From contig CAYMTV010000001.1 in assembly GCA_964393525.1 (NCBI GenBank), positions 82,178 through 144,691 on the forward strand: a stretch of 62,514 nt of DNA, given 5' to 3'. The notes under the pieces are model-generated. The model did not search any database and was not told where the DNA came from. It saw only the letters and a list, made by a program, of their open reading frames with translations. Below, one piece after another: positions 1 to 62,514 of this stretch. Source of the DNA: an uncultured Gammaproteobacteria bacterium. Its GTDB lineage: Bacteria; Patescibacteriota; Microgenomatia; Daviesbacterales; UBA10151. Each line of letters opens with the position of its first letter. The first letter of the stretch is position 1. The position numbers and the translations under genes are program-made.

Positions 1-1
1 G

Positions 2-1783
2 TTTGTAAGCAGAAATTTAATTTCAAGCTGGCTTTTCGGGTCACTTGCAATTTACGGGATCTTTTTCTTAATCAGTACATTTACTAACTCTATAAACAGC
101 CCGTTATTGTTCCAAAAGTTAACCACAATGATATTATTAATACTTTCAATTGGCGGTTTATTTTTCTTCTTCTTGAGGAAATTATTTAGAAAAGAAAAAA
201 TATTTACTTTTCCTGCCTTCGATTTTCTAAGCATTGCGATTCTAGCATTATTTTCCTTTGTAATATTTTTTTTCATATGGAAAAAAGATAGTCCTTATCC
301 ACTTCAGTTAAACTGGGATATTTATGAACACATAACAGTCGCCAATAAAATCTCAAAAGGGTATATTAATATTTTTCCCTCCCAAATATCGGATACTTTT
401 ACCTTTAACGGATATACAACTCTTTTTCACACTATTCTTTCTATCCCAAGAATATTTTTTAATAGAAATTTAATAGGAATCTACTTTTGGCTTGACTTCT
501 GGCATTATTTATTGACTATTGTCGCCATATCTTATTTTGTATATAAATTTTTAAAGAACAAATCAATTGCTCTAGTGACTGGAATACTAAGTGGTTTGCT
601 TTTTGAATCAAGCGTTGTTTATTCAAATCTTTTTTTAATTCCTCAGACACTAGTTGGGCTTATGACCATTCTTATCCTGACTAAGATACAAGGTAAAAAT
701 TTGATAAATATATCTTTAAAAGAGCATGCACCGCTTATAATATCCCTATTCATTTTATTCCTATTTCACTTTGTTATCGGGCTATTGGCAGTGGGAACAC
801 TAGTCGTCTTCATATTTTTAGAAAGACTAAATCAAAGCGGCAAAAAAATTACCAGATATGTAACCTTCGCCTTATTGGTTTTAATTTCAGCTTTTGTCTT
901 TAACTTTTTTGGCTTATGGACAATTACCGGTAGAGAGGAGGCATCTTTTTTTAATTTACCCTTAGCTAAGAAGTTTAACCTATTTTTGGACTGGTATGGA
1001 GTAGGACTTATTGTACTTCTTATATTAGGATTTTGGTCAAGTATTAAAAGCCAAGATAACAGCCCGAAAATAGTAGCAGCACTTTCGCTGCTTACAACTT
1101 CAGCTGCTATTTTACCGATTTCTTATTCGCTCAAATTCTTTGTTATTGGAAGATATTTTATTATCTTTGTGGCATCAATGGGGCTTTTCTACCTTATTAA
1201 TTACCTAGGCAGAATTTCTAAATTTATAGTTTATTTTTGGGTAATTTTGATTTTCGGGATAGTTTTTCAGCTGAATATCTCAGTATATAAAGATTCCCAC
1301 AGAGCTGAAGAATATCAAACTCAAATATCGTTTTCCGAAATTGAAGCCGGAAACTGGCTTGCCAAAAATTATGGTAATAAAACTTTTTTGATTAGTGATC
1401 CTTCAACCCAGTATATATTGGAAGGAGTTTCCGGGATAAATACACAAGGAGGAGCTTATGTGGATTTGCAGACAAGGGAAATACTTAGCAGCGCAAATGA
1501 TTCAACTGCAGATAAAACAAAAGAAGCAATATCGGGAATAAAAGATAAACTTGAATTTGAAAATTCAAAAGACAGAAAAGTACTCTTTGTTATCGGCGGA
1601 AGATACTTTGCCTGGCAAAGACTGCCGGAGGATCAAAAGATGAGTTTTTACTATAATATTTGGAAGCCTTACAATATTTCTCCAAATTACTTTAAAGATA
1701 TAGAAAAATTGAAAATTCATCCGGATTTTAAGTTAAAATTCCAAAATAATGAGCTTATTATTTTTGAGGTAAATTCTATATGA
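2..1783 (+). CDS. 5'-truncated polytopic membrane protein, GT-C-like, with soluble C-terminal domain
   Basis: The frame is open from base 2 (FVSRNLISSWLF...), so the track start at 107 is not the true start. Many TM segments; acidic loop motif NWDIYEH; C-terminal EIEAGNWLAKNY...ISDP segment. Confidence 0.6.
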   Translation, partial: FVSRNLISSWLFGSLAIYGIFFLISTFTNSINSPLLFQKLTTMILLILSIGGLFFFFLRKLFRKEKIFTFPAFDFLSIAILALFSFVIFFFIWKKDSPYPLQLNWDIYEHITVANKISKGYINIFPSQISDTFTFNGYTTLFHTILSIPRIFFNRNLIGIYFWLDFWHYLLTIVAISYFVYKFLKNKSIALVTGILSGLLFESSVVYSNLFLIPQTLVGLMTILILTKIQGKNLINISLKEHAPLIISLFILFLFHFVIGLLAVGTLVVFIFLERLNQSGKKITRYVTFALLVLISAFVFNFFGLWTITGREEASFFNLPLAKKFNLFLDWYGVGLIVLLILGFWSSIKSQDNSPKIVAALSLLTTSAAILPISYSLKFFVIGRYFIIFVASMGLFYLINYLGRISKFIVYFWVILIFGIVFQLNISVYKDSHRAEEYQTQISFSEIEAGNWLAKNYGNKTFLISDPSTQYILEGVSGINTQGGAYVDLQTREILSSANDSTADKTKEAISGIKDKLEFENSKDRKVLFVIGGRYFAWQRLPEDQKMSFYYNIWKPYNISPNYFKDIEKLKIHPDFKLKFQNNELIIFEVNSI

Positions 1784-2895
1784 AACAAGATAAAATCAGA
1801 GTTTTGGTAATATCTCCATTTTTTTATCCTCATATTGGGGGCAGTCAACGGTATATGGAGGAAATATATTCAACTTTGGTTAAAAACTATAAAGGTATTC
1901 GAGTTGATGTCCTTTGTTACAACACTGATATAGCAAAAATAAAAGAAGAGTATAAGGATTTAAATATTTACAGGGTGCCTTGTTACAGTATTTTACCCGG
2001 CCAATTTGCACTTCCCAACCCGGTCTATTTGTTTAAATTCTTATGGAACAGAAAATATAATCTGATTCACTGTTCAACCAGGTTCTTTGACTCATCCTGG
2101 TGGACTCCGTTATATGCAAAAGTTACCGGAGCAAAAATTTTTCTTACTGACCACTGTGGGGATTACCCAAAGCATAGAAGTCTTTTAATTTCTGCAATTG
2201 CCAAGATTATTGATAAAGTTACCTCTTTAATTTTCCTTAAAATGTATGACAAAGTTTTTTCAACCAATAAACATACAGAAAATTTTCTGCAAAATGAATT
2301 TGGGATAAAATCTAAAGTCATATATGGAGGGGCAAAAATTTCCGGAAAAAACTTTAAAAAGAAAATACAGGTATTATTTGTCGGAAGAATGATCGATTCC
2401 AAAGGGCCAAAATTACTTTTCAAAATTGCAAAAAAATTTAAGAATTTAAAATTCATTTTTGTAGGTCCTGGAAATTTGGTCCGAGACTTTCAGGAGGAAG
2501 CGGGAAAATTAAAGATCAAAAATGTAAAGATTTTAGGCCCGATTTCTCATGCGGAAGTTTTAACATTGATGTCCAGATCCCTAATTCTGGTTCACCCATC
2601 TTATCACAGTGAGGGTTTTCCTAATGTCTTAACGGAGGCCGGAGCAAGAAAAATGGTAGTTATTGCAACTGATGTTGGGGGAACAAGGGAGATTATTCTC
2701 AACAATAAAACCGGCATTTTGGTAAAGCCAAAGGATGAAAAAGCTTTAGAAAATGCTTTGAAAAAGCTTATGAAGAACAGAAAACTCAGTAAGAAGTTAG
2801 CAGAAAATCTGTACAAACATGTAACAAAAAACTTCCGTTGGGAAAAGTCGGCTAGGAGGCTTTATCAAGAATTAATTAACTTAAAAAGCGCCTGA
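1780..2895 (+). CDS. GT4 (group 1) glycosyltransferase
   Basis: PHIGGSQRY N-terminus, LFVGRMIDSKG, and the EGFPNVLTEA (EX7E) motif. Confidence 0.9.
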   Translation: MKQDKIRVLVISPFFYPHIGGSQRYMEEIYSTLVKNYKGIRVDVLCYNTDIAKIKEEYKDLNIYRVPCYSILPGQFALPNPVYLFKFLWNRKYNLIHCSTRFFDSSWWTPLYAKVTGAKIFLTDHCGDYPKHRSLLISAIAKIIDKVTSLIFLKMYDKVFSTNKHTENFLQNEFGIKSKVIYGGAKISGKNFKKKIQVLFVGRMIDSKGPKLLFKIAKKFKNLKFIFVGPGNLVRDFQEEAGKLKIKNVKILGPISHAEVLTLMSRSLILVHPSYHSEGFPNVLTEAGARKMVVIATDVGGTREIILNNKTGILVKPKDEKALENALKKLMKNRKLSKKLAENLYKHVTKNFRWEKSARRLYQELINLKSA

Positions 2896-3529
2896 CATTT
2901 AGCACTGGTAAATCTCCTCTGTCTTCCGGATGTTGCGGCCCGACTCTAAAGCGGTGATCCCTCTGGTGTATTGGTCTGTCAAACTCAAGTCTTAGACCAA
3001 AGCTAGCACGGAATCTGGGTAATATTACTCCAGAGTTGCCCTTGTCTTCAGCCATAATCTCCACCATTTCGCCATCTCTAAAAATGTGATTACCATCTGA
3101 ATCAAGCAGTTGGATTCGGGTATTAGGCATACTTCTGATCCAAAGTCCTGGTCTGTTTTCGTCTCCCTGTTGGATATCATCAACAAATTCTGGGTTGGTT
3201 CTCATAAAAAACCTAAAGCTATTTATATCATCTTCAGTTTGGGCGAACATTTCACCAACGTTACCCGCATCCCAATAGTGTAAACTTTGTTTTCTAACTA
3301 ATTTCCATTCCAAGTATCTTGTCCAAGGTTCACCTTTGTAAGTTTTAGCCAAAAACCAAATGTTTGGGTGATCAAAGTAGGCCTCTTGAAAATGGAGAGT
3401 CGGTATACTAGCGGCATCGACAGTTCTAGGTACAGTTGCATCAGCAAGGCCTAGTCCTGCTCCTACCAACCCCTTTAAAAAGGTTCTTCTGTCGAGTCCG
3501 CGTTCTGAGAGTGGTACTGGTGCCAACAT
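2876..3529 (-). CDS. Hypothetical exported protein with twin-arginine-like signal
   Basis: 217-aa ORF; DRRTFLKGLVGAGLGLA...VDA|AS signal; TAGAAT box 7 nt upstream of the ATG. Confidence 0.65.
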   Translation of the reverse strand: MLAPVPLSERGLDRRTFLKGLVGAGLGLADATVPRTVDAASIPTLHFQEAYFDHPNIWFLAKTYKGEPWTRYLEWKLVRKQSLHYWDAGNVGEMFAQTEDDINSFRFFMRTNPEFVDDIQQGDENRPGLWIRSMPNTRIQLLDSDGNHIFRDGEMVEIMAEDKGNSGVILPRFRASFGLRLEFDRPIHQRDHRFRVGPQHPEDRGDLPVLNVRRFLS

Positions 3530-3706
3530 CTTTACAATTCTACTCCAAAATATGTAGGAAAGAAACTTATTTTATGTAAGAAAATCAGGAGCATTTAATG
3601 TGGTTGATTTTCCACTGCTCTCTGGTCCTAAGTTTAACTACTTGGGCAGTAATTTTTTTAAATCATGCGCTGGGAGTTTCACCCAGCGCACAAACTTAAG
3701 AAAATT

Positions 3707-4702
3707 TTATCTTGCATCAAGGATATTTCTATCTCTCATATCATCTGCAGGGCCTTTCCAGAAAAGAACTTCTCTGGTTCCTCCAACTCTTGTTGGGTCA
3801 TCTAATCTAGCTCTTAAAATACGTCGGCCTACTTCCGGGAGTAAAATCATCAGATCTCCCTTAGGGCTTCCGCCTCTTGAGCCGAACGATCTACCCGTAT
3901 CTGCATCCAAAACTTCAAAACTTTCACCAGGGGCAACATCCTTAATATTGACTGCATTTGGCCACTCGGGATTTTGTCCTTTGTTGCCAATTTTGTTGTC
4001 TAAGCCTACGTTAATTCTTCCTTTAACAGGGTCAGTATAAAAGTCCAGTGTACCAACTCCGACACAAACATCGGCTTGATGGACTCCTTCTTCAAACTGA
4101 ACAACAACCTGTCCAAAGTTTCCGTGGCTTTCTAAGAATGCTCCTGTTGAACAATCTGCCCAATAAGTTCCATAGCTATCAACACCACTTCTAGTTTTTA
4201 GATGGAACCAGGCATTTTTAGGAGCTCTTTCTCTATCAAGCTGAATATTTTTAACAGGTCCTTTTGCAGGGTCAAATTCAGTTGGGACAGGCAGAGTTGA
4301 TATCCCGCCTGGTTGGGCGGGTTTAGCCTCTGCGGGTTTAGCTGCTGGTGCTGCTGGAGCCTCAGTTGGTTTAGCTGCTACAGGGGCTGCTGTTGGTCTA
4401 GGAGCCTCTGTTGGTTTGGAAGCAGCAGGTGCCCCTGCAGTTGGTTGTGCTTTTGCTACCGCCGTTCCAACTACACCTTGAAGATCCGGTGTTGAAGTTG
4501 GAAGTGCTTGTGCAGTCGCCATTGCATCTTCTCTTGTTCTAGGTCCGGTTGGTGCGCCAATTCCGCCAATTCCACAAGCTGCTAGCAAAGGCGTCAAAGC
4601 TAAACTACTGCTTAAACGCAGGAAAGTTCTCCTGGACATTTGGTTTCCAGCCATAGAACGATCTCTTTCACTCATAGGTGGCCTATTTGCTCTTCTATCC
4701 AT
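3707..4702 (-). CDS. Hypothetical Tat-type lipoprotein with Pro/Ala/Thr-rich linker
   Basis: SRRTFLRL...LLAA|CG lipobox; repeated KPTEAP/PTAAP linker. An SD-like GAGGGGGTGA lies 10 nt before the ATG at 4702 (the track start 4726 is TTG). Confidence 0.7.
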   Translation of the reverse strand: MDRRANRPPMSERDRSMAGNQMSRRTFLRLSSSLALTPLLAACGIGGIGAPTGPRTREDAMATAQALPTSTPDLQGVVGTAVAKAQPTAGAPAASKPTEAPRPTAAPVAAKPTEAPAAPAAKPAEAKPAQPGGISTLPVPTEFDPAKGPVKNIQLDRERAPKNAWFHLKTRSGVDSYGTYWADCSTGAFLESHGNFGQVVVQFEEGVHQADVCVGVGTLDFYTDPVKGRINVGLDNKIGNKGQNPEWPNAVNIKDVAPGESFEVLDADTGRSFGSRGGSPKGDLMILLPEVGRRILRARLDDPTRVGGTREVLFWKGPADDMRDRNILDAR

Positions 4703-4734
4703 ATGATAAATTTCACCCCCTCTCAATTGTGGGA

Positions 4735-5361
4735 TTAAATTTTAGCTTTTCTTAAAAGGTATAAAGAAGTCAAAAACATCAGGGTTGATCCCGATAAGGT
4801 TAGAGTTACCAGATCAACTCCGGTTACTGGAAGCTGAGTTACAGCTCCCAAGACTTTCTTCTGGATACAGATAACTGCTGTATCTTGGGAGACCAGGCTA
4901 TCTTTTCTGGCTTCAGCAAAATTTGTGACACAAACCCCTGCTTCGGCCCCTCCTGAAACTTTTGCTTTAATATCAAAAGATTTTGTCTCTCCCACCTTAA
5001 GAGAGTCAATTGTAAAGCTTATGGTGCGGGTCCCTTTATCAAAGCTGCCCGGTCCGGAGACAAATTCCAATTGTCCGGGCAGTACATCTTTGACTTGAAT
5101 ATTATTTAAATCTTGCTGACCATTGTTTTTGACCTCTAACCTAAACAAGATTGTGTGTCCTGGAAGGAAGGCAAAATTACTGGAGCTTAAACCGTCAACA
5201 AACTGACCATTTCTTGGGTCTTGCACCAGTTTATTTATGGCAAGCTGTAAATTTGGGCCTGGGACTGTAACAATATAATCTGCAAACGCTAAAGAGGGGT
5301 TTAAAAAGGCCAAGAGGAGTAAAGATAGAATACTAAATACTTTTTTTAAAAAGTTGCTCAT
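4735..5361 (-). CDS. DUF11-like (conserved-repeat Ig-like) surface protein with LPxTG sorting signal
   Basis: Signal peptide; PGHTILFRLEVKNNG...VKDVLPGQLEFVSG (DUF11 pattern); C-terminal LPVTG + hydrophobic segment + RKAK. Confidence 0.8.
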   Translation of the reverse strand: MSNFLKKVFSILSLLLLAFLNPSLAFADYIVTVPGPNLQLAINKLVQDPRNGQFVDGLSSSNFAFLPGHTILFRLEVKNNGQQDLNNIQVKDVLPGQLEFVSGPGSFDKGTRTISFTIDSLKVGETKSFDIKAKVSGGAEAGVCVTNFAEARKDSLVSQDTAVICIQKKVLGAVTQLPVTGVDLVTLTLSGSTLMFLTSLYLLRKAKI

Positions 5362-5539
5362 TTTTATTAAGAATTTTTATTGAGCAGTAAGGCAGATCTA
5401 GAGGTCCTATAAAATAATATATTATTAAAACTATGAAGATTAACCCAACCTATTCTAGATTTAAGATAAATTACTATAACACCTATTAATTGTCAATATA
5501 GTAATATCTTCTATTACAAATCTCTTACAAGGCGAGCTT

Positions 5540-8500
5540 TCAATTTGCAGGCGATGGAGTTGAGGAAGGTGTCTGGGAAGTGGGTAGAGAGGAGGGAATT
5601 GGGTTAATTGAGGATATAGGACTTGGGCTAGAAGGTTGGGGTGTGGGGGATGCGCTTTGAGATGGTGATGGAGTTTGAGAAGGGGTTGGCGAAGGAGATA
5701 TTTGCGGGAGTAGGGCTGGAGTGATTGACGGGAAGGGTGAGGGTGAAGACAACTCAATAATAGGCTTTAAGCTTGGGCTTGGCATTAAAGTTGCTGATGG
5801 GGAAGCTAACTCGGTTGAATCTAAGTTATCAAAATTTAAGGGTTGGCTTTGTAGGGAGGGAATTGATTTGACAATTAAACCTAGGTCATTGCACCAAGTT
5901 ATTTGTCCACCTATTACTTTAGCGTTATTATTCCAGGCAGCTTTAAACACTTCTGTATTAGAATTTTGAATGGTTGCATCTTCAAATGACCCTTGGGGAT
6001 CCTGGCAATTCAACTTTTTCCAAAAACCTTCATATCCCGACTTATAAGCCATAACTCCATAAGTCCCTTGATCAATATTATCAAACAAAACCCATCCCTC
6101 TTCTGCACCAAAAGCATTAGCAGAAGTCAAAGTCTGAATTACTGTGTTTCCTGCGGTATCGGTTAACTTTAAGGTGGCGCCGTTTATATAAGTTCCCTTC
6201 CAGGATTTGTTGCTATTAAACTCGGTGATGCGTACTCTTAAACTACCTTTGGTGTTAGATTTTAAGCCTAAATCAGTACACCAGGTTGTCTGGTCGGAAA
6301 CAATAGCAACATTTTCATTCCAAGATGCGGTTAATCCTTCGGTGTTTTGATTGTTTATTGTTGCATTATCAAATGACCCTTGAGGATTTTGGCAATTGAG
6401 CTTCTTCCAGACTCCAACGTATCCACTTTTGTATGCCATAATTCCATATGTCCCGGCGGGAACATCATCAAATTGCGCCCACCCCTCCTCACTACCAAAA
6501 GCATTTGTGCTTGTCAGTGTTTTAATAACTGTACTTCCGGATGCATCGGTTAACTTAACTTTGACATCATTAATATATTTATTGATCCAGCTCCGGTCAA
6601 CCCCAAATTCGGCGACTCTTACTTTCAGGTTTCCGGTCTGTGGAGCATCGGGAGCAAGCCCCAAATCAAAGCAGTAGGTAGTTTTTCCTCCTTGTACGGC
6701 AACATTATTATTCCAGGCTGCAGTTAGCTCATCGGTGTTTTGGTTTTTAATAGTTGCATTAGTAGTATCTTCTATACTGCATGAAGTTTTTTTCAAAAAT
6801 CCTTTAAAACCTGCTTTATGTGCTATCAACCCAAACGTGCCTTCCGGCGTATTTTCAAAAAGCGCCCAGCCGTCTTCGTTCCCAAAAGCTTTGCCTGAGG
6901 TTAATGTTTTTGAAACAGTATTACCGGTGATATCTGTAAGTTTAACTGTAGCTCCGTTTATGAATCCATTTACGGTATATGATGATCCGTTTGTTGTAAC
7001 ATTTAATATTCTGACTCTTAAATTTCCGGTGGTTTTTGAGGCAAGTCCCAAATCCGTGCACCAGGTGGTCTGATTGGAAACCACTGTTATATTATTATTC
7101 CAAGCCGCTTTGAAGCCTTCTGTATTGGAGTTTTGAATGGTTGCATTATCAAATGACCCTTGAGGATTTTGGCAATTGAGCTTCTTCCAGACTCCAACAG
7201 AGCCTGATTTATAAGCCAGAACTCCATAAGTTCCGGGACTTAAGCCGTTAAACTCCACCCAGCCATCTTCACCATCGGATCTTTTGGTAGTTGATTTACT
7301 GACAAAAACAGTATTTCCCGAGGTATCGGTTAGTTTAACTATGACATCATTAATATATTTATTGAGCCAATTCTGGTTGCTGCCAAATTCAGCTACCCGA
7401 AATCTTAAATTTCCGGTACCCAGCCCGGTAGATTTAAATTTAGCTGTGTAGGTTGTTGTAGCTTGGGGAGTAGTGATCTGGTGAGTTTTGGTTCTATCAT
7501 CAGACCAGGAATCAAACTCAAAGTTTTCGTCAGCTTTAGTTTGTGATGGAGCATCAAGAGTAAACTTAAAACCAACCACTGCCTCCTGGGAGTGCGGTGC
7601 AGTAACTGGCAGTCCATCGATGGTTAACCCTAGGCCTTGGGGATCGGTGTTAAAAGTCAGGGTAACCTTGTTTGGAAAAATCTCTCTACTGTCTACGGTT
7701 TTTAATCCCTGTGAATCGGTAACTGTCAATTCTATTTCATACCAGGTATCGGCAGATTCCTCACCGGTATCCGGTATCTTAAAAGATCCGGATTTAACAT
7801 TATCTATTGGTCCTAAAAAAGGATGGATGTGAGTACCATGATGAAAAAATATTTTCCAGGAGAATGCACTGGTGGGTAGGGTGCCATCCTCCGGGTCAGT
7901 GGCGTTAGCGCTGTAGTTTATGGTTTGTCCGGCGTTATACTTTGCCTGATTTTGCGGCTCAAAAAAATTAATTTGCGGGGCATTATTCCCGGCAAAAATT
8001 TCTAATGAAACGGTTTCACTATTTAGATGTCCATCTGAAACGGTTAACTTAGCTGTAAACTTGCCCTTGGAAGTATATTTATGTGAGGGGTTAGCCTCCT
8101 TTGATGTTGAGCCATCCCCAAAGTCCCAGGAGTAGGAAAGCTGCGAGTTTTCCGGGTCGTTCGAGCCTTCGGATGAAAACTGAACGCTTAAGGGTATATT
8201 GCCCGAGGTTGGATTGGCAGAGATTTTGGCAACCGGCGGCAAATTGCCGGAGGCAAAATTTATTTTTAAAAGGGCTCCGGGGTAAATAGTTAAAAAGTAA
8301 AGGCTGCCGTCTGTCCCTTGGGCCATTTGGACTACAGTTCCGGCTGCCTCATCAAACATCTCTTCATGATCTAAGACCCCATCCTCATGGATTTCCATGC
8401 TTTTAATAAACCCCATCGCAAAATCCCCAAAAAAGTAACTTCCCGGAAGGTCTGGTGGGAACTTGTCGCCACTGTATTGAAACCCTGAAACTACCGCTGC

Positions 8501-9349
8501 TGATTGTCCGTTATGAGGGTAAGCATGGACCGGATTAATATACTGGCAGCTGCCGCATGATCCTTCAAAAAAGGGATAGCCGTAATTTCCGCCTTTGATA
8601 ATAATATTTAATTCCTCCCAGGAAAAATCCCCGACATCCCCTAAAATAATTTGCCCATCTAATAAAAAATTAAACCTGAAAGGGTTTCTTAGGCCATATG
8701 CCCAAATAGCGCCTTCTTTGCCGGATTGCCCGGCAAAAGGATTATCTTGCGGGATTGTGCCATCTTTGTTGATTCTTAAAAGCTTTCCGTGAATGTTTGA
8801 TAAATCCTGCGAGTTGGCTCTTGTGTCATTATTGCCAATTGAAATCCAAAGCTTTCCATCCGGTCCGAAACGTAAACCTCCTGACTGGTGGATTAGATTT
8901 AGGGGTTTGGTAGACTTAAGAAGTATTTTTTCACTTGAGGGATCTGCTGTGTCGCCATTTGTCGTAAACCTGGAAACTCTAAGTTCAAGCGGGTTTTTGT
9001 TAACATAAGAGATATAAACAAACTTGTTGCTGGAAAACTGCGGATCGACAACAACACCCAATAAACCCCGCTCTCCCTCGCCATCAACCGATAAACTCAA
9101 GAAGGCATTAGGCAGTATCGAACCATTTTTGATAACTTTTACATTACCAAACTGTTCCGTGACAAGGATTCTTCCATCAGGGATAAATGCAAAATCGGTT
9201 GGATTATTAAATCCCCCGGCAACGGTTGTTTTAGTAAAGTTGGGTGGCAGAGCAAATACTGGAGAATTATTTGGAAGAAAAGTTGAAAAAAGTAACACCA
9301 AAAGTGCAGCAGGCAATAGTTTTATCAGCGATTCCAAAATTTTTTTCAT
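5540..9349 (-). CDS. Secreted PQQ-dependent glucose/sorbosone dehydrogenase-family protein with PKD domain, four ~130-aa repeats and a Pro/Ser/Thr tail
   Basis: HQSGGLRFGPDGKL, GKLLRIN.DG, IWAYGLRNPFR and EELN...GGNYGYP motifs; PKD motif YSWDFGDGS; internal repeats. Confidence 0.85.
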   Translation of the reverse strand: MKKILESLIKLLPAALLVLLFSTFLPNNSPVFALPPNFTKTTVAGGFNNPTDFAFIPDGRILVTEQFGNVKVIKNGSILPNAFLSLSVDGEGERGLLGVVVDPQFSSNKFVYISYVNKNPLELRVSRFTTNGDTADPSSEKILLKSTKPLNLIHQSGGLRFGPDGKLWISIGNNDTRANSQDLSNIHGKLLRINKDGTIPQDNPFAGQSGKEGAIWAYGLRNPFRFNFLLDGQIILGDVGDFSWEELNIIIKGGNYGYPFFEGSCGSCQYINPVHAYPHNGQSAAVVSGFQYSGDKFPPDLPGSYFFGDFAMGFIKSMEIHEDGVLDHEEMFDEAAGTVVQMAQGTDGSLYFLTIYPGALLKINFASGNLPPVAKISANPTSGNIPLSVQFSSEGSNDPENSQLSYSWDFGDGSTSKEANPSHKYTSKGKFTAKLTVSDGHLNSETVSLEIFAGNNAPQINFFEPQNQAKYNAGQTINYSANATDPEDGTLPTSAFSWKIFFHHGTHIHPFLGPIDNVKSGSFKIPDTGEESADTWYEIELTVTDSQGLKTVDSREIFPNKVTLTFNTDPQGLGLTIDGLPVTAPHSQEAVVGFKFTLDAPSQTKADENFEFDSWSDDRTKTHQITTPQATTTYTAKFKSTGLGTGNLRFRVAEFGSNQNWLNKYINDVIVKLTDTSGNTVFVSKSTTKRSDGEDGWVEFNGLSPGTYGVLAYKSGSVGVWKKLNCQNPQGSFDNATIQNSNTEGFKAAWNNNITVVSNQTTWCTDLGLASKTTGNLRVRILNVTTNGSSYTVNGFINGATVKLTDITGNTVSKTLTSGKAFGNEDGWALFENTPEGTFGLIAHKAGFKGFLKKTSCSIEDTTNATIKNQNTDELTAAWNNNVAVQGGKTTYCFDLGLAPDAPQTGNLKVRVAEFGVDRSWINKYINDVKVKLTDASGSTVIKTLTSTNAFGSEEGWAQFDDVPAGTYGIMAYKSGYVGVWKKLNCQNPQGSFDNATINNQNTEGLTASWNENVAIVSDQTTWCTDLGLKSNTKGSLRVRITEFNSNKSWKGTYINGATLKLTDTAGNTVIQTLTSANAFGAEEGWVLFDNIDQGTYGVMAYKSGYEGFWKKLNCQDPQGSFEDATIQNSNTEVFKAAWNNNAKVIGGQITWCNDLGLIVKSIPSLQSQPLNFDNLDSTELASPSATLMPSPSLKPIIELSSPSPFPSITPALLPQISPSPTPSQTPSPSQSASPTPQPSSPSPISSINPIPSSLPTSQTPSSTPSPAN
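5876..7417 (-). repeat. Four tandem intragenic protein repeats (units start at 7417, 7030, 6637, 6250)
   Basis: Each unit reads (T/K)G(N/S)L(R/K).R...KLTD.(S/T)G...GW..F....GT(Y/F)G..A.K.G...C...N.NT....AAWN.N......(W/Y)C.DLGL; spacings 387/393/387 nt. Confidence 0.9.
6360..7198. repeat. 59-bp identical direct repeat (6360-6418 and 7140-7198)
   Basis: GTTGCATTATCAAATGACCCTTGAGGATTTTGGCAATTGAGCTTCTTCCAGACTCCAAC occurs twice, 780 nt apart (repeat units 1 and 3). Confidence 0.9.
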
Positions 9350-9395
9350 CGAATTTCATAGGCAGAGGAAGGTGGTGCTCAAAAGCAGCCGTATT

Positions 9396-9486
9396 ATACT
9401 CGCAGAATGAGACGAAGTCTCTTCTCCGAATAGAGCTTCGCTCATACTCGCAGAATAAATTCTGCTCATAATTCTAAAGCAGAATT
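9396..9486. repeat. 35-nt hairpin flanked by 13-bp direct repeats, followed by an 8-bp inverted repeat
   Basis: ATACTCGCAGAAT at 9396-9408 and 9444-9456 flanks GAGACGAAGTCTCT...AGAGCTTCGCTC. AATTCTGC (9458-9465) and GCAGAATT (9479-9486) form the inverted repeat. Confidence 0.8.
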
Positions 9487-9512
9487 ATATAGCTATGGGT
9501 CAAGTAAGGCAA
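9484..9512 (-). promoter_or_regulatory. Sigma70-type promoter for the dehydrogenase gene
   Basis: Minus strand TTGCCT-17 nt-TATAAT. Confidence 0.7.
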
Positions 9513-9520
9513 GTTATAGG

Positions 9521-10279
9521 TTAGTTTTCTAAGACTTTTTCTTCCTGAGCAAAAACTATTAGCCTCTGCCAATTGGTGCCAGGCGGCCAGCAGGTGGATA
9601 AAATTAAATCGGCATTTGCCTGTCTGATTGTTTCCAGATCCTGCGGTCCAATAATTTTTTTATCGGTTATTTTATAATAGTAAGTTTTCCCCCTGAAGTT
9701 AATTTTTATCTCATCTGAAACCTCAGTATCTTTCAAGGCATAAAATTTGGCATTCCATTGTTCGACGTTAAAAAGAGTATCCGTCGAATGGGCAAATAAG
9801 AAAACCGAACCGCCCTCGCCGGGGTAATAGGAGCCATTAGCATGAGCAATGCCTTTTTTTAGTTCTTCTTTATAAATGGCTTCATTTGAGGCGTCAACAT
9901 TGGGGATAATATTTGAGGTAAGGTTGATACTGGGGATGGATAAAAAAAACTCGTTACTTTTAAATTCTTCCCCGTTTGTTAATACGAAATTTTCCGAATA
10001 TGTGTTTGGATCTTTCTTGAGATTGAGATTAAATTGGGGCTGTCTTTGGGGTTTGACTATCTCATAAATTGCCGAGGCTATTGGGAGAGTAGTTGTAGTT
10101 ATACTAAAAACTGAGATAAATAAAAGACCTATGGCAATAGATTGCAGTAAATAATTTTTTCTTTGGTAGGGTTTGGGTTCTACTGTAAGATAAAGAACTC
10201 CCTGGCAAATTTTTTGCTCGTTGCTGTTAAATAAGTTAACTGCGCACTTTGGTAAGTAATATTTAACCGTCCTGCTCAT
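9521..10279 (-). CDS. Sortase
   Basis: N-terminal TM; His-Cys-Arg triad in PGEGGSVFLFAHS, LILSTCWP, WQRLIVFA. Confidence 0.92.
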   Translation of the reverse strand: MSRTVKYYLPKCAVNLFNSNEQKICQGVLYLTVEPKPYQRKNYLLQSIAIGLLFISVFSITTTTLPIASAIYEIVKPQRQPQFNLNLKKDPNTYSENFVLTNGEEFKSNEFFLSIPSINLTSNIIPNVDASNEAIYKEELKKGIAHANGSYYPGEGGSVFLFAHSTDTLFNVEQWNAKFYALKDTEVSDEIKINFRGKTYYYKITDKKIIGPQDLETIRQANADLILSTCWPPGTNWQRLIVFAQEEKVLEN

Positions 10280-10366
10280 AAAAATTTTTAAGGCAGAAAG
10301 GTTTAAGTTTGCAGATTATATCACAGGCCTTTAATTTTTATCTTAGAAATTTTAAAATGATAATAT

Positions 10367-10729
10367 ATGGCCAAATCTTTTAATATTCTTTCATTTAAAC
10401 ACGCTTTAACCGGAATCTGGACAGCGCTAACTGAGCAACCCAATTTTAAATTTCACCTTATTGCCACCGCCCTAGCACTTTTTTTAGCTTTGTATTTTCA
10501 GGTTTCCGGATTTGAATGGTTGGTTTTGATACTCACCATTGGTTTGGTAATAAGTTTGGAACTTACCAATACTGCTATTGAAGAAATTGTTAATTCTTTT
10601 ACCGAGGAGGTTCATCCGGCAGCTAAAAAAGCAAAAGATGTAGCAGCGGGCGCTGTACTAATTATCTCTATTACGGCTTTAATAATTGGCATATACATTT
10701 TCCTGCCCTATATATTAAACCTTATTTAG
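10367..10729 (+). CDS. dgkA: Diacylglycerol kinase family protein (DgkA / undecaprenol kinase)
   Basis: 120 aa, 3 TM; ELTNTAIEEIVN and AKKAKDVAAGAVLI motifs. Confidence 0.9.
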   Translation: MAKSFNILSFKHALTGIWTALTEQPNFKFHLIATALALFLALYFQVSGFEWLVLILTIGLVISLELTNTAIEEIVNSFTEEVHPAAKKAKDVAAGAVLIISITALIIGIYIFLPYILNLI

Positions 10730-12302
10730 GTATTCTTTTCTGCAGTTTGAACGAGCCGATTTCTTTTTCCCAGCCGATATCGGTAAAGTAGCCCTCAACT
10801 CTTAAATACTCATCAATAAAATATTGAGGAACACCATATAAAGGTTCAATAATTAAGTATCTTTTTTTTGGTAAGGCGTCTTGAGCGTCAACTACTTTTA
10901 AATTTCCCGGATAGCCGGGAGCATTTTTGTTACCCCATATGGGCAAAAACCCATATTTATTTTTTCCATACCATTCAAATAAATAACTCCAGGTAGTATT
11001 AATATCCAAAGGGATAGAAATTGCTTTTATGGCAAAGTCTTCACCTTTTGCATCCGCATAGATCATGTCTATAATTTTCAGCTCATCTGACAAAAGCATT
11101 CTTTCCTGCGGGGTAATAACCGGCATTGTTCCGCTGGAGTTTTTGCTTAAAATAAAATTTAAATTTGCCGATATGATTAGGGCCAAAATTAAGTAAGATA
11201 TTTTTCTAAAAAAACCGGGTCTGTCAAAAAGGAATCCTAAAATTAGAGCTGTCAGGATAATTAAAACACTCGATACTCCAACATCATAAAAATAAAATGA
11301 CTCACCGACTGTTCTTCCACCGGCGATTAAATAAAAAAAGAATAGCCCAAAAAACCAGATGCTTAAAAATAAAATTGGTTTTCTAAAATCTTTAAATTTT
11401 TTGGCAATGATGATAACTGCAATTAGTAATGTTAACCCGGGGATGATCCCGGGAAAAAATTGTCCGCTTAAATTAAATGAAATCATTTTTAAAACTGTAT
11501 TCAGAAAATGTGAGACTATAGCAATTAAATCCTTATTTGTTTGCAAACCAAAGATGCTCAAAAGACCATTTACCCCGCGGAAGTTAAATTTCAGTTCGGC
11601 AATTATGAAAGATGCTATTGAAAATAAAAATCCAAACAGCGCAAATATCCAGTACTTAAAATGAACTTTCTTAAGTTCCTTAAAATTTACTGCTAAGATT
11701 ATTAAAACCGGGACTAAAAGGTAAGTTAAGGTTAACTCAAGCTGCATTGAAGCGCCTAAAGCAACAGCTGCAAGTGTAAGCCCCAATCCCTTTTTTTGAA
11801 AAACAGTTAGAGCCAGTCCCAAAAAAGTTAACATTACGGATAAGCTTGCCAAAGAAGGGTTTCCCATGTATAAACTAAACTGGCTTTGTTCAAAAGAAAT
11901 TGCAAAAAATAAAGCTGAGAGAAGACCAATTTTTTCTACCAAAGACCCGTCAAAACTTTTTGAGGAAAAGATTGCTTTGACGGTAAAGTAGATTAAAATT
12001 ACCCCAAAGACATTAAAGATCCTTAGGAAAGCAGACAATAAAAAAGGATTTCCCGAAGTTATAAAGTATATTGGTGTTATGATGTAGTAATATAAAACCC
12101 CGTGATAAAGACCTACTTCCCCATAAGAAGTTGATGGTCCGATAAGCTGCGGGTCTCCCGAGATAATTTTTTTGGCTATGAAAGCATCCCTGGCCTGATC
12201 AAAGCCAAAATAAGTATTGGTTGGAAAATATAAAAATCTGATTATTAATCCCAAAAGAAAGATTAATATTAATACTTTATGTTTTGAGATAATTTGTCGC
12301 AC
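10722..12302 (-). CDS. ArnT/PMT-like GT-C membrane glycosyltransferase
   Basis: Polytopic; FDQARD...LIGPSTS...YYY loop motif; GTG start. Confidence 0.75.
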   Translation of the reverse strand: MRQIISKHKVLILIFLLGLIIRFLYFPTNTYFGFDQARDAFIAKKIISGDPQLIGPSTSYGEVGLYHGVLYYYIITPIYFITSGNPFLLSAFLRIFNVFGVILIYFTVKAIFSSKSFDGSLVEKIGLLSALFFAISFEQSQFSLYMGNPSLASLSVMLTFLGLALTVFQKKGLGLTLAAVALGASMQLELTLTYLLVPVLIILAVNFKELKKVHFKYWIFALFGFLFSIASFIIAELKFNFRGVNGLLSIFGLQTNKDLIAIVSHFLNTVLKMISFNLSGQFFPGIIPGLTLLIAVIIIAKKFKDFRKPILFLSIWFFGLFFFYLIAGGRTVGESFYFYDVGVSSVLIILTALILGFLFDRPGFFRKISYLILALIISANLNFILSKNSSGTMPVITPQERMLLSDELKIIDMIYADAKGEDFAIKAISIPLDINTTWSYLFEWYGKNKYGFLPIWGNKNAPGYPGNLKVVDAQDALPKKRYLIIEPLYGVPQYFIDEYLRVEGYFTDIGWEKEIGSFKLQKRIPK

Positions 12303-12388
12303 TCTTGATCTATGTTAAAGATTTTAGGAGGTTAAAACAATTGTTAGCTTGAATAATTCTTTAAAGATGAATATTATCTTAGAAAGTT

Positions 12389-13057
12389 ATGATACCGATA
12401 TCCGATTCGCATCCGGCCGGAAAATTTCCTTTTTGGGTGATAGTTATCATTGTTTTAAATGTTTACTTTTTTTATCTGGAACTGACCGCACCCAGCACGG
12501 ATTTTTTCATCAGCCAGTATGCACTAATACCTGCAGCAGTAGATTTTTCTAATTTGTCATCACTGACTCCTTTTATCACCAGCCAGTTTCTGCATGGGGG
12601 ATTTTTGCATATTATTTCCAACATGCTTTTTTTGTGGGTATTTGGTGATAATGTTGAGGCCAAAATGGGAAAATTAATATTCCCCTTTATTTATCTACTT
12701 TCCGGAGTAGTCGGCGGATTTGCTCAATACATTTTTATCCCGGACTCAACTATACCAATGCTTGGTGCATCAGGCGCGGTGGCTGGAGTTCTTGGGGCTT
12801 ACTTTGCCTGGTTTCCTCATCACAGCGTTAAAACCTTGGTGCCTGTTTTTGGTTTCTTGACTGTGGTAAATATCCCTGCCTCTTTTATGCTATTTTACTG
12901 GTTTATCACACAGCTATTTTCCGGGGCATTTTCTTTAGGGATTGATCAGGGGGCGATGGGCGGGGTGGCGTACTTTGCCCATATTGGCGGGTTTGCAACC
13001 GGTTTCTTTTTTGCCAAAATTATTTCTCCGACAAAGCGCTTGGGAGAACATGCTTGA
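12389..13057 (+). CDS. Rhomboid intramembrane serine protease
   Basis: FLHGGFLHIISNM, GASGAVAG (catalytic Ser), AYFAHIGGF (catalytic His). Confidence 0.93.
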   Translation: MIPISDSHPAGKFPFWVIVIIVLNVYFFYLELTAPSTDFFISQYALIPAAVDFSNLSSLTPFITSQFLHGGFLHIISNMLFLWVFGDNVEAKMGKLIFPFIYLLSGVVGGFAQYIFIPDSTIPMLGASGAVAGVLGAYFAWFPHHSVKTLVPVFGFLTVVNIPASFMLFYWFITQLFSGAFSLGIDQGAMGGVAYFAHIGGFATGFFFAKIISPTKRLGEHA

Positions 13058-13065
13058 ATAATTCT

Positions 13066-14166
13066 TTAAAGTTCAATTAAGTTTTTGGAAGAATTGGTTA
13101 ATTGTTTAAGTGTATTTCCTTCAATAACAAACAGGTCCTCAATTCTTACCCCGCCGAAACCAGGAATATAAATACCCGGTTCAATTGAAAAAACCATGCC
13201 TTCTAAAAGATCATGCTTGCTTTTTGGAGTAAGAGAAGCCGGTTCATGAACCATCAGCCCAATTCCATGCCCCAAAGAGTGGGGGATATTAGGATAGCCT
13301 TTTGACTTAATATATTCTCTTACTAAAAGATCTGCACTTTTTGCCGGAATTTTTTCTTTCAGCATGAGCTTTTTATTTATAAACTCGACTGCTTTCTCCT
13401 GCGCTTGTAGAACTACATTATATATATGCTTTTGTTTTTCACCTGCTTGCCCAAAAAAAACAGTCCTTGTCATATCCGAGCAGTAGTTTTCAAATTTCAC
13501 CCCAAAATCCAAAAGAATGAACTGGCCGTTTTTTTCTTCAAGTCTTATTTTGCTTGTTTGGTGATGGGGGACTGAAGAGTGATTGCCAAAAGCCACAATT
13601 GGTTCAAAAGAAAGATCAGCGCCTTTTTTCCTGAAGAAATATTCGAGCTCGTGAGCCAGTTCTTTTTCCGAAGCCCCTTTTTTAATCTTTTTAAGAATAT
13701 ACTCAAAACCTTGATCGCCAATCTGACAAGCATTGTAAATTAAATCAATCTCCCCTTTATCTTTAATTATTCTTATCTCAGAAACGTTAAAATTAGTTAT
13801 TTTTTTAAAAAACGGTTTAAGGGTTTTATATTCGGCAAAACTTATATCATCCTCTTCTAACCCTAGTTTTTTTATTTCATATTTTTTTGCCAAATTTTCC
13901 GCCAAATCCTTAAATGGACTGTTGGCAGTAATTTCCAAAAGCTTAAAATGCTTAATTTCTCCCAAGACCGCCTCGCTGTATCTTCCGTCTGTAATAATGA
14001 ATTGAGCTTTTAGGGTAATCAGTAGAAATACTTCCCGCTCCAAATTGGTAAAATTGGAGAATCCGGTAAGATAAGTAATATTTGGTATATAGGAAATAAG
14101 CAAGGCATCAAGCCCCGCACCCGTAAATAGCTTTCTTAATTTTTCCACCCTTTTTTGATAATCCAT
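13066..14166 (-). CDS. pepP: Xaa-Pro aminopeptidase (M24B)
   Basis: DFG...YCSDMTRT, HSLGHGIGL.VHE and EPGIY...GGVRIED motifs. Confidence 0.9.
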   Translation of the reverse strand: MDYQKRVEKLRKLFTGAGLDALLISYIPNITYLTGFSNFTNLEREVFLLITLKAQFIITDGRYSEAVLGEIKHFKLLEITANSPFKDLAENLAKKYEIKKLGLEEDDISFAEYKTLKPFFKKITNFNVSEIRIIKDKGEIDLIYNACQIGDQGFEYILKKIKKGASEKELAHELEYFFRKKGADLSFEPIVAFGNHSSVPHHQTSKIRLEEKNGQFILLDFGVKFENYCSDMTRTVFFGQAGEKQKHIYNVVLQAQEKAVEFINKKLMLKEKIPAKSADLLVREYIKSKGYPNIPHSLGHGIGLMVHEPASLTPKSKHDLLEGMVFSIEPGIYIPGFGGVRIEDLFVIEGNTLKQLTNSSKNLIEL

Positions 14167-14256
14167 GAAGAATATTCTAACTGATTAATGAAACATTTCA
14201 AACAATTGTTGACTTTGGTATATAGTTTAGAGATTATCTAATAAGAGCAAAAGAAA

Positions 14257-16734
14257 GTGAAAGCTATCTATTTACTAGTATTTCTGCTTTTTTTAGGCTT
14301 TCCATTTATTTTTCTTACCAACCCCGCTCAAGCAGAATATCTTTATTTTCAAGATGAGTTTAATGAAAACAGAAGTCCTAATACTTTAGAAAGTTCAAAA
14401 TGGATAGTATATCCTAATAATATTTTAGGATTTACTACAATTTCTGAGGCAAATGGAATTTTATCTACCACTCAACAAAACAATACCAATCAGTATCCTT
14501 TAGTTGTTTCTAAATCTCAAGTTTTACCGGCAGGAGATTTTTCGGCAGAAATAAAATTCCAATATACAAAAGTCACCCACTGGGGAACAGGGATTGCTTT
14601 AGTTGAGCAACTTCCCAAAAACGGGGGAGGGTTTAATGCACTGCTTAATATTCAAGTCTGGCAGGATAAATCTGTTGGCCCTAATATGAGGGTGCAGTTT
14701 GATGGTCCAATTGTTTATAGCACAAATATTAATACAAATTTACACACCCTAAGGGTGGACAGAACAGGCAAAAAATATTTGATTTTTCTGGACAATCAGC
14801 TAATTTTTACATCCCCTGATACAACTGAACAGGTTAAATATATCTGGATGGGAAACCCAGATAAGCTTAATTTTTTAGTCCCTGAATGGACCACGTTTAA
14901 TGTAGATTACATCAGGGTTAAATCATTTGCTCCTGAGCCATTTTTAGAGTTGCCTTGGGAATATGAGAAAAAAGGCATAAGTTTTAATGAAGCCGCCTTA
15001 GCAATAAGCTCATATTTTGATCATGAGTATCCTTTGTTAAGTACAGGATTAAATGAAGAAAGTGATAAAAGTGGAAATGTAATTTATTTCAGAGGTCCTC
15101 CACAAACTAATAAATCATATTCATCTCACGATGGCTATGATTATGCAAGATTAGCAAGAGCAAATCTTAAAGATCCGGTTTTAGCTGCTGCTGCAGGAGA
15201 GGCTACATATAAAAATGATTGCACAGCTTGTGGTAATGCTATTTTAATTGATCACAAAAACGGTTATCAGACCAGATATTATCACCTTTATGATGAGGGA
15301 TTAATTACAAAAACACCGGGGGAGAAAGTCAATGTTGCTGCGGGAGAGCAAATTGGTTTGATTGGTGCAACCGGAAATGTTTTGCCCGAAGGCGATGCCG
15401 GCGCACACATCCATTTTATGGTAGTTCAAGACAAAGACGGGGACGGGGACTTTAATAACAATATCCCGGATGGGCTGGTTGACCCGTTTGGCTGGCAAAG
15501 TAAAGAAGATGATCCCTGGGAAAAATATAACTTTTTCTATCTTAATAAAAGTAGGATCGGCAATAAAAGCTACTACATTTGGAAGAAAAAACTGGATAAT
15601 TTGGATGCTAATTTGGATTCAAACGGCGGGATATTTGAAACAGGCAGATACAAGTTTAACTTTCCGCAAGGCGCTACAAATTGGGATTTAAGACTTGAGG
15701 TAAGTTCCGCACCGATTAGTGTATTTGGCAATTTTTCCTCTATCGGATCAACTATTATTTCTACAGCCAAAGATTCCCTGGGTAATTTAGTTCAACAATT
15801 TGGCGCATTGTACGAACTGACGGTTGATTTTAAAGGCTTTGATCTATCAAGTTATAAAAAGGAAACTATTTCTATTTATTCAAGCGAGGATGGGATAAAT
15901 TGGAACAAGGAAGAGACAGCAGTAGATTTAGAAGAAAATATTGCAAAAGCCCAAATTAATCATATGACCTATTTTGGCCTAATGGCAGAGAGGATTGATA
16001 ACCTAGCTCCTGCAACAAACGTGGACTTAGAGGGCCAGATGGGGGATCCGAATTGGTTTAGGTCTGATGTAAAAGTAAATTTAAATCCACAAGATAATGA
16101 GGGGGGACATGGGGTTGATTACACATTTTACAAACTTAATGAGGAAGACTGGAAGTTATATACTGCACCACTAATATTTACAAATGAAGGAAATTATAAG
16201 ATCCAATATTATTCGGTTGACAAAGATGACAATATAGAAGAAGTAAAAACTAAAGAGTTTAATATTGATAAGACTATTCCCGAGGCAAAAGTATTTGTTG
16301 ACCCGCAAGTTTATGATTTGAAAGTAATCGGGATAGATCAAAATTTAAAAACTGTTGAAAAGGATGACTTAAGTTATATTATCTCTGATTTTTCAGGAAA
16401 CCAGCTTAAATTAGAGGTTGAGGAAAAAGATAAGGAAAAAAAGGATGAGTTTAAAATTAACTCTATGCAATACAACAATGAACTGGTAGTTGAACAACCG
16501 GATAATAAGTTAAAAGTAGAGTATAAAAGTAAAGATAATAAGTTTCATCCAAAAAAGCAGGAATTTGAAATGGAAAAGGAGGTAAAAATGGAAATTAAAT
16601 ATGAGATGGATAAAAATTCAAGCGAAATAACCACTAAGGTAAATGGAGAAAAAAAGATCAGACAGGTTAAAGAAGGGCTAGTAATCTTGCAGTTGGTAAC
16701 AAATAAGGGTAAGCTGGAATATAGTTATGAATAA
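14257..16734 (+). CDS. Secreted multidomain protein: lectin-like N-domain, canonical M23 peptidase, ZU5/GPS-like beta domain, Ig-like C-domain
   Basis: Signal peptide; HDGYD...YYHL...GATG...HIHF in canonical order; DKDGDGD motif; WFRSDV...IQYYSVDK domain. Confidence 0.75.
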   Translation: MKAIYLLVFLLFLGFPFIFLTNPAQAEYLYFQDEFNENRSPNTLESSKWIVYPNNILGFTTISEANGILSTTQQNNTNQYPLVVSKSQVLPAGDFSAEIKFQYTKVTHWGTGIALVEQLPKNGGGFNALLNIQVWQDKSVGPNMRVQFDGPIVYSTNINTNLHTLRVDRTGKKYLIFLDNQLIFTSPDTTEQVKYIWMGNPDKLNFLVPEWTTFNVDYIRVKSFAPEPFLELPWEYEKKGISFNEAALAISSYFDHEYPLLSTGLNEESDKSGNVIYFRGPPQTNKSYSSHDGYDYARLARANLKDPVLAAAAGEATYKNDCTACGNAILIDHKNGYQTRYYHLYDEGLITKTPGEKVNVAAGEQIGLIGATGNVLPEGDAGAHIHFMVVQDKDGDGDFNNNIPDGLVDPFGWQSKEDDPWEKYNFFYLNKSRIGNKSYYIWKKKLDNLDANLDSNGGIFETGRYKFNFPQGATNWDLRLEVSSAPISVFGNFSSIGSTIISTAKDSLGNLVQQFGALYELTVDFKGFDLSSYKKETISIYSSEDGINWNKEETAVDLEENIAKAQINHMTYFGLMAERIDNLAPATNVDLEGQMGDPNWFRSDVKVNLNPQDNEGGHGVDYTFYKLNEEDWKLYTAPLIFTNEGNYKIQYYSVDKDDNIEEVKTKEFNIDKTIPEAKVFVDPQVYDLKVIGIDQNLKTVEKDDLSYIISDFSGNQLKLEVEEKDKEKKDEFKINSMQYNNELVVEQPDNKLKVEYKSKDNKFHPKKQEFEMEKEVKMEIKYEMDKNSSEITTKVNGEKKIRQVKEGLVILQLVTNKGKLEYSYE

Positions 16735-17266
16735 ATTTAACCAAACAGGAAATACCATAATTTTTTTAATATTAATTGGTGTTTTAGTGATTGGAGTTAT
16801 CCTTTATTCAAAATTTAATTTGTTAACTAAAAATAATAGTAGTTTACCCAAAACAGGCAATTCGCAGTCAAACGATTCAGGCCAAACGACTCAAAAGCAA
16901 ATAAAAACCTATCAATCAAAAAATTTAAAGTTCTCAGTTAATTTTTCTGGTGATTTTCAAATTGAAGAAAGGTTTAATTCTGTTTTTTTGAATTCGGATA
17001 ATAAGATGATTATTATTGAAAGAATAGGCACAAATTTTTCAACCATAGATGAATATTTAGAGGATTTAGGATCAAAAAATAAGTTTATGCTCAAAAATAA
17101 ACAAAAGAAACAGGTGAATGGAGCAGAAGCGATAATGGTCTACATTGGTGATGAAAAGAACTATTTTATTTATGTGTCGGACAGCGTTTATTCTTTTTCA
17201 ACTTCAGATAAATCCCTTTATGATGATTTAGACCAAATTGCACAATCCTTTAAGTACATACCTTAA
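16727..17266 (+). CDS. Membrane-anchored exported protein, possible PsbP-like fold
   Basis: Single N-terminal TM; C-terminal DQIAQSFKY ending; 8-nt overlap with the upstream gene. Confidence 0.6.
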   Translation: MNKFNQTGNTIIFLILIGVLVIGVILYSKFNLLTKNNSSLPKTGNSQSNDSGQTTQKQIKTYQSKNLKFSVNFSGDFQIEERFNSVFLNSDNKMIIIERIGTNFSTIDEYLEDLGSKNKFMLKNKQKKQVNGAEAIMVYIGDEKNYFIYVSDSVYSFSTSDKSLYDDLDQIAQSFKYIP

Positions 17267-17369
17267 CCACAATAATTCCTAATTCCTTATATCACAAACA
17301 ATATGTACGTGCATACAAGTTGTGCAATGCAAGTTTTCCGAAATTAGAGAAGACAAAGAAAGGGTGTCA

Positions 17370-17433
17370 AGCCTTTCGACCCTGAGCGGTTCGGCCCTGA
17401 GCTCACCGTCGAAGGACTCACTGCCGAAGGGCT
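17370..17433. repeat. Nested REP-like palindromic element
   Basis: TTCG(A/G)CCCTGAGC at 17375 and 17390; CTCAC(C/T)G(T/C)CGAAGG at 17402 and 17417; outer arms AGCCTTTCGAC / GCCGAAGGGCT. Confidence 0.75.
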
Positions 17434-17436
17434 AGT

Positions 17437-17451
17437 CCACCCGGAGGGTGG
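17437..17451. repeat. Small GC-rich hairpin CCACCC-GGA-GGGTGG
   Basis: Perfect 6-bp stem with no U-tract. Confidence 0.6.
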
Positions 17452-17520
17452 GAAGCTATCCTAATTTGGCGGATTGACAGAAATGTGGATAAGTTATACA
17501 AAGGACCTAGGAATTTGAAT

Positions 17521-18237
17521 ATGGCTGGTCCTTATGAATTTAGGGATAAACTTCCTAGAGTTGACGAGCATCATGTAAGACCTATTTATGAAGCGTTAGG
17601 GGTAGACCCTACTAAACCTCCAAGCATTTCCAGATTTGGGTCTAACCCATATTCCGAGGGAACATGGGATTTTACTGTTGGCGTTATGGTTAAAGTTGGC
17701 AGAGTTACTCCTAAACTCACAGAAGCCATAGAAAGAAGCGCCAAAGAAATGTATGGTCAAGATGCAGCTGAGTTTAGAAGACTGCATGGATTTGGAGCTT
17801 ATGTAGTAGTAGAAGCTTTGTGGAATGCGAGCGGAGAGGGATTCTTTGCTAGATTAGAAAAACTTCAAGCCAATAGATACATACCAATCGCCGAAATGAT
17901 GAAAGCGTATAAACCTTGTTCTACAACAGGAGATGTTTATGACTTTGGTCAAAGGCCTGTCGAATTTCCTGCAAGACAAGCAACACTGCAAAAAGTAGTG
18001 GATACAGTTGCCCCTTTAGCTGCTCGAACTGGAATACAAATAGATTTGCCTATATTTAAAGGTGATATACACAAGGTTAGAACTGCTGCAATTGGCTTCT
18101 ATGTAGGATTTGCAAAAATGTTTTGTTTGCCTTGGGCACCACAGGAAGAAAGGGATCCTATTTTGGCAGAAATAATTCCTGCTCCTGCGGAAGCTGTGGT
18201 ACCAGAAGAATTTGCAACTTTTCTTTCAACACTTTAA
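17521..18237 (+). CDS. Hypothetical cytoplasmic protein (orphan)
   Basis: Long open frame. The ATG at 17521 is preferred over GTG 17485 because TTGACA-17-TACAAA (17474-17502) lies between them. Confidence 0.6.
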   Translation: MAGPYEFRDKLPRVDEHHVRPIYEALGVDPTKPPSISRFGSNPYSEGTWDFTVGVMVKVGRVTPKLTEAIERSAKEMYGQDAAEFRRLHGFGAYVVVEALWNASGEGFFARLEKLQANRYIPIAEMMKAYKPCSTTGDVYDFGQRPVEFPARQATLQKVVDTVAPLAARTGIQIDLPIFKGDIHKVRTAAIGFYVGFAKMFCLPWAPQEERDPILAEIIPAPAEAVVPEEFATFLSTL

Positions 18238-18275
18238 ATTGAACTACACTATAGCGATAGCCAACCTCCCAATAC

Positions 18276-19466
18276 CTAAGGTATGTGCCAGTAGAGGGTA
18301 ACGACCCCATTTTTGTGATCTACAAAAACTCCTTTTCCAACAGTGTTTGTTAAGTAGCAAGCCCTGCTATCTTGGGTGGCATAAGCAGTCCCATCCTCTG
18401 CGGCGTAAATGGAAGAGCCGTAGTGATCTGCAATATCCAACCCCGAGTGTGTCCCCAAAAAGTAAACCTGGCCAAAACGGGTTGTTATATCTCCATTATT
18501 ACAAGTTCCTCCTTGAGAACAGTCATTGCTGGAATAGCTTGAGGTGGGTTTGGAAAATCTGCCTGAATCAATATAGGGTTTGGGGTCAACCTTATTACTT
18601 GATCCGACAATAATCCCATTTTCAACATGAGCCGGAGTCATGACCTCAAAATGCAGATGCGGCCCGGTTGAGCAACCGGTATTCCCAACCGAGGCAATCC
18701 GCTCGCCTTTTTTAACATCCCCCAATTTTACTCCTTTACTCCCTAAAGCTCTGGCAATGGAGTCTGCATCCGCCCGAAGCCTTGCTAAAATCTCCTGGAA
18801 TTTTGCTTCATTATTTTTAGTAACTGCTAAAAGCTCTTCTTTTTCTTTTTTTTGAGCTTCAAGTTGAATCTCATAAACCTCTAAGTCTTTTTTTAGTTTC
18901 TGCTGTTGGATCTGACGGACTTGTTTATCCTGCTTTTGGTCATTGTAGGTAGTTTTGGTCGCCTGAAGCTGGTATAAAACTTTTTTGTCATTGGCCTGGG
19001 CTACTTGAATATACTTAATTCTCTCCAAAAGATCGGAAAAGCCGTGCGAAGAAAAAATTAAATCTATGGTGGAGTAATTTCCAAATTTATAGGTGCTGAC
19101 AATTCGGTTTAGTAAAACCTCCGAAATTGAATCAACAGAGGCAGAAATTCGGGTGATCCTGCCCGAAAGTTCCTCAATTTGCTTATCTAGTTTGGTGATC
19201 TGGAATTTTGTCTCGTCTATCTTTAACTCGGTTAATTTATTTTGGGTGTCAATATATTTTAGCTGAGAGTTTAGGGTTTTTTCCTGAGCCTGAGTTTGTG
19301 CAAGCTGCTCTTCAACCCGCTTAATCTCTTCCCTTTTTTCCCTAAGCGCTACGTCAAGCTCGTCTTCGGATTGAGCAAAACTTATCTTTGGAAAAGTAAG
19401 TACAGCAATTAATAAAGTTGTAAGTATTAGTCTAAACAGGAATTTAGGGAAGGCGTTTTTGCTCAT
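18276..19466 (-). CDS. Coiled-coil + circularly permuted M23 peptidase (FtsEX-associated murein hydrolase candidate)
   Basis: Signal peptide, long coiled coil, then STGPHLHFEV followed by HSGLD...TLYWH; directly downstream of ftsX. Confidence 0.85.
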   Translation of the reverse strand: MSKNAFPKFLFRLILTTLLIAVLTFPKISFAQSEDELDVALREKREEIKRVEEQLAQTQAQEKTLNSQLKYIDTQNKLTELKIDETKFQITKLDKQIEELSGRITRISASVDSISEVLLNRIVSTYKFGNYSTIDLIFSSHGFSDLLERIKYIQVAQANDKKVLYQLQATKTTYNDQKQDKQVRQIQQQKLKKDLEVYEIQLEAQKKEKEELLAVTKNNEAKFQEILARLRADADSIARALGSKGVKLGDVKKGERIASVGNTGCSTGPHLHFEVMTPAHVENGIIVGSSNKVDPKPYIDSGRFSKPTSSYSSNDCSQGGTCNNGDITTRFGQVYFLGTHSGLDIADHYGSSIYAAEDGTAYATQDSRACYLTNTVGKGVFVDHKNGVVTLYWHIP

Positions 19467-19489
19467 AACTTCAAAGGGTGATTTTGAAT

Positions 19490-20359
19490 TTAAACTTTTA
19501 GATATCGCCTAACTGCTCCAAAAGAACCAAGCCCGCCAATTATAAAAGCCACAACGCTGGTAACTAAAAGAAGAAGCAGCATGATAAGAGGTGCAACGGG
19601 CAAAAGGTTGATTTCCGAGAGCGCAGGCTCAATAAAAGGCGTAAAGTACCAGAGAATCATATAGCTAACACCCCAAGCCAGAATGGCCCCGACTATCCCA
19701 TAAAAGATTCCCTCCCAGATAAATGGTGCTCTGATAAACCAGTTGGATGCACCTAAAAGCTTCATGATTTCTATCTCATTTCGGCGGATTCTGATCTTAA
19801 ACCCGATTACCATAACTATTACCAGGAAGGCAAATACCACCAAAAACCCTACCGCCACCGCTCCAACGGTCCTGACGATCGAGGTGGCCCGGGTTAAAGA
19901 TTGAATAACATCTTCCGGATAAATTACTTGATCTACTACCGGTTCTCTTTTTAAAACTTCGGCAATTGGACCGAGGTCGTTTGGGGAAGCGGTAGAAACT
20001 TCAAGCGATGAGGGTAAAATATTTGCTGTGACAAGCTCCAGTAGTGCCGGATTGTCTTTGTTTCTATCCCTGTAAATTTGCAGGGCCTCTTCTTTAGAGA
20101 CAAATTTTAACCCGGTTATCCTACCTGTCTGCTGCAGGGCGTTTTCAATTGCCCTGATATCTTGGGCAGTTGTCCCATCTTTGAAAAAAGCAATGGCTTG
20201 AGGCTTACTTTCATAGTATTGGAGAATTTTTTGCGAACCCATCGCCAAAAGCAAAAACAAATTTAAAATCAGAAAGGTTAGAAACATAACCATGGTTGCA
20301 GCCAGAGCCTGGTAGGGGGTTCGTCTGATATTTCTTCTGGCAAATTTTATGGTTTTCAT
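19490..20359 (-). CDS. ftsX: Cell division permease FtsX
   Basis: 4 TM with a large loop; FVSKEEAL...NILPSSLEV; RRNEIEIMKLLGASNWFIRAPF. Confidence 0.93.
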   Translation of the reverse strand: MKTIKFARRNIRRTPYQALAATMVMFLTFLILNLFLLLAMGSQKILQYYESKPQAIAFFKDGTTAQDIRAIENALQQTGRITGLKFVSKEEALQIYRDRNKDNPALLELVTANILPSSLEVSTASPNDLGPIAEVLKREPVVDQVIYPEDVIQSLTRATSIVRTVGAVAVGFLVVFAFLVIVMVIGFKIRIRRNEIEIMKLLGASNWFIRAPFIWEGIFYGIVGAILAWGVSYMILWYFTPFIEPALSEINLLPVAPLIMLLLLLVTSVVAFIIGGLGSFGAVRRYLKV

Positions 20360-20366
20360 GAGCAGC

Positions 20367-21053
20367 TTAGTGCAGTTCGTACTTACCTTCAGGTTTGTCT
20401 TTGGTTATTTTCCCATCTCTTATTGCAACCACCCTTTTTTTCAAAGTATTAACAATTTCTACATTATGGGTAGCCATAACTATGGTTGTACCCCAGGAGT
20501 TAATTTCATTTAAAAGCTGGATTACTCCCCAGGAAGTTTGAGGGTCCAAGTCTCCGGTTGGCTCATCTGCCAAAAGTATATCCGGTTTTCCAATCATAGC
20601 CCGGGCAATAGCTGTTCTTTGAGCCTCTCCTCCTGAAAGCTGGTTTGGAAATAAGTTTCTTCTATTCCAAATTTCAAAAAGCTTTAAAATCCTTTCTACT
20701 TCTTTGTGGATTTCCTCATCCGGCAAGTCCCGAACCTCCAGGGCAATGGCAATATTTTCAAAAACCGTTCTATCATCCAAAAGCTTAAAGTCCTGAAAAA
20801 CAAAGCCAACCTTTCTTCTATAAAGCGGGATTTCTTTATTCTTCAGCCTGGTGATGTCTATATCATCAATCAGAATTTTTCCGGATGTTGGCAGGTATTC
20901 TCTGGCAAGAAGCCTAAGAAGAGTGGATTTACCGGCGCCGGAGGGTCCAACCAAAAAAACGAACTCACCGCCTTTAATCTCTAAGTTAATATCTGAGACA
21001 GCGGTAATCGTTGAGCTGAATTTTTTAGAAACGTCATCGAATTTGATAAGCAT
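20367..21053 (-). CDS. ftsE: Cell division ATP-binding protein FtsE
   Basis: GPSGAGKST, VFQDFKLL, LSGGEAQR, LADEPTGDLD; adjacent to ftsX. Confidence 0.93.
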   Translation of the reverse strand: MLIKFDDVSKKFSSTITAVSDINLEIKGGEFVFLVGPSGAGKSTLLRLLAREYLPTSGKILIDDIDITRLKNKEIPLYRRKVGFVFQDFKLLDDRTVFENIAIALEVRDLPDEEIHKEVERILKLFEIWNRRNLFPNQLSGGEAQRTAIARAMIGKPDILLADEPTGDLDPQTSWGVIQLLNEINSWGTTIVMATHNVEIVNTLKKRVVAIRDGKITKDKPEGKYELH

Positions 21054-21060
21054 AATGACA

Positions 21061-21489
21061 TCATTGTTCTTCTACTCTGCAGACATCCATAAGCCAGCCT
21101 TCTTTAAGGGCTTTTTGAGTTTCCCCGGTGACTTTGACTTTCTTATTTTCATACTGCGAAAGATCAATTCCGGAGGAAGTTAAAGCGACCGGCGCAGCAC
21201 CATCCCTTACTAAAAGGTGAGTGCCTTCAATGTAAGTTTCACCGCTCTTGGGTGCAGGTTTTTTGGTAACTTTACCTGTAGCAAAGTCCTTACAAACCCT
21301 GGTATCTTGAGAGAAATTTTTTGGCGGTTGGTTTAGCAAGATAGGCTGCCCGGGTGCCTTAGCTGAGGAGGATAAGAAATAGCCGGTACCGACTCCTGCC
21401 AGGAGGGCAAAGCCAAATATTGCTCCAAAGAGCTTCATATTAGACTGCCCAAAATTGAGTTTCTTAACAAAAGAGACATCAAACCTCAT
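21061..21489 (-). CDS. Membrane-anchored hypothetical protein, possible small beta/OB-like domain
   Basis: One TM; Cys pair; DLSQYENKKVKVTG motif; 7-nt gap to ftsE. Confidence 0.65.
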   Translation of the reverse strand: MRFDVSFVKKLNFGQSNMKLFGAIFGFALLAGVGTGYFLSSSAKAPGQPILLNQPPKNFSQDTRVCKDFATGKVTKKPAPKSGETYIEGTHLLVRDGAAPVALTSSGIDLSQYENKKVKVTGETQKALKEGWLMDVCRVEEQ

Positions 21490-21541
21490 AAGTTAATTAA
21501 TTGTAGCATAACTAAAATTTCCTACAACTATTAATTTTTTT

Positions 21542-22612
21542 CTAAAGTTGAGTTATTTCTGCTTCTAAAAATTGGGTTAAATCCCCGTTTAGTACACCCT
21601 CGGCGTTTGATGTTTCAACATTGGTTCTTAAATCCTTAACCATTTTATAAGGGTGAAGTACATAAGAGCGGATCTGAGTCCCCCATGAGGCTTGGGTAGT
21701 CTCCCCCTTAAGTTCATCAAGCACTTTTTTATCCTGAGCTTGGCGAAGAGCCCATAATTTTCCAGCCAGAAGTTTTAAAGCATTTTCCCTGTTTTGTAGT
21801 TGTGATCTTTCAGTTTGAGCTGTAACTACAATACCGGTTGGGATATGTTTAACCCTTACTGCAGTAGAGACTTTATTAACATTTTGTCCTCCAGCACCAC
21901 CCGAACGGAATGCTTCAAACTCTATATCTGCTTCATTTAGCTCAACTTCCTCGGTGTTTTCTATAACAGGTAAAACCTCAACCAGTGCAAAAGAAGTTTG
22001 CCTTAAATTATCTGAATTGAAAGGAGATTGTCGCACGAGTCTATGAGTGCCTTTTTCGCCTTTTAAATAGCCGTAAGCAAAAGAAGCATGGACAATAATA
22101 GTTATTGTCTTAATACCTGCTTCTTCGCCGGGACTTTCATCGGAAATTTCGTATTCCCAGCCCATTTTTTCAAAGTACCGCTGATACATCCGAGCAAGCA
22201 TTTGTGCCCAATCCATAGCTTCAACTCCTCCAGTTCCTGAATGAACTGAAAGGATTGCTTCAGACTCATCATGTGGGTTGGATAAAAACATCTTAAGTTC
22301 AAGGTCGGACAGAAGTTCCTCAATTTGACTAACTTCTTTTTGCAAATCAGAAAGCATTTCTGCTTCTTCTGAGATTTCCAGCGCGTTACTGATTCTTTCT
22401 TGTAGCTTTTCTAAGGTTTCTAATGTTTTTTGTTTGTCTGAAAGCGTCCGACTGATGACTGAAGACTCTTTGGGATCATTCCAAAAGCCCTCTTTCATGG
22501 TTTGAGCCTCAAGCTCTCTAATTTCTTTTCTTAATTCATCAGGGTTACTCTTTTGTAAAATAGTTTCGAGCCGATGTTTCTGGTTTTTTAGTTTAGTTTG
22601 AATTTCTTCCAT
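21542..22612 (-). CDS. prfB: Peptide chain release factor 2
   Basis: GGQ motif ([12 protein letters not shown]), SPF motif (LVRQSPF), [13 protein letters not shown]. Confidence 0.96.
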
Positions 22613-22651
22613 GGGACAAATTATATATTAAGTTTGTTATCATTTCATTTA

Positions 22652-24121
22652 GTGAAGAAATTTCTACTTGCTTTATTGGTAGTATTGCCAGTTTTATTTT
22701 ATGGATCCAGTTTATTTCCGAAGGAAAAAAGCTTTGCTTTATATTATAGTTTTGCCCAGGATGATTTTATTCATTTAAATGCCAGCAAAGCTTCAAATAT
22801 TTTAGAGTTTCTAAATTTTTTTAATCCTTTTTACCAATTTCCTGATATCTTCTTTTACCGTCCGCTTCCAACACAAGTCCATTTTTTTATAAATTCACAA
22901 ATTTTTGGATTAAACCCGCTCCCGTTTCATGTTGAATCATTAATTTTCCATCTTCTTAATACATGGCTGTTTTATTTAATTGTAAAAAAGCTCTGGAAAG
23001 ATCGGACAATAGCTTTTATTTCCACCTTGTTTTACGGGGTATCGGCTGCCCATTTCCTATCTTTGTTTTATATCTCCGCATTCCAACAAGTGGCTAGAAC
23101 TTTTTACCTTCTTCTATCCATTTTTTTATGGATCAAATTTTTTGAGGTCAGAAAAACTATATTATATATATTGGGATTAGTAAGCTTTATTGCGGCATTA
23201 TTATCAAAAGAATCATCTATAGTTTTACCGCCATTTTTACTCCTAGTTGATTTTCTTTTAGAAGGAAGGAATGTTTTGAAAGAAAGAATAAAATATTTAC
23301 TTCCATATTTTGCAATTGCAGGAATTTATCTATTAATCAGATTGTCAGGATTTCAAACTATTTTTGGAAAAGGGGAGTATGATGTAAGTTTTTCTTTATT
23401 TAACATTTTGCAAAACTTAAAGTGGTATATTCTTTGGAGCTTTGGGTTACCGGAAATTCTCTCAACTTATCCAAGTTTAGGATTAAACTCTCTTATTCAA
23501 TTTACTAGAGATTTCTCAAGTGGTGGAGTAATAATATTGTTTTTTGGAGTTTTCATCTTTCTTGTCATTTCGAGTGTAGCGAGAAATCTCAAGATGAATC
23601 TGAAGATCTCTCAACTAACGTTTCGAGATTATAGAAATAGAGCCTTTTTATATTCCATACTAATTTTTTTCATCTCATTAATTCCGGTTTTGTTCTTAAG
23701 AGAGCATAAATATCCCCAGTATTTGGATTTAGCATTTTTGGGGGTATTACCAATATTTGCCTGGATAATTTTAAATGCTAAGTGGAAAGTTTTGGGTTAT
23801 ACAATAATTTTAGTATTTATTGCTTTACAATATTTTTCTATACAACTCTCGGAACAAACTCATTGGACAACCAAAAGAAGTGTAGTTGCAGATTATTATC
23901 AAAAATCTTTTAAAGAAAAATATCCAAATATTGCTGAAAATTCTAGGATATTCTTAGTAGGATCTAGTGAACAAGCAAGAGAGGTTTCGCATGCTTTAGC
24001 CGGAAAATATGCCTTCTTAGTTTGGTATCCTGGAAAAATTTCTGAAGTTAAATACTTGGAAGAAAAAGATTTACCAAAAGATAGAAACAATGTAATTATA
24101 GAATATTTAAGTAAGTATTAA
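22652..24121 (+). CDS. GT-C-like polytopic membrane protein
   Basis: QDDFIHL...FFYRPL...GLNPLPFH...LIFHLLN pattern. GTG 22652 is preferred; the track start 22598 overlaps prfB. Confidence 0.7.
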   Translation: MKKFLLALLVVLPVLFYGSSLFPKEKSFALYYSFAQDDFIHLNASKASNILEFLNFFNPFYQFPDIFFYRPLPTQVHFFINSQIFGLNPLPFHVESLIFHLLNTWLFYLIVKKLWKDRTIAFISTLFYGVSAAHFLSLFYISAFQQVARTFYLLLSIFLWIKFFEVRKTILYILGLVSFIAALLSKESSIVLPPFLLLVDFLLEGRNVLKERIKYLLPYFAIAGIYLLIRLSGFQTIFGKGEYDVSFSLFNILQNLKWYILWSFGLPEILSTYPSLGLNSLIQFTRDFSSGGVIILFFGVFIFLVISSVARNLKMNLKISQLTFRDYRNRAFLYSILIFFISLIPVLFLREHKYPQYLDLAFLGVLPIFAWIILNAKWKVLGYTIILVFIALQYFSIQLSEQTHWTTKRSVVADYYQKSFKEKYPNIAENSRIFLVGSSEQAREVSHALAGKYAFLVWYPGKISEVKYLEEKDLPKDRNNVIIEYLSKY

Positions 24122-25333
24122 TTATTCATACCTTAGAGCCTGGATTGGGTCTAACTTAGCTGCTCTAATAGCTGGGGCAACACCAAAAATTACTCCTACT
24201 AAAATTGAAAATCCAAATGATAGTCCTACTGACCAAAGAGGTACTGTTGTCTGAAGAAACCGTCCTGCAAGAAGTGATAATAGATAACCTAAAATAATAC
24301 CAATTATCCCTCCTATGCCGGATAAGGTTAAAGCTTCTATTAAAAACTGATTTCTAATATCTTTTGATTTAGCTCCTAAGGCTTTTCTTAATCCAATTTC
24401 TCTGGTTCTTTCTGTGACCGATACAAGCATTATATTCATAATCCCAATCCCGCCAACAATTAAAGAAATTGCAGCAATTCCTCCTAAAGCCAAAGTTAAA
24501 ACATTAGTAATTGTAGAGATTATAGATAAAGTTTGTTCTTGGGTCTGAACCGTAAAATCATCCTCTGCAAGCCTTTTACTTAAAATGTTTTTAACTTTTT
24601 CTTGAACCTCCTTTGTTTTATCAGATTCATTGGCAGCAATTACTATATTGTGAATATTATCTTCCCCGAATTGTTTTTGAGCGGAGGTTAATGGTATTAA
24701 AGCCACATTATCCAAATCTAATCCTAAATTAGATCCTCTAATTCCTAAAACCCCAACAATTGAATACCTTAAGTTACCTATTTGAATTTGCGCACCTAAA
24801 GCATTCGCATCACAAGACTCTATGTCATTGCAAAATAATTTCTTTTTTACTGTTGGGCCAATAACTGCAACCCTTTTTCCGGAACCAGCTTCTGACTGGC
24901 TCATGTATCTCCCTTCAGCTATTTTTAATGCTTTAATTATCTTTGGGTAACTTGCCTCAACCCCAACAATAGTTACTCCCTTATCTTCCTTATTTTTATA
25001 CTCAACCTTGGTAGTTTTTTGGATTGCGGCAGAGACTTCAGCTTCAGCTTTTAATTTAGTCCGTAAATTTATGGCATCCTCCAAAATAAGTCTGTTGGTT
25101 TGAATACCGCCCGGTCCCCTACCTCCACCGATTTGGCCGGGTATTACAAACATCACATTAGAGCCTAAAGAGGCAATCTGATCGGTAATAAAACTTTTCA
25201 AACCTGAAACTAGGGATATCAGTAAAATTACTGAAGTCACACCAATAACAATTCCTAAAACAGTCAAAAAAGACCGGAGCCTGTTTGCAATTATTGCGGT
25301 GAATGCAAGTTGTATTGTCTCAAGCGGGTTCAT
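24122..25333 (-). CDS. MacB-family ABC transporter permease
   Basis: [16 protein letters not shown]; [20 protein letters not shown]; [10 protein letters not shown]. Confidence 0.93.
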
Positions 25334-25998
25334 ATAACCTGCCCGTCTTTTAGAGAAATAGTCCTGTTGGCATATCTTGCAATAGTTTGTTCATGAGTTA
25401 TAAGTATTATGGTTTTTCCCTCCTGGTTAAGCTTTTTTAAAAGTTTTAAAATCTCTATACCGGTTTTAGAGTCTAAATTGCCGGTTGGTTCATCAGCAAA
25501 AATGACTTGCGGGTTTGTAACCAATGCTCTGGCAATAGCTACTCTTTGTTGCTGTCCACCTGATAATTGATTAGGTCTTGATAAAAGTTTATTCAAAAGA
25601 CCCACCCTTTCAAGCATTTTTTCGGCCCTAAAATTTCTTTCCGTTTTTGAAATGCCTGAATAAATTAAAGGTAAAGCCACATTATCTAAAGCAGAAGTTC
25701 TATTTAAAAGATTAAAGCTTTGAAAAACAAACCCGATTTTTTTATTTCGCAAGGTTGCCAGAGTATCATCTTTAAGTTTAGAAACGTCCTTATCATCCAA
25801 AAAATAAGACCCGGATGTTGGTTTATCTAAAAGCCCTAAGATATTCATTAATGTAGATTTTCCCGAACCGGATGGGCCAATAATTGCCACAAATTCTCCA
25901 GATTTAATTTCCAAGTTTATATTTTTTAAAGCTTGAAATTTTAAATCTTCATCCAGCTCAAATACTTTATTAATGTTAATTAACTTAATAAGAGGCAT
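25330..25998 (-). CDS. ABC transporter ATP-binding protein (MacB/LolD-like)
   Basis: [32 protein letters not shown]. Confidence 0.93.
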
Positions 25999-26000
25999 TG

Positions 26001-27083
26001 TTACTTTTTAATTATTGAAGGATTAGTTACGAATTCTTGATTTTCATCCAAGCCTTTTTTAATCTCAACTTCTGTATCAGAACTTAAACCTTTTTCTATT
26101 TCAACTTTTTTAAATTCTTTATCATCTTTAATATAGACAAATTTTTCATCAACAATAGCATCAATAGGAATAGCTAAAACATTTTTTGCCTGACTTGTAA
26201 TTATCCCAGCTTGGCCATTGAGACCTGAAATGAATCTGACTCCAGATGCGTTAAGTTTTACTCTGGCAATTATCACGGTTGCGCCGGAGCTTGTGGTCCT
26301 TGTTAAAGGATTTATTTCAGTAATATTTCCTTTAAACACTTTATCACCATAAGCGTTTAAAGTTATCTCAACAGGCTGGTTTAATGACACATTTACTATG
26401 TCTGACTCATCAACTTCAGCATCAAAATAAATCTCGGACTCATCAACTACTTGGGCTACTACTTCAGATGCTAAGACGTTTTGCCCGACCAAAAAATCAA
26501 GCTGGGTAATAATTCCTGATAGAGGAGAAGTAAGATAAGTATCCAAAAAAGTATGCTCGGCTTTTTTGACATCATCAAAGGCATTGTTTGAAGCAGTTTC
26601 TGCAGTTGTTCGAAGTTGTTTTTGAGTCATGGTTTCATTGGCAGAACCCACATTGGCAAATCCGCCATTTCCATATTGAAAAAGATGGATATCATCCAAG
26701 ACCTTTTCTAAAGTTGTTCTTTTATCTAATAAGTTATTCTTGGCTTGTTGCAGTGTGATTGCCTGGTTTTCTGCATCCAGCCCGGCTATAATTTGTCCTT
26801 TTTGAATAAAATCTCCTTTTTTGAAATTAACAAAGATAAGTCTTCCGGGGGTTTGAAATTTTAAATTTACGGTATTTTTTCCAGAAAGCGTACCGGATGC
26901 AGAAACTGTTTGTTTAATATCCCCTCTTTTGGCTTTGGTATATTGAATCTCCTGTTTTTGTCCGGCAAACCTGGAGATTAAGAAGGCTAAAATTGCAACA
27001 AAAACAATAGCTATTAAAAAGTAGCGCAACTTTAGAAAACGAGATAAAATGAGTGGAAACTTAAATTTAGCCATAAGATTCAA
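26001..27083 (-). CDS. Membrane-fusion/adaptor protein (MacA/HlyD-like)
   Basis: N-terminal TM, lipoyl-like halves around a coiled coil, VDESDIVNV..NQ.V, LAIPIDAI. Confidence 0.88.
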   Translation of the reverse strand: MNLMAKFKFPLILSRFLKLRYFLIAIVFVAILAFLISRFAGQKQEIQYTKAKRGDIKQTVSASGTLSGKNTVNLKFQTPGRLIFVNFKKGDFIQKGQIIAGLDAENQAITLQQAKNNLLDKRTTLEKVLDDIHLFQYGNGGFANVGSANETMTQKQLRTTAETASNNAFDDVKKAEHTFLDTYLTSPLSGIITQLDFLVGQNVLASEVVAQVVDESEIYFDAEVDESDIVNVSLNQPVEITLNAYGDKVFKGNITEINPLTRTTSSGATVIIARVKLNASGVRFISGLNGQAGIITSQAKNVLAIPIDAIVDEKFVYIKDDKEFKKVEIEKGLSSDTEVEIKKGLDENQEFVTNPSIIKK

Positions 27084-27107
27084 GAGGCATATTCTAGCAA
27101 AAATGCA

Positions 27108-27416
27108 ATGAAAAAGATACTATCGGTTGATACATCTAAAGCCAATGAGATTCAAGTGAGTCTTATTATAGGGTCTAAGATTTATACGGAAACTAGTCAG
27201 CAAAAGCTTGGCTCACAAGTTTTACTTTCACTAGTTAAAAAAATATTAAAAAACTCCAAAACAGAGATTAAAGATTTAACCGAGATAAAAGTTAATACCG
27301 GTCCTGGATCTTTTACTGGAATAAAGGTAGGAGTTTCAGTTGCCAATGCTTTAGCTTTCGCTGTAAAAATTCCGGTTAATGGAAAAAAGATAGAGACAGA
27401 TTTGAAATATGAGTAA
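27108..27416 (+). CDS. tsaB: Short TsaB (t6A biosynthesis), N-terminal half only
   Basis: ILSVDTS; TGPGSFTGIKVG..VANALA; only 102 aa. Confidence 0.8.
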   Translation: MKKILSVDTSKANEIQVSLIIGSKIYTETSQQKLGSQVLLSLVKKILKNSKTEIKDLTEIKVNTGPGSFTGIKVGVSVANALAFAVKIPVNGKKIETDLKYE

Positions 27417-27447
27417 TCTTGCCTTGTATAGATGATATACTGATTTT

Positions 27448-28326
27448 ATGCGGATATCACACTTTTTTCTGCCACACCCAAAGACTCATAAAAAAGCCCA
27501 TTTAATTTCAATTCCAGCGCTTTTGACCTACATTGCCCTGTTTATCTTTTTGCAGTTTAGTTTAAGCTTCATTAATAAAGTGAATCCCGGGGTTTTGGGG
27601 ATAAATTCTTCGATTAATCAGCAAGAGCTTATTACGCTGACTAATGCCGAAAGAGCAAAAAACGGCCTGCCTCCTTTAGCTGAAAATCCTTCTTTAAGCC
27701 AGGCTGCGTTGGAAAAGGCCAAAAATATGTTTGAGGAAAATTACTGGGCCCATTATTCACCCTCGGGAAAAGACCCTTGGGGGTTTATCTCAAGGTCAGG
27801 GTATAAATTTACCCATGCCGGAGAAAATTTAGCCCGTAACTTTTACACTTCAAATGAAGTTGTACAAGCATGGATGGCTTCAACTGCCGGACACAAAGAA
27901 AACATCTTAAATTCTAAATATCAGGAAATAGGAATTGCGGTTATGGAAGGAACTTTAAATGGTGAACCAACCATACTGGTTGTTCAAGAATTTGGTCGGC
28001 CAATTGAAGCGATTGCTCAGATTCCGGAGGCAAACACGAGAGGGACTTCGCTGCAAAATGAGCCTACTCTTGCGCCAACTGCTACAGCGCAACCTAATTT
28101 AACTGCAGGAGTTGTTGAAAATAAAAAATTAATTGATCCTTATAAACTAAATAAAAATATCGCCTTTAGTTTTCTGGGATTCATAGGGTTTCTTTTAATT
28201 ATTGACCTTTATGTCATTAGAAGAAGGGCAATCCATAGGATTGCTTCTCATCATCTGCCGCATTTAGCATTAATTTCTGTTGCCATGGGAGCTTTAATGA
28301 GTTCATCGCCCGGTTCAATACTTTAA
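27448..28326 (+). CDS. CAP/SCP-domain protein with N- and C-terminal TM segments
   Basis: LTNAER..NGLPPL, YWAHYSP, AGENLA, WMAS..HKENIL. Confidence 0.9.
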   Translation: MRISHFFLPHPKTHKKAHLISIPALLTYIALFIFLQFSLSFINKVNPGVLGINSSINQQELITLTNAERAKNGLPPLAENPSLSQAALEKAKNMFEENYWAHYSPSGKDPWGFISRSGYKFTHAGENLARNFYTSNEVVQAWMASTAGHKENILNSKYQEIGIAVMEGTLNGEPTILVVQEFGRPIEAIAQIPEANTRGTSLQNEPTLAPTATAQPNLTAGVVENKKLIDPYKLNKNIAFSFLGFIGFLLIIDLYVIRRRAIHRIASHHLPHLALISVAMGALMSSSPGSIL

Positions 28327-28565
28327 TGAAACATTTGCCTTTAATATTGTTTATACCAATTGGGATTTTCTTTTTGGCACTGATTTTTGTGGTTAATGGT
28401 AACTCGATTTTAATTTTACAAGCGGTCACTGCGCTTTCTTTGATATATTTGGTCTTTTCATTTATGCACCATCTGGCTGATAAAAGTTTGACTGTTGAGG
28501 CTTCTCTAGAGTATATTTTGATTGCAAGCTTGGTTGTAATTTTGCTTGCGGGAGTAACCATTTGA
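28326..28565 (+). CDS. Small 3-TM hypothetical membrane protein
   Basis: Coupled to both neighbours (TAATG, TTGA); HH...LEY motif. Confidence 0.7.
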   Translation: MKHLPLILFIPIGIFFLALIFVVNGNSILILQAVTALSLIYLVFSFMHHLADKSLTVEASLEYILIASLVVILLAGVTI

Positions 28566-29629
28566 AAGCAATAATTCCTACCGGTGGGTCTGGAACCAGG
28601 ATGCGCCCCCTAACTTTTTCCACCAACAAACACTTTATTCCGGTGGCTAACAAGCCTCTGATTTTTTACCCCGTTGAGACAATTGCTGAATCCGGAATAA
28701 AAGAAATCTTAATTACTTATAGCCCTCAGTCTCTTGACTTCGTCAAACAAGTTTTGGGTGAAGGTGAAAAATGGGGAGTTAAGTTTACTTATGTCATGCA
28801 GGAAAAGCCCAAGGGGCTTGCTAATATTTTCCAGGTTTGTGAAGAAGAGCTTAAGGGAGAGTCTTTTGTTTTGCATTTGGGGGATAATATTTTTGTTGAT
28901 GGAATTTCCCAGTTTGTTGAGCATTTTGAAAAAGAAAAACCAAATGGTTTAGTTTCCATGGTTCACCATAAAGAAAACAAAAGAATGGGGGTACCATACT
29001 TTGATGATCATGGTCATCTTATTAAATATGTAGAAAAGCCCGAGAATCCGCCACACGATTTTGCCATCCCCGGACTTTACTTTTTTGACAACAATGTCTT
29101 TCGCTGTTTTAGACAAGATCCGATCCAGCCTTCGGAGAGAGGAGAGCTTGAGATAAGTCTGCCCTACCAATGGTTGATTGATCATGGGTACAGGGTAGAT
29201 GTTTTGGAGTATAAAGGAAAATGGCTTGATCCGGGGAAGTTTGATGACTGGATCGATGCTAATAAGTTTATTTTGGAAAAATTTAAGGACGGATTTTTGG
29301 AAAGCGAAATCCCCAGTTCAACTCATTTAAGAGGTTCAGTTTCGGTAGGAAAGAATTGTCAAATTATAAATTCAACAGTCGAAGGTCCGGTAAAAATTGC
29401 CGACGATGTCAGTATAATTGACAGTGTAATTGGGTCTTACACTTCAATTGATGAAGGTTGTCAAATTGAAGGAAGTGAAATAGAAAATAGTGTTTTGATG
29501 AAGGGTGTCAAAATTATTAAAGCACCAAAAAAGATCAGTACAAGTTTAATTGGGACTGATTCAGAAGTAATAAAAAGCGATAAAGATATAAATTTATTTG
29601 TCGGCGAAAAAAGCCTGATTGAAGTATGA
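28562..29629 (+). CDS. rmlA: Glucose-1-phosphate thymidylyltransferase, long form
   Basis: GGSGTRMRPLT, PSERGELEI, WLDPG; C-terminal beta-helix-like extension. Confidence 0.9.
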   Translation: MKAIIPTGGSGTRMRPLTFSTNKHFIPVANKPLIFYPVETIAESGIKEILITYSPQSLDFVKQVLGEGEKWGVKFTYVMQEKPKGLANIFQVCEEELKGESFVLHLGDNIFVDGISQFVEHFEKEKPNGLVSMVHHKENKRMGVPYFDDHGHLIKYVEKPENPPHDFAIPGLYFFDNNVFRCFRQDPIQPSERGELEISLPYQWLIDHGYRVDVLEYKGKWLDPGKFDDWIDANKFILEKFKDGFLESEIPSSTHLRGSVSVGKNCQIINSTVEGPVKIADDVSIIDSVIGSYTSIDEGCQIEGSEIENSVLMKGVKIIKAPKKISTSLIGTDSEVIKSDKDINLFVGEKSLIEV

Positions 29630-30633
29630 AATTATTAGTAACCGGAGGAGCAGGATTTATTGGCTCCAACTTTATTCACTATTGGTTAAAGAATCATCCG
29701 GAGGATGAGGTGGTTAACCTGGATAAATTAACCTACGCCGGACACATTGAAAGTCTTAAAGACATAGAAAATAATCCTAAGTACCAATTTATCAAAGGGG
29801 ATATATGTGATCCCGAGATCGTCAAACAGGCTACTTTAGGGGTGGATATTGTTGTTCATTTTGCTGCGGAATCACATGTTGATAGGTCAATTATTGATCC
29901 TCTAATTTTTGTCAAAACCAATGTTTTGGGTACAGCCACACTACTTGAAGCAGCCCTAAATGCAAAAGTCAAAAGGTTTCACCATGTTTCAACAGATGAG
30001 GTTTACGGATCTTTGGATTTAAATGATCCGCCTTTTACACCGGATACCCCATATAACCCAAAAACCCCATATTCTGCATCCAAAGCCGGCTCAGATCATC
30101 TGGTGCGGGCTTATTTTAGAACTTATGATTTACCGATAACGATTTCAAACTGCGCTAATAACTTTGGACCCTACCATGACCCGGAAAAATTAATCCCAAG
30201 ATTTATAACTAATCTTTTAGAGGGCAAAAAAGTTCCCTTGATGGGAAAAGGAGAAAACATTAGGGAGTGGCTTTATGTTGAAGATCATGCCCGGGCTATC
30301 GACCTGATATTGGAAAAAGGTACTCCAGGAGAAACATACTTAATTGAAGGAGAAGAAAAAACCAATTTAGAGGTGACTAAAAAGATTTTGGAAATTTTGG
30401 GGATGGATGAGTCATATATAGAATATGTTGAACATAGACTGGAACATGATTTCCGCTATGCCAATGATGGAACTAAACTTATGGAATTGGGCTGGAAAAG
30501 AGAAAAAAGTTTTGATGAAGAACTTAAAAATACAATTGAATGGTATAAAACAAACGCATGGTGGTGGAAACCGCTAAAAGAAAATCGTCCGAATGTAGAC
30601 CGTTCTGCTCAGGAGGAAAGAAAGTATGAATGA
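29626..30633 (+). CDS. rmlB: dTDP-glucose 4,6-dehydratase
   Basis: GGAGFIGSNF, AAESHVDRSI, STDEVYG, PYSASKA. Confidence 0.96.
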   Translation: MKLLVTGGAGFIGSNFIHYWLKNHPEDEVVNLDKLTYAGHIESLKDIENNPKYQFIKGDICDPEIVKQATLGVDIVVHFAAESHVDRSIIDPLIFVKTNVLGTATLLEAALNAKVKRFHHVSTDEVYGSLDLNDPPFTPDTPYNPKTPYSASKAGSDHLVRAYFRTYDLPITISNCANNFGPYHDPEKLIPRFITNLLEGKKVPLMGKGENIREWLYVEDHARAIDLILEKGTPGETYLIEGEEKTNLEVTKKILEILGMDESYIEYVEHRLEHDFRYANDGTKLMELGWKREKSFDEELKNTIEWYKTNAWWWKPLKENRPNVDRSAQEERKYE

Positions 30634-31165
30634 GAATGATTATATTGAGGAGACAGAGATAAATGGTGTGCTAATCATTAAAAGGCCCAAACATGGTGAT
30701 GACCGAGGATTTTTTAGGGAGACATTTAGAAGGAAGGATATTGAAGAAAAGTCAGGGTTTGAATTTAACCCGGTTCAGGCAAATCATTCAAGATCACAAA
30801 AAGGAGTATTGCGAGGAATTCATGTTGCTCCCTGGCACAAACTGACAACGGTAGTGCGAGGAGAGGTACAGCAGGTTGTAATAGATCTAAGAAAAGATTC
30901 TCCAACTTTTGGCAAATATGTCTCGGTGACTTTAGGAGAAAATAACTTCTCAAGCGTCTTTATCCCGGCAGGATGTGGTAACGCTTTTTTAACTTTGAGT
31001 GAAGTTGCAGATTATAGCTATATCACAAGCGGTTATTGGGAGCCAGGATTAGAAGTTGGCATAATTTACAACGATCCGGATTTAAATATTAAGTGGGGAG
31101 TTGAAAACCCGATTCTTTCCGAAAAAGATCTAAAAAACCCAAGCTTCAAAGAAGTTTTTCCTTAA
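30626..31165 (+). CDS. rmlC: dTDP-4-dehydrorhamnose 3,5-epimerase
   Basis: DDRGFFRE, VLRGIH, DLRKDSPTFG, DPDLNIKW, LSEKD. Confidence 0.93.
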   Translation: MNENDYIEETEINGVLIIKRPKHGDDRGFFRETFRRKDIEEKSGFEFNPVQANHSRSQKGVLRGIHVAPWHKLTTVVRGEVQQVVIDLRKDSPTFGKYVSVTLGENNFSSVFIPAGCGNAFLTLSEVADYSYITSGYWEPGLEVGIIYNDPDLNIKWGVENPILSEKDLKNPSFKEVFP

Positions 31166-31166
31166 T

Positions 31167-32057
31167 GTGATGCAAGACAAAAAACAAAAAGTACTTATTT
31201 ATGGCGGAACTGGGCTTATAGGTTCAAGGATTTTAGAGCTTTTATCCAATGATTTTGAGTTTATCGCTCCAACACACGAAGAAGTTGACCTTTCAAATTT
31301 TGAAGCTGTTTCGGAAAATATTGCAACAAGCAAACCTGATCAAATTGTTTATGCAGCAGGATTTACGAACGTTGATTTAGCTGAGGATGAAAAGGACAAA
31401 GTTTTTCTTTTGAATGCAGAGGTAGTTAGGGTAATCTCCGAAAGTGCGAATAATTTGAAAATCCCCTTACATTATCTATCAACCGATTATGTTTTTGACG
31501 GAACAAAAACCGATTCTCCCTATACTGAATCTGACGCACCAAACCCTTTATCCGTTTATGCTAAAAGCAAAAGAGAAGGAGAGCTTGTAGCTTTAGGAAC
31601 AAGCCCAAAAAATTCTGTCTTAAGACTGATTATGCCATATAGCGCAACTTACAAAAAAAAGCCCGATCTTGTAAGAACTTTTTTATCAAAATTAAGATCG
31701 GGTGAATCATTCCAAGTAGTTTCCAACCAAAATATTAATCCAATCTTTGTTGATGATTTTGTTTTTGGAGCCGCCGAAATTTTAAAAAGACATGCCTTTG
31801 GAATCTATCATCTGGCAGCTACAACCTATACAACACCCTTTGAGTTTGTAAAGCTTATTGCAAAGGAATTCGGGTTTGATTATCCTAGAGTTTCAGAAGC
31901 CAATTTTGAAGACTTTAGTAAGATAAGAAAAGCTCAAAGGCCGCAGCACTCATGGCTTAGTACCGATAAATTTAGAAAAGAAATTCACAAAGGTGTTTTA
32001 CACAGTCTCGAAGAGGGTATCCAAATCTTTAAAGGACAACTTGAGAAAGGAGTTTAA
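31167..32057 (+). CDS. rmlD: dTDP-4-dehydrorhamnose reductase
   Basis: GGTGLIG, TNVDLAE, STDYVFDG, PNPLSVYAKSK. Confidence 0.9.
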   Translation: MMQDKKQKVLIYGGTGLIGSRILELLSNDFEFIAPTHEEVDLSNFEAVSENIATSKPDQIVYAAGFTNVDLAEDEKDKVFLLNAEVVRVISESANNLKIPLHYLSTDYVFDGTKTDSPYTESDAPNPLSVYAKSKREGELVALGTSPKNSVLRLIMPYSATYKKKPDLVRTFLSKLRSGESFQVVSNQNINPIFVDDFVFGAAEILKRHAFGIYHLAATTYTTPFEFVKLIAKEFGFDYPRVSEANFEDFSKIRKAQRPQHSWLSTDKFRKEIHKGVLHSLEEGIQIFKGQLEKGV

Positions 32058-32998
32058 TGAAAATTTTTGTCACCGGTTCTGAAGGTTTTGTTGGACAACA
32101 TTTAGTTGATTTATTGAAAAAAGATCATTTTGTTATCGGCTTAAGCAGACAGGAAAAACTTGAACCCAAGGAAAATATTGAATACATAAACGGTGATATT
32201 TTGGATTCAAGTTTAATACCCCAAATTTTAGAAAAATATCGACCTGAGGCAATCATCCATCTGGCAGCGATTGCTGTTACCTGGTCCAAAGACTACGAAC
32301 AACTTTTCTCCATAAATTTTATGGGTACATTAAACATTTTTGAAAGCGTACTTAAAGTTAAAGAAAAATCTGACTATGACCCTAAAGTAATTTATGTTTC
32401 TACAGCCGATGTCTACGGAAAAACAACCAGTCCGGAAAATATCACCGAAGACGCACCTTTTTTTCCAATAAATCATTATGCCGTCAGTAAAGTTGCCGCC
32501 GACAGGTTAAGTTACCAGTACAGCCAGACCAAAAAATTAAAAGTAGCAATTGCCAGGCCCTTTAATCACGCGGGTCCGGTACAAAAAAAAGGATTTTTTG
32601 TACCTGATATGGCCTCACAAATCGCAGGTCTTGAGAAAAGCCCGGATAAAAATGAATTATTTGTTGGCAATCTGCAGTCACAAAAAGATTTTTTGGATGT
32701 TCGGGATGTAGTCAAAGCTTATAAGGCACTAATTGAATCTGATTTTAAAAGCGGCGAAGCTTACAATATAAGCTCCGGAAAAGCGATTAAATTTGAAGAT
32801 TTATTGAATACTTTACTTAAGCTTTCTTCGAAAAAAATTACGGTAAAGCAGGATCCCGAAAGGATGAGATCAAGTGAAATTCCTCTTCTTGTGGGCAATA
32901 ACACCAAGTTTACAAACCTGACCGGATGGCATCCTGAATACTCAATTGAACAAACTTTGGAAGATACATTAAATTACTGGCGTAGCTTAAAAGAGTAA
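32057..32998 (+). CDS. rmd: GDP-4-keto-6-deoxy-D-mannose reductase (Rmd-like SDR)
   Basis: YAVSKVAA, RPFNHAGP.Q, SQIA, VGNL...DFLDVRDVVKAY; next to gmd. Confidence 0.72.
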   Translation: MKIFVTGSEGFVGQHLVDLLKKDHFVIGLSRQEKLEPKENIEYINGDILDSSLIPQILEKYRPEAIIHLAAIAVTWSKDYEQLFSINFMGTLNIFESVLKVKEKSDYDPKVIYVSTADVYGKTTSPENITEDAPFFPINHYAVSKVAADRLSYQYSQTKKLKVAIARPFNHAGPVQKKGFFVPDMASQIAGLEKSPDKNELFVGNLQSQKDFLDVRDVVKAYKALIESDFKSGEAYNISSGKAIKFEDLLNTLLKLSSKKITVKQDPERMRSSEIPLLVGNNTKFTNLTGWHPEYSIEQTLEDTLNYWRSLKE

Positions 32999-33018
32999 GG
33001 ATCTGCTAGCAGAACCTT
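32997..33018. repeat. 22-bp near-perfect palindrome between rmd and gmd
   Basis: AAGG-A-TCTGCTAGCAGA-A-CCTT. Confidence 0.7.
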
Positions 33019-33083
33019 GCCTTTTTAAAACAAAATAAATAATAATAAGAAAGGTAGTTTCAAAAACGTAGACTTAATATCAT

Positions 33084-34109
33084 ATGTCGAAAAAAGCCTT
33101 AATCATTGGTGTTTCTTCGCAGGACGGATCTTACTTGGCGGACTTACTTTTATCTAAAGATTACGAGGTTATTGGAACTTTAAGAAGAAGTACTAGCTAC
33201 TCAAAAGAGAACATTGCCCATCTTTATGGCAAAATCATAATCGAAGCTGCTGATTTAATTGATTCGGAAAGCCTGGCACAGGTTATTAAAAAACATCAGC
33301 CCGATGAAGTTTACAACATTGCAGCTCAATCCATCCCGGCAGACAGCTGGACCCACCCTTTTTATACGGCCGAAGTAACCGGACTTGGGATAGTCCGAGT
33401 AATGGAGGCAGCTAAGCATTTTGTACCAGAAGCCAGGGTTTATCAAGCAACAAGCCGGGAGGTTTTTGGTAATATAGAAGCTGAGTCTGCTAATGAAAAT
33501 ACCCCCTTAGATGCCAATAACCCTTATGGTATTGCCAAAGCTTATGCCCATATGATGATGCGTTGCTATAGGGAGTCTTATAATATGTTTGCCTGCGGTG
33601 GGTTTTTGTTTAATCACGAAAGCCCAAGAAGAAGCCTTCATTTTGTTTCGAGAAAAATAACTGCTGCTGTGGCCTGTATTAAAAACAATGTCAAAAATCC
33701 TCCAATGAATGAAGCAGGAGAACCTTTGATTGACAAGGATGGTAAGGTTTATCTTGGTCTTTTAGATGCCAAAAGAGATTGGGGCTATGCCAAGGAGTAC
33801 GTGGAGGCAATGTGGCTAATGCTGCAGCAGAACAAACCTAAGGATTATGTTATTGGTACTAATACAACCTATACAGTTAAGGATTTATGTAAAATTGCCT
33901 TTGAGCATGTGGGTTTAAACTGGGAAGACCACGTTGTGAGTAATGAAAAATTTATGAGGCCTACAGAAATTAAGGAGCTGAAAGGTGATTATTCACTTGC
34001 TAAAAAAGAATTGGGTTGGGAGCCAAAAATATCTTTTAAGGAGTTGATTAGACTTATGGTCGACGCCGACCTTGAAAGATTTCACAACGACTTAAAAATC
34101 ATTGTCTAG
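33084..34109 (+). CDS. gmd: GDP-mannose 4,6-dehydratase
   Basis: QDGSYLA, PDEVYNIAAQS, FNHESPRR, AKRDWGYAKEYVEAMWLMLQ. Confidence 0.92.
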   Translation: MSKKALIIGVSSQDGSYLADLLLSKDYEVIGTLRRSTSYSKENIAHLYGKIIIEAADLIDSESLAQVIKKHQPDEVYNIAAQSIPADSWTHPFYTAEVTGLGIVRVMEAAKHFVPEARVYQATSREVFGNIEAESANENTPLDANNPYGIAKAYAHMMMRCYRESYNMFACGGFLFNHESPRRSLHFVSRKITAAVACIKNNVKNPPMNEAGEPLIDKDGKVYLGLLDAKRDWGYAKEYVEAMWLMLQQNKPKDYVIGTNTTYTVKDLCKIAFEHVGLNWEDHVVSNEKFMRPTEIKELKGDYSLAKKELGWEPKISFKELIRLMVDADLERFHNDLKIIV

Positions 34110-34126
34110 ATACTGCATTTTATCCA

Positions 34127-34155
34127 TTGCGCAAGATTAAATTATCAAATACAAT
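34127..34155 (+). promoter_or_regulatory. Sigma70-type promoter, near-leaderless
   Basis: TTGCGC-17 nt-TACAAT, then 9 nt to the ATG at 34165. Confidence 0.65.
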
Positions 34156-34164
34156 CGTTCCTGT

Positions 34165-35355
34165 ATGGAAAAAATTAAAAAGGTTGTAATCCTTTTGCCT
34201 ACATATAACGAAAAAGACAATATTGAAAAATTTGTTAAGGAAGTTTTGATTCAGGAAGCTAATTGCCCTGGCTGGAAATTCGAAATTTTGATTGTAGACA
34301 GCCACTCACCGGATGGAACGGGGGAGATTGCCAAAAAACTTGCCTCCAAAAACTCTAAAATCCATGTTTTGGAAGTGGGAAGAGGATTAGGTGTCGCACT
34401 AATAGAAGGGCATCAATACGCACTTAAACGGTTTAATCCGGATGCACTGGCTCAACTGGATGCGGATTCGCAGGTTGATGCAATTGTGTTGCCAAAATTG
34501 CTTAATGCTTTAGATGAAGGTTTCGATTTGGCGCTTGGTTCAAGATTTGTCCCGGGCGGCAAAAACCAGTTGTCTTTTTTAAGAAGAGTATTTAGCAAAG
34601 GAGCATCTTTAGTTTACAGGATTTTGGTTGGGCCTTTTAATATTAAGGAAGTAACAAATTCAGCCAGGGCTTTTACTCCCGAACTTTTTAAAAAAATCAA
34701 TTTAAGAAGACTACCCTGGAAGGAGCCAACCTTTATTATTCAACCGGCATTCTTAAATGAGGCAATAAGAGCCGGTGCAAAATATAAAGAGGTACCTCTA
34801 ACTTTCAAAGACCGGCTAGAAGGTTACTCGAAAAATAAAGTTTTTAACTACACCTATGATGTCATAACTTATTCAATAGATGCCAGATTGAATAAGTTGG
34901 GAATAAACTTTCCCTTTTTTTACTTTACCAGAAGAGCCAAAACTATCGTTAAATTTGGCCTGGTTGGGTTTACCGGAACGGTAGTGGATTTTTTCTTTTA
35001 CAAAGTTTTTATTAATAGTCTTGGATTTACACCTGCCACAGCCAAGGGAGTATCTGCTGAAATTGCGATACTCAACAATTTTTTACTAAATAATTTCTGG
35101 ACTTTTAGATACCGCAAGACAAAGACCAATATCTGGCAGAAGTTAGGTATCTTTAACCTTGTCAGCTTAGGGGGTTTGGTATTAGGTGTGCTAACTGTCA
35201 AGTTTTTACACTCAATTTATGGAGATGGTTTTGTTACAATCTTTGGGAAATCCATTGCTTTTAATAACTTTTATTTCTTCGCAACTATACCTCCAGTAAT
35301 GCTCTGGAATTTTACCGTTAATCATTTTATAACCTGGAGACACCGCGAGGATTAA
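34165..35355 (+). CDS. GT2 polyprenyl-phosphate sugar synthase fused to a GtrA-like domain
   Basis: LPTYNE, DSHSPDGT, QLDAD, GSRFVPGG; C-terminal VKFGLVG...D...NF..N..WTF (GtrA). Confidence 0.88.
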   Translation: MEKIKKVVILLPTYNEKDNIEKFVKEVLIQEANCPGWKFEILIVDSHSPDGTGEIAKKLASKNSKIHVLEVGRGLGVALIEGHQYALKRFNPDALAQLDADSQVDAIVLPKLLNALDEGFDLALGSRFVPGGKNQLSFLRRVFSKGASLVYRILVGPFNIKEVTNSARAFTPELFKKINLRRLPWKEPTFIIQPAFLNEAIRAGAKYKEVPLTFKDRLEGYSKNKVFNYTYDVITYSIDARLNKLGINFPFFYFTRRAKTIVKFGLVGFTGTVVDFFFYKVFINSLGFTPATAKGVSAEIAILNNFLLNNFWTFRYRKTKTNIWQKLGIFNLVSLGGLVLGVLTVKFLHSIYGDGFVTIFGKSIAFNNFYFFATIPPVMLWNFTVNHFITWRHRED

Positions 35356-35606
35356 GATTTTTTACCCTTCTTTTTCGGCTTTTCCCCTCTACCCTGAGCT
35401 ATTTTTCTAATTACCTCTGTTTCCTTTTGAACCAAATCAAGCATCTTTCCGCCTTGTTTTTTTATTTCCCCAATTATTTTCTCTGCCTTTTTCCTGTTTT
35501 TATCATCGGCCATTGCAATTGAACCTGCTGCAACTGCAGCTCCAATAGCAGCACCTATTAAACCTGCTGCGACAGCACCGACATCTCTCTTTTTATCCTC
35601 CGCCAT
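35352..35606 (-). CDS. Small YtxH-like protein
   Basis: Gly/Ala-rich TM plus charged helix; perfect SD GGAGGTGA 7 nt before the ATG at 35606. Confidence 0.65.
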   Translation of the reverse strand: MAEDKKRDVGAVAAGLIGAAIGAAVAAGSIAMADDKNRKKAEKIIGEIKKQGGKMLDLVQKETEVIRKIAQGRGEKPKKKGKKS

Positions 35607-35676
35607 ATTTATTTCACCTCCATCTATTGATGAGCTAATTTTAGGATTTTGCAATAAAAAATCAAGAGGCCTTCTT

Positions 35677-36513
35677 TTAAGTAAGTAGTAATAATCCTAA
35701 AATAGTAACTATAGAGCCAACGATCTTTCTTAATATGTTTTCTTTTTCCCTGAGGATGAAAATTCCCATCAAAACTGAAACAATCAGCATTCCCTGATAA
35801 ATTGCATTAGTAATGCTGGCTGAACCATGTTTTAAAGCGAATAAAAGTAAATACACTGAGATTACATTTACTGCAGTGGCAAAAATTTTTATTGGTAAAT
35901 CTTTTTTTAATGCTATAATAATTCTCGATTTAGTGTTTTTCATGTAAAGAGGAAATAAAAAGATTGACGGGAAAGCTGCAATAAACATCACTACAGGAAT
36001 TGAAGCAAAGTCAGTAAGCATCTTTAAGAAAATGACATTTAGGGCAATTATTACTGCCCCCAGATTGGCATAAATTGCTCCTTTATCCAAAAAGAAATGT
36101 TTGGGAGAAACTGCAATACTAAGCCCCAAAAATAAAACTAAAATTCCTAAATACTCCTGGCCCATCAGTCTTTCTCCTATAAAGAAAAATGCAAAGGCTG
36201 GTATCCAAATTGCCCTTGTTCTGGAAAGAATTGATGATATCGACAGATGGCTGTATGCATGCATTTTCATAATCATATAAATACCGGCAAATTCGGTAAG
36301 CCCAAGGAGAACAAAAAGGATAGCAGACTCATGGGTGACTACAATTTTAAAATCAAAAAGAGCCAGGAATAAAAAAATTACCGCTCTTGTAATTTCGAAA
36401 AACCAAGCAAAGGAAACCTCGTCTTGCTCATCTTTTAGATAAAACCTGCTTAAGAAGTTAAATAGATTAGAGGCAAGGCCGCCAAGTGCTGCATAGATGA
36501 TCCAAATCGGCAT
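35677..36513 (-). CDS. EamA/DMT family transporter
   Basis: 278 aa, about 10 TM in two repeats; FFFIGERL...G; ILREKE...KIVG. Confidence 0.85.
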   Translation of the reverse strand: MPIWIIYAALGGLASNLFNFLSRFYLKDEQDEVSFAWFFEITRAVIFLFLALFDFKIVVTHESAILFVLLGLTEFAGIYMIMKMHAYSHLSISSILSRTRAIWIPAFAFFFIGERLMGQEYLGILVLFLGLSIAVSPKHFFLDKGAIYANLGAVIIALNVIFLKMLTDFASIPVVMFIAAFPSIFLFPLYMKNTKSRIIIALKKDLPIKIFATAVNVISVYLLLFALKHGSASITNAIYQGMLIVSVLMGIFILREKENILRKIVGSIVTILGLLLLT

Positions 36514-36518
36514 AAAAA

Positions 36519-37679
36519 TCAGTTAAAAGTTTCTAAGTTAGGAATAGGAGCGGTATTAGAAAGTATGAAATTTTGGGCATATAGATAAATTGCTAAAACA
36601 ACTGTTAGAAGAACAATTCTGAATTCTTTTGATGTAAGAATTTTTTCAAAAGCAATTAATGCAAAAGGAAATATAGGGAGCACATATCTGCTAATATCTC
36701 TATGAGCCACAAACGCAGATGCGCTCATAAATGTAAAAACAAAAAAAGCTAGGGGATAAAGTTTTTGTTTTATAAGTAGAATTCCAGAGAGAAAGCCCAA
36801 AAGATAGATGTATACCACATCCTCAAGCCAAATATCGCCTACCCAATACTGCATCTTATTAAAAATTTGGTAGGGAGGAAAAAACAGGTGAATATTATCT
36901 CCGCTCTTAAAGTATGCAAAAAAATCTCCATAAGAGTAATTGAATAGCAGGAATACTCCCACTAAACCAGTTGGTATTAAAGAAAGAGGAAAGTATAAAC
37001 GAAGTTTTTCTACGAATAAAAAATTAAGCTTAAAATTGTTTCGATTTTTCCAAAGTAGATAGAGTGATAATGCAATAAAGAGTAAAATCCCTGGGGGTCT
37101 TGTGATTTGGGCAAAAAAACCAAAAATCCCTGTAAGTAAAATATCTGAAAATTTTTTGGATTCTTCAAACTTGAGAAAAAAGTAAAAAGCCATAATTACA
37201 AAAAAGATAAAAGTAGGCTCCGAAGACCCCACGCTATGCACAATAACCCAACGCGCAGGCAAAATGAGAAATATTAAAGAAAGCAAGAGGGGGTGATTTG
37301 TGAGTTTAAAATTTCTGACAAGAAAGTAAAACGCAACCAAGGATGCAAATGTAAAAATTAGAGAAACAAAAAGCATGGATTTTAAAAAACCCAGTATTGG
37401 TGCAAACAGTAAGATGAAAATTGAAAACCCGGGAAAATGTGATGCAAAATAGCCGGCAGGAAGTGACTGCGGTAAAGCCGCTATAAGGTCCGGATTATAA
37501 AAGGATTTGGCAATAATAATATACTCTAATCCGTCAAAATTTCGATAAATTGTATTAAAGCCTTCTGAAAAATCCAATCCAAAAAGATTAATTCTAAAAA
37601 TATGCGGAAGCCAAATTAAAAAGGTCAGGCCAATCAGGGAGGAAAATAAAATCAATAAGTCTTTGTAAGGTTTAGCCAT
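36519..37679 (-). CDS. PIG-V/mannosyltransferase-like GT-C protein
   Basis: NFDGLEYIIIA, HFPGFS, SSEPTF, RPPGILL, SRYVLPIFP. Confidence 0.7.
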   Translation of the reverse strand: MAKPYKDLLILFSSLIGLTFLIWLPHIFRINLFGLDFSEGFNTIYRNFDGLEYIIIAKSFYNPDLIAALPQSLPAGYFASHFPGFSIFILLFAPILGFLKSMLFVSLIFTFASLVAFYFLVRNFKLTNHPLLLSLIFLILPARWVIVHSVGSSEPTFIFFVIMAFYFFLKFEESKKFSDILLTGIFGFFAQITRPPGILLFIALSLYLLWKNRNNFKLNFLFVEKLRLYFPLSLIPTGLVGVFLLFNYSYGDFFAYFKSGDNIHLFFPPYQIFNKMQYWVGDIWLEDVVYIYLLGFLSGILLIKQKLYPLAFFVFTFMSASAFVAHRDISRYVLPIFPFALIAFEKILTSKEFRIVLLTVVLAIYLYAQNFILSNTAPIPNLETFN

Positions 37680-37727
37680 AATGCTTCTTACTACTAATCA
37701 AAGCTAAATTTATGTTAGCATATTAGC

Positions 37728-38441
37728 ATGCCTGCAAACAATTTTTTAAAGATCGAACTGACGCTGTTTTTCCCGGCATTTAATGAGGAAAAAAATATTT
37801 CTCAGACAATACTTTCGGCCAATGATGTTTTAAGTAATCTTGGGCTTAAGAATTTTGAGTTAATAGTTGTCGATGACGGCTCGGTTGATGAAACAGCCGG
37901 AGTGGTTGACCATATAGCCAAAAAAAATCCGTCGGTAAAACTTATCAGTCATGCAAGAAACTTAGGTTACGGACATGCGCTCAAAACCGGATTCAGATCA
38001 GCCAGGAGTCCATGGGTGGCCTTTGTGGATTCAGACGGGCAGTTTGATATTTCAGAGATTGATAAATTCCTGGAAAAAACTAATGAAGCAGACTATATAC
38101 TAGGCTACAGGTTAAACCGGGCGGATTCATTTTTGAGAAAAATCTACACATTCGGCTGGAAGACTTTGGCTCAGATCCTTTTGGGGCTTACAGTAAAAGA
38201 TTATTCCTGCGGTTTTAAACTAATTAAAAAAAGCGCCTATGAAGCGGTTCTTCCGCTTGAAGCAGCGGAGAAAGTTACCCAGATTGAACTACTGGTAAAA
38301 GCTAAAAGAAAAGGTTTTAAATTTGCAGAAGTTGGTGTTCACCATTACCCAAGAAAATTTGGTACTCCGACAGGCGCAAAGATTAAAGTTGTTGTAAAAA
38401 GTGTTATTGACATTTTTCGACTTTGGTGGAAGCTAAGATGA
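37728..38441 (+). CDS. GT2 polyprenyl-phosphate sugar synthase
   Basis: FPAFNEE, VDDGSVD, NLGYGHAL, DSDGQF, DYSCGFKL. Confidence 0.88.
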   Translation: MPANNFLKIELTLFFPAFNEEKNISQTILSANDVLSNLGLKNFELIVVDDGSVDETAGVVDHIAKKNPSVKLISHARNLGYGHALKTGFRSARSPWVAFVDSDGQFDISEIDKFLEKTNEADYILGYRLNRADSFLRKIYTFGWKTLAQILLGLTVKDYSCGFKLIKKSAYEAVLPLEAAEKVTQIELLVKAKRKGFKFAEVGVHHYPRKFGTPTGAKIKVVVKSVIDIFRLWWKLR

Positions 38442-39958
38442 ATTGGATTAAAAATAACAGACTGGAATTTTTAGTAATAATCATAATCCTATCTTTGAGC
38501 GCTTTCATGCGCTTTTATAAGATTGATCAGTATATGACTTTTCTGGGGGATGAAGGCAGAGATGTACTGGTAATTAAAAAGATTTTAGAGCAATTTGATT
38601 TGCCGCTACTTGGTCCTCCAACATCAGTTGGGAATATGTATTTAGGTCCTCTTTACTACTATATGATGGCAATTCCCATGGCAATTTTTTGGCTAAATCC
38701 GGTTGCCGCGGCCGGAATGGTGGCAGCAATAGGGACAGCAACCGTTGGTTTAATCTATTATTTAAGCCGAAAGTGGTTTGGGATGGCAGCTGCCATAATT
38801 GCCTCAGTTTTATATTCTTTCTCTCCGGTTAATGTTTATTATTCTATGTCCTCATGGAACCCAAACCCTGCACCTTTTTTTACCCTGCTGATCTTTTTAG
38901 GATTATACAAAGCTTATAAAAGTAATAATTACTTATGGATGATACTTGTGGGTACGGCTTTTGCTTTTGCTCTGCAAATGCATTACTTAACCCTGATACT
39001 TCTTCCGATAATAGTTGTTTTATTTTTTTATGATAGCTCTCTTAATAGAAAAGAAAAAGTAAAAATTAAAAATAAGCGTTTAGGAACGACTGCGGGAATT
39101 TTAGTTTTTCTTACCCTAATGTCTCCTCTGGTTATATTTGATTTGAAACATAATCTGATGAATTACCGGGCAGTAACAACATTCTTTTTTGGGGACAGAG
39201 CAACAACCGTCAACTTAAACATTTTTAATACTGTCGAAAGAATTATTCCAATATATCAAAAAAATTTAATAGCAAGTTATATAACAGGGGACAATATGAT
39301 ATTAGTTACTCTGGTTTCTCTATTGGTACTAATTCCTGTTTTAATAACCCTTTTCAACCTAATTAAGAGAAGAAGCGAAAACTGGCCCAATGTTGCATTA
39401 TCGTTTTGGTTGATAACCGGGATTATGGGGCTTGCACTGTACAAGCAATCAATCTTTGACCACTACTTGGGATTTCTAAACCCTGTCCCCTTTATTATAA
39501 TTGGTTCGTTAACAACCTTAGGCAGATATACTTCAAAATATTTTAAGGAAAATATTTTAATAATGTCTATTGTGGCACTAAGCGCGGTTATAGCAATTAT
39601 TAACTTACAACGAAGCCCTCTACTAAAACCTCCTAACAACCAGCTTCAGAAAACTCAAGATGTAACCCGGTTTGTAATTGCGCAATCCGCTGATAAACCT
39701 TTTAATTTTGCTTTGATTGCTAAAAGTAATTATGATGCAGCTTATCAATTTTATTTTGAACAATTTAACCATAAACCCAAACAAGTACCGTTTGACATTA
39801 CCGAGCAGTTATTTGTTGTCTGTGAAGATCCTATCTGCGAGCCAATTAATCATCCAAAATATGAAATAGCTGCCTTTGGATGGTCTAAAATAGAATCTGT
39901 AAAGGAATTTGGCGGAGTAAAAGTTTATAAATTAATACATAACCGTCCGGACAAATAA
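38438..39958 (+). CDS. ArnT/PMT-like GT-C membrane glycosyltransferase
   Basis: GDEGRD...LLGPPTS...YLGPLYYY; ATG overlaps the upstream TGA (ATGA). Confidence 0.8.
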   Translation: MNWIKNNRLEFLVIIIILSLSAFMRFYKIDQYMTFLGDEGRDVLVIKKILEQFDLPLLGPPTSVGNMYLGPLYYYMMAIPMAIFWLNPVAAAGMVAAIGTATVGLIYYLSRKWFGMAAAIIASVLYSFSPVNVYYSMSSWNPNPAPFFTLLIFLGLYKAYKSNNYLWMILVGTAFAFALQMHYLTLILLPIIVVLFFYDSSLNRKEKVKIKNKRLGTTAGILVFLTLMSPLVIFDLKHNLMNYRAVTTFFFGDRATTVNLNIFNTVERIIPIYQKNLIASYITGDNMILVTLVSLLVLIPVLITLFNLIKRRSENWPNVALSFWLITGIMGLALYKQSIFDHYLGFLNPVPFIIIGSLTTLGRYTSKYFKENILIMSIVALSAVIAIINLQRSPLLKPPNNQLQKTQDVTRFVIAQSADKPFNFALIAKSNYDAAYQFYFEQFNHKPKQVPFDITEQLFVVCEDPICEPINHPKYEIAAFGWSKIESVKEFGGVKVYKLIHNRPDK

Positions 39959-40695
39959 TGAAGCTTTCCATAATTATTCCTGCTTACAACGAAGAAGACA
40001 ATATTAAAAAAGGTGTATTGTCTGATGTGGCAAATTATTTAAAAAAACAAAAGTTTGGTTACGAAGTATTAATTGTTGATGATGGATCAAAAGATGAAAC
40101 AGCAAGATTTATTGAGGAACAAATCAAAAACAATAGTTCTTTCAAGTTGATCAAAAACCAACACGGTGGAAAAGCCATTACCGTCATGACCGGTTTACTT
40201 GCCGCTAGAGGAGAGATAGCGGTTTTTACCGATATGGATCAGGCAACCCCAATATCGGAAATAGAAAAATTACTGCCAAAATTTAACCTTGGGGTTGATA
40301 TCGTCATCGGTTCAAGACACGGCAGGAAAGGGGCACCACTTATCCGAAAACTCATGGCTTGGGGATTTGCAACCTTTAGAAACCTTATTTTAGGACTTGC
40401 CTTTACGGACACCCAATGCGGCTTCAAAGCATTTAATATAAAATCGCGGGAAGCAATCTTTCCCAAGCTTTTGGAAAAATGGCAAAAACATAAAACTACT
40501 GGGGCTGCGGTTAATGCCGGATTTGACGTTGAAACGCTTTATTTTGCCAAAAAATTAGGGTTTAAAATCACCGAGGTTGAGGTTGATTGGCACCACGTTG
40601 GCACTGAAAGAGTTCAAATGGTCCGGGATTCTATTGATGCTATCCAAGATATACTAAGAATCAAGCTGGACGATTTTAGGGGAAGATATAAGTAA
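39958..40695 (+). CDS. GT2 Alg5-like polyprenyl-phosphate glucosyltransferase
   Basis: IIPAYNE, VDDGSKD, DMDQATP, DTQCGFKAF, FDVETL. Confidence 0.85.
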   Translation: MKLSIIIPAYNEEDNIKKGVLSDVANYLKKQKFGYEVLIVDDGSKDETARFIEEQIKNNSSFKLIKNQHGGKAITVMTGLLAARGEIAVFTDMDQATPISEIEKLLPKFNLGVDIVIGSRHGRKGAPLIRKLMAWGFATFRNLILGLAFTDTQCGFKAFNIKSREAIFPKLLEKWQKHKTTGAAVNAGFDVETLYFAKKLGFKITEVEVDWHHVGTERVQMVRDSIDAIQDILRIKLDDFRGRYK

Positions 40696-40708
40696 GCATC
40701 ACAATTTT

Positions 40709-42082
40709 ATGCGATCGCGACTTTTTGTGATAAACAAATTTGACATACTGCTGTTTTTAATTCTTTTTTTTGTAACTCCGCTTTTTTTCTATAAACTCGG
40801 TCAATCCTCATTAGTCAGTTTTGATGAAGCCTGGTATGCAGATATTGGAAGAAATATTTTAAAAACCGGAGATCTTCTAAACCTTTATTGGAACGGAAAC
40901 TTTTATCTTGATCACCCTCCGGCAGGATTCTGGCTGATTGCTGCAAGCATGCTTATTTTTGGAATAACCGAGTTTGGAGCCCGATTTGCTCCGGCATTCT
41001 CAGGCTTATTAAGTTTATTTTTTGTTTATTTACTCGGAAAAGAATTATTCAACCGTTGGGTGGGGTTTATTTCAGCGATCGCTCTTACTTCTTCTTACTG
41101 GTTTATGTTTAGGGCGCGGTCCGGAAATTTAGATGTAATTTTAACAATGTTTTTTTTGCTAACTTTTCTGCTTGCTGTTTATGCATCCAAAAATCGCAAA
41201 TTTTTATTTCCTTTTGTAATTAGCTTTATTCTGCTAATTCTTACAAAGACAATTGTCCCTTTAACCATACTTCCTGCACTAGTAATTGTTTTTTGGGGTA
41301 CCAGACAATATAGACTTAGAGATCTCATTTTACCCCTGTTTGTTTTGATTTTAATAATTGGAGGCTGGTTTATTGAGCAAATGGATAATCATGACCATTT
41401 CATACAAAGGTACCTTTCAATCGGATTGCCCGGAGTGCAGGCGGAAACATCACTTATGGATAATCTGAAACTGATGAAAGAATACTTGCACAATGGTATA
41501 GGAAAATGGTTTTGGCCGGGCATTGCTGCACTGGCTCTGGGACCATTTCTTATGCAGAGAAGGTTTTTAATGTTGTCGGTATTTTTTATTAGTTTTTTTC
41601 TGCCGTTTATTTTTTCCCATAAAGGGCATATCTGGCATTTAATTCCGCTTCACCCATTTATGATTTTAGCTTTTTTTGGATTTAGTTTTTGGATTATTGA
41701 AAAATTCACCAGACAAAAAATTCTGGCTGTCCTTGCTATTTTTGCAATTGGTTTTTATTTTTCTTTTATTCAGATAAGAAGAATGTGGTATGAGTTTATT
41801 GATGTTTCAGCCTTTGTTTCTGATGAAGCAATACTTTCTAAAGAAGCCGGCAAATTCCCTCAAAAGTTTTACATGGATGGGGATTTCGGGCCAACAGCGG
41901 TATTTTATTCGGAAAAGAAAGTTGAGCAAATTAGAAATGAGCGGGTTAGGGAAATATTTTCCGAGCCTGAAAGCTTTGTTCTGGTAACTTCCCAGTGGCA
42001 TCTGGATCAGGAAAAGATTAATCCGAGTAAGTATAAAATCATTAAAAAAGATAGGGATAGAGTTTTAGTAGTCAAAGATTAA
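40709..42082 (+). CDS. ArnT-like GT-C glycosyltransferase
   Basis: FDEAWYA, YLDHPP..FW, EFGARF, RSGNLD. Confidence 0.85.
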   Translation: MRSRLFVINKFDILLFLILFFVTPLFFYKLGQSSLVSFDEAWYADIGRNILKTGDLLNLYWNGNFYLDHPPAGFWLIAASMLIFGITEFGARFAPAFSGLLSLFFVYLLGKELFNRWVGFISAIALTSSYWFMFRARSGNLDVILTMFFLLTFLLAVYASKNRKFLFPFVISFILLILTKTIVPLTILPALVIVFWGTRQYRLRDLILPLFVLILIIGGWFIEQMDNHDHFIQRYLSIGLPGVQAETSLMDNLKLMKEYLHNGIGKWFWPGIAALALGPFLMQRRFLMLSVFFISFFLPFIFSHKGHIWHLIPLHPFMILAFFGFSFWIIEKFTRQKILAVLAIFAIGFYFSFIQIRRMWYEFIDVSAFVSDEAILSKEAGKFPQKFYMDGDFGPTAVFYSEKKVEQIRNERVREIFSEPESFVLVTSQWHLDQEKINPSKYKIIKKDRDRVLVVKD

Positions 42083-42105
42083 ACAATTTCTTGTATAATT
42101 TATAT

Positions 42106-43674
42106 GTGCAATTTCTTAAAAAATACCGCAAAGAAGTAGTAATACTCGCACTGATTATTATTGCCTATTTTTCTTTAAGACTTCCCAACCTTACTCTTCA
42201 GCCTATTTTTGCTGATGAGGCAATTTACGTTAGGTGGGCTCAGGTGATGCGTGCAGAACCCACCCTAAGATTTCTCCCCTTATCAGATGGTAAAACCCCT
42301 TTGTTTATGTGGGCTTTGATGCCCTTATTTAAGATATTTGAAGATCCACTTTTTGCAGGCAGGTTTTTGTCCATAATCTCAGGCTTTGGAACACTTCTTG
42401 GGGTGCTTTTTTTAGGATGGAAGTTTTTTGACAAAAAAGTCGGGATCTGGGCTGCATTTTTGATTGCAATAGTTCCATATTTTGTCTTTTTTGACCGCTT
42501 AGCTTTAGTTGACTCAATGCTTTCTGTCTTCTCCATCTGGTCGCTAAATATTGCCCTGCTTTTAGTAAACTTTCCCAGAGTGGATCTAGCTATGATTTTA
42601 GGTTATTTTATGGGCGGAAGTTTACTTACTAAACCTCCGGGCTTTTTTAATGTTCTAGCTCTCCCTGTAACTTTGGCCCTCTTTAATTTCAGAGACAAAC
42701 AGAGGCAGTTTAAGTTTTTAAGGCTTTTTGGGTTATGGGTAATAGCAGTTGTTATTACGCTGGGGCTTTACAATATATTAAGGCTGGGTCCGGGTTTTAG
42801 TAATTTAAATTCCCGCAATCAGGACTATGTTTTTTCGCCAACCGAGTTAACAGGAAGACCCCTGGATCCGTTTATACCCCACCTAAGAGATTTAGGGGAT
42901 TGGTTTCCTAAACTTTTAACAATCCCGGTTCTAATTTTGGTTTTATTTGGCGTAGCATTGATCTTATTTAAGCTTATTTTTGCTTTGTTAAAAAGGAAAG
43001 ACGATAAGATAATGAGAAACGGTTTGGCAATTATCCTCTGGGCATTAATTCCCCTTGTTGTACAGATGGCATTTTTAAAAGTTTTTACAGCCCGGTATAT
43101 TCTTTTTTCCCTGCCGGCTTTTATGGTTATTGCTTCGTTTGGGCTGGTATTTTTACTTGATCAGCTAAAGCTAAAAAAATATCTTGTTATCTTTATAGCT
43201 TTTCTATTGCTGCTTCCCCAAACAATAGTTTTTGATTACCATCTTCTAACAAACCCCGAGAAAGCCAATCTTCCTAAAAATGAAAGAAGAGGTTATCTTG
43301 AAGACTGGACAGCCGGTTATGGTTTAAAAGAAATTGCTCTTTTTTTAAGTGAAAGGTCAAAACTGGGACAGGTGATTGTCGGAACCGAAGGTAGTTTTGG
43401 AACCCTGCCTGACGGGTTGCAAATTTATCTGGATAAAAACAGACAAGTTGTAGTAATAGGAGGAAAAGCTACAATTTCTGCCCAGCTTCGGGATGCGGCT
43501 AAAAGTAATGATACATATTTTGTGGCTAACAGATCAAGATATAAATTTTTCGCAGAAGGTTTGGAACTGATTAAAGAATATCCAAAAGCCACTTGCGAAG
43601 GAGAAAGGGATGCCATACTGCTTTTCAAAGTACTACCTTTAGAAGTTGCCACAACTTCGGCTAAACTAAAGTAG
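42106..43674 (+). CDS. ArnT/PMT-like GT-C glycosyltransferase
   Basis: FADEAIY.RWA, DGKTPLF.W. GTG 42106 is preferred because TATAAT lies 6 nt upstream (track start 42091). Confidence 0.8.
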   Translation: MQFLKKYRKEVVILALIIIAYFSLRLPNLTLQPIFADEAIYVRWAQVMRAEPTLRFLPLSDGKTPLFMWALMPLFKIFEDPLFAGRFLSIISGFGTLLGVLFLGWKFFDKKVGIWAAFLIAIVPYFVFFDRLALVDSMLSVFSIWSLNIALLLVNFPRVDLAMILGYFMGGSLLTKPPGFFNVLALPVTLALFNFRDKQRQFKFLRLFGLWVIAVVITLGLYNILRLGPGFSNLNSRNQDYVFSPTELTGRPLDPFIPHLRDLGDWFPKLLTIPVLILVLFGVALILFKLIFALLKRKDDKIMRNGLAIILWALIPLVVQMAFLKVFTARYILFSLPAFMVIASFGLVFLLDQLKLKKYLVIFIAFLLLLPQTIVFDYHLLTNPEKANLPKNERRGYLEDWTAGYGLKEIALFLSERSKLGQVIVGTEGSFGTLPDGLQIYLDKNRQVVVIGGKATISAQLRDAAKSNDTYFVANRSRYKFFAEGLELIKEYPKATCEGERDAILLFKVLPLEVATTSAKLK

Positions 43675-43685
43675 GAACCCCCTCG

Positions 43686-45413
43686 ATGATTAATTCTTTA
43701 ATCAATTTCATAAACAAGCGTAATCTTATATGGCTAGTTGTTGTAGTTTTTATCATCCCGACTTTTTACTCTCTTTTAAGGCCCGGATATTACACCATGC
43801 ATGATGACTTGCAGGTTTTCAGGGTGCATCAGATGGATAAATGTTTTCAGGACCTACAGATCCCCTGCAGATGGGTACCGGATATGGGTTATCAATACGG
43901 CTATCCCCAATATAACTTCTACCCGCCAAGCATCTTCTATCTGGCAGAAATATTTCATTTAATCGGATTTCAGTTTATTGACACCATAAAGATAATTGTT
44001 GTCTTAGGTTTTATATTATCCGCTGTATTTATGTACTTTTTTTTAAATGAATGGTTTGGGAAAAAGTGGCCTGCTTTTGTAGGGGCAGTAATATACTCTT
44101 ATGCACCCTATAAAGCTGTAGATTCTTACGTTAGGGGAGCACTAAATGAATTTTGGGCACTGGTATTTTTTCCACTAATTTTCTGGTCTGCTTTAAAGTT
44201 AATTAAGCGGGGCAGTTTAAAAAATATTGCTTTCTTTTCGGTGTCTGTAGCACTTTTATTGCTTACCCACAATCTAATGGCTTTAATATTCTTACCTGTT
44301 GTTGCTATTTGGGTTTTAACCTATATTTTACTTGAAAGGAAATGGGTGGCTTTGCCAAAATTTTTCTTAGGCGGCTTGCTGGCGATAGGCTTGGCTGCAT
44401 TTTTTACCCTGCCGGTTGTATTTGAGTCTAAATTTGTCCATGTTGATTCAGTATTAAGCGGGTATTTTGACTATAGATTACATTTTGCCAATTTAAACCA
44501 GCTTTTTATATCAAATTTTTTTGATTATGGTTCTTCCCAGTGGGGCCCCAAAGACGATATGTCTTTATCTACCGGACAAATTCACTGGATTGCCGGAAGT
44601 TTTGCGGTTTTTTTAGCACTCCTTAAGTTTAGAAAGCAAAGGAAGGTAGCAGTTTTAACTTTGATAATTGGTTTTTTTGCACTTTTGTCCCTTTTTTTAG
44701 CCCATCAGAAATCTGCCTTTGTCTGGGAGCAAATTGGTATTTTAAAATGGCTCCAATTTCCCTGGCGGTTTTTGGCAAACAGTATTTTTTTACTTTCTAT
44801 TCTTACGGCAGTTGGGGTTTACTTACTGGACAATTTTTTACCAAAAAAATACCTTAAAGTATATGGAGTGGGATTAATAATCCTGAGTTTATTTTTGTAC
44901 GCCGGGTTTTTTAAGCCACACACCTGGCTTTCTATTTCAGACAAAGACAAGCTTACCGGACAGTCCTGGGAAAAACAGCTGACAGTCAGCATTTTTGACT
45001 ACCTTCCCATTTATGCCAAGCTTCCTCCTCCCAGCAAAGCTCCGGATCTGCCTGAAGTAATGAAAGGACAGGTTAAGTTTCTAAGCTATAAAAAAGGTAG
45101 TAATTACCAGATTGGTAAAGTTGAGGTCTTAACCGAAAAGGCCAATTTAAGGCTGCCATTGTTTCATTTTCCCGGGATGAAAGTTTTTATCGATGGACGG
45201 GAAATAGCCCACAGCTATAATGACTGTAGGAACCAAAAGTATTGTTTAGGATTAATTAGCATTGATGTAAAAAAAGGTAGTCATGAAATTGAGGCAAGGC
45301 TTACTGATACGCCGATCAGAAGCTATGGGAATTTTTTAACACTAATAAGTTTAATAATAGTTGGTTTGATGAGTTTCAATTTCCCAAAATATGTTAAAAA
45401 TATTGCGAAATAA
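43686..45413 (+). CDS. GT-C-like membrane protein (PTPS-related membrane domain / YfhO-like)
   Basis: HDD...RWVPDMGYQYGYP..NFYPP, RGALNE, QFPWRFL; soluble C-terminal domain. Confidence 0.75.
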   Translation: MINSLINFINKRNLIWLVVVVFIIPTFYSLLRPGYYTMHDDLQVFRVHQMDKCFQDLQIPCRWVPDMGYQYGYPQYNFYPPSIFYLAEIFHLIGFQFIDTIKIIVVLGFILSAVFMYFFLNEWFGKKWPAFVGAVIYSYAPYKAVDSYVRGALNEFWALVFFPLIFWSALKLIKRGSLKNIAFFSVSVALLLLTHNLMALIFLPVVAIWVLTYILLERKWVALPKFFLGGLLAIGLAAFFTLPVVFESKFVHVDSVLSGYFDYRLHFANLNQLFISNFFDYGSSQWGPKDDMSLSTGQIHWIAGSFAVFLALLKFRKQRKVAVLTLIIGFFALLSLFLAHQKSAFVWEQIGILKWLQFPWRFLANSIFLLSILTAVGVYLLDNFLPKKYLKVYGVGLIILSLFLYAGFFKPHTWLSISDKDKLTGQSWEKQLTVSIFDYLPIYAKLPPPSKAPDLPEVMKGQVKFLSYKKGSNYQIGKVEVLTEKANLRLPLFHFPGMKVFIDGREIAHSYNDCRNQKYCLGLISIDVKKGSHEIEARLTDTPIRSYGNFLTLISLIIVGLMSFNFPKYVKNIAK

Positions 45414-47064
45414 CTTACAGCTGACGCTTTTACTTATATTGTCCATTATTGTTATTTGGCCTCTTTTTTTACCGGGTTATTTTTTTCACCACGACGATAT
45501 GCAAGTTATAAGAGTCTTTGAAATGCGGGTATGCTTGGAAGATTTGCAAATTCCCTGCAGGTGGTCTGCGGATTTGGGTTATGGATTCGGCTTTCCACTG
45601 TTTAACTACTACAGTGCGTTTCCTTATTATATAGGAGCAATTTTGAGTTTCATCGTGGGATATGTTTGGGCTGCTAAAGCCTTGTTTTTAATCCCCCTTA
45701 TTGCTGGTGGAATTTTTGTGTATTTTTTAGGTAAGGAATTGTTTGGTAAATGGGGCGGGTTTGTCTCAGCTGTTTTATATTTATTTGCTCCCTACCGGGC
45801 TTTGGATGCTTATGTCAGGGGTGCAGTTGCCGAAAGCTTTGGTATGGCGCTAATCCCTTTAGTGTTATTTTTCAGTCTTAAATTAATTCGTCAGGCAAGT
45901 AGCAAAAACATTGCAGGGTTTTCATTAAGTTTGGCAGCCTTTTTGCTAAGTCACAATATTATGATACTTCTGTTTATGCCGTTTTTAGTAATCTGGATTT
46001 TATTTTGGTTGATCAGGGGAAAATTTAAAAACTTAAAATTATTGATCTTTTCCTTTCTTTTGGGTGCAGGTCTTTCCGCTTTTTTTATTTTTCCTGCATT
46101 TTTGGAAAAATCGCTTGTTAAAACCGAAAGTTTAACTTCCGAGGGATTTAGATACTGGATTCACTTTACAACTTTGCGCCAGTTATTTTTAGATAGAAGC
46201 TGGGGTTTTGGCTCGTCAATTTTTGGCACAGGAGATACAATTTCTTTCCAGATTGGCTGGCCGCAATGGTGGGTAGTAGGTCTTGCAGTTGTTGTCATTT
46301 TAATAGGTTTAAAAAAGTTTAGCAGGGAGGTATTTAAAAAAGAAGAGTATTTAATAGGCCTTTTGCTTTTGTTTATTTTTCTTGTTTCTATTTTTATGAC
46401 CCACAATAAATCAACTTTTATCTGGCAAAATTTACCTATTTTGCATTATGCGCAATTTCCCTGGAGGTATTTAGGAATAACAATATTTGCCTGTGCCCTA
46501 TTAGGAGGCTTTGTGATTGCTCACACCAATAAATTAAAATTGATCCTTGTGGTACTGATTTCTGTATTGACCGTAGCTTTTAACTGGGCCTATTTTAAAC
46601 CATCAGATTTTTATTATTCTCACGATGATAAATTTAAACTCAGTGGAGACAGTTGGGAATATCAACAGCAAGGTTCAATCGAAGATTATTTACCTAAAAC
46701 TGCCAAGCGCCCCTTTAAACTCTCAAAAGATCAACCAAAAATAATTCAGGGCTCGGGGGATTTAAAAAATTATTCAAAAAAATCTAACAAGTTTAGCTTT
46801 GATGCCAATATAAACAAAAAAAGCGAAATTGAAATACCAGTTTTTGAATTTCCTAACTGGCAGGTTCAAGTAGATAAGAAAAATTACGACCATTCATATA
46901 ACAAGGCAGGTTTAATTACTTTAAAACTTCAACCGGGACAGTATTTGATAACGGGGACTTTTAAAAATACCCCTGTAAGGACAGTCTCCAATTTAATCAG
47001 CCTTTTATCATTAATAATTCTTTTTATACTATTTTTTCCAAAATATGAACGTACAAGAGATTAA
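45391..47064 (+). CDS. GT-C-like membrane protein, tandem paralogue of the previous gene
   Basis: HDD...RWSADLGYGFGFP..NYY, RGAVAE, QFPWRYL. Confidence 0.75.
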   Translation: MLKILRNNLQLTLLLILSIIVIWPLFLPGYFFHHDDMQVIRVFEMRVCLEDLQIPCRWSADLGYGFGFPLFNYYSAFPYYIGAILSFIVGYVWAAKALFLIPLIAGGIFVYFLGKELFGKWGGFVSAVLYLFAPYRALDAYVRGAVAESFGMALIPLVLFFSLKLIRQASSKNIAGFSLSLAAFLLSHNIMILLFMPFLVIWILFWLIRGKFKNLKLLIFSFLLGAGLSAFFIFPAFLEKSLVKTESLTSEGFRYWIHFTTLRQLFLDRSWGFGSSIFGTGDTISFQIGWPQWWVVGLAVVVILIGLKKFSREVFKKEEYLIGLLLLFIFLVSIFMTHNKSTFIWQNLPILHYAQFPWRYLGITIFACALLGGFVIAHTNKLKLILVVLISVLTVAFNWAYFKPSDFYYSHDDKFKLSGDSWEYQQQGSIEDYLPKTAKRPFKLSKDQPKIIQGSGDLKNYSKKSNKFSFDANINKKSEIEIPVFEFPNWQVQVDKKNYDHSYNKAGLITLKLQPGQYLITGTFKNTPVRTVSNLISLLSLIILFILFFPKYERTRD

Positions 47065-48475
47065 TAAAAAATTAATTACCGGATTTTTAAGTTTATCCTT
47101 CAGGCAAGCTGTTTTATTGGGGGTAAATTTTTTAACTATAAATATAATACTTGCAAGGGTTTTACCGGTTGAGGTAATTGGGATATTTAATATTGGAAAT
47201 ACAATTTTAGGGCTGTTTACCTTTTTTTCCGATCTTGGTTTGGCTGCAGCTTTAATTCAAAAAAAAGAAATTACCCAAAAAGACATTAGTTCTACTTTCT
47301 TAATTCAAGAGCTTTTGGCAGTCATTATAACGGTTATTATCTTTATTTCGGCTCCGGTATTTGTAAAGAACTTAGACGCTTCGGCAATATGGTTAATCCG
47401 GGGACTGGCAGTCTCGTTTCTACTGACCTCTCTTAAAGTAATTCCTTCTTTACTTTTGGAAAGAAATCTAAAGTTTGGACCTATTGTCTGGGTAGATTTA
47501 ATAGAAGCTTCTGTTTATAATTTTGCATTGATATTTTTTAGTTTTAGAGGTTTTTTAGTTGACGCATTTACTTACTCTGCGATTTTGCGAAGTGTTGTCG
47601 GAGTTGTAGCAATTTATTTGATTGCACCCTGGAAACCAACTCTGTCTTTTTCCAAAGAATCATTAAAAGGTCTACTTACATTTGGTGTACCTTTCCAGCT
47701 AAATTCAATATTGGCACTTATTAAAGATAGGTTGGTAGCCTTGATTGTAGCAAATATTGTAGGGCCCTTAGGTTTTGGGTATATAACCTGGGCCCAAAAC
47801 TTGGCACTTTTGCCCCTACTACTCATGCAAAATATTATCAGAATTACCTTCCCGGCTTTTTCCAGGCTTCAGCATGATCGGGTAAGCCTTAAAAAAACTC
47901 TTGAAAGATCAATTTTTTTAACAACTTTAATAACTTACCCTTTGATTTTTGGTTTGGTAGCTGTAGCTTCCGCTATGATTGAATATGTAGTTACCAGTAA
48001 ATGGCAACCTGCACTACCTTTAATATATCTTTTCTCCATTAATACTTTTTGGGCGACACTATCTACAACTTTTACCAATACTTTAAATGCCATAGGCAAA
48101 ATTAAACTGACACTATATTTGATGATTATGTGGACGGTATTAACCTGGCTTCTAAGCCCGGTACTGGCAATAAAATACGGCTTTATCGGAGTTGGGATAG
48201 CATCAGCTATTATTTCCCTCACTTCTTTGGCACCAATAATTATAGTTAAGAGAATTTTAAAAGTTGAAATTATAAAAAATATTTTAGATCCTTTAATCGG
48301 TTCAATTTTTATGGGGATAATTGTCTATTTTATCGCTTCCGAATTTGCCAGGGATTTTTCAAGCACGATTGTTGTTATTGTCTTAGGAGGAATGGTTTAT
48401 ATCTTAACAATCACACTGATTAGTTATAAAAAGGTTATTAAACACTTAAAAGGGATGGATGATGAAATTGATTAA
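47045..48475 (+). CDS. wzx: Wzx-like oligosaccharide flippase (MOP/PST family)
   Basis: About 12-14 TM; FSDLGLAAALIQKK; ITFPAFSRLQ. Confidence 0.85.
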   Translation: MNVQEINKKLITGFLSLSFRQAVLLGVNFLTINIILARVLPVEVIGIFNIGNTILGLFTFFSDLGLAAALIQKKEITQKDISSTFLIQELLAVIITVIIFISAPVFVKNLDASAIWLIRGLAVSFLLTSLKVIPSLLLERNLKFGPIVWVDLIEASVYNFALIFFSFRGFLVDAFTYSAILRSVVGVVAIYLIAPWKPTLSFSKESLKGLLTFGVPFQLNSILALIKDRLVALIVANIVGPLGFGYITWAQNLALLPLLLMQNIIRITFPAFSRLQHDRVSLKKTLERSIFLTTLITYPLIFGLVAVASAMIEYVVTSKWQPALPLIYLFSINTFWATLSTTFTNTLNAIGKIKLTLYLMIMWTVLTWLLSPVLAIKYGFIGVGIASAIISLTSLAPIIIVKRILKVEIIKNILDPLIGSIFMGIIVYFIASEFARDFSSTIVVIVLGGMVYILTITLISYKKVIKHLKGMDDEID

Positions 48476-51400
48476 AATACTTATCTTTATCTTTCTATCT
48501 CTTTTTCTCTTCTATTTTTTTTCAGCAAACACTAAGGTGTTTGCACAAGGGTTAAGTGATCATCAAAAACAGATTACCATAGTTAACCCAATAAGAGGAA
48601 AAGATTTTTGGTCAAATGATTTCCCGGTTTTGGATACAACCAGAAAGCAATATGAAGTTATCAAAAAACACAATCTTGCTGCCACCTGGCTTGTGCGTTT
48701 TGATGCGCTGGAAGATAAAGAAACGGTTAATTTTTTAAAAAATCTTGAGCCAAACCAAGAACTGGGGATTTTTTTGGAGGTTACCCCTGCATTCACAAAG
48801 AAAGCAGGAGTCAAGTACAACCAAAGCCCGAATTGGCACTGGGCAAAATCAGTATTAGTTATTGGCTATGCACCCGAGGACAGAAAGAAGATGGTTGACG
48901 CGGTATTTGAAAGATTTAAGGATGTTTTTGGTTTTTATCCAAAATCAGTTGGAGCATGGTGGATTGACGGAGGAACGTTATTCTACATGAAAGAAAAATA
49001 TGGGATAGAAGTAAATATGGATGTGGCAGACCAGTTTTCAACCGACCAGTACCAAGTTTGGGGACAGTACTGGTCAGTACCCTTTTACCCTTCTAAAGCC
49101 AATGCTCTAATGCCTGCCCAAACCAATGAACAAAAAATAGGTGTAGTAACAATTCAGTGGGCAAACAGGGATCCTTTTAACGGATACGGTAACGGTATTT
49201 TTGAGAGCACTTTTAGCGTTCAGGCCAATGATTATGTGTTGCATGAATTAAAGACGGCTTACTTTAAAAAGCTGGTTGAAATCTATCCCCAAATAACAGT
49301 CGGACTTGAGAATGATTTTTCTTGGGAGAAATTTGGTGGTGAGTATGAAAATCAAATAGGTTTTATTGCCGCAGAAAAGCAAAAAGGCAATCTGGCAGCT
49401 TCCACAATGTCTCAGTATGGAAGATTTTACAAAAATCTTTTTCCTGAACTTTCGCCAATGGAAACAATTCTGGCAGATGACCCTTTAGGAGGTGGTGGAA
49501 AAGTGTTGTGGCTTTTGTCTCCAAAATACAGAGCGGGGTTGTTTTCTGGAAATGGTGGCGTAGCAATCCGGGATCTTAGGGTATATAACGGCGCATCGGA
49601 AGAATCCTGTCTTAGAAAAAGCTGCGAAACTTTAAGCTTATCCGAAAGTTTTGTAAACTCGATAGATGAGGCCTTTTACCAAAGCAGGTGGCTTTTAGAT
49701 GAAGGTAGAGTTTCGGACTTTGTGTTAAAACAAACAGGAGAGATGGTTGAAATAAGTTATAAAAATCAGGCTGGTGTTCAAAAAAAAGTTAAGTTTCTGC
49801 CAAATGATATAGAAGCAAACGGCAGGATCCAAACTTTGCAGTCAGCAATACTAAATACCTTGGAAGAGCAAAAAGCGGAAAAAGCAAAAAGTGAAGCTGG
49901 CTTAAATCCGGATTATGCAAAAGTTTTTTCTGAGCTTCCTTTTAATACTTTAAAGTTTTTTATTTTTTTAATCCTATTTATATTTTTGCCGGGTTGGGCT
50001 TTAACAAAAAAATGGCTATTGTCTATACCGGTTGGCATCAGCCTTTTGGCGGTTACAGGTTTTTTAATTGGTCAATTTTTTTCGCTTAAACTGCTTTGGG
50101 TTTTACCCCTGATTGTTGTGATTTACATCGTTAAATCGGGGTTGCCCAAGCCGATAATAAGACCACTTAACTTACATGCAATTTTAATCAGTATCTTAAT
50201 ACTGGTTGGTTCATTAACTTGGCTTAGTACTACAGCAAAAAGCGGTTTAATGTATGGGTATGGGATGGGGTTTTGGGGACCGAACGGGCATGATGGGATC
50301 TGGCATTTATCACTTATCTCGGAGTTAAGCCGTAATATCCCTCCGGAAAATCCTATCTTTGCCGGCGAAAAGTTATTAAATTATCATTATCTATTTGATC
50401 TGTTGCCCGCGATAGGAGTCAATTTACTTAACATAAATCCCCAAGATATGCTTTTTAGATTTTTCCCGGCATTAATTACACTTTTATCCGGACTTCTAAT
50501 GTTTGCTTTAGCAAAAAAAGTTTTTGAAAAGGCAAATCCGGGGAAAAATCCTTTTTGGGCCGGATTTATAGCAACTTTTTTCTTATATTTTGGTGGAAGT
50601 TTTGGTTGGGTAATTTCCTATTTTAGAGATAGAAGTTTTGGGGGGGAAACAATGTTCTGGTCGCAACAGTCAATATCCACCTTGCTTAATCCCCCGTTTG
50701 CCATATCCATAATGATCTTTTTAGCTGGGGCTTATCTTTATTATGATTTGATGGAAGATCAAAAATGGAACCTTCCAAAAATCCTCATATTGGCTCTTCT
50801 TTGGGGAAGCTTAATTGGGTTTAAAGCATATGGAGGGGTTTTGGTTTTAACCACATTGGCTGCTGTAACTATTGGACGGATTATCTTTAATAGAAATTTT
50901 CAGCTTCTACCCATTTTAGTTGCAAGCGCCACATTATCTGCTGTTATCTTTTTGCCGAGTAATTCGGACAGCGGTTCCATTTTTGTTTTATCACCCTTAT
51001 GGTTTGTCTCAACAATGATTATTTTCCAGGATAGGCTTTACTGGCCCAGGCTTTATTTAACTTTAGAGTCAGGGGTGTTTTATAAAGTTTGGGGGGGTTT
51101 ACTTTTTGGTACGTTAATTTTTCTTCTGGGCAATTTTGGAACAAGGTTAATCGGACTTTTTAACTTCAAAGCTTTTATGAAAAATTCATTCCTTTTTTGG
51201 ATGTTTGTTTTAGGGATAATTATCCCATTGCTTTTTATTCAAAAAGGAACAAACTGGAATAGTATTCAATTTTTCTATTACAGTCTTTTAATCTTAAGTA
51301 TTTTTGCAAGCATTTCTTTTGGGCATTTTTTAGAAAAGTTTAGAAAAATCAAATGGATAGGTCTTATTTTATTGGTGCTACTGACCATACCTACAACTTT

Positions 51401-51842
51401 GGATACGCTAAATCACTATTTACCGAACCGTCCTCCGGCGATGCTTTCTAAGAGTGAATTTGAGGCGTTAAATTTTCTAAAGGAGCAGGAAACAGGGGTG
51501 GTTTTAAGTCTGCCATTTAATGAAAAGCTTAAAGAAAGATTTGAGGCTCCAGTACCTTTAGCTTACTATGCACCAACGGCTTATGTATCATCTTTTTCCC
51601 AAAAACCAAGCTTTATTGAAGATACGATCAATCTTGAAATATTGGATGTCGATTATAAGGGTAGAGTTAATTTGCAAAAGGATTTTTTCAAAATTCCGGA
51701 TCAGGCTAAAAAAATCCTTCAAAACAACAATATTAGATACATATATTTACTGAAGGGACAACAAATATCACTTGATGAAAATAAAATAGCCGCAAAAAAG
51801 ATATTTGAAAATGAAGAAGTAGTAATTTACGAATCTTTATGA
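48459..51842 (+). CDS. Fusion of an extracytoplasmic deacetylase/glycoside-hydrolase-like barrel and a GT-C-like membrane domain
   Basis: N-half ATWL...QELG.FLE...FG.YPKSVGAWWID; C-half polytopic with GHDGIWH and a C-terminal EFEALNFLK domain. Confidence 0.6.
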   Translation: MMKLIKILIFIFLSLFLFYFFSANTKVFAQGLSDHQKQITIVNPIRGKDFWSNDFPVLDTTRKQYEVIKKHNLAATWLVRFDALEDKETVNFLKNLEPNQELGIFLEVTPAFTKKAGVKYNQSPNWHWAKSVLVIGYAPEDRKKMVDAVFERFKDVFGFYPKSVGAWWIDGGTLFYMKEKYGIEVNMDVADQFSTDQYQVWGQYWSVPFYPSKANALMPAQTNEQKIGVVTIQWANRDPFNGYGNGIFESTFSVQANDYVLHELKTAYFKKLVEIYPQITVGLENDFSWEKFGGEYENQIGFIAAEKQKGNLAASTMSQYGRFYKNLFPELSPMETILADDPLGGGGKVLWLLSPKYRAGLFSGNGGVAIRDLRVYNGASEESCLRKSCETLSLSESFVNSIDEAFYQSRWLLDEGRVSDFVLKQTGEMVEISYKNQAGVQKKVKFLPNDIEANGRIQTLQSAILNTLEEQKAEKAKSEAGLNPDYAKVFSELPFNTLKFFIFLILFIFLPGWALTKKWLLSIPVGISLLAVTGFLIGQFFSLKLLWVLPLIVVIYIVKSGLPKPIIRPLNLHAILISILILVGSLTWLSTTAKSGLMYGYGMGFWGPNGHDGIWHLSLISELSRNIPPENPIFAGEKLLNYHYLFDLLPAIGVNLLNINPQDMLFRFFPALITLLSGLLMFALAKKVFEKANPGKNPFWAGFIATFFLYFGGSFGWVISYFRDRSFGGETMFWSQQSISTLLNPPFAISIMIFLAGAYLYYDLMEDQKWNLPKILILALLWGSLIGFKAYGGVLVLTTLAAVTIGRIIFNRNFQLLPILVASATLSAVIFLPSNSDSGSIFVLSPLWFVSTMIIFQDRLYWPRLYLTLESGVFYKVWGGLLFGTLIFLLGNFGTRLIGLFNFKAFMKNSFLFWMFVLGIIIPLLFIQKGTNWNSIQFFYYSLLILSIFASISFGHFLEKFRKIKWIGLILLVLLTIPTTLDTLNHYLPNRPPAMLSKSEFEALNFLKEQETGVVLSLPFNEKLKERFEAPVPLAYYAPTAYVSSFSQKPSFIEDTINLEILDVDYKGRVNLQKDFFKIPDQAKKILQNNNIRYIYLLKGQQISLDENKIAAKKIFENEEVVIYESL

Positions 51843-53341
51843 ACCCCAAAAGACTTAAAAAGACCCGCCTAATCTTTAATTCCAAATCTTTTAAAATTTT
51901 TGTTTTTACCCTTGTTTTAATTTTTACATTTATATTAAGGGCGCATAACTATGATCGTAATCCCTGGATTGGTCATATGGAAGAGATGTTATTTGCCTGG
52001 TCAGGGATCTATTTGATTGAAACTGGAGTACCTGTTTCCTGGTCTAATCTTGATTATCCAAAAGAAGCATTATTTTTTGAGGGTATAAAATCTTTGGATG
52101 GACAGGAGCCTAAAGTTGGAGTCCAGATGTATAAACCCTGGCTTGATGAGCCACCCGTATTCTCGCTTTTAGTAGGAAGTTTTGCCCATCTTTATCAGGC
52201 CAACAGAGAAAATATTATTCCAAGTTCATTCGTCAGAATTCCAATGATTTTTATTGCAACTTTGATTTCTTTATTTATCTTTTTAATCCTTAAAAAAATG
52301 GCAGGTTTTTGGATAGGGTTACTGGGGATAATAGTTTATGGAGTAACTCCAAATTTTGTTTTGGGGTCAAGAATGGCTGTTCCGGAGAATTTAATTACTC
52401 TTTTTTTTATTATTACCCTTTTTTTGACTATAAAATTTATCGAAAAAGATAAAATAATATATCTTACTATTATACCTTTACTTGCTGGAATTGCCGGGCT
52501 TGCCAAACCAACCGGGTTTTTAATTATTCTTTTTCCGATTTATTTTTTGCTTAAAAAAAAGTTAATAAAGTTAAGTTTTCTAATGCTTTTTGCGATGACC
52601 CCTTTTGTTATTGCCTTTTTTGCCTATGGCATTTATTACAACTCAGAAATCTTTTGGAGAATTACTGCTTTGCAATCTTTCAGACCAGCCGGGTTTAGTA
52701 GTCTGGCCAAATTTTTCATTTCTCCGGCCTATGATATTAACATTAGCTTTGACAGCTGGTATGTTTTTACTCTTGTTGCCTCAGGGTACTTTTTACTTGC
52801 TCAAAAAGAAAAAATATTAAAAGTTATTTCCTTAGCTTTTGTATTTTGGCTGGCTGTAATTTTAATTTCCGGAGGAGAAGGGGATTTGTTGCCCTGGTAC
52901 AGATATCCCCTGTTTCCCATTTTAGCTATTTTTGGGGCTCTGGCAATTCAGTTAATTTTGAAAAATATTAATTTAATAACTTCAATAATTTTTACGAGTT
53001 TTATGTTAGGTAATAGGTGGCTTTTGATAAACGCCTTTCATAGCAATATGTATCCTAATACCTTTAGACTCCTATTTATCCTTTTGAACTTGCCGGCGAT
53101 TTTAATGTCATTTTCTACTAAAAAGATTTTTTTATATTTATCAAAGATAGTAATAATTCTTGTTATAGCAATTGGAGCATATATTAATACAATCTATATT
53201 TATAACCAGTTTGAAATCCAATGTGAACAGAAGGAATGCCCAATTGGTCCTTCAACTGCTATCTCAAGGCTCTATTTTCCGATATTTTGGAGATTCTTTA
53301 CTTTCAGGGATATTCTACCTGAAACTATCCGTGTTTTTTAA
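51839..53341 (+). CDS. GT-C-like membrane glycosyltransferase
   Basis: Polytopic; MEE loop, LDEPP, SRMAVPEN, LAKPTG. Confidence 0.7.
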   Translation: MNPKRLKKTRLIFNSKSFKIFVFTLVLIFTFILRAHNYDRNPWIGHMEEMLFAWSGIYLIETGVPVSWSNLDYPKEALFFEGIKSLDGQEPKVGVQMYKPWLDEPPVFSLLVGSFAHLYQANRENIIPSSFVRIPMIFIATLISLFIFLILKKMAGFWIGLLGIIVYGVTPNFVLGSRMAVPENLITLFFIITLFLTIKFIEKDKIIYLTIIPLLAGIAGLAKPTGFLIILFPIYFLLKKKLIKLSFLMLFAMTPFVIAFFAYGIYYNSEIFWRITALQSFRPAGFSSLAKFFISPAYDINISFDSWYVFTLVASGYFLLAQKEKILKVISLAFVFWLAVILISGGEGDLLPWYRYPLFPILAIFGALAIQLILKNINLITSIIFTSFMLGNRWLLINAFHSNMYPNTFRLLFILLNLPAILMSFSTKKIFLYLSKIVIILVIAIGAYINTIYIYNQFEIQCEQKECPIGPSTAISRLYFPIFWRFFTFRDILPETIRVF

Positions 53342-54897
53342 TCAAGAGTGTTGTTGCAGACTTTTTTGATTTGAATCTCAGTTTTCCAAAGAAAAACATG
53401 GGATTTTTTTAGACAAAACTTTTCAAAATTATTTAACCAGGCCTGTCTTCTATCCGGCATTTCATCGGCTTCAATTATTAAAAAAATTGAATCACCACTC
53501 CCTGCGGACTTCCTTTTATTCAGGAATTTTTCGTTTTGAGCTATATATTCCGGAACATTATCCAAATAGGTAACAGTATCCGGGTGGTAACCGTATTTTT
53601 TTCCTCCATGCCACCAATAAAGATACTGGTAAGGAAAATCATAAACAGATGCCATATAGTTATAAGCCTTAAAGGGCTTGCCCTCTGCTTTTTGATAAAT
53701 CCAAGAAATAGCCTCAATCTCATTTCTTAAGTTACTTTTATCGGTTGAGCGCTCATCCGGGGATTTGGGAATAAGTCTTGAATGGACGATCGTTGTATTG
53801 ATAAAGGATATTAAAAGAAGCAGAATTATTAATGGAGTTAAAAACTTATGCCATCTGATTAGCTCGGCCAAAAAAACTGAGATCAATATCAAAAACGGAA
53901 TATGGAGTCCGAGTAAATACCAGCCTTTAAGTGGATAGGGGTAAAACATATAAAAGGCAAATGAATAAAGAATAAAAAATAAAGCATAAAGAAAGAATGG
54001 TTTTAAATCCTGACTGATTTTTTTCATTTTCCATAAGTAAATTAAAAAAATTATGGCTATGGTAAAAAGGGCATTAATTAAAATTCTTGGCAAATCAAAT
54101 AATCCATAGATGGAATTAATGTAACTTTCTAAGTGAAGATTAAATATTTTATCGAGAGATAATTTTTCTCCCAAAATAGAACTTTGTCCCCCAAATTCTC
54201 CAAAAAAGGTTTTAGTCATAACAAAACCGTGTCTTAATTCAAATAATATTTGCGGAATCAAAGTAATAAAAAATCCTAAGAAAGATGAAAGTATATACTT
54301 ATAATGGACTCTTTTTATCAGATAAACCAAAATTAGGAAGGGGAAGAATAATACTGCAAAAGCCGCCTCAATCTGCATAGCCAGTCCGGATATGAAACCT
54401 GCCAGAAAGGATGCTTTCTTTGTTTGATTTTTGAGATTATAAATCAAGCAAAGAAAGTAGAACATAGTAAAATATGGCATTGGATTGGCGCTCCAGGAAA
54501 ACCTGCTTGAGTAAAAAAATGAAGGTGCCATTAAAAATTGCAGAGAGATTAATAATGCAAATTGGGGATGAGTCTTTTTTAGAAGCCACCATAGTAGGGT
54601 TCCGGTTGCCATATACCAGATGATCATCCAATATACTAAGCTTGCAGGATCTCCGCCACTTAAGACAAAGGGAGGAACATTAAAGTAATACCAAAATGGC
54701 CCCAAATAAACCCCGTTAATACTGGTCGTAGGGCCTATAAGCCGGGGTTTTAATCCGACTACAATTTCCCTCAGATCAAGCATATCCCGGCCCTGATCCG
54801 TGGTAAATGGAAAATTATAGTTAAGGACTACTCCAAACCTTAAATATAAACTTATGATAAAGGTCAAAGTGAAGATTATCCAAAAAATTTTTCTCAC
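53338..54897 (-). CDS. ArnT/PMT-like GT-C glycosyltransferase
   Basis: TDQGRD...LIGPTTS...YLGPFWYY; convergent 4-nt stop overlap with the preceding gene. Confidence 0.8.
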   Translation of the reverse strand: MRKIFWIIFTLTFIISLYLRFGVVLNYNFPFTTDQGRDMLDLREIVVGLKPRLIGPTTSINGVYLGPFWYYFNVPPFVLSGGDPASLVYWMIIWYMATGTLLWWLLKKTHPQFALLISLQFLMAPSFFYSSRFSWSANPMPYFTMFYFLCLIYNLKNQTKKASFLAGFISGLAMQIEAAFAVLFFPFLILVYLIKRVHYKYILSSFLGFFITLIPQILFELRHGFVMTKTFFGEFGGQSSILGEKLSLDKIFNLHLESYINSIYGLFDLPRILINALFTIAIIFLIYLWKMKKISQDLKPFFLYALFFILYSFAFYMFYPYPLKGWYLLGLHIPFLILISVFLAELIRWHKFLTPLIILLLLISFINTTIVHSRLIPKSPDERSTDKSNLRNEIEAISWIYQKAEGKPFKAYNYMASVYDFPYQYLYWWHGGKKYGYHPDTVTYLDNVPEYIAQNEKFLNKRKSAGSGDSIFLIIEADEMPDRRQAWLNNFEKFCLKKSHVFLWKTEIQIKKVCNNTLD

Positions 54898-54950
54898 AGC
54901 TAGATAAATTATACTGTCTGAAGAAGATTTTATGCTAATATATTTCTAGT

Positions 54951-55856
54951 ATGCAAGGTAAAATTTCTGTTGTCATAAATACCTTAAATGAGGAAAAAAA
55001 TATTGAAAGAGTGATCAACTCGGTTTCCTGGGCAGATGAAATATTGATTTGCGATATGCACTCTGATGATAATACTGCAGTTGTTGCCAAAAAACTGGGT
55101 GCAAAAGTCATTTTCCACAAAAGGACTGGTTTTGTGGAACCTGCCAGAAATTTTGCCATCTCAAAAACCGAACATGAATGGGTTTTAATAGTTGATGCTG
55201 ATGAAGAAATCCCCGAGGGTTTAGAAGGAAAATTAAAAGATATCATCAGCCACCCCGGGGTTACTACTTTTGTAGAAATTCCCAGAAAAAATATTATTTT
55301 TAACAAGTGGATAAAGTCCTCAATGTGGTGGCCGGATTACAATATCAGGTTTTTCAAAAAAGAAGCTGTCAGCTGGTCTAATAAAATTCACCGCCCCCCA
55401 AAGACCGAGGGACAAGGCCTTAAGCTTCCCAAAGATGAGCGTTGGGCAATTATTCATCATCACTACAACACCATCTCCCAGTTTATCTCAAGACTAAATA
55501 GATATACCGATATTCAGGCAAGAGAACTCAGACATGAGGGCTATAAGTTCAAGTGGACTGATTTGATTGAACGGCCGATTGCGGAATTTTTGGGAAGGTT
55601 TTTTGCCAACAAAGGTTACCAGGATGGTCTTCACGGACTTGCTCTAAGCCTGCTTCAGGCATTTTCCTTTATAGTGGTTTACTTAAAGGTCTGGGAGGCG
55701 CAAGGATTTAAAGAGGAAGAAGTAAGACTTGAAGATTTTAAGCAATTAAGCAAACAAAAGGGGGAGGAATTAAATTACTGGTTCAAATATGGAAATCTAT
55801 CGGAAAACGCCGTTAAAAGGTTTTGGCAGAAGACAAAAAATAAATTTAATTTATGA
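54951..55856 (+). CDS. GT2 glycosyltransferase (beta-1,4-glucosyltransferase-like)
   Basis: NTLNEEKNI, CDMHSDD, ARNFAI, VDADE, GYQDGLHGL. Confidence 0.88.
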   Translation: MQGKISVVINTLNEEKNIERVINSVSWADEILICDMHSDDNTAVVAKKLGAKVIFHKRTGFVEPARNFAISKTEHEWVLIVDADEEIPEGLEGKLKDIISHPGVTTFVEIPRKNIIFNKWIKSSMWWPDYNIRFFKKEAVSWSNKIHRPPKTEGQGLKLPKDERWAIIHHHYNTISQFISRLNRYTDIQARELRHEGYKFKWTDLIERPIAEFLGRFFANKGYQDGLHGLALSLLQAFSFIVVYLKVWEAQGFKEEEVRLEDFKQLSKQKGEELNYWFKYGNLSENAVKRFWQKTKNKFNL

Positions 55857-56070
55857 GAAGTAGGGTTTTGTCTCGGGTTTTTAGAAAGTTTTGGCCCATA
55901 CTGCTTCTGATACTTATATCTTTTGCCTTTTAATTCAAACTTTTTGACCGCAGTTTTTGCTTGGAGATGCTGGAACATGTTAAAACTCGTTAGCTTTACC
56001 AAGTAAGGACCGTGAAGTCTTCGTAAAAACGTGAACATGTGAATCAATTCGGGTAAAATAGAACTTACAG

Positions 56071-56922
56071 GTGAAGAAAGTTGCAATTATTATCCTAAAT
56101 TACAAGCTAAAAAATCAGGTACTTGAGTGTATTAAATCCTTAAGGGAATCAACTTATAAGAATTTTTCAATCTTTGTTGTCGACAATAATTCAGGCGATA
56201 GCCTGGAAGTTGAAATCGGTCAAAAGCAGGAAATTTGTTTTATTCAAACCGGAAAAAACCTGGGATATGCAGGAGGAAATAATGCCGGTATTAAAAAAGC
56301 TTTAAGCGAAAATGCGGATTATATACTAATCCTCAATCCGGACACTATTGTTGAGCCAAATACAATCGTAGAACTTGTGGCAGGTATTGAAAAATATAAA
56401 GCAGGAATCGTTTGTCCCAAAATTTTTTTTGGAAACTCTAAAACAATCTGGTTTGCCGGCAAAACTTTGGATTTAAAAAATGTATTGGGAAACCATAAAG
56501 GAGTTAATGAAGAAGACCTTGGACAGTATGATCAGGACGAAGAAATAAATGATATTACAGGAGCCGCCATGATGGTTAGAGCCCAAGTTTTTGAAAATAT
56601 TGGTTTATTTGACGAGCGATACTTCTTATACTATGAAGAGAGCGATTTTTCATATAGAGCTAAAAAGGCAGGATTTAAATTGATGTATATCTATAAAGCT
56701 AAAGTTTTCCATAAAAATGCCCAAGCAACCGGGCTAGGCTCACCCCTTCAAGATTATTTCATAACTAGAAATAGGCTGCTTTTTGCCTCCAAGTTTTTGC
56801 CTTTTAGGACTCAATTTGCCCTTATCAGAGAAGCTTTAAGAAATTTAGGCAATCAGATGAGAAGACTAGCGTTGTTTGATTTCTTACTTGGCAATTTTGG
56901 GAGAGGGAGCTTCAAGATTTAA
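56071..56922 (+). CDS. GT2 glycosyltransferase (rhamnosyltransferase-like)
   Basis: VDNNSGD, NLGYAGGNN, LNPDT, GAAM, FLYYEESD. Confidence 0.88.
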   Translation: MKKVAIIILNYKLKNQVLECIKSLRESTYKNFSIFVVDNNSGDSLEVEIGQKQEICFIQTGKNLGYAGGNNAGIKKALSENADYILILNPDTIVEPNTIVELVAGIEKYKAGIVCPKIFFGNSKTIWFAGKTLDLKNVLGNHKGVNEEDLGQYDQDEEINDITGAAMMVRAQVFENIGLFDERYFLYYEESDFSYRAKKAGFKLMYIYKAKVFHKNAQATGLGSPLQDYFITRNRLLFASKFLPFRTQFALIREALRNLGNQMRRLALFDFLLGNFGRGSFKI

Positions 56923-56926
56923 GAAT

Positions 56927-57730
56927 ATGTTGTCTGTGATTGTAATTACCAAGAATGAGGAACAAATAATAAAAGCTTGTCTTGAGTCGGTTAAATGGGC
57001 CGATGAGATCATAGTTATCGATAATGGAAGTACCGATAATACTACTGAAATCGCTAAAAAATATGCAGATAAAGTTATTTCTTTTAAGGACCAGGATTTT
57101 GCAGCCTTAAGAGATAAGGCTTTAGAACATGTAGAAGGTGATTGGGTTTTATATGTGGATTCTGATGAGCGCGTACTTAAAGGTTTAAAGGAGGAGATTG
57201 AAAATTTAATTAAAGATGATTCATTTAGTGCTTTCGCCATATCTCGAAGAAATATTATTTTTGGGGTAGAGCAAAAATATGGTCCGTTCTGGCCGGATTG
57301 GGTAATTAGGCTTCTTAAAAAAAGAGATTTTGAGGGTTGGTTCGGTAGAGTTCATGAACAACCGAAGTTTAGAGGAAAGTTAGGATATACCCAAAACTCT
57401 CTTTTACATTTAACCCATAGAGATCTTGATCAAATAGTTTTAAAAAGTTTGGATTGGTCAAAAATAGATGCAAAGTTGAGGTTAGAAGCCAAACATCCAA
57501 AAATGTCTTCTTGGAGATTTTTAAGAATTCTTTTTGGAGAACTCTTTAATCAGGGAGTCGTAAGAAGAGGATTTTTTTCTGGGACTGTTGGAACAATTGA
57601 TTCAATTTTGCAAACATTTAGTTTATTTATGACATATGTACGTCTTTGGCAGTTGCAGCGAATACCCTCAATTGAAGAAAAGTATAAAAAAATTGATGAA
57701 GATTTGATTCAAAACAACTTCAAGATTTAA
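56927..57730 (+). CDS. GT2 glycosyltransferase
   Basis: ITKNEE, IDNGSTD, VDSDE; ATG 56927 preferred over the overlapping track start 56876. Confidence 0.88.
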   Translation: MLSVIVITKNEEQIIKACLESVKWADEIIVIDNGSTDNTTEIAKKYADKVISFKDQDFAALRDKALEHVEGDWVLYVDSDERVLKGLKEEIENLIKDDSFSAFAISRRNIIFGVEQKYGPFWPDWVIRLLKKRDFEGWFGRVHEQPKFRGKLGYTQNSLLHLTHRDLDQIVLKSLDWSKIDAKLRLEAKHPKMSSWRFLRILFGELFNQGVVRRGFFSGTVGTIDSILQTFSLFMTYVRLWQLQRIPSIEEKYKKIDEDLIQNNFKI

Positions 57731-57734
57731 TTTC

Positions 57735-58823
57735 ATGACTAAAAAATTAAAAATTGGTGTTTATAGCCCTTATCTTGATACGGTTGGTGGCGGAGAGAAA
57801 TACATGCTTACAATAGCTGAGATTTTGTCCGAGGATAGTGAGGTAGACTTTTTACTGGGTACCCACCTTTATCAGGCAGATATCGAATCGATAAAACATA
57901 AAATTAAGCTTTTGCATGGTTTGGATTTATCAGGGGTGAAATTTGTCAAATCTCCCATAGGAAAAGACAGCTCTTTTTTTGAAAGGCATTTCTTTCTGAG
58001 AAAATATGATTTTATTTTTTACTTAACGGATGGAAGTATTTTTTTATCTACTGCAAAAAAAAGTATCATCCACTTTCAGGTTCCGCTAAAAAATCAACTG
58101 AAAAATAATTTTTGGAATAATTTAAAAATCAAAAGCTGGCAAACTGCCATTTATAATTCCAACTTCACAAAAGATCTCGTTGAAAAAGAATGGCCATTTT
58201 TAGGTAAAGTGATTTACCCACCTGTATCTGTAGATAAGTTTGTTTCAAAACAGAAAAAGAAGCAGATCTTATCAGTTGGTAGGTTTTTTGGTTATTTAAA
58301 AGACAAAAAACACGAAGTTTTAATTGGGGCTTTTAAAAGATTAATAGATCAAAATAAGACTCGGGATTGGAGTCTGCATTTAGTTGGGGTAACAGGTCCC
58401 GGGGATGATGAGTATATTGAAGCTCTAAGAAAGAAGGCAGGCAAATATCCGATTTTTTTGCATCCTAACTTATCTTTTGATGATCTGATAAAGCTTTATG
58501 GCGAATCTAGCATTTACTGGCACGCTGCAGGCTTCAATGAAAATGATCCTGCAAAAATGGAGCATTTTGGTATTAGTACTGTTGAAGCAATGGCTGCAGA
58601 ATGTGTACCTGTTGTTATTAACAAAGGAGGTCAGAGGGAAATTGTTGAGGATGATGTATCTGGATTATTATGGGAAAATATAGAACAATTAGTGAAGATG
58701 ACATTGTCATTGATTGATGATTCGGAAAAGCTGAAAAAACTGGCAGAAAACGCCAAACTAAGATCGGAAAAATTTTCCAAAGAAAAATTTAAAGAAAATA
58801 TATTGGATTTGATTTATGGTTAA
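57735..58823 (+). CDS. GT4 glycosyltransferase
   Basis: GGGEKY, ILSVGRF, EHFGISTVEAM. Confidence 0.9.
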   Translation: MTKKLKIGVYSPYLDTVGGGEKYMLTIAEILSEDSEVDFLLGTHLYQADIESIKHKIKLLHGLDLSGVKFVKSPIGKDSSFFERHFFLRKYDFIFYLTDGSIFLSTAKKSIIHFQVPLKNQLKNNFWNNLKIKSWQTAIYNSNFTKDLVEKEWPFLGKVIYPPVSVDKFVSKQKKKQILSVGRFFGYLKDKKHEVLIGAFKRLIDQNKTRDWSLHLVGVTGPGDDEYIEALRKKAGKYPIFLHPNLSFDDLIKLYGESSIYWHAAGFNENDPAKMEHFGISTVEAMAAECVPVVINKGGQREIVEDDVSGLLWENIEQLVKMTLSLIDDSEKLKKLAENAKLRSEKFSKEKFKENILDLIYG

Positions 58824-60069
58824 TAAATTCTTAGTAGTATTAATTATAGGTATTGTTTTAAGAGTGTTAATTGCCATGTCGACTTACCATTCCGACTTGC
58901 GTACTTTTCAGTATGCCGGGCAGGTTTTTTCCGAAGGACACGTTTTTGATTTGTATGATTACATTATAAAATTGCCGGAGAGTGAAGAAATTAAAAAATT
59001 GGTAGTTTTTAATTACCCTCCTGCAATTTACTGGTATCATGGAATCTTTAACTTTATTTTTTCGGTAATCTTTGGTAAAGAGCTGGTAAATGGTTTTTTA
59101 ATCAACGTCGAAGATGCTTTTGGTAATTTCTGGTTTAATATCCACCTTTTTTTAATAAAGTTTCCCTATTTAATTTTTGATATCTTAACTGCAATTTACC
59201 TGTCTAAATTATTTTCGGAAACCAAAAAAAGGTTTTTAGCATTCAGTTTTTGGATGCTAAACCCGATCGCGCTTTATGCAACTTACATGATCAGCCAGTT
59301 TGATATTATTTCGGTTTTTTTTAGTGTTTTGGCGCTTTATTTTGTTCGGGAAAAGAAACTACCACTTGCAGCATTTGCATTAGGTATTGGTGCAGCATTT
59401 AAAATCTATCCAATATTTTTACTTCTACCATTAGTACTTTTAAATAAGACTTTTAACGGAAAACTCCAATTAATCTTATTGGGGGTAGCTCCTTACCTGT
59501 TTTCTATTTTACCGTATATCTTTTCCACAGGGTTTAGATATACAGCGCTAGTAGCAAGCCAGACAAATAAGAGTTTTATAGCTCAAATACCAATTTCAGG
59601 TGGAGAAAGTTTGATCTTATTTATTCTGGCAATGGTATTTGTTTACCTAGCATTTTTTTACAGTAAGATAGCTGATTTCAGCCAAAATAATTTTGAATTA
59701 GTAAGTAGAAGGTTTCTTATGGTTTTACTGTTGTTTTTTATTTTTACACATTTTCATCCGCAATGGATAATTTGGATAACTCCTTTTCTTATAGTGGATT
59801 TAATACTCAACAATTTTAAAAATTTAAGTTTAGTTTTGATAATGTTTACAACTTATTTACTTTCTCTATTCTTTTTTGAGCCATCTTTAACAATCTGGAT
59901 GTTTGCTCCAATATTCCCATTTTTGAACGGATTACCAAGTATATGGAAAATGATGGGACTTAGTATAGATTATAATTTTATAAGAAGCGTCCTCCAGACC
60001 GTTTTTTCAGCAGCAGCTTTCTTTTACATATTTATCTATTTTCCCAAAATCCGAAATGAGCAAGATTAA
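58816..60069 (+). CDS. GT87/PIG-M-like GT-C protein
   Basis: HSD, FNYPP, IKFPYLIFD, SQFD, AFKIYP, HPQW. Confidence 0.75.
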   Translation: MVNKFLVVLIIGIVLRVLIAMSTYHSDLRTFQYAGQVFSEGHVFDLYDYIIKLPESEEIKKLVVFNYPPAIYWYHGIFNFIFSVIFGKELVNGFLINVEDAFGNFWFNIHLFLIKFPYLIFDILTAIYLSKLFSETKKRFLAFSFWMLNPIALYATYMISQFDIISVFFSVLALYFVREKKLPLAAFALGIGAAFKIYPIFLLLPLVLLNKTFNGKLQLILLGVAPYLFSILPYIFSTGFRYTALVASQTNKSFIAQIPISGGESLILFILAMVFVYLAFFYSKIADFSQNNFELVSRRFLMVLLLFFIFTHFHPQWIIWITPFLIVDLILNNFKNLSLVLIMFTTYLLSLFFFEPSLTIWMFAPIFPFLNGLPSIWKMMGLSIDYNFIRSVLQTVFSAAAFFYIFIYFPKIRNEQD

Positions 60070-61342
60070 TTTATCAATAACATTTCTTGCTATACTTTTA
60101 ATTTACTTTTCGCTTAGTATTCCATATTTTTCGGGAGATGTTAGAAATCACATAGTTTGGGCTGAAAGCATTTTAAAAATAGGTCCTCTTGGTCTTTATA
60201 ACCGCACTTTTCATGACTTTGCTTATCCCAACTATCCGCCACTTACCATGTGGTTTTTTGTAATAAGCACCATCATCTTTGAAATTGTTAGAGCTTTTAT
60301 ATGGTTTTTAAATAATTCAATTGCATTGTTTCCTTCAGATCTGATGTTATTTATTGAAAGTCTTAATTTTAAGATAGCTTTTTTTAAATTGCCGGCACTG
60401 GCTTCTACTTTGGGGATAGCTTGGCTGGCTCATCATATTATTTCTAAATTTCATAAGGTAAGAAAGCGTATTCTATTATCTTTATTTTTTTTACTAAATC
60501 CCGCCATATTTTTTCTTGCGGTAGTTTGGGGTCAGGTAGACCAACTGCCAATATTTTTTCTACTTCTATCAACGCTTTTTCTGTTTAAAGATAAACCCTT
60601 TTTAACTGGTCTTTTTTCCGCGTTTGCTTTGCTTTCCAAGCAGACGGTAATAATATTTTGGTTGGTTCTTTTGATTTTAGCTTTTAAAAAGTTTAATTTA
60701 AAAGATTTTTTAAAAATGTTTTTTACCACTATAGTAGTTGTTTACTTTTTCTACATTCCTTTTGTGGGTTTAAATCCTTTTGATATCATGAGTCTGTATA
60801 TTTCAAATTTTGAATATGTTGCTAAAGCGACTCAAGTCAATGCAATTAATCTTTGGGGACTTTTATATGATTTTCAAATTGTTGAAGATAGTAGAATATT
60901 TTTTGGCTTAAGTTTCCAGTACTGGGGATATTTATTGTTTGCAATATTTGCATTACCGGTTCTTTTTATTATTGGCAAAATTAACCTGAGCAAGTTTAAA
61001 GATTCAAAAAATCTTTGGCATCTTGTCTTGTTTTCTTTCTTTCTTTTGAGCACAAGTTATTTTCTGACCCTTACCAGAATGCATGAACGCTATCTGATCC
61101 CTGCCGTGATTTTTGCGTACTTAATGTTTCTTTTTGAAAAGGCACATTTAGTTAATTTAATTTTCTTCTCTGCACTAACTTTTCTAAACTTATATCGCGG
61201 ACTCGAGATGCCCGATTTTGGGTTTTTAAGAACTCTGGTTTTTTCGACTCCATTTCTGGATATGCTGGTTGTTTCCTACGGGTTGCTTAATATATATAAT
61301 CTGATTTTATTTATGCGTTTTGCAAAAAAGGACGGATCTTAA
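60056..61342 (+). CDS. GT87/PIG-M-like GT-C protein
   Basis: GDV, PNYPP, WGQVD, SKQT, RMHERY. Confidence 0.75.
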   Translation: MSKINLSITFLAILLIYFSLSIPYFSGDVRNHIVWAESILKIGPLGLYNRTFHDFAYPNYPPLTMWFFVISTIIFEIVRAFIWFLNNSIALFPSDLMLFIESLNFKIAFFKLPALASTLGIAWLAHHIISKFHKVRKRILLSLFFLLNPAIFFLAVVWGQVDQLPIFFLLLSTLFLFKDKPFLTGLFSAFALLSKQTVIIFWLVLLILAFKKFNLKDFLKMFFTTIVVVYFFYIPFVGLNPFDIMSLYISNFEYVAKATQVNAINLWGLLYDFQIVEDSRIFFGLSFQYWGYLLFAIFALPVLFIIGKINLSKFKDSKNLWHLVLFSFFLLSTSYFLTLTRMHERYLIPAVIFAYLMFLFEKAHLVNLIFFSALTFLNLYRGLEMPDFGFLRTLVFSTPFLDMLVVSYGLLNIYNLILFMRFAKKDGS

Positions 61343-62119
61343 ATGCTCAAACTTTCTATAATAATTATAACCTTCAATTGTGAACAGTTTGTAGAAAAAT
61401 GTATTGCCTCGGTTTTAAAATTCCTGCCAGACAGAGCAGAAGTAATAGTTTTTGATAATGCTTCAATTGATGAAACGATTTCAAAGCTAGAAAATTTTCT
61501 TCCAAAAATCAGGTTATACAAGTCAGAAGAAAATCTGGGTTTTGCCAAAGCCAATAATCGGGCGGTTGAAAATGCCTTTGGAGAATTTCTGTTTTTTCTA
61601 AATCCCGATACGGTATTAACCGAGCCGATTTTTGAAAGCCTTATAAGGTTTTATGAGAATACTCCCAAAATTGGGATACTTGCCCCTAAGTTAATCATGG
61701 AAAATGGCAAAACCCAGCCCTCGGTCATAAAGCTTCCTTCCATCACGGGGGCAATTAGGGAATTTGTTTTTATTCAAAAAGGGCAATACTTACCTTACGC
61801 CCCGGAGGATAAAAACCCGGTGGAAGTTGAGTGTGTCTTTGCGGCAGCGGTTTTGATTAAAAAAGATTTTTTCTTAAAACTTAAGGGATTTGACGCGCGC
61901 TACTTCATGTACTATGAGGACATTGATCTTTGCCGGCGGATAAAAAAGATAGGTTACAAAATTTATTATTATCCAAAATATAAACTCACTCATAAAGTTG
62001 GGGGTATCAAATCTGAAAAAAAGCAGGATTTGAACCTAAAATCCGCCTTTTTATATCATGGGTTTTTTAAAGGATTTATTATTCAGGCAATCCTAAGATT
62101 GCATAGGTTTATTGCTTAA
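61343..62119 (+). CDS. GT2 glycosyltransferase (rhamnosyltransferase-like)
   Basis: FDNASID, NLGFAKANN, LNPDT, FMYYEDIDLC. Confidence 0.88.
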   Translation: MLKLSIIIITFNCEQFVEKCIASVLKFLPDRAEVIVFDNASIDETISKLENFLPKIRLYKSEENLGFAKANNRAVENAFGEFLFFLNPDTVLTEPIFESLIRFYENTPKIGILAPKLIMENGKTQPSVIKLPSITGAIREFVFIQKGQYLPYAPEDKNPVEVECVFAAAVLIKKDFFLKLKGFDARYFMYYEDIDLCRRIKKIGYKIYYYPKYKLTHKVGGIKSEKKQDLNLKSAFLYHGFFKGFIIQAILRLHRFIA

Positions 62120-62137
62120 CTGTACAATTGAATTGGT

Positions 62138-62514
62138 TTGAAAAACCCTAAAATTCTTTTATCATTGATAATCGGTTTAGCCCTTTTTTTGAGAGTTTTC
62201 AAACTTGATACTATACCTGTCTCTTTATTTGGAGATGAAATTGATGTTGGGCTTCAGGCATACTCTCTTTTGAAAACCGGCAAGGATTACTATGGTAATT
62301 TTTTACCATTTATGGTGCAGTCCTTTACCGAAGCAAGACTCCCAATATTTATTTATTCTGACATCCCTTTCATCGCTCTTTTTGGATTAAATGAGTGGGG
62401 AGTGAGACTTGTCGGAGTATTCTGGGGGTTGGTTTCTTTAATAGGTATATATCGTCTGACAAAAAAAATATTTAACCAGAAGATTGGTCTAATAAGTTTA
62501 TTTTTTCTGGCTAT
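62138..62514 (+). CDS. 3'-truncated ArnT/PMT-like GT-C protein (absent from the ORF track)
   Basis: Hand translation from TTG: LKNPKILLSLIIGLALFLRVFKLDTIPVSLFGDEIDVGLQAYSLLKTGKDYYGNFLP...FGLNEWGVRL; open to the window end. Confidence 0.8.
   Translation, partial: MKNPKILLSLIIGLALFLRVFKLDTIPVSLFGDEIDVGLQAYSLLKTGKDYYGNFLPFMVQSFTEARLPIFIYSDIPFIALFGLNEWGVRLVGVFWGLVSLIGIYRLTKKIFNQKIGLISLFFLA

Follow-up and report, generated by a model that had tools for sequence, protein, structure and literature searches.

A conserved sortase–CLIPPER gene pair in Microgenomates bacteria: a probable sortase–substrate pair with passenger genes around it

Does a sortase that is encoded near one small LPxTG-type protein act on that protein, and do the genes between and behind the two belong to the same surface system? 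A sortase gene beside the gene of the protein to be fastened to the wall is a frequent layout in Gram-positive bacteria. The cluster considered here is from an uncultured groundwater bacterium of the Microgenomates (candidate phyla radiation, CPR), in a 62.5-kb stretch of DNA (hereafter, the window) that is, as a whole, an island of envelope genes, with FtsEX, M23 and PcsB-like peptidases, rmlABCD, and nine or more glycosyltransferases of the GT-C/PMT_2 type. A first-pass annotation had described a co-oriented minus-strand order of a sortase, a 1269-aa dehydrogenase, a 208-aa DUF11 protein, and two twin-arginine proteins, and the ORFs were found exactly where it had placed them. Contigs obtained independently in three groundwater metagenome runs cover the gene junctions at even depth, which rules out an assembly chimera. 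The sequencing runs found were all of DNA. Promoter and terminator scans at the locus gave chance-level results only. A gene of the diacylglycerol/undecaprenol kinase family (DAGK) is divergent from the sortase gene, with the same placement in six related loci (L002, L008, L009, L028, L029, and L030); we regard it as a conserved neighbor and claim no part for it in the mechanism.

The sortase and the CLIPPER protein

The features of the sortase side are as follows.

10367..10729, plus strand: DAGK-family gene (PF01219, 1.2e-34)
9521..10279, minus strand: sortase, 252 aa (PF04203, 68.1 bits; cut-off 26.6)
before the membrane helix, minus strand: conserved cytoplasmic N-terminus, ~42 aa
10076-10153, minus strand: membrane helix, residues 43-68
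between membrane helix and catalytic domain, minus strand: linker
9542-9949, minus strand: catalytic domain, residues 111-246
9788-9790, minus strand: catalytic His164
9590-9592, minus strand: catalytic Cys230
9563-9565, minus strand: catalytic Arg239

The sortase also matched TIGR01076 (44.8 bits; cut-off 39.35). His164, Cys230, and Arg239, previously noted as intact, were invariant among 28 homologues (alignment A3), and the family is typified by a TCWPPGT active-site motif and its own conserved cytoplasmic N-terminus. None of the NCBIfam class models came near its own cut-off (140-165 bits): the top scores were given by class D models (57.6 and 50.7 bits), and class C gave 45.9 bits (cut-off 160). 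The single N-terminal membrane anchor is shared with class D and E sortases (Bacillus SrtD and actinobacterial housekeeping SrtE, respectively), and a homologue from Chisholmbacteria (P0041) is labeled 'class E sortase' by NCBI; however, these classes differ in the low scores, in the sorting motif (LPxTG here versus LPxTA or LAxTG), and in the N-terminus and active-site motif described above. Judged by sequence, the enzyme fits no curated class.

DUF11 is now named CLIPPER in Pfam, and the putative substrate has the following features.

4735..5361, minus strand: CLIPPER protein, 208 aa, putative sortase substrate (PF01345, 56.9 bits)
5281-5361, minus strand: signal peptide, residues 1-27
4864-5244, minus strand: single Ig-like domain, residues 40-166
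5230-5232, minus strand: Lys44
5086-5088, minus strand: Asp92
4921-4923, minus strand: Asn147
within the Ig-like domain, minus strand: cysteine pair, Cys144/Cys165
4819-4833, minus strand: LPVTG, residues 177-181
4738-4818, minus strand: hydrophobic helix and RKAKI

When the 2551 ORFs of the window were all scanned for LPxTG-type signals, one true signal emerged, in the CLIPPER protein, in agreement with the earlier claim that only this protein carries a complete one: signal peptide, LPVTG, hydrophobic stretch, and RKAKI were all present. The Gram_pos_anchor/LPXTG HMMs gave no match to this tail at the thresholds used, and the sorting signal is therefore known by pattern only; JGI annotates two homologues (P0123 and P0124) as LPXTG-motif cell wall-anchored proteins. 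The sequence of the signal is variable (LPVTG, LPKTG, LPRTG, IPKTG, LPPTG, LPQSG, LPVSG, and LPVAG in sortase-linked loci), while motif, helix, and basic tail are kept in every linked locus. Only two other LPxTG-like ORFs were found in loci L001-L027 (~400 kb of related loci).

Lys44, Asp92, Asn147, and Cys165 were invariant in 28 family members, and Cys144 was present in 27 of them. The best PDB fold match of the AF2 model (pLDDT 86.9) was a CLIPPER domain, 9IFR (Foldseek E 4e-6, TM 0.73), in which a Lys/Asp/Asn triad has been described (PMC12617251); this triad corresponds to Lys44/Asp92/Asn147, a predicted intramolecular isopeptide triad. In addition to fold, above-threshold Pfam match, and triad positions, a (here predicted) disulfide is shared with the fibrillar-adhesin domains, about 30% of CLIPPER domains having one (PMC12617251). 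On the other hand, that work portrays CLIPPER chiefly as a repeat unit, arrayed in tandem along the stalks of long adhesins (PMC12617251), whereas here a stand-alone single domain is the whole mature protein; its first strand is followed by an insertion of ~15 residues, and its gene is adjacent to a sortase gene in a CPR genome.

Linkage of the gene pair among relatives

Synteny in relatives had been proposed as a check on the cluster. Besides the window, same-strand linkage of the sortase and CLIPPER genes was observed in 15 distinct related loci, mostly 8-650 bp apart (linked loci: L002/L003, L005, L007-L013, L015, L019, L021, L028, and L030, plus the window); L006 is an exception, with the sortase 8.6 kb downstream. 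This recurrence puts the linkage beyond chance. The neighbor-joining trees of the two proteins were broadly congruent, and the motif type follows the sortase clade, with LPxTG in one and LPV(A/S)G in the other. Some of this synteny simply reflects a neighborhood conserved among close relatives, in many of which a rhomboid gene, DAGK, GT4, and a gene for a ~600-aa membrane protein surround the cluster.

From the sortase side, a CLIPPER neighbor was found in only 8 of the 53 sampled loci of the wider family, which suggests that the sortase is probably a general enzyme and not dedicated to the CLIPPER substrate; no substrate gene lay within 4 kb in 44 of the 53. The pairing is clade-specific, and the word "dedicated" in the first-pass annotation was too strong. 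A sortase is near ubiquitous among Microgenomates (PMC6744442), and a complete Microgenomates genome encodes peptidoglycan synthesis together with a sortase (PMC7143001).

The dehydrogenase and the twin-arginine proteins

The genes between and behind the pair encode the following.

5540..9349, minus strand: PQQ-type glucose/sorbosone dehydrogenase-family protein, secreted, 1269 aa (GSDH propeller, 2.3e-58)
9251-9349, minus strand: signal peptide, residues 1-33
8285-9211, minus strand: six-bladed propeller, residues 47-355 (IHQSGG histidine, residue 154)
8027-8245, minus strand: PKD domain, residues 369-441 (PKD_4, 2.2e-22)
within the dehydrogenase, minus strand: further Ig-like and InlB-B-like segments
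about 5855-7411, minus strand: four ~130-aa prealbumin-like repeats, starting at residues 646, 775, 906, and 1035
about 5543-5854, minus strand: Pro/Ser/Thr tail, about residues 1165-1269
3707..4726, minus strand: twin-arginine lipoprotein-like protein, 339 aa, with SRRTFL at residues 30-35, lipobox LLAAC with Cys51, and an Ala/Pro/Thr linker of ~86 residues
3710-4309, minus strand: all-beta C-terminal domain of the 339-aa protein, ~200 aa, rare family
2876..3529, minus strand: twin-arginine protein, 217 aa, with DRRTFL at residues 13-18 and without lipobox

The dehydrogenase (PDB match 3A9G, 5.6e-36, with the catalytic His aligned) also gave Pfam matches to SdrD_B, CarboxypepD_reg, and SpaA. 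Its tail (105 residues, 60% Pro/Ser/Thr) contained neither LPxTG nor a membrane helix, as had been described, and we detected no anchor remnant in the 178-bp spacer downstream and no sorting signal in the homologues of L001, L002, L008, L028, and L030. The window, L002, L008, L028, and L030, at least, share the order sortase-dehydrogenase-CLIPPER, although protein identity is only ~50-60%. The dehydrogenase is found in some lineages only, and most pairs lack it; elsewhere, the slot is empty or holds an oppositely oriented epimerase gene or a different secreted protein, such as an unrelated 673-aa ORF in L012. The dehydrogenase is an optional passenger in a variable slot, probably co-expressed with the pair.

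A gene for a secreted protein closely followed the CLIPPER gene in every case, and in many loci these downstream partners were mutually unrelated. In the window, the partner is the 339-aa protein (322 aa from the database gene call, which begins at nt 4675), with homologues after the CLIPPER gene in L001, L002, L005, L006, L008, L013, and L016. It matched no Pfam/NCBIfam family, and only 13 representatives were found at E<=1e-3 among 1.84 billion. Its fold was predicted with confidence (AF2 model, pLDDT 91.1, pTM 0.88) but matches no solved structure: the best PDB hits, to jelly-roll and CBM-like domains, reached only E~1e-3 and TM 0.25-0.35. The 217-aa protein is 58% identical to positions 3533-4213 of L001, scored 16.5 bits with Pfam TAT_signal (cut-off 22.7), and joined the 339-aa family upon iteration of the HMM search; its paralogue in the 339-aa protein is the C-terminal domain. 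Its gene overlaps a convergent GT4 gene by 20 bp at the 3' end. The membership of both Tat-like proteins in one rare family had been overlooked, and both genes lie outside the region previously singled out (4735-10279).

Alternative explanations and a proposed mechanism

A linked sortase–substrate pair with passenger genes around it is, in our assessment, the probable explanation. The pair may instead assemble a fibre, the CLIPPER protein being a minimal one-domain pilin joined head to tail (LPVT carboxyl to the amine of the next subunit), which we consider quite improbable. As in class C sortase/pilin loci of Gram-positive bacteria (SpaA, BcpA, and RrgB types), the sortase is directly upstream of a small isopeptide-stabilized Ig-like LPxTG protein; the closest solved structures by sequence are class C pilus sortases (8T28, 2.8e-5; also 2XWG, 7D6P, and 5K9A), and one of the folds matched by the CLIPPER model was that of the BcpA major pilin. 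A further point in favor is Tyr29, which lies close to the start of the mature protein, is conserved in 27 of the 28 family members, and has no assigned role. Although the class C model matched all 28 sortase family members (best E 1.5e-19), class D matched equally well or better, the class C score was 46 against a cut-off of 160 bits, no conserved DP(F/W/Y) lid was found in the linker of the family sequences, and a C-terminal membrane helix was not found in the sortase. Furthermore, the only invariant lysine is Lys44 of the triad (several members have other residues in place of Lys91, Lys127, and Lys134), and each locus has one LPxTG gene with a one-domain substrate, tip and base pilins being absent; pilins are not known to consist of one domain only. 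Since a second invariant lysine is absent and the sortase is outside the curated classes, wall anchoring is favored over a pilus. The first-pass annotation had left "wall-anchored or polymerised" side by side; the complete and conserved sorting signal argues for the former, and a single stabilized Ig-like domain covalently anchored to the wall is most likely.

The earlier suggestion that a wall-fixed CLIPPER stub holds the anchorless dehydrogenase appears unlikely, also when extended to the jelly-roll proteins exported via Tat. The enzyme is built of head, stalk, and tail, like a protein displayed at the surface, yet it and its homologues lack an anchor, and the gene order retained despite sequence divergence, the secreted proteins trailing the CLIPPER gene, and those filling the slot are all consistent with cargo. 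However, besides the absence of the dehydrogenase from most pairs and the mutually unrelated downstream partners, loci with and without it are interleaved in both the sortase and CLIPPER trees, indicating that the CLIPPER protein works without it, and we found no CLIPPER feature that tracks the enzyme, both N-terminal subtypes co-occurring with it. Tethering of the dehydrogenase was thus not supported. It is also very unlikely that the genes merely share a conserved envelope-biogenesis region in which a housekeeping sortase has no special tie to the CLIPPER protein. The envelope island itself, the gene neighbors common to many relatives, the sortase loci without a nearby substrate gene, and distant CLIPPER homologues with TPxTG tails, none of which had a sortase within 10 kb, would fit this explanation; on the other hand, the pair stays adjacent on the same strand, often <100 bp apart, in quite different surroundings (L005, L007, L013, L015, L019, L021, L033, L034, and L102), the motif type co-varies with the sortase clade, and the window contains no sortase-type substrate other than the CLIPPER protein.

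The architecture of a linked pair resembles the Staphylococcus aureus Isd locus, in which the sortase SrtB is encoded beside a single small substrate, IsdC, essentially one beta-sandwich domain that a short linker joins to the sorting motif, which would place it inside the wall; both clusters further include genes for a membrane lipoprotein and for larger surface proteins. The likeness is architectural only: there is no sequence relation (CLIPPER, LPVTG, and a non-class-B sortase here versus NEAT and NPQTN), and haem/transport genes are absent here.

Around the pair, the dehydrogenase is a Sec-secreted head-stalk-tail enzyme in the variable slot, and the two Tat-signal proteins, each with a jelly-roll domain of the rare family, are part of the same surface neighborhood, one of them being a lipoprotein with a long Ala/Pro/Thr linker; contact of the CLIPPER protein with any of these products would be an additional assumption. 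In the mechanism that we propose, the CLIPPER protein would be exported via Sec, its signal peptide cleaved after AFA, and its Ig-like domain would fold and be locked by a Lys44-Asn147 isopeptide (catalyst, Asp92) and a Cys144-Cys165 disulfide. The C-terminal helix and RKAKI tail would retain it in the membrane until the membrane-anchored neighboring sortase cuts between LPVT and G via Cys230 and passes it to an amine of a peptidoglycan precursor. Since only ~10 residues separate domain and sorting motif, the CLIPPER domain would be positioned right on the wall or within it, forming a small and very stable module that is held there covalently.

The gene cluster and its sortase

Five co-oriented ORFs were called on the minus strand at 2876-10279 of the window:

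9521-10279, minus strand: sortase, 252 aa (PF04203, TIGR01076)
5540-9349, minus strand: PQQ-type dehydrogenase, 1269 aa, separated from the sortase gene by a 171-bp gap
4735-5361, minus strand: CLIPPER protein, 208 aa, with one DUF11 domain (PF01345, currently named CLIPPER in Pfam) and LPVTG
3707-4726, minus strand: Tat-like protein, 339 aa, with SRRTFL, the lipobox LLAAC, a linker, and a C-terminal domain
2876-3529, minus strand: Tat-like protein, 217 aa, with DRRTFL and a domain related to that of the 339-aa protein

The gap between the CLIPPER gene and the 339-aa ORF was 8 bp, or 59 bp with the database start at nt 4675. In a scan of every window ORF, no sorting signal was found besides that of the CLIPPER protein; two further regular-expression matches to the sorting-signal pattern were antisense or short spurious ORFs. 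The first-pass annotation had described the same five ORFs, with the CLIPPER protein as the sole bearer of a complete sorting signal, and was right in every particular. Promoter and terminator counts in the cluster were at chance level in a scan, which was uninformative about operon structure.

The G+C content of the cluster (2701-10300) was about 39-49% in 300-bp windows (52% at 4201-4500), against about 29-35% in the flanks. The window sequence was found in groundwater metagenomes; with regard to expression, it was present in DNA metagenome runs only. Independently assembled contigs from three runs spanned 2367-5404, 4899-6389, and 7169-10322 at even depth, with contig breaks confined to the dehydrogenase repeats. 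Since these contigs cross the junctions, the cluster is no chimera despite its raised G+C (about 41-44%, with a peak of 52%, against about 30-35% in the flanks), and assembly was ruled out as the cause; amino-acid composition or an old transfer could be responsible. Homologues were found in Davies-, Gottesman-, Levy-, and Chisholmbacteria and in MAGs labelled "Patescibacteria group". Among the related loci collected for comparison (L001, L002, and so on), the Microgenomates-type MAG records of L008-L010, L012, L013, L015, L017-L019, L024, L025, and L027 were titled "uncultured Gammaproteobacteria bacterium", which looks like a placeholder or wrong label.

The window sortase scored 68.1 bits with PF04203 (cut-off, 26.6) and 44.8 bits with TIGR01076 (cut-off, 39.35), and His164 (FAHST), Cys230 (LSTCW, a TLxTC-type motif), and Arg239 (WQRL) were invariant in the alignment of 28 homologues. 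By sequence, the protein is assigned to the sortase superfamily, with predicted transpeptidase activity on a sorting motif. It is built from a cytoplasmic N-terminus of ~42 residues, one membrane helix, a linker, and the catalytic domain. No C-terminal membrane helix is present, the chain stopping 13 residues past Arg239, and the linkers of the five sortases compared shared no conserved DP(F/W/Y) lid motif. No curated class could be given to the window protein or its 28 relatives because every NCBIfam class model was far below its cut-off; for the window protein, 45.9 bits with class C (NF033745; cut-off, 160), 50.7 and 57.6 bits with class D (NF033746 and NF058671; cut-offs, 165 and 140, respectively), and 31.5 bits with class E (NF033747; cut-off, 160). 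All 28 family members matched the class C model weakly (best E value, 1.5e-19), and the C, D, and E class models lay at about equal distance from the family (the window protein scoring about 30-60 bits, with cut-offs of 140-165). The sortase, therefore, belongs to no curated class. Its best sequence matches among solved structures in the PDB were class C enzymes, and were weak (about 1e-5 at best).

The cytoplasmic N-terminal segment (residues 1-42; window 10154-10279), which precedes the membrane helix, was also conserved among the aligned sortases, with a consensus of roughly PG.I.L(Y/F)D, a variable stretch, and F.G.L. We know of no function of a cytoplasmic domain on any sortase.

The CLIPPER protein and its linkage to the sortase

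The C-terminus of the CLIPPER protein consisted of LPVTG (177-181), VDLVTLTLSGSTLMFLTSLYLL, and RKAKI, in this order, and the N-terminal signal peptide ended in AFA: motif, hydrophobic helix, basic tail, and signal peptide together make up a complete LPXTG cell-wall sorting signal. This pattern was kept in CLIPPER homologues, and there are homologues labelled LPXTG-anchored in the JGI annotation. The Gram_pos_anchor and LPXTG-anchor HMMs gave no match to the CLIPPER protein (E<=0.01 for Pfam and E<=0.1 for NCBIfam).

The domain itself scored 56.9 bits with PF01345 (cut-off, 24.6) and 39.1 bits with TIGR01451 (cut-off, 24). AlphaFold2 with 11 homologues gave a confident single Ig-like domain (pLDDT 86.9), the best PDB fold match of which was 9IFR, a recently solved CLIPPER domain (E value, 4e-6; TM, 0.73); the BcpA pilin ranked lower. 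The relation to 9IFR was found by the fold search only, and by neither PDB sequence search: the single-sequence search gave no match, and the profile search gave chance-level matches (best E value, 0.17). The substrate is thus a CLIPPER/DUF11 member, with a CnaA-like Ig fold in the model. The CLIPPER domain of 9IFR contains a Lys715-Asn806 isopeptide bond, with Asp748 as the catalyst, which confers thermal and protease resistance (PMC12617251). Among 28 members of the CLIPPER family, Lys44, Asp92, Asn147, and Cys165 were invariant, and Cys144 was found in 27. When sequence positions only are compared, and given a ~15-residue insertion after the first strand, the order and spacing of Lys44, Asp92, and Asn147 match those of Lys715, Asp748, and Asn806; a Lys-Asn isopeptide bond with a catalytic Asp is, therefore, predicted in the window domain. 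Lys44 was the sole invariant lysine and is part of this predicted intramolecular triad; no free conserved lysine, the nucleophile of the pilin motif, was present across the 28 members. The stretch between the domain and LPVTG is only about 10 residues long; the mature protein would accordingly be compact, cross-linked twice, and kept near the peptidoglycan.

The mature N-terminus of most family members (L007, L010, L011, and L013-L030) carried a Cys-x(2-4)-YGG-x(2-4)-Cys hairpin. In the subgroup of the window (residues 28-39), both hairpin cysteines were lost and the tyrosine was kept (Tyr29; 27 of 28 members).

Linkage was assessed from both sides. On the CLIPPER side, 30 distinct loci with CLIPPER homologues were searched with locally built HMMs. 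The window and L002/L003, L005, L007-L013, L015, L019, L021, L028, and L030 all had a same-strand sortase of the same family upstream of the CLIPPER gene. Eight loci had gaps of 8-650 bp and two had gaps of 1.2-2.2 kb; with an inserted dehydrogenase gene, the gap was 2.7-5.5 kb. In L006, the sortase was 8.6 kb downstream of the CLIPPER gene. The sorting motif varied (LPVTG, LPKTG, LPRTG, IPKTG, LPPTG, LPQSG, LPVSG, and LPVAG), with a helix and basic tail in all, and its type tracked the sortase clade. Neighbour-joining trees of the sortase and CLIPPER proteins were broadly congruent. On the sortase side, 80 metagenome loci were collected via the sortase alignment, and the 53 with >= 900 bp downstream were counted: the neighbour was a CLIPPER gene in eight and another LPxSG candidate in one, and no sorting-signal ORF was found within 4 kb of the sortase in the other 44. 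Since only 8/53 loci had a CLIPPER neighbour, the pairing is a property of one clade within a larger family, most of whose sortases stand alone. Such a picture agrees with the near ubiquity of sortase in Microgenomates, where it is among the protein families setting the group apart within CPR (PMC6744442), and with the sortase encoded in a closed Microgenomates genome (PMC7143001). Full-text searches of the literature found no description of the substrates of a Microgenomates sortase.

These counts bear on the proposal of the first-pass annotation of a dedicated surface module whose small Ig-like protein is anchored or polymerised; this interpretation is partly supported. The synteny check suggested with it gave a positive result: the pair is real, as judged from conserved linkage on one strand in relatives and from the broadly congruent trees. 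Wall anchoring is likely; on the other hand, "dedicated" was too strong, and a strictly dedicated sortase was rejected by the same 8/53. The data support linkage between the sortase and the chief, or sole, substrate encoded nearby.

L001-L027 (related loci, about 400 kb in total) contained only two further LPxTG-like ORFs. In L006, a gene at 9149-9625 (minus strand), oriented divergently to the CLIPPER gene, encoded another small protein that is a candidate sortase substrate: its 158 residues comprise a membrane helix at the N-terminus, a central region rich in Pro, Ser, and Thr, and LPQTG followed by a helix and basic tail. Distant single-domain CLIPPER homologues (L016-L018, L020, L022-L025, and L027) had a TP(P/S/A)TG(P/A)E tail followed by a helix and basic tail, and no sortase was found within 10 kb of them; the tail may be a variant sorting signal for a sortase with its gene elsewhere or for another system.

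Whether the sortase attaches the CLIPPER protein to the wall or polymerises it into a pilus was weighed from the features of both proteins. Class C enzymes being the best matches among solved structures, even at about 1e-5, speaks for polymerisation, but the sortase has neither a conserved lid motif nor a C-terminal helix, only one LPxTG gene is present in the locus, and no free lysine is conserved in the substrate. Because of these four features, attachment to the wall is favoured and is probably what occurs, while polymerisation seems very improbable. Of the two outcomes named by the first-pass annotation, therefore, anchoring is favoured and polymerisation disfavoured. The defining features of a pilus locus were lacking; of the pilin Lys/isopeptide features for which modelling had been proposed, the triad residues were invariant and an invariant free lysine was absent. 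The cluster resembles Gram-positive sortase-plus-substrate loci in layout. We take the closest to be SrtB-IsdC, in which a one-domain, wall-embedded substrate lies beside a sortase, a lipoprotein, and larger surface proteins; the likeness to the window cluster is in layout only, with no sequence relation.

Genes on either side of the CLIPPER gene

The dehydrogenase matched PF07995, a six-bladed propeller, with 198.5 bits (cut-off, 25; Pfam E value, 2.3e-58), and 3A9G (5.6e-36), 2ISM, 2G8S, and 1C9U in the PDB. The catalytic His of the HxGG motif was found in IHQSGG, aligned to IHNGG, and the score with TIGR03606 was 109.9 bits (cut-off, 434.55). The protein is classified by these matches as a member of the soluble PQQ-dependent glucose/sorbosone dehydrogenase family, predicted to bind PQQ and oxidise sugars. 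Among the scanned window proteins, none was for PQQ synthesis, and an external source of the cofactor would be needed. A cleavable signal peptide is followed by the propeller, a PKD domain, Ig-like segments, four prealbumin-like repeats of ~130 residues, and a C-terminal tail of 105 residues (60% Pro/Ser/Thr), with no LPxTG and no terminal helix. A frameshifted or otherwise lost anchor was rejected: the 178-bp downstream spacer held no continuation, and five homologues also ended without an anchor.

Homologues of 833-1360 aa occupied the variable position between the sortase and CLIPPER genes (the slot) in the window, L002/L003, L008, L028, and L030; L001, L004, and L029 were cut by the contig end, in an arrangement compatible with the same position. 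Stalk repeats varied in number, the Pro/Ser/Thr tail was found in only some homologues, and an anchor in none. Elsewhere, the slot was empty or held an oppositely oriented epimerase gene (L005), an unrelated 673-aa ORF (L012), or a 137-aa ORF (L013). Since loci with and without the dehydrogenase were interleaved in both the sortase and CLIPPER trees, the gene has long resided in the slot but is dispensable, an optional insert. No specific link of the dehydrogenase to the CLIPPER protein was found among the loci compared, and tethering of the enzyme by the latter, as had been suggested, is unsupported.

On the other side of the CLIPPER gene, SRRTFLRL and DRRTFLKG of the 339- and 217-aa proteins conformed to the twin-arginine consensus (S/T-R-R-x-F-L-K ahead of a hydrophobic region). 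Nearly all family members had a motif of the RRxFL type (RRxFL or RRxLL in most), and many also had a lipobox (e.g. LAAC). The Pfam TAT_signal model gave 16.5 bits for the 217-aa protein (cut-off, 22.7) and no match for the 339-aa protein. No TatA or TatC gene was found among the window proteins scanned; both have been reported in Microgenomatia (PMC9166423). Both Tat-signal proteins were rich in Ala, Pro, Arg, and Gly.

The two proteins are paralogues, the HMM of the 339-aa group recruiting the 217-aa group on iteration. Members were encoded 3' of the CLIPPER gene in the window, L001, L002/L003, L005, L006, L008, L013, and L016, and, in L031, in the equivalent position beside a convergent GT4 gene. 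The family had no Pfam or NCBIfam counterpart and was rare: with the C-terminal domain as the query, 13 representatives were found at E<=1e-3 among 1.84 billion in an exhaustive library, while the whole 339-aa query in a word-index search, dominated by the Ala/Pro-rich linker, matched itself and one relative. An all-beta jelly-roll was predicted by AF2 for the C-terminal domain (about 190-200 aa; pLDDT 91, pTM 0.88), and no convincing solved counterpart was found by a PDB fold search, the best matches being the PNGase PAW domain, the ExoP X domain, and several CBMs (E~1e-3; TM, 0.25-0.35). This resemblance was too loose to identify the family as a CBM or lectin. Since no Cys or His was invariant in the alignment, nothing pointed to a metal or cofactor site. 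In other loci, the gene after CLIPPER encoded unrelated secreted proteins; the 3' genes formed several unrelated groups, and a single dedicated downstream partner family was rejected.

The envelope region and a possible docking role

The rest of the window was an envelope-biogenesis island with a rhomboid protease, M23 peptidases, FtsEX and a PcsB-like protein, rmlABCD, many GT2 genes, and at least nine GT-C/PMT_2-type membrane glycosyltransferases. Envelope glycosylation genes were very dense at 22598-61342, and also occurred at 107-2895 and 10722-12302; these stretches further contained YfhO-, GT87-, and PTPS_related-type membrane proteins, several GT2/GT4 genes, a flippase-like Polysacc_synt gene, and rmlABCD. 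Speculatively, O-glycosylation could plausibly target the dehydrogenase's Pro/Ser/Thr tail and the 339-aa protein's Ala/Pro/Thr linker. The block convergent to the CLIPPER and Tat-like genes (107-2895) encoded GT4, a multi-pass membrane protein of ~600 aa with no family match, a protein of ~250 aa, and GT2. It was also found in the deeply diverged relatives L001, L002, L006, L016, L025, and L031, some with no nearby sortase, and conservation of this neighbourhood may reach deeper than that of the sortase linkage. A DAGK_prokar gene (10367-10729) was divergent from the sortase gene in the window, L002, L008, L009, and L028-L030, often beside a rhomboid protease gene (12389-13057). In Gram-positive bacteria, the DAGK_prokar family includes undecaprenol kinase, and a link of this neighbour to lipid-carrier recycling is possible. 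An 825-aa secreted protein (14257-16734) contained an M23 peptidase at residues 291-392 between large flanks with no family match, and a second M23/PcsB-like protein was encoded with FtsEX at 18276-21053.

A further reading of the sortase-CLIPPER pair, which we consider unlikely, is a Microgenomates cassette of a wall stub plus swappable cargo, in which the CLIPPER protein docks neighbouring anchorless secreted proteins. A one-domain protein, locked by isopeptide and disulfide bonds, would be fixed covalently in the thin CPR wall. The slot would supply the dehydrogenase or other large proteins as cargo, and the position 3' of the CLIPPER gene Tat-exported proteins, which in the window and several relatives would be the rare jelly-roll family, one member being a putative lipoprotein on a long linker. 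The chain would run from membrane to wall to surface, in a layout analogous to the Isd relay. In a more radical variant, the stub would be polymerised via a non-lysine amine into a one-domain fibre.

With wall anchoring of the CLIPPER protein as the preferred reading, a classical arrangement of Gram-positive bacteria is extended to another phylum-level group, with no new mechanism. The eye-catching dehydrogenase was revealed as an optional insert, and a rare Tat-signal family of unassigned function, with a confident predicted fold and no solved counterpart, was flagged. If docking were true, it would account for the way in which genome-reduced, probably epibiotic bacteria display changing sets of surface enzymes via a single anchor. 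A concrete and conserved candidate substrate, the first for the widespread Microgenomates sortase, can now be named: a CLIPPER domain that stands alone and is predicted to form an isopeptide bond. Sortase and substrate make a simple pair, from an uncultured lineage, that can be tested in vitro.
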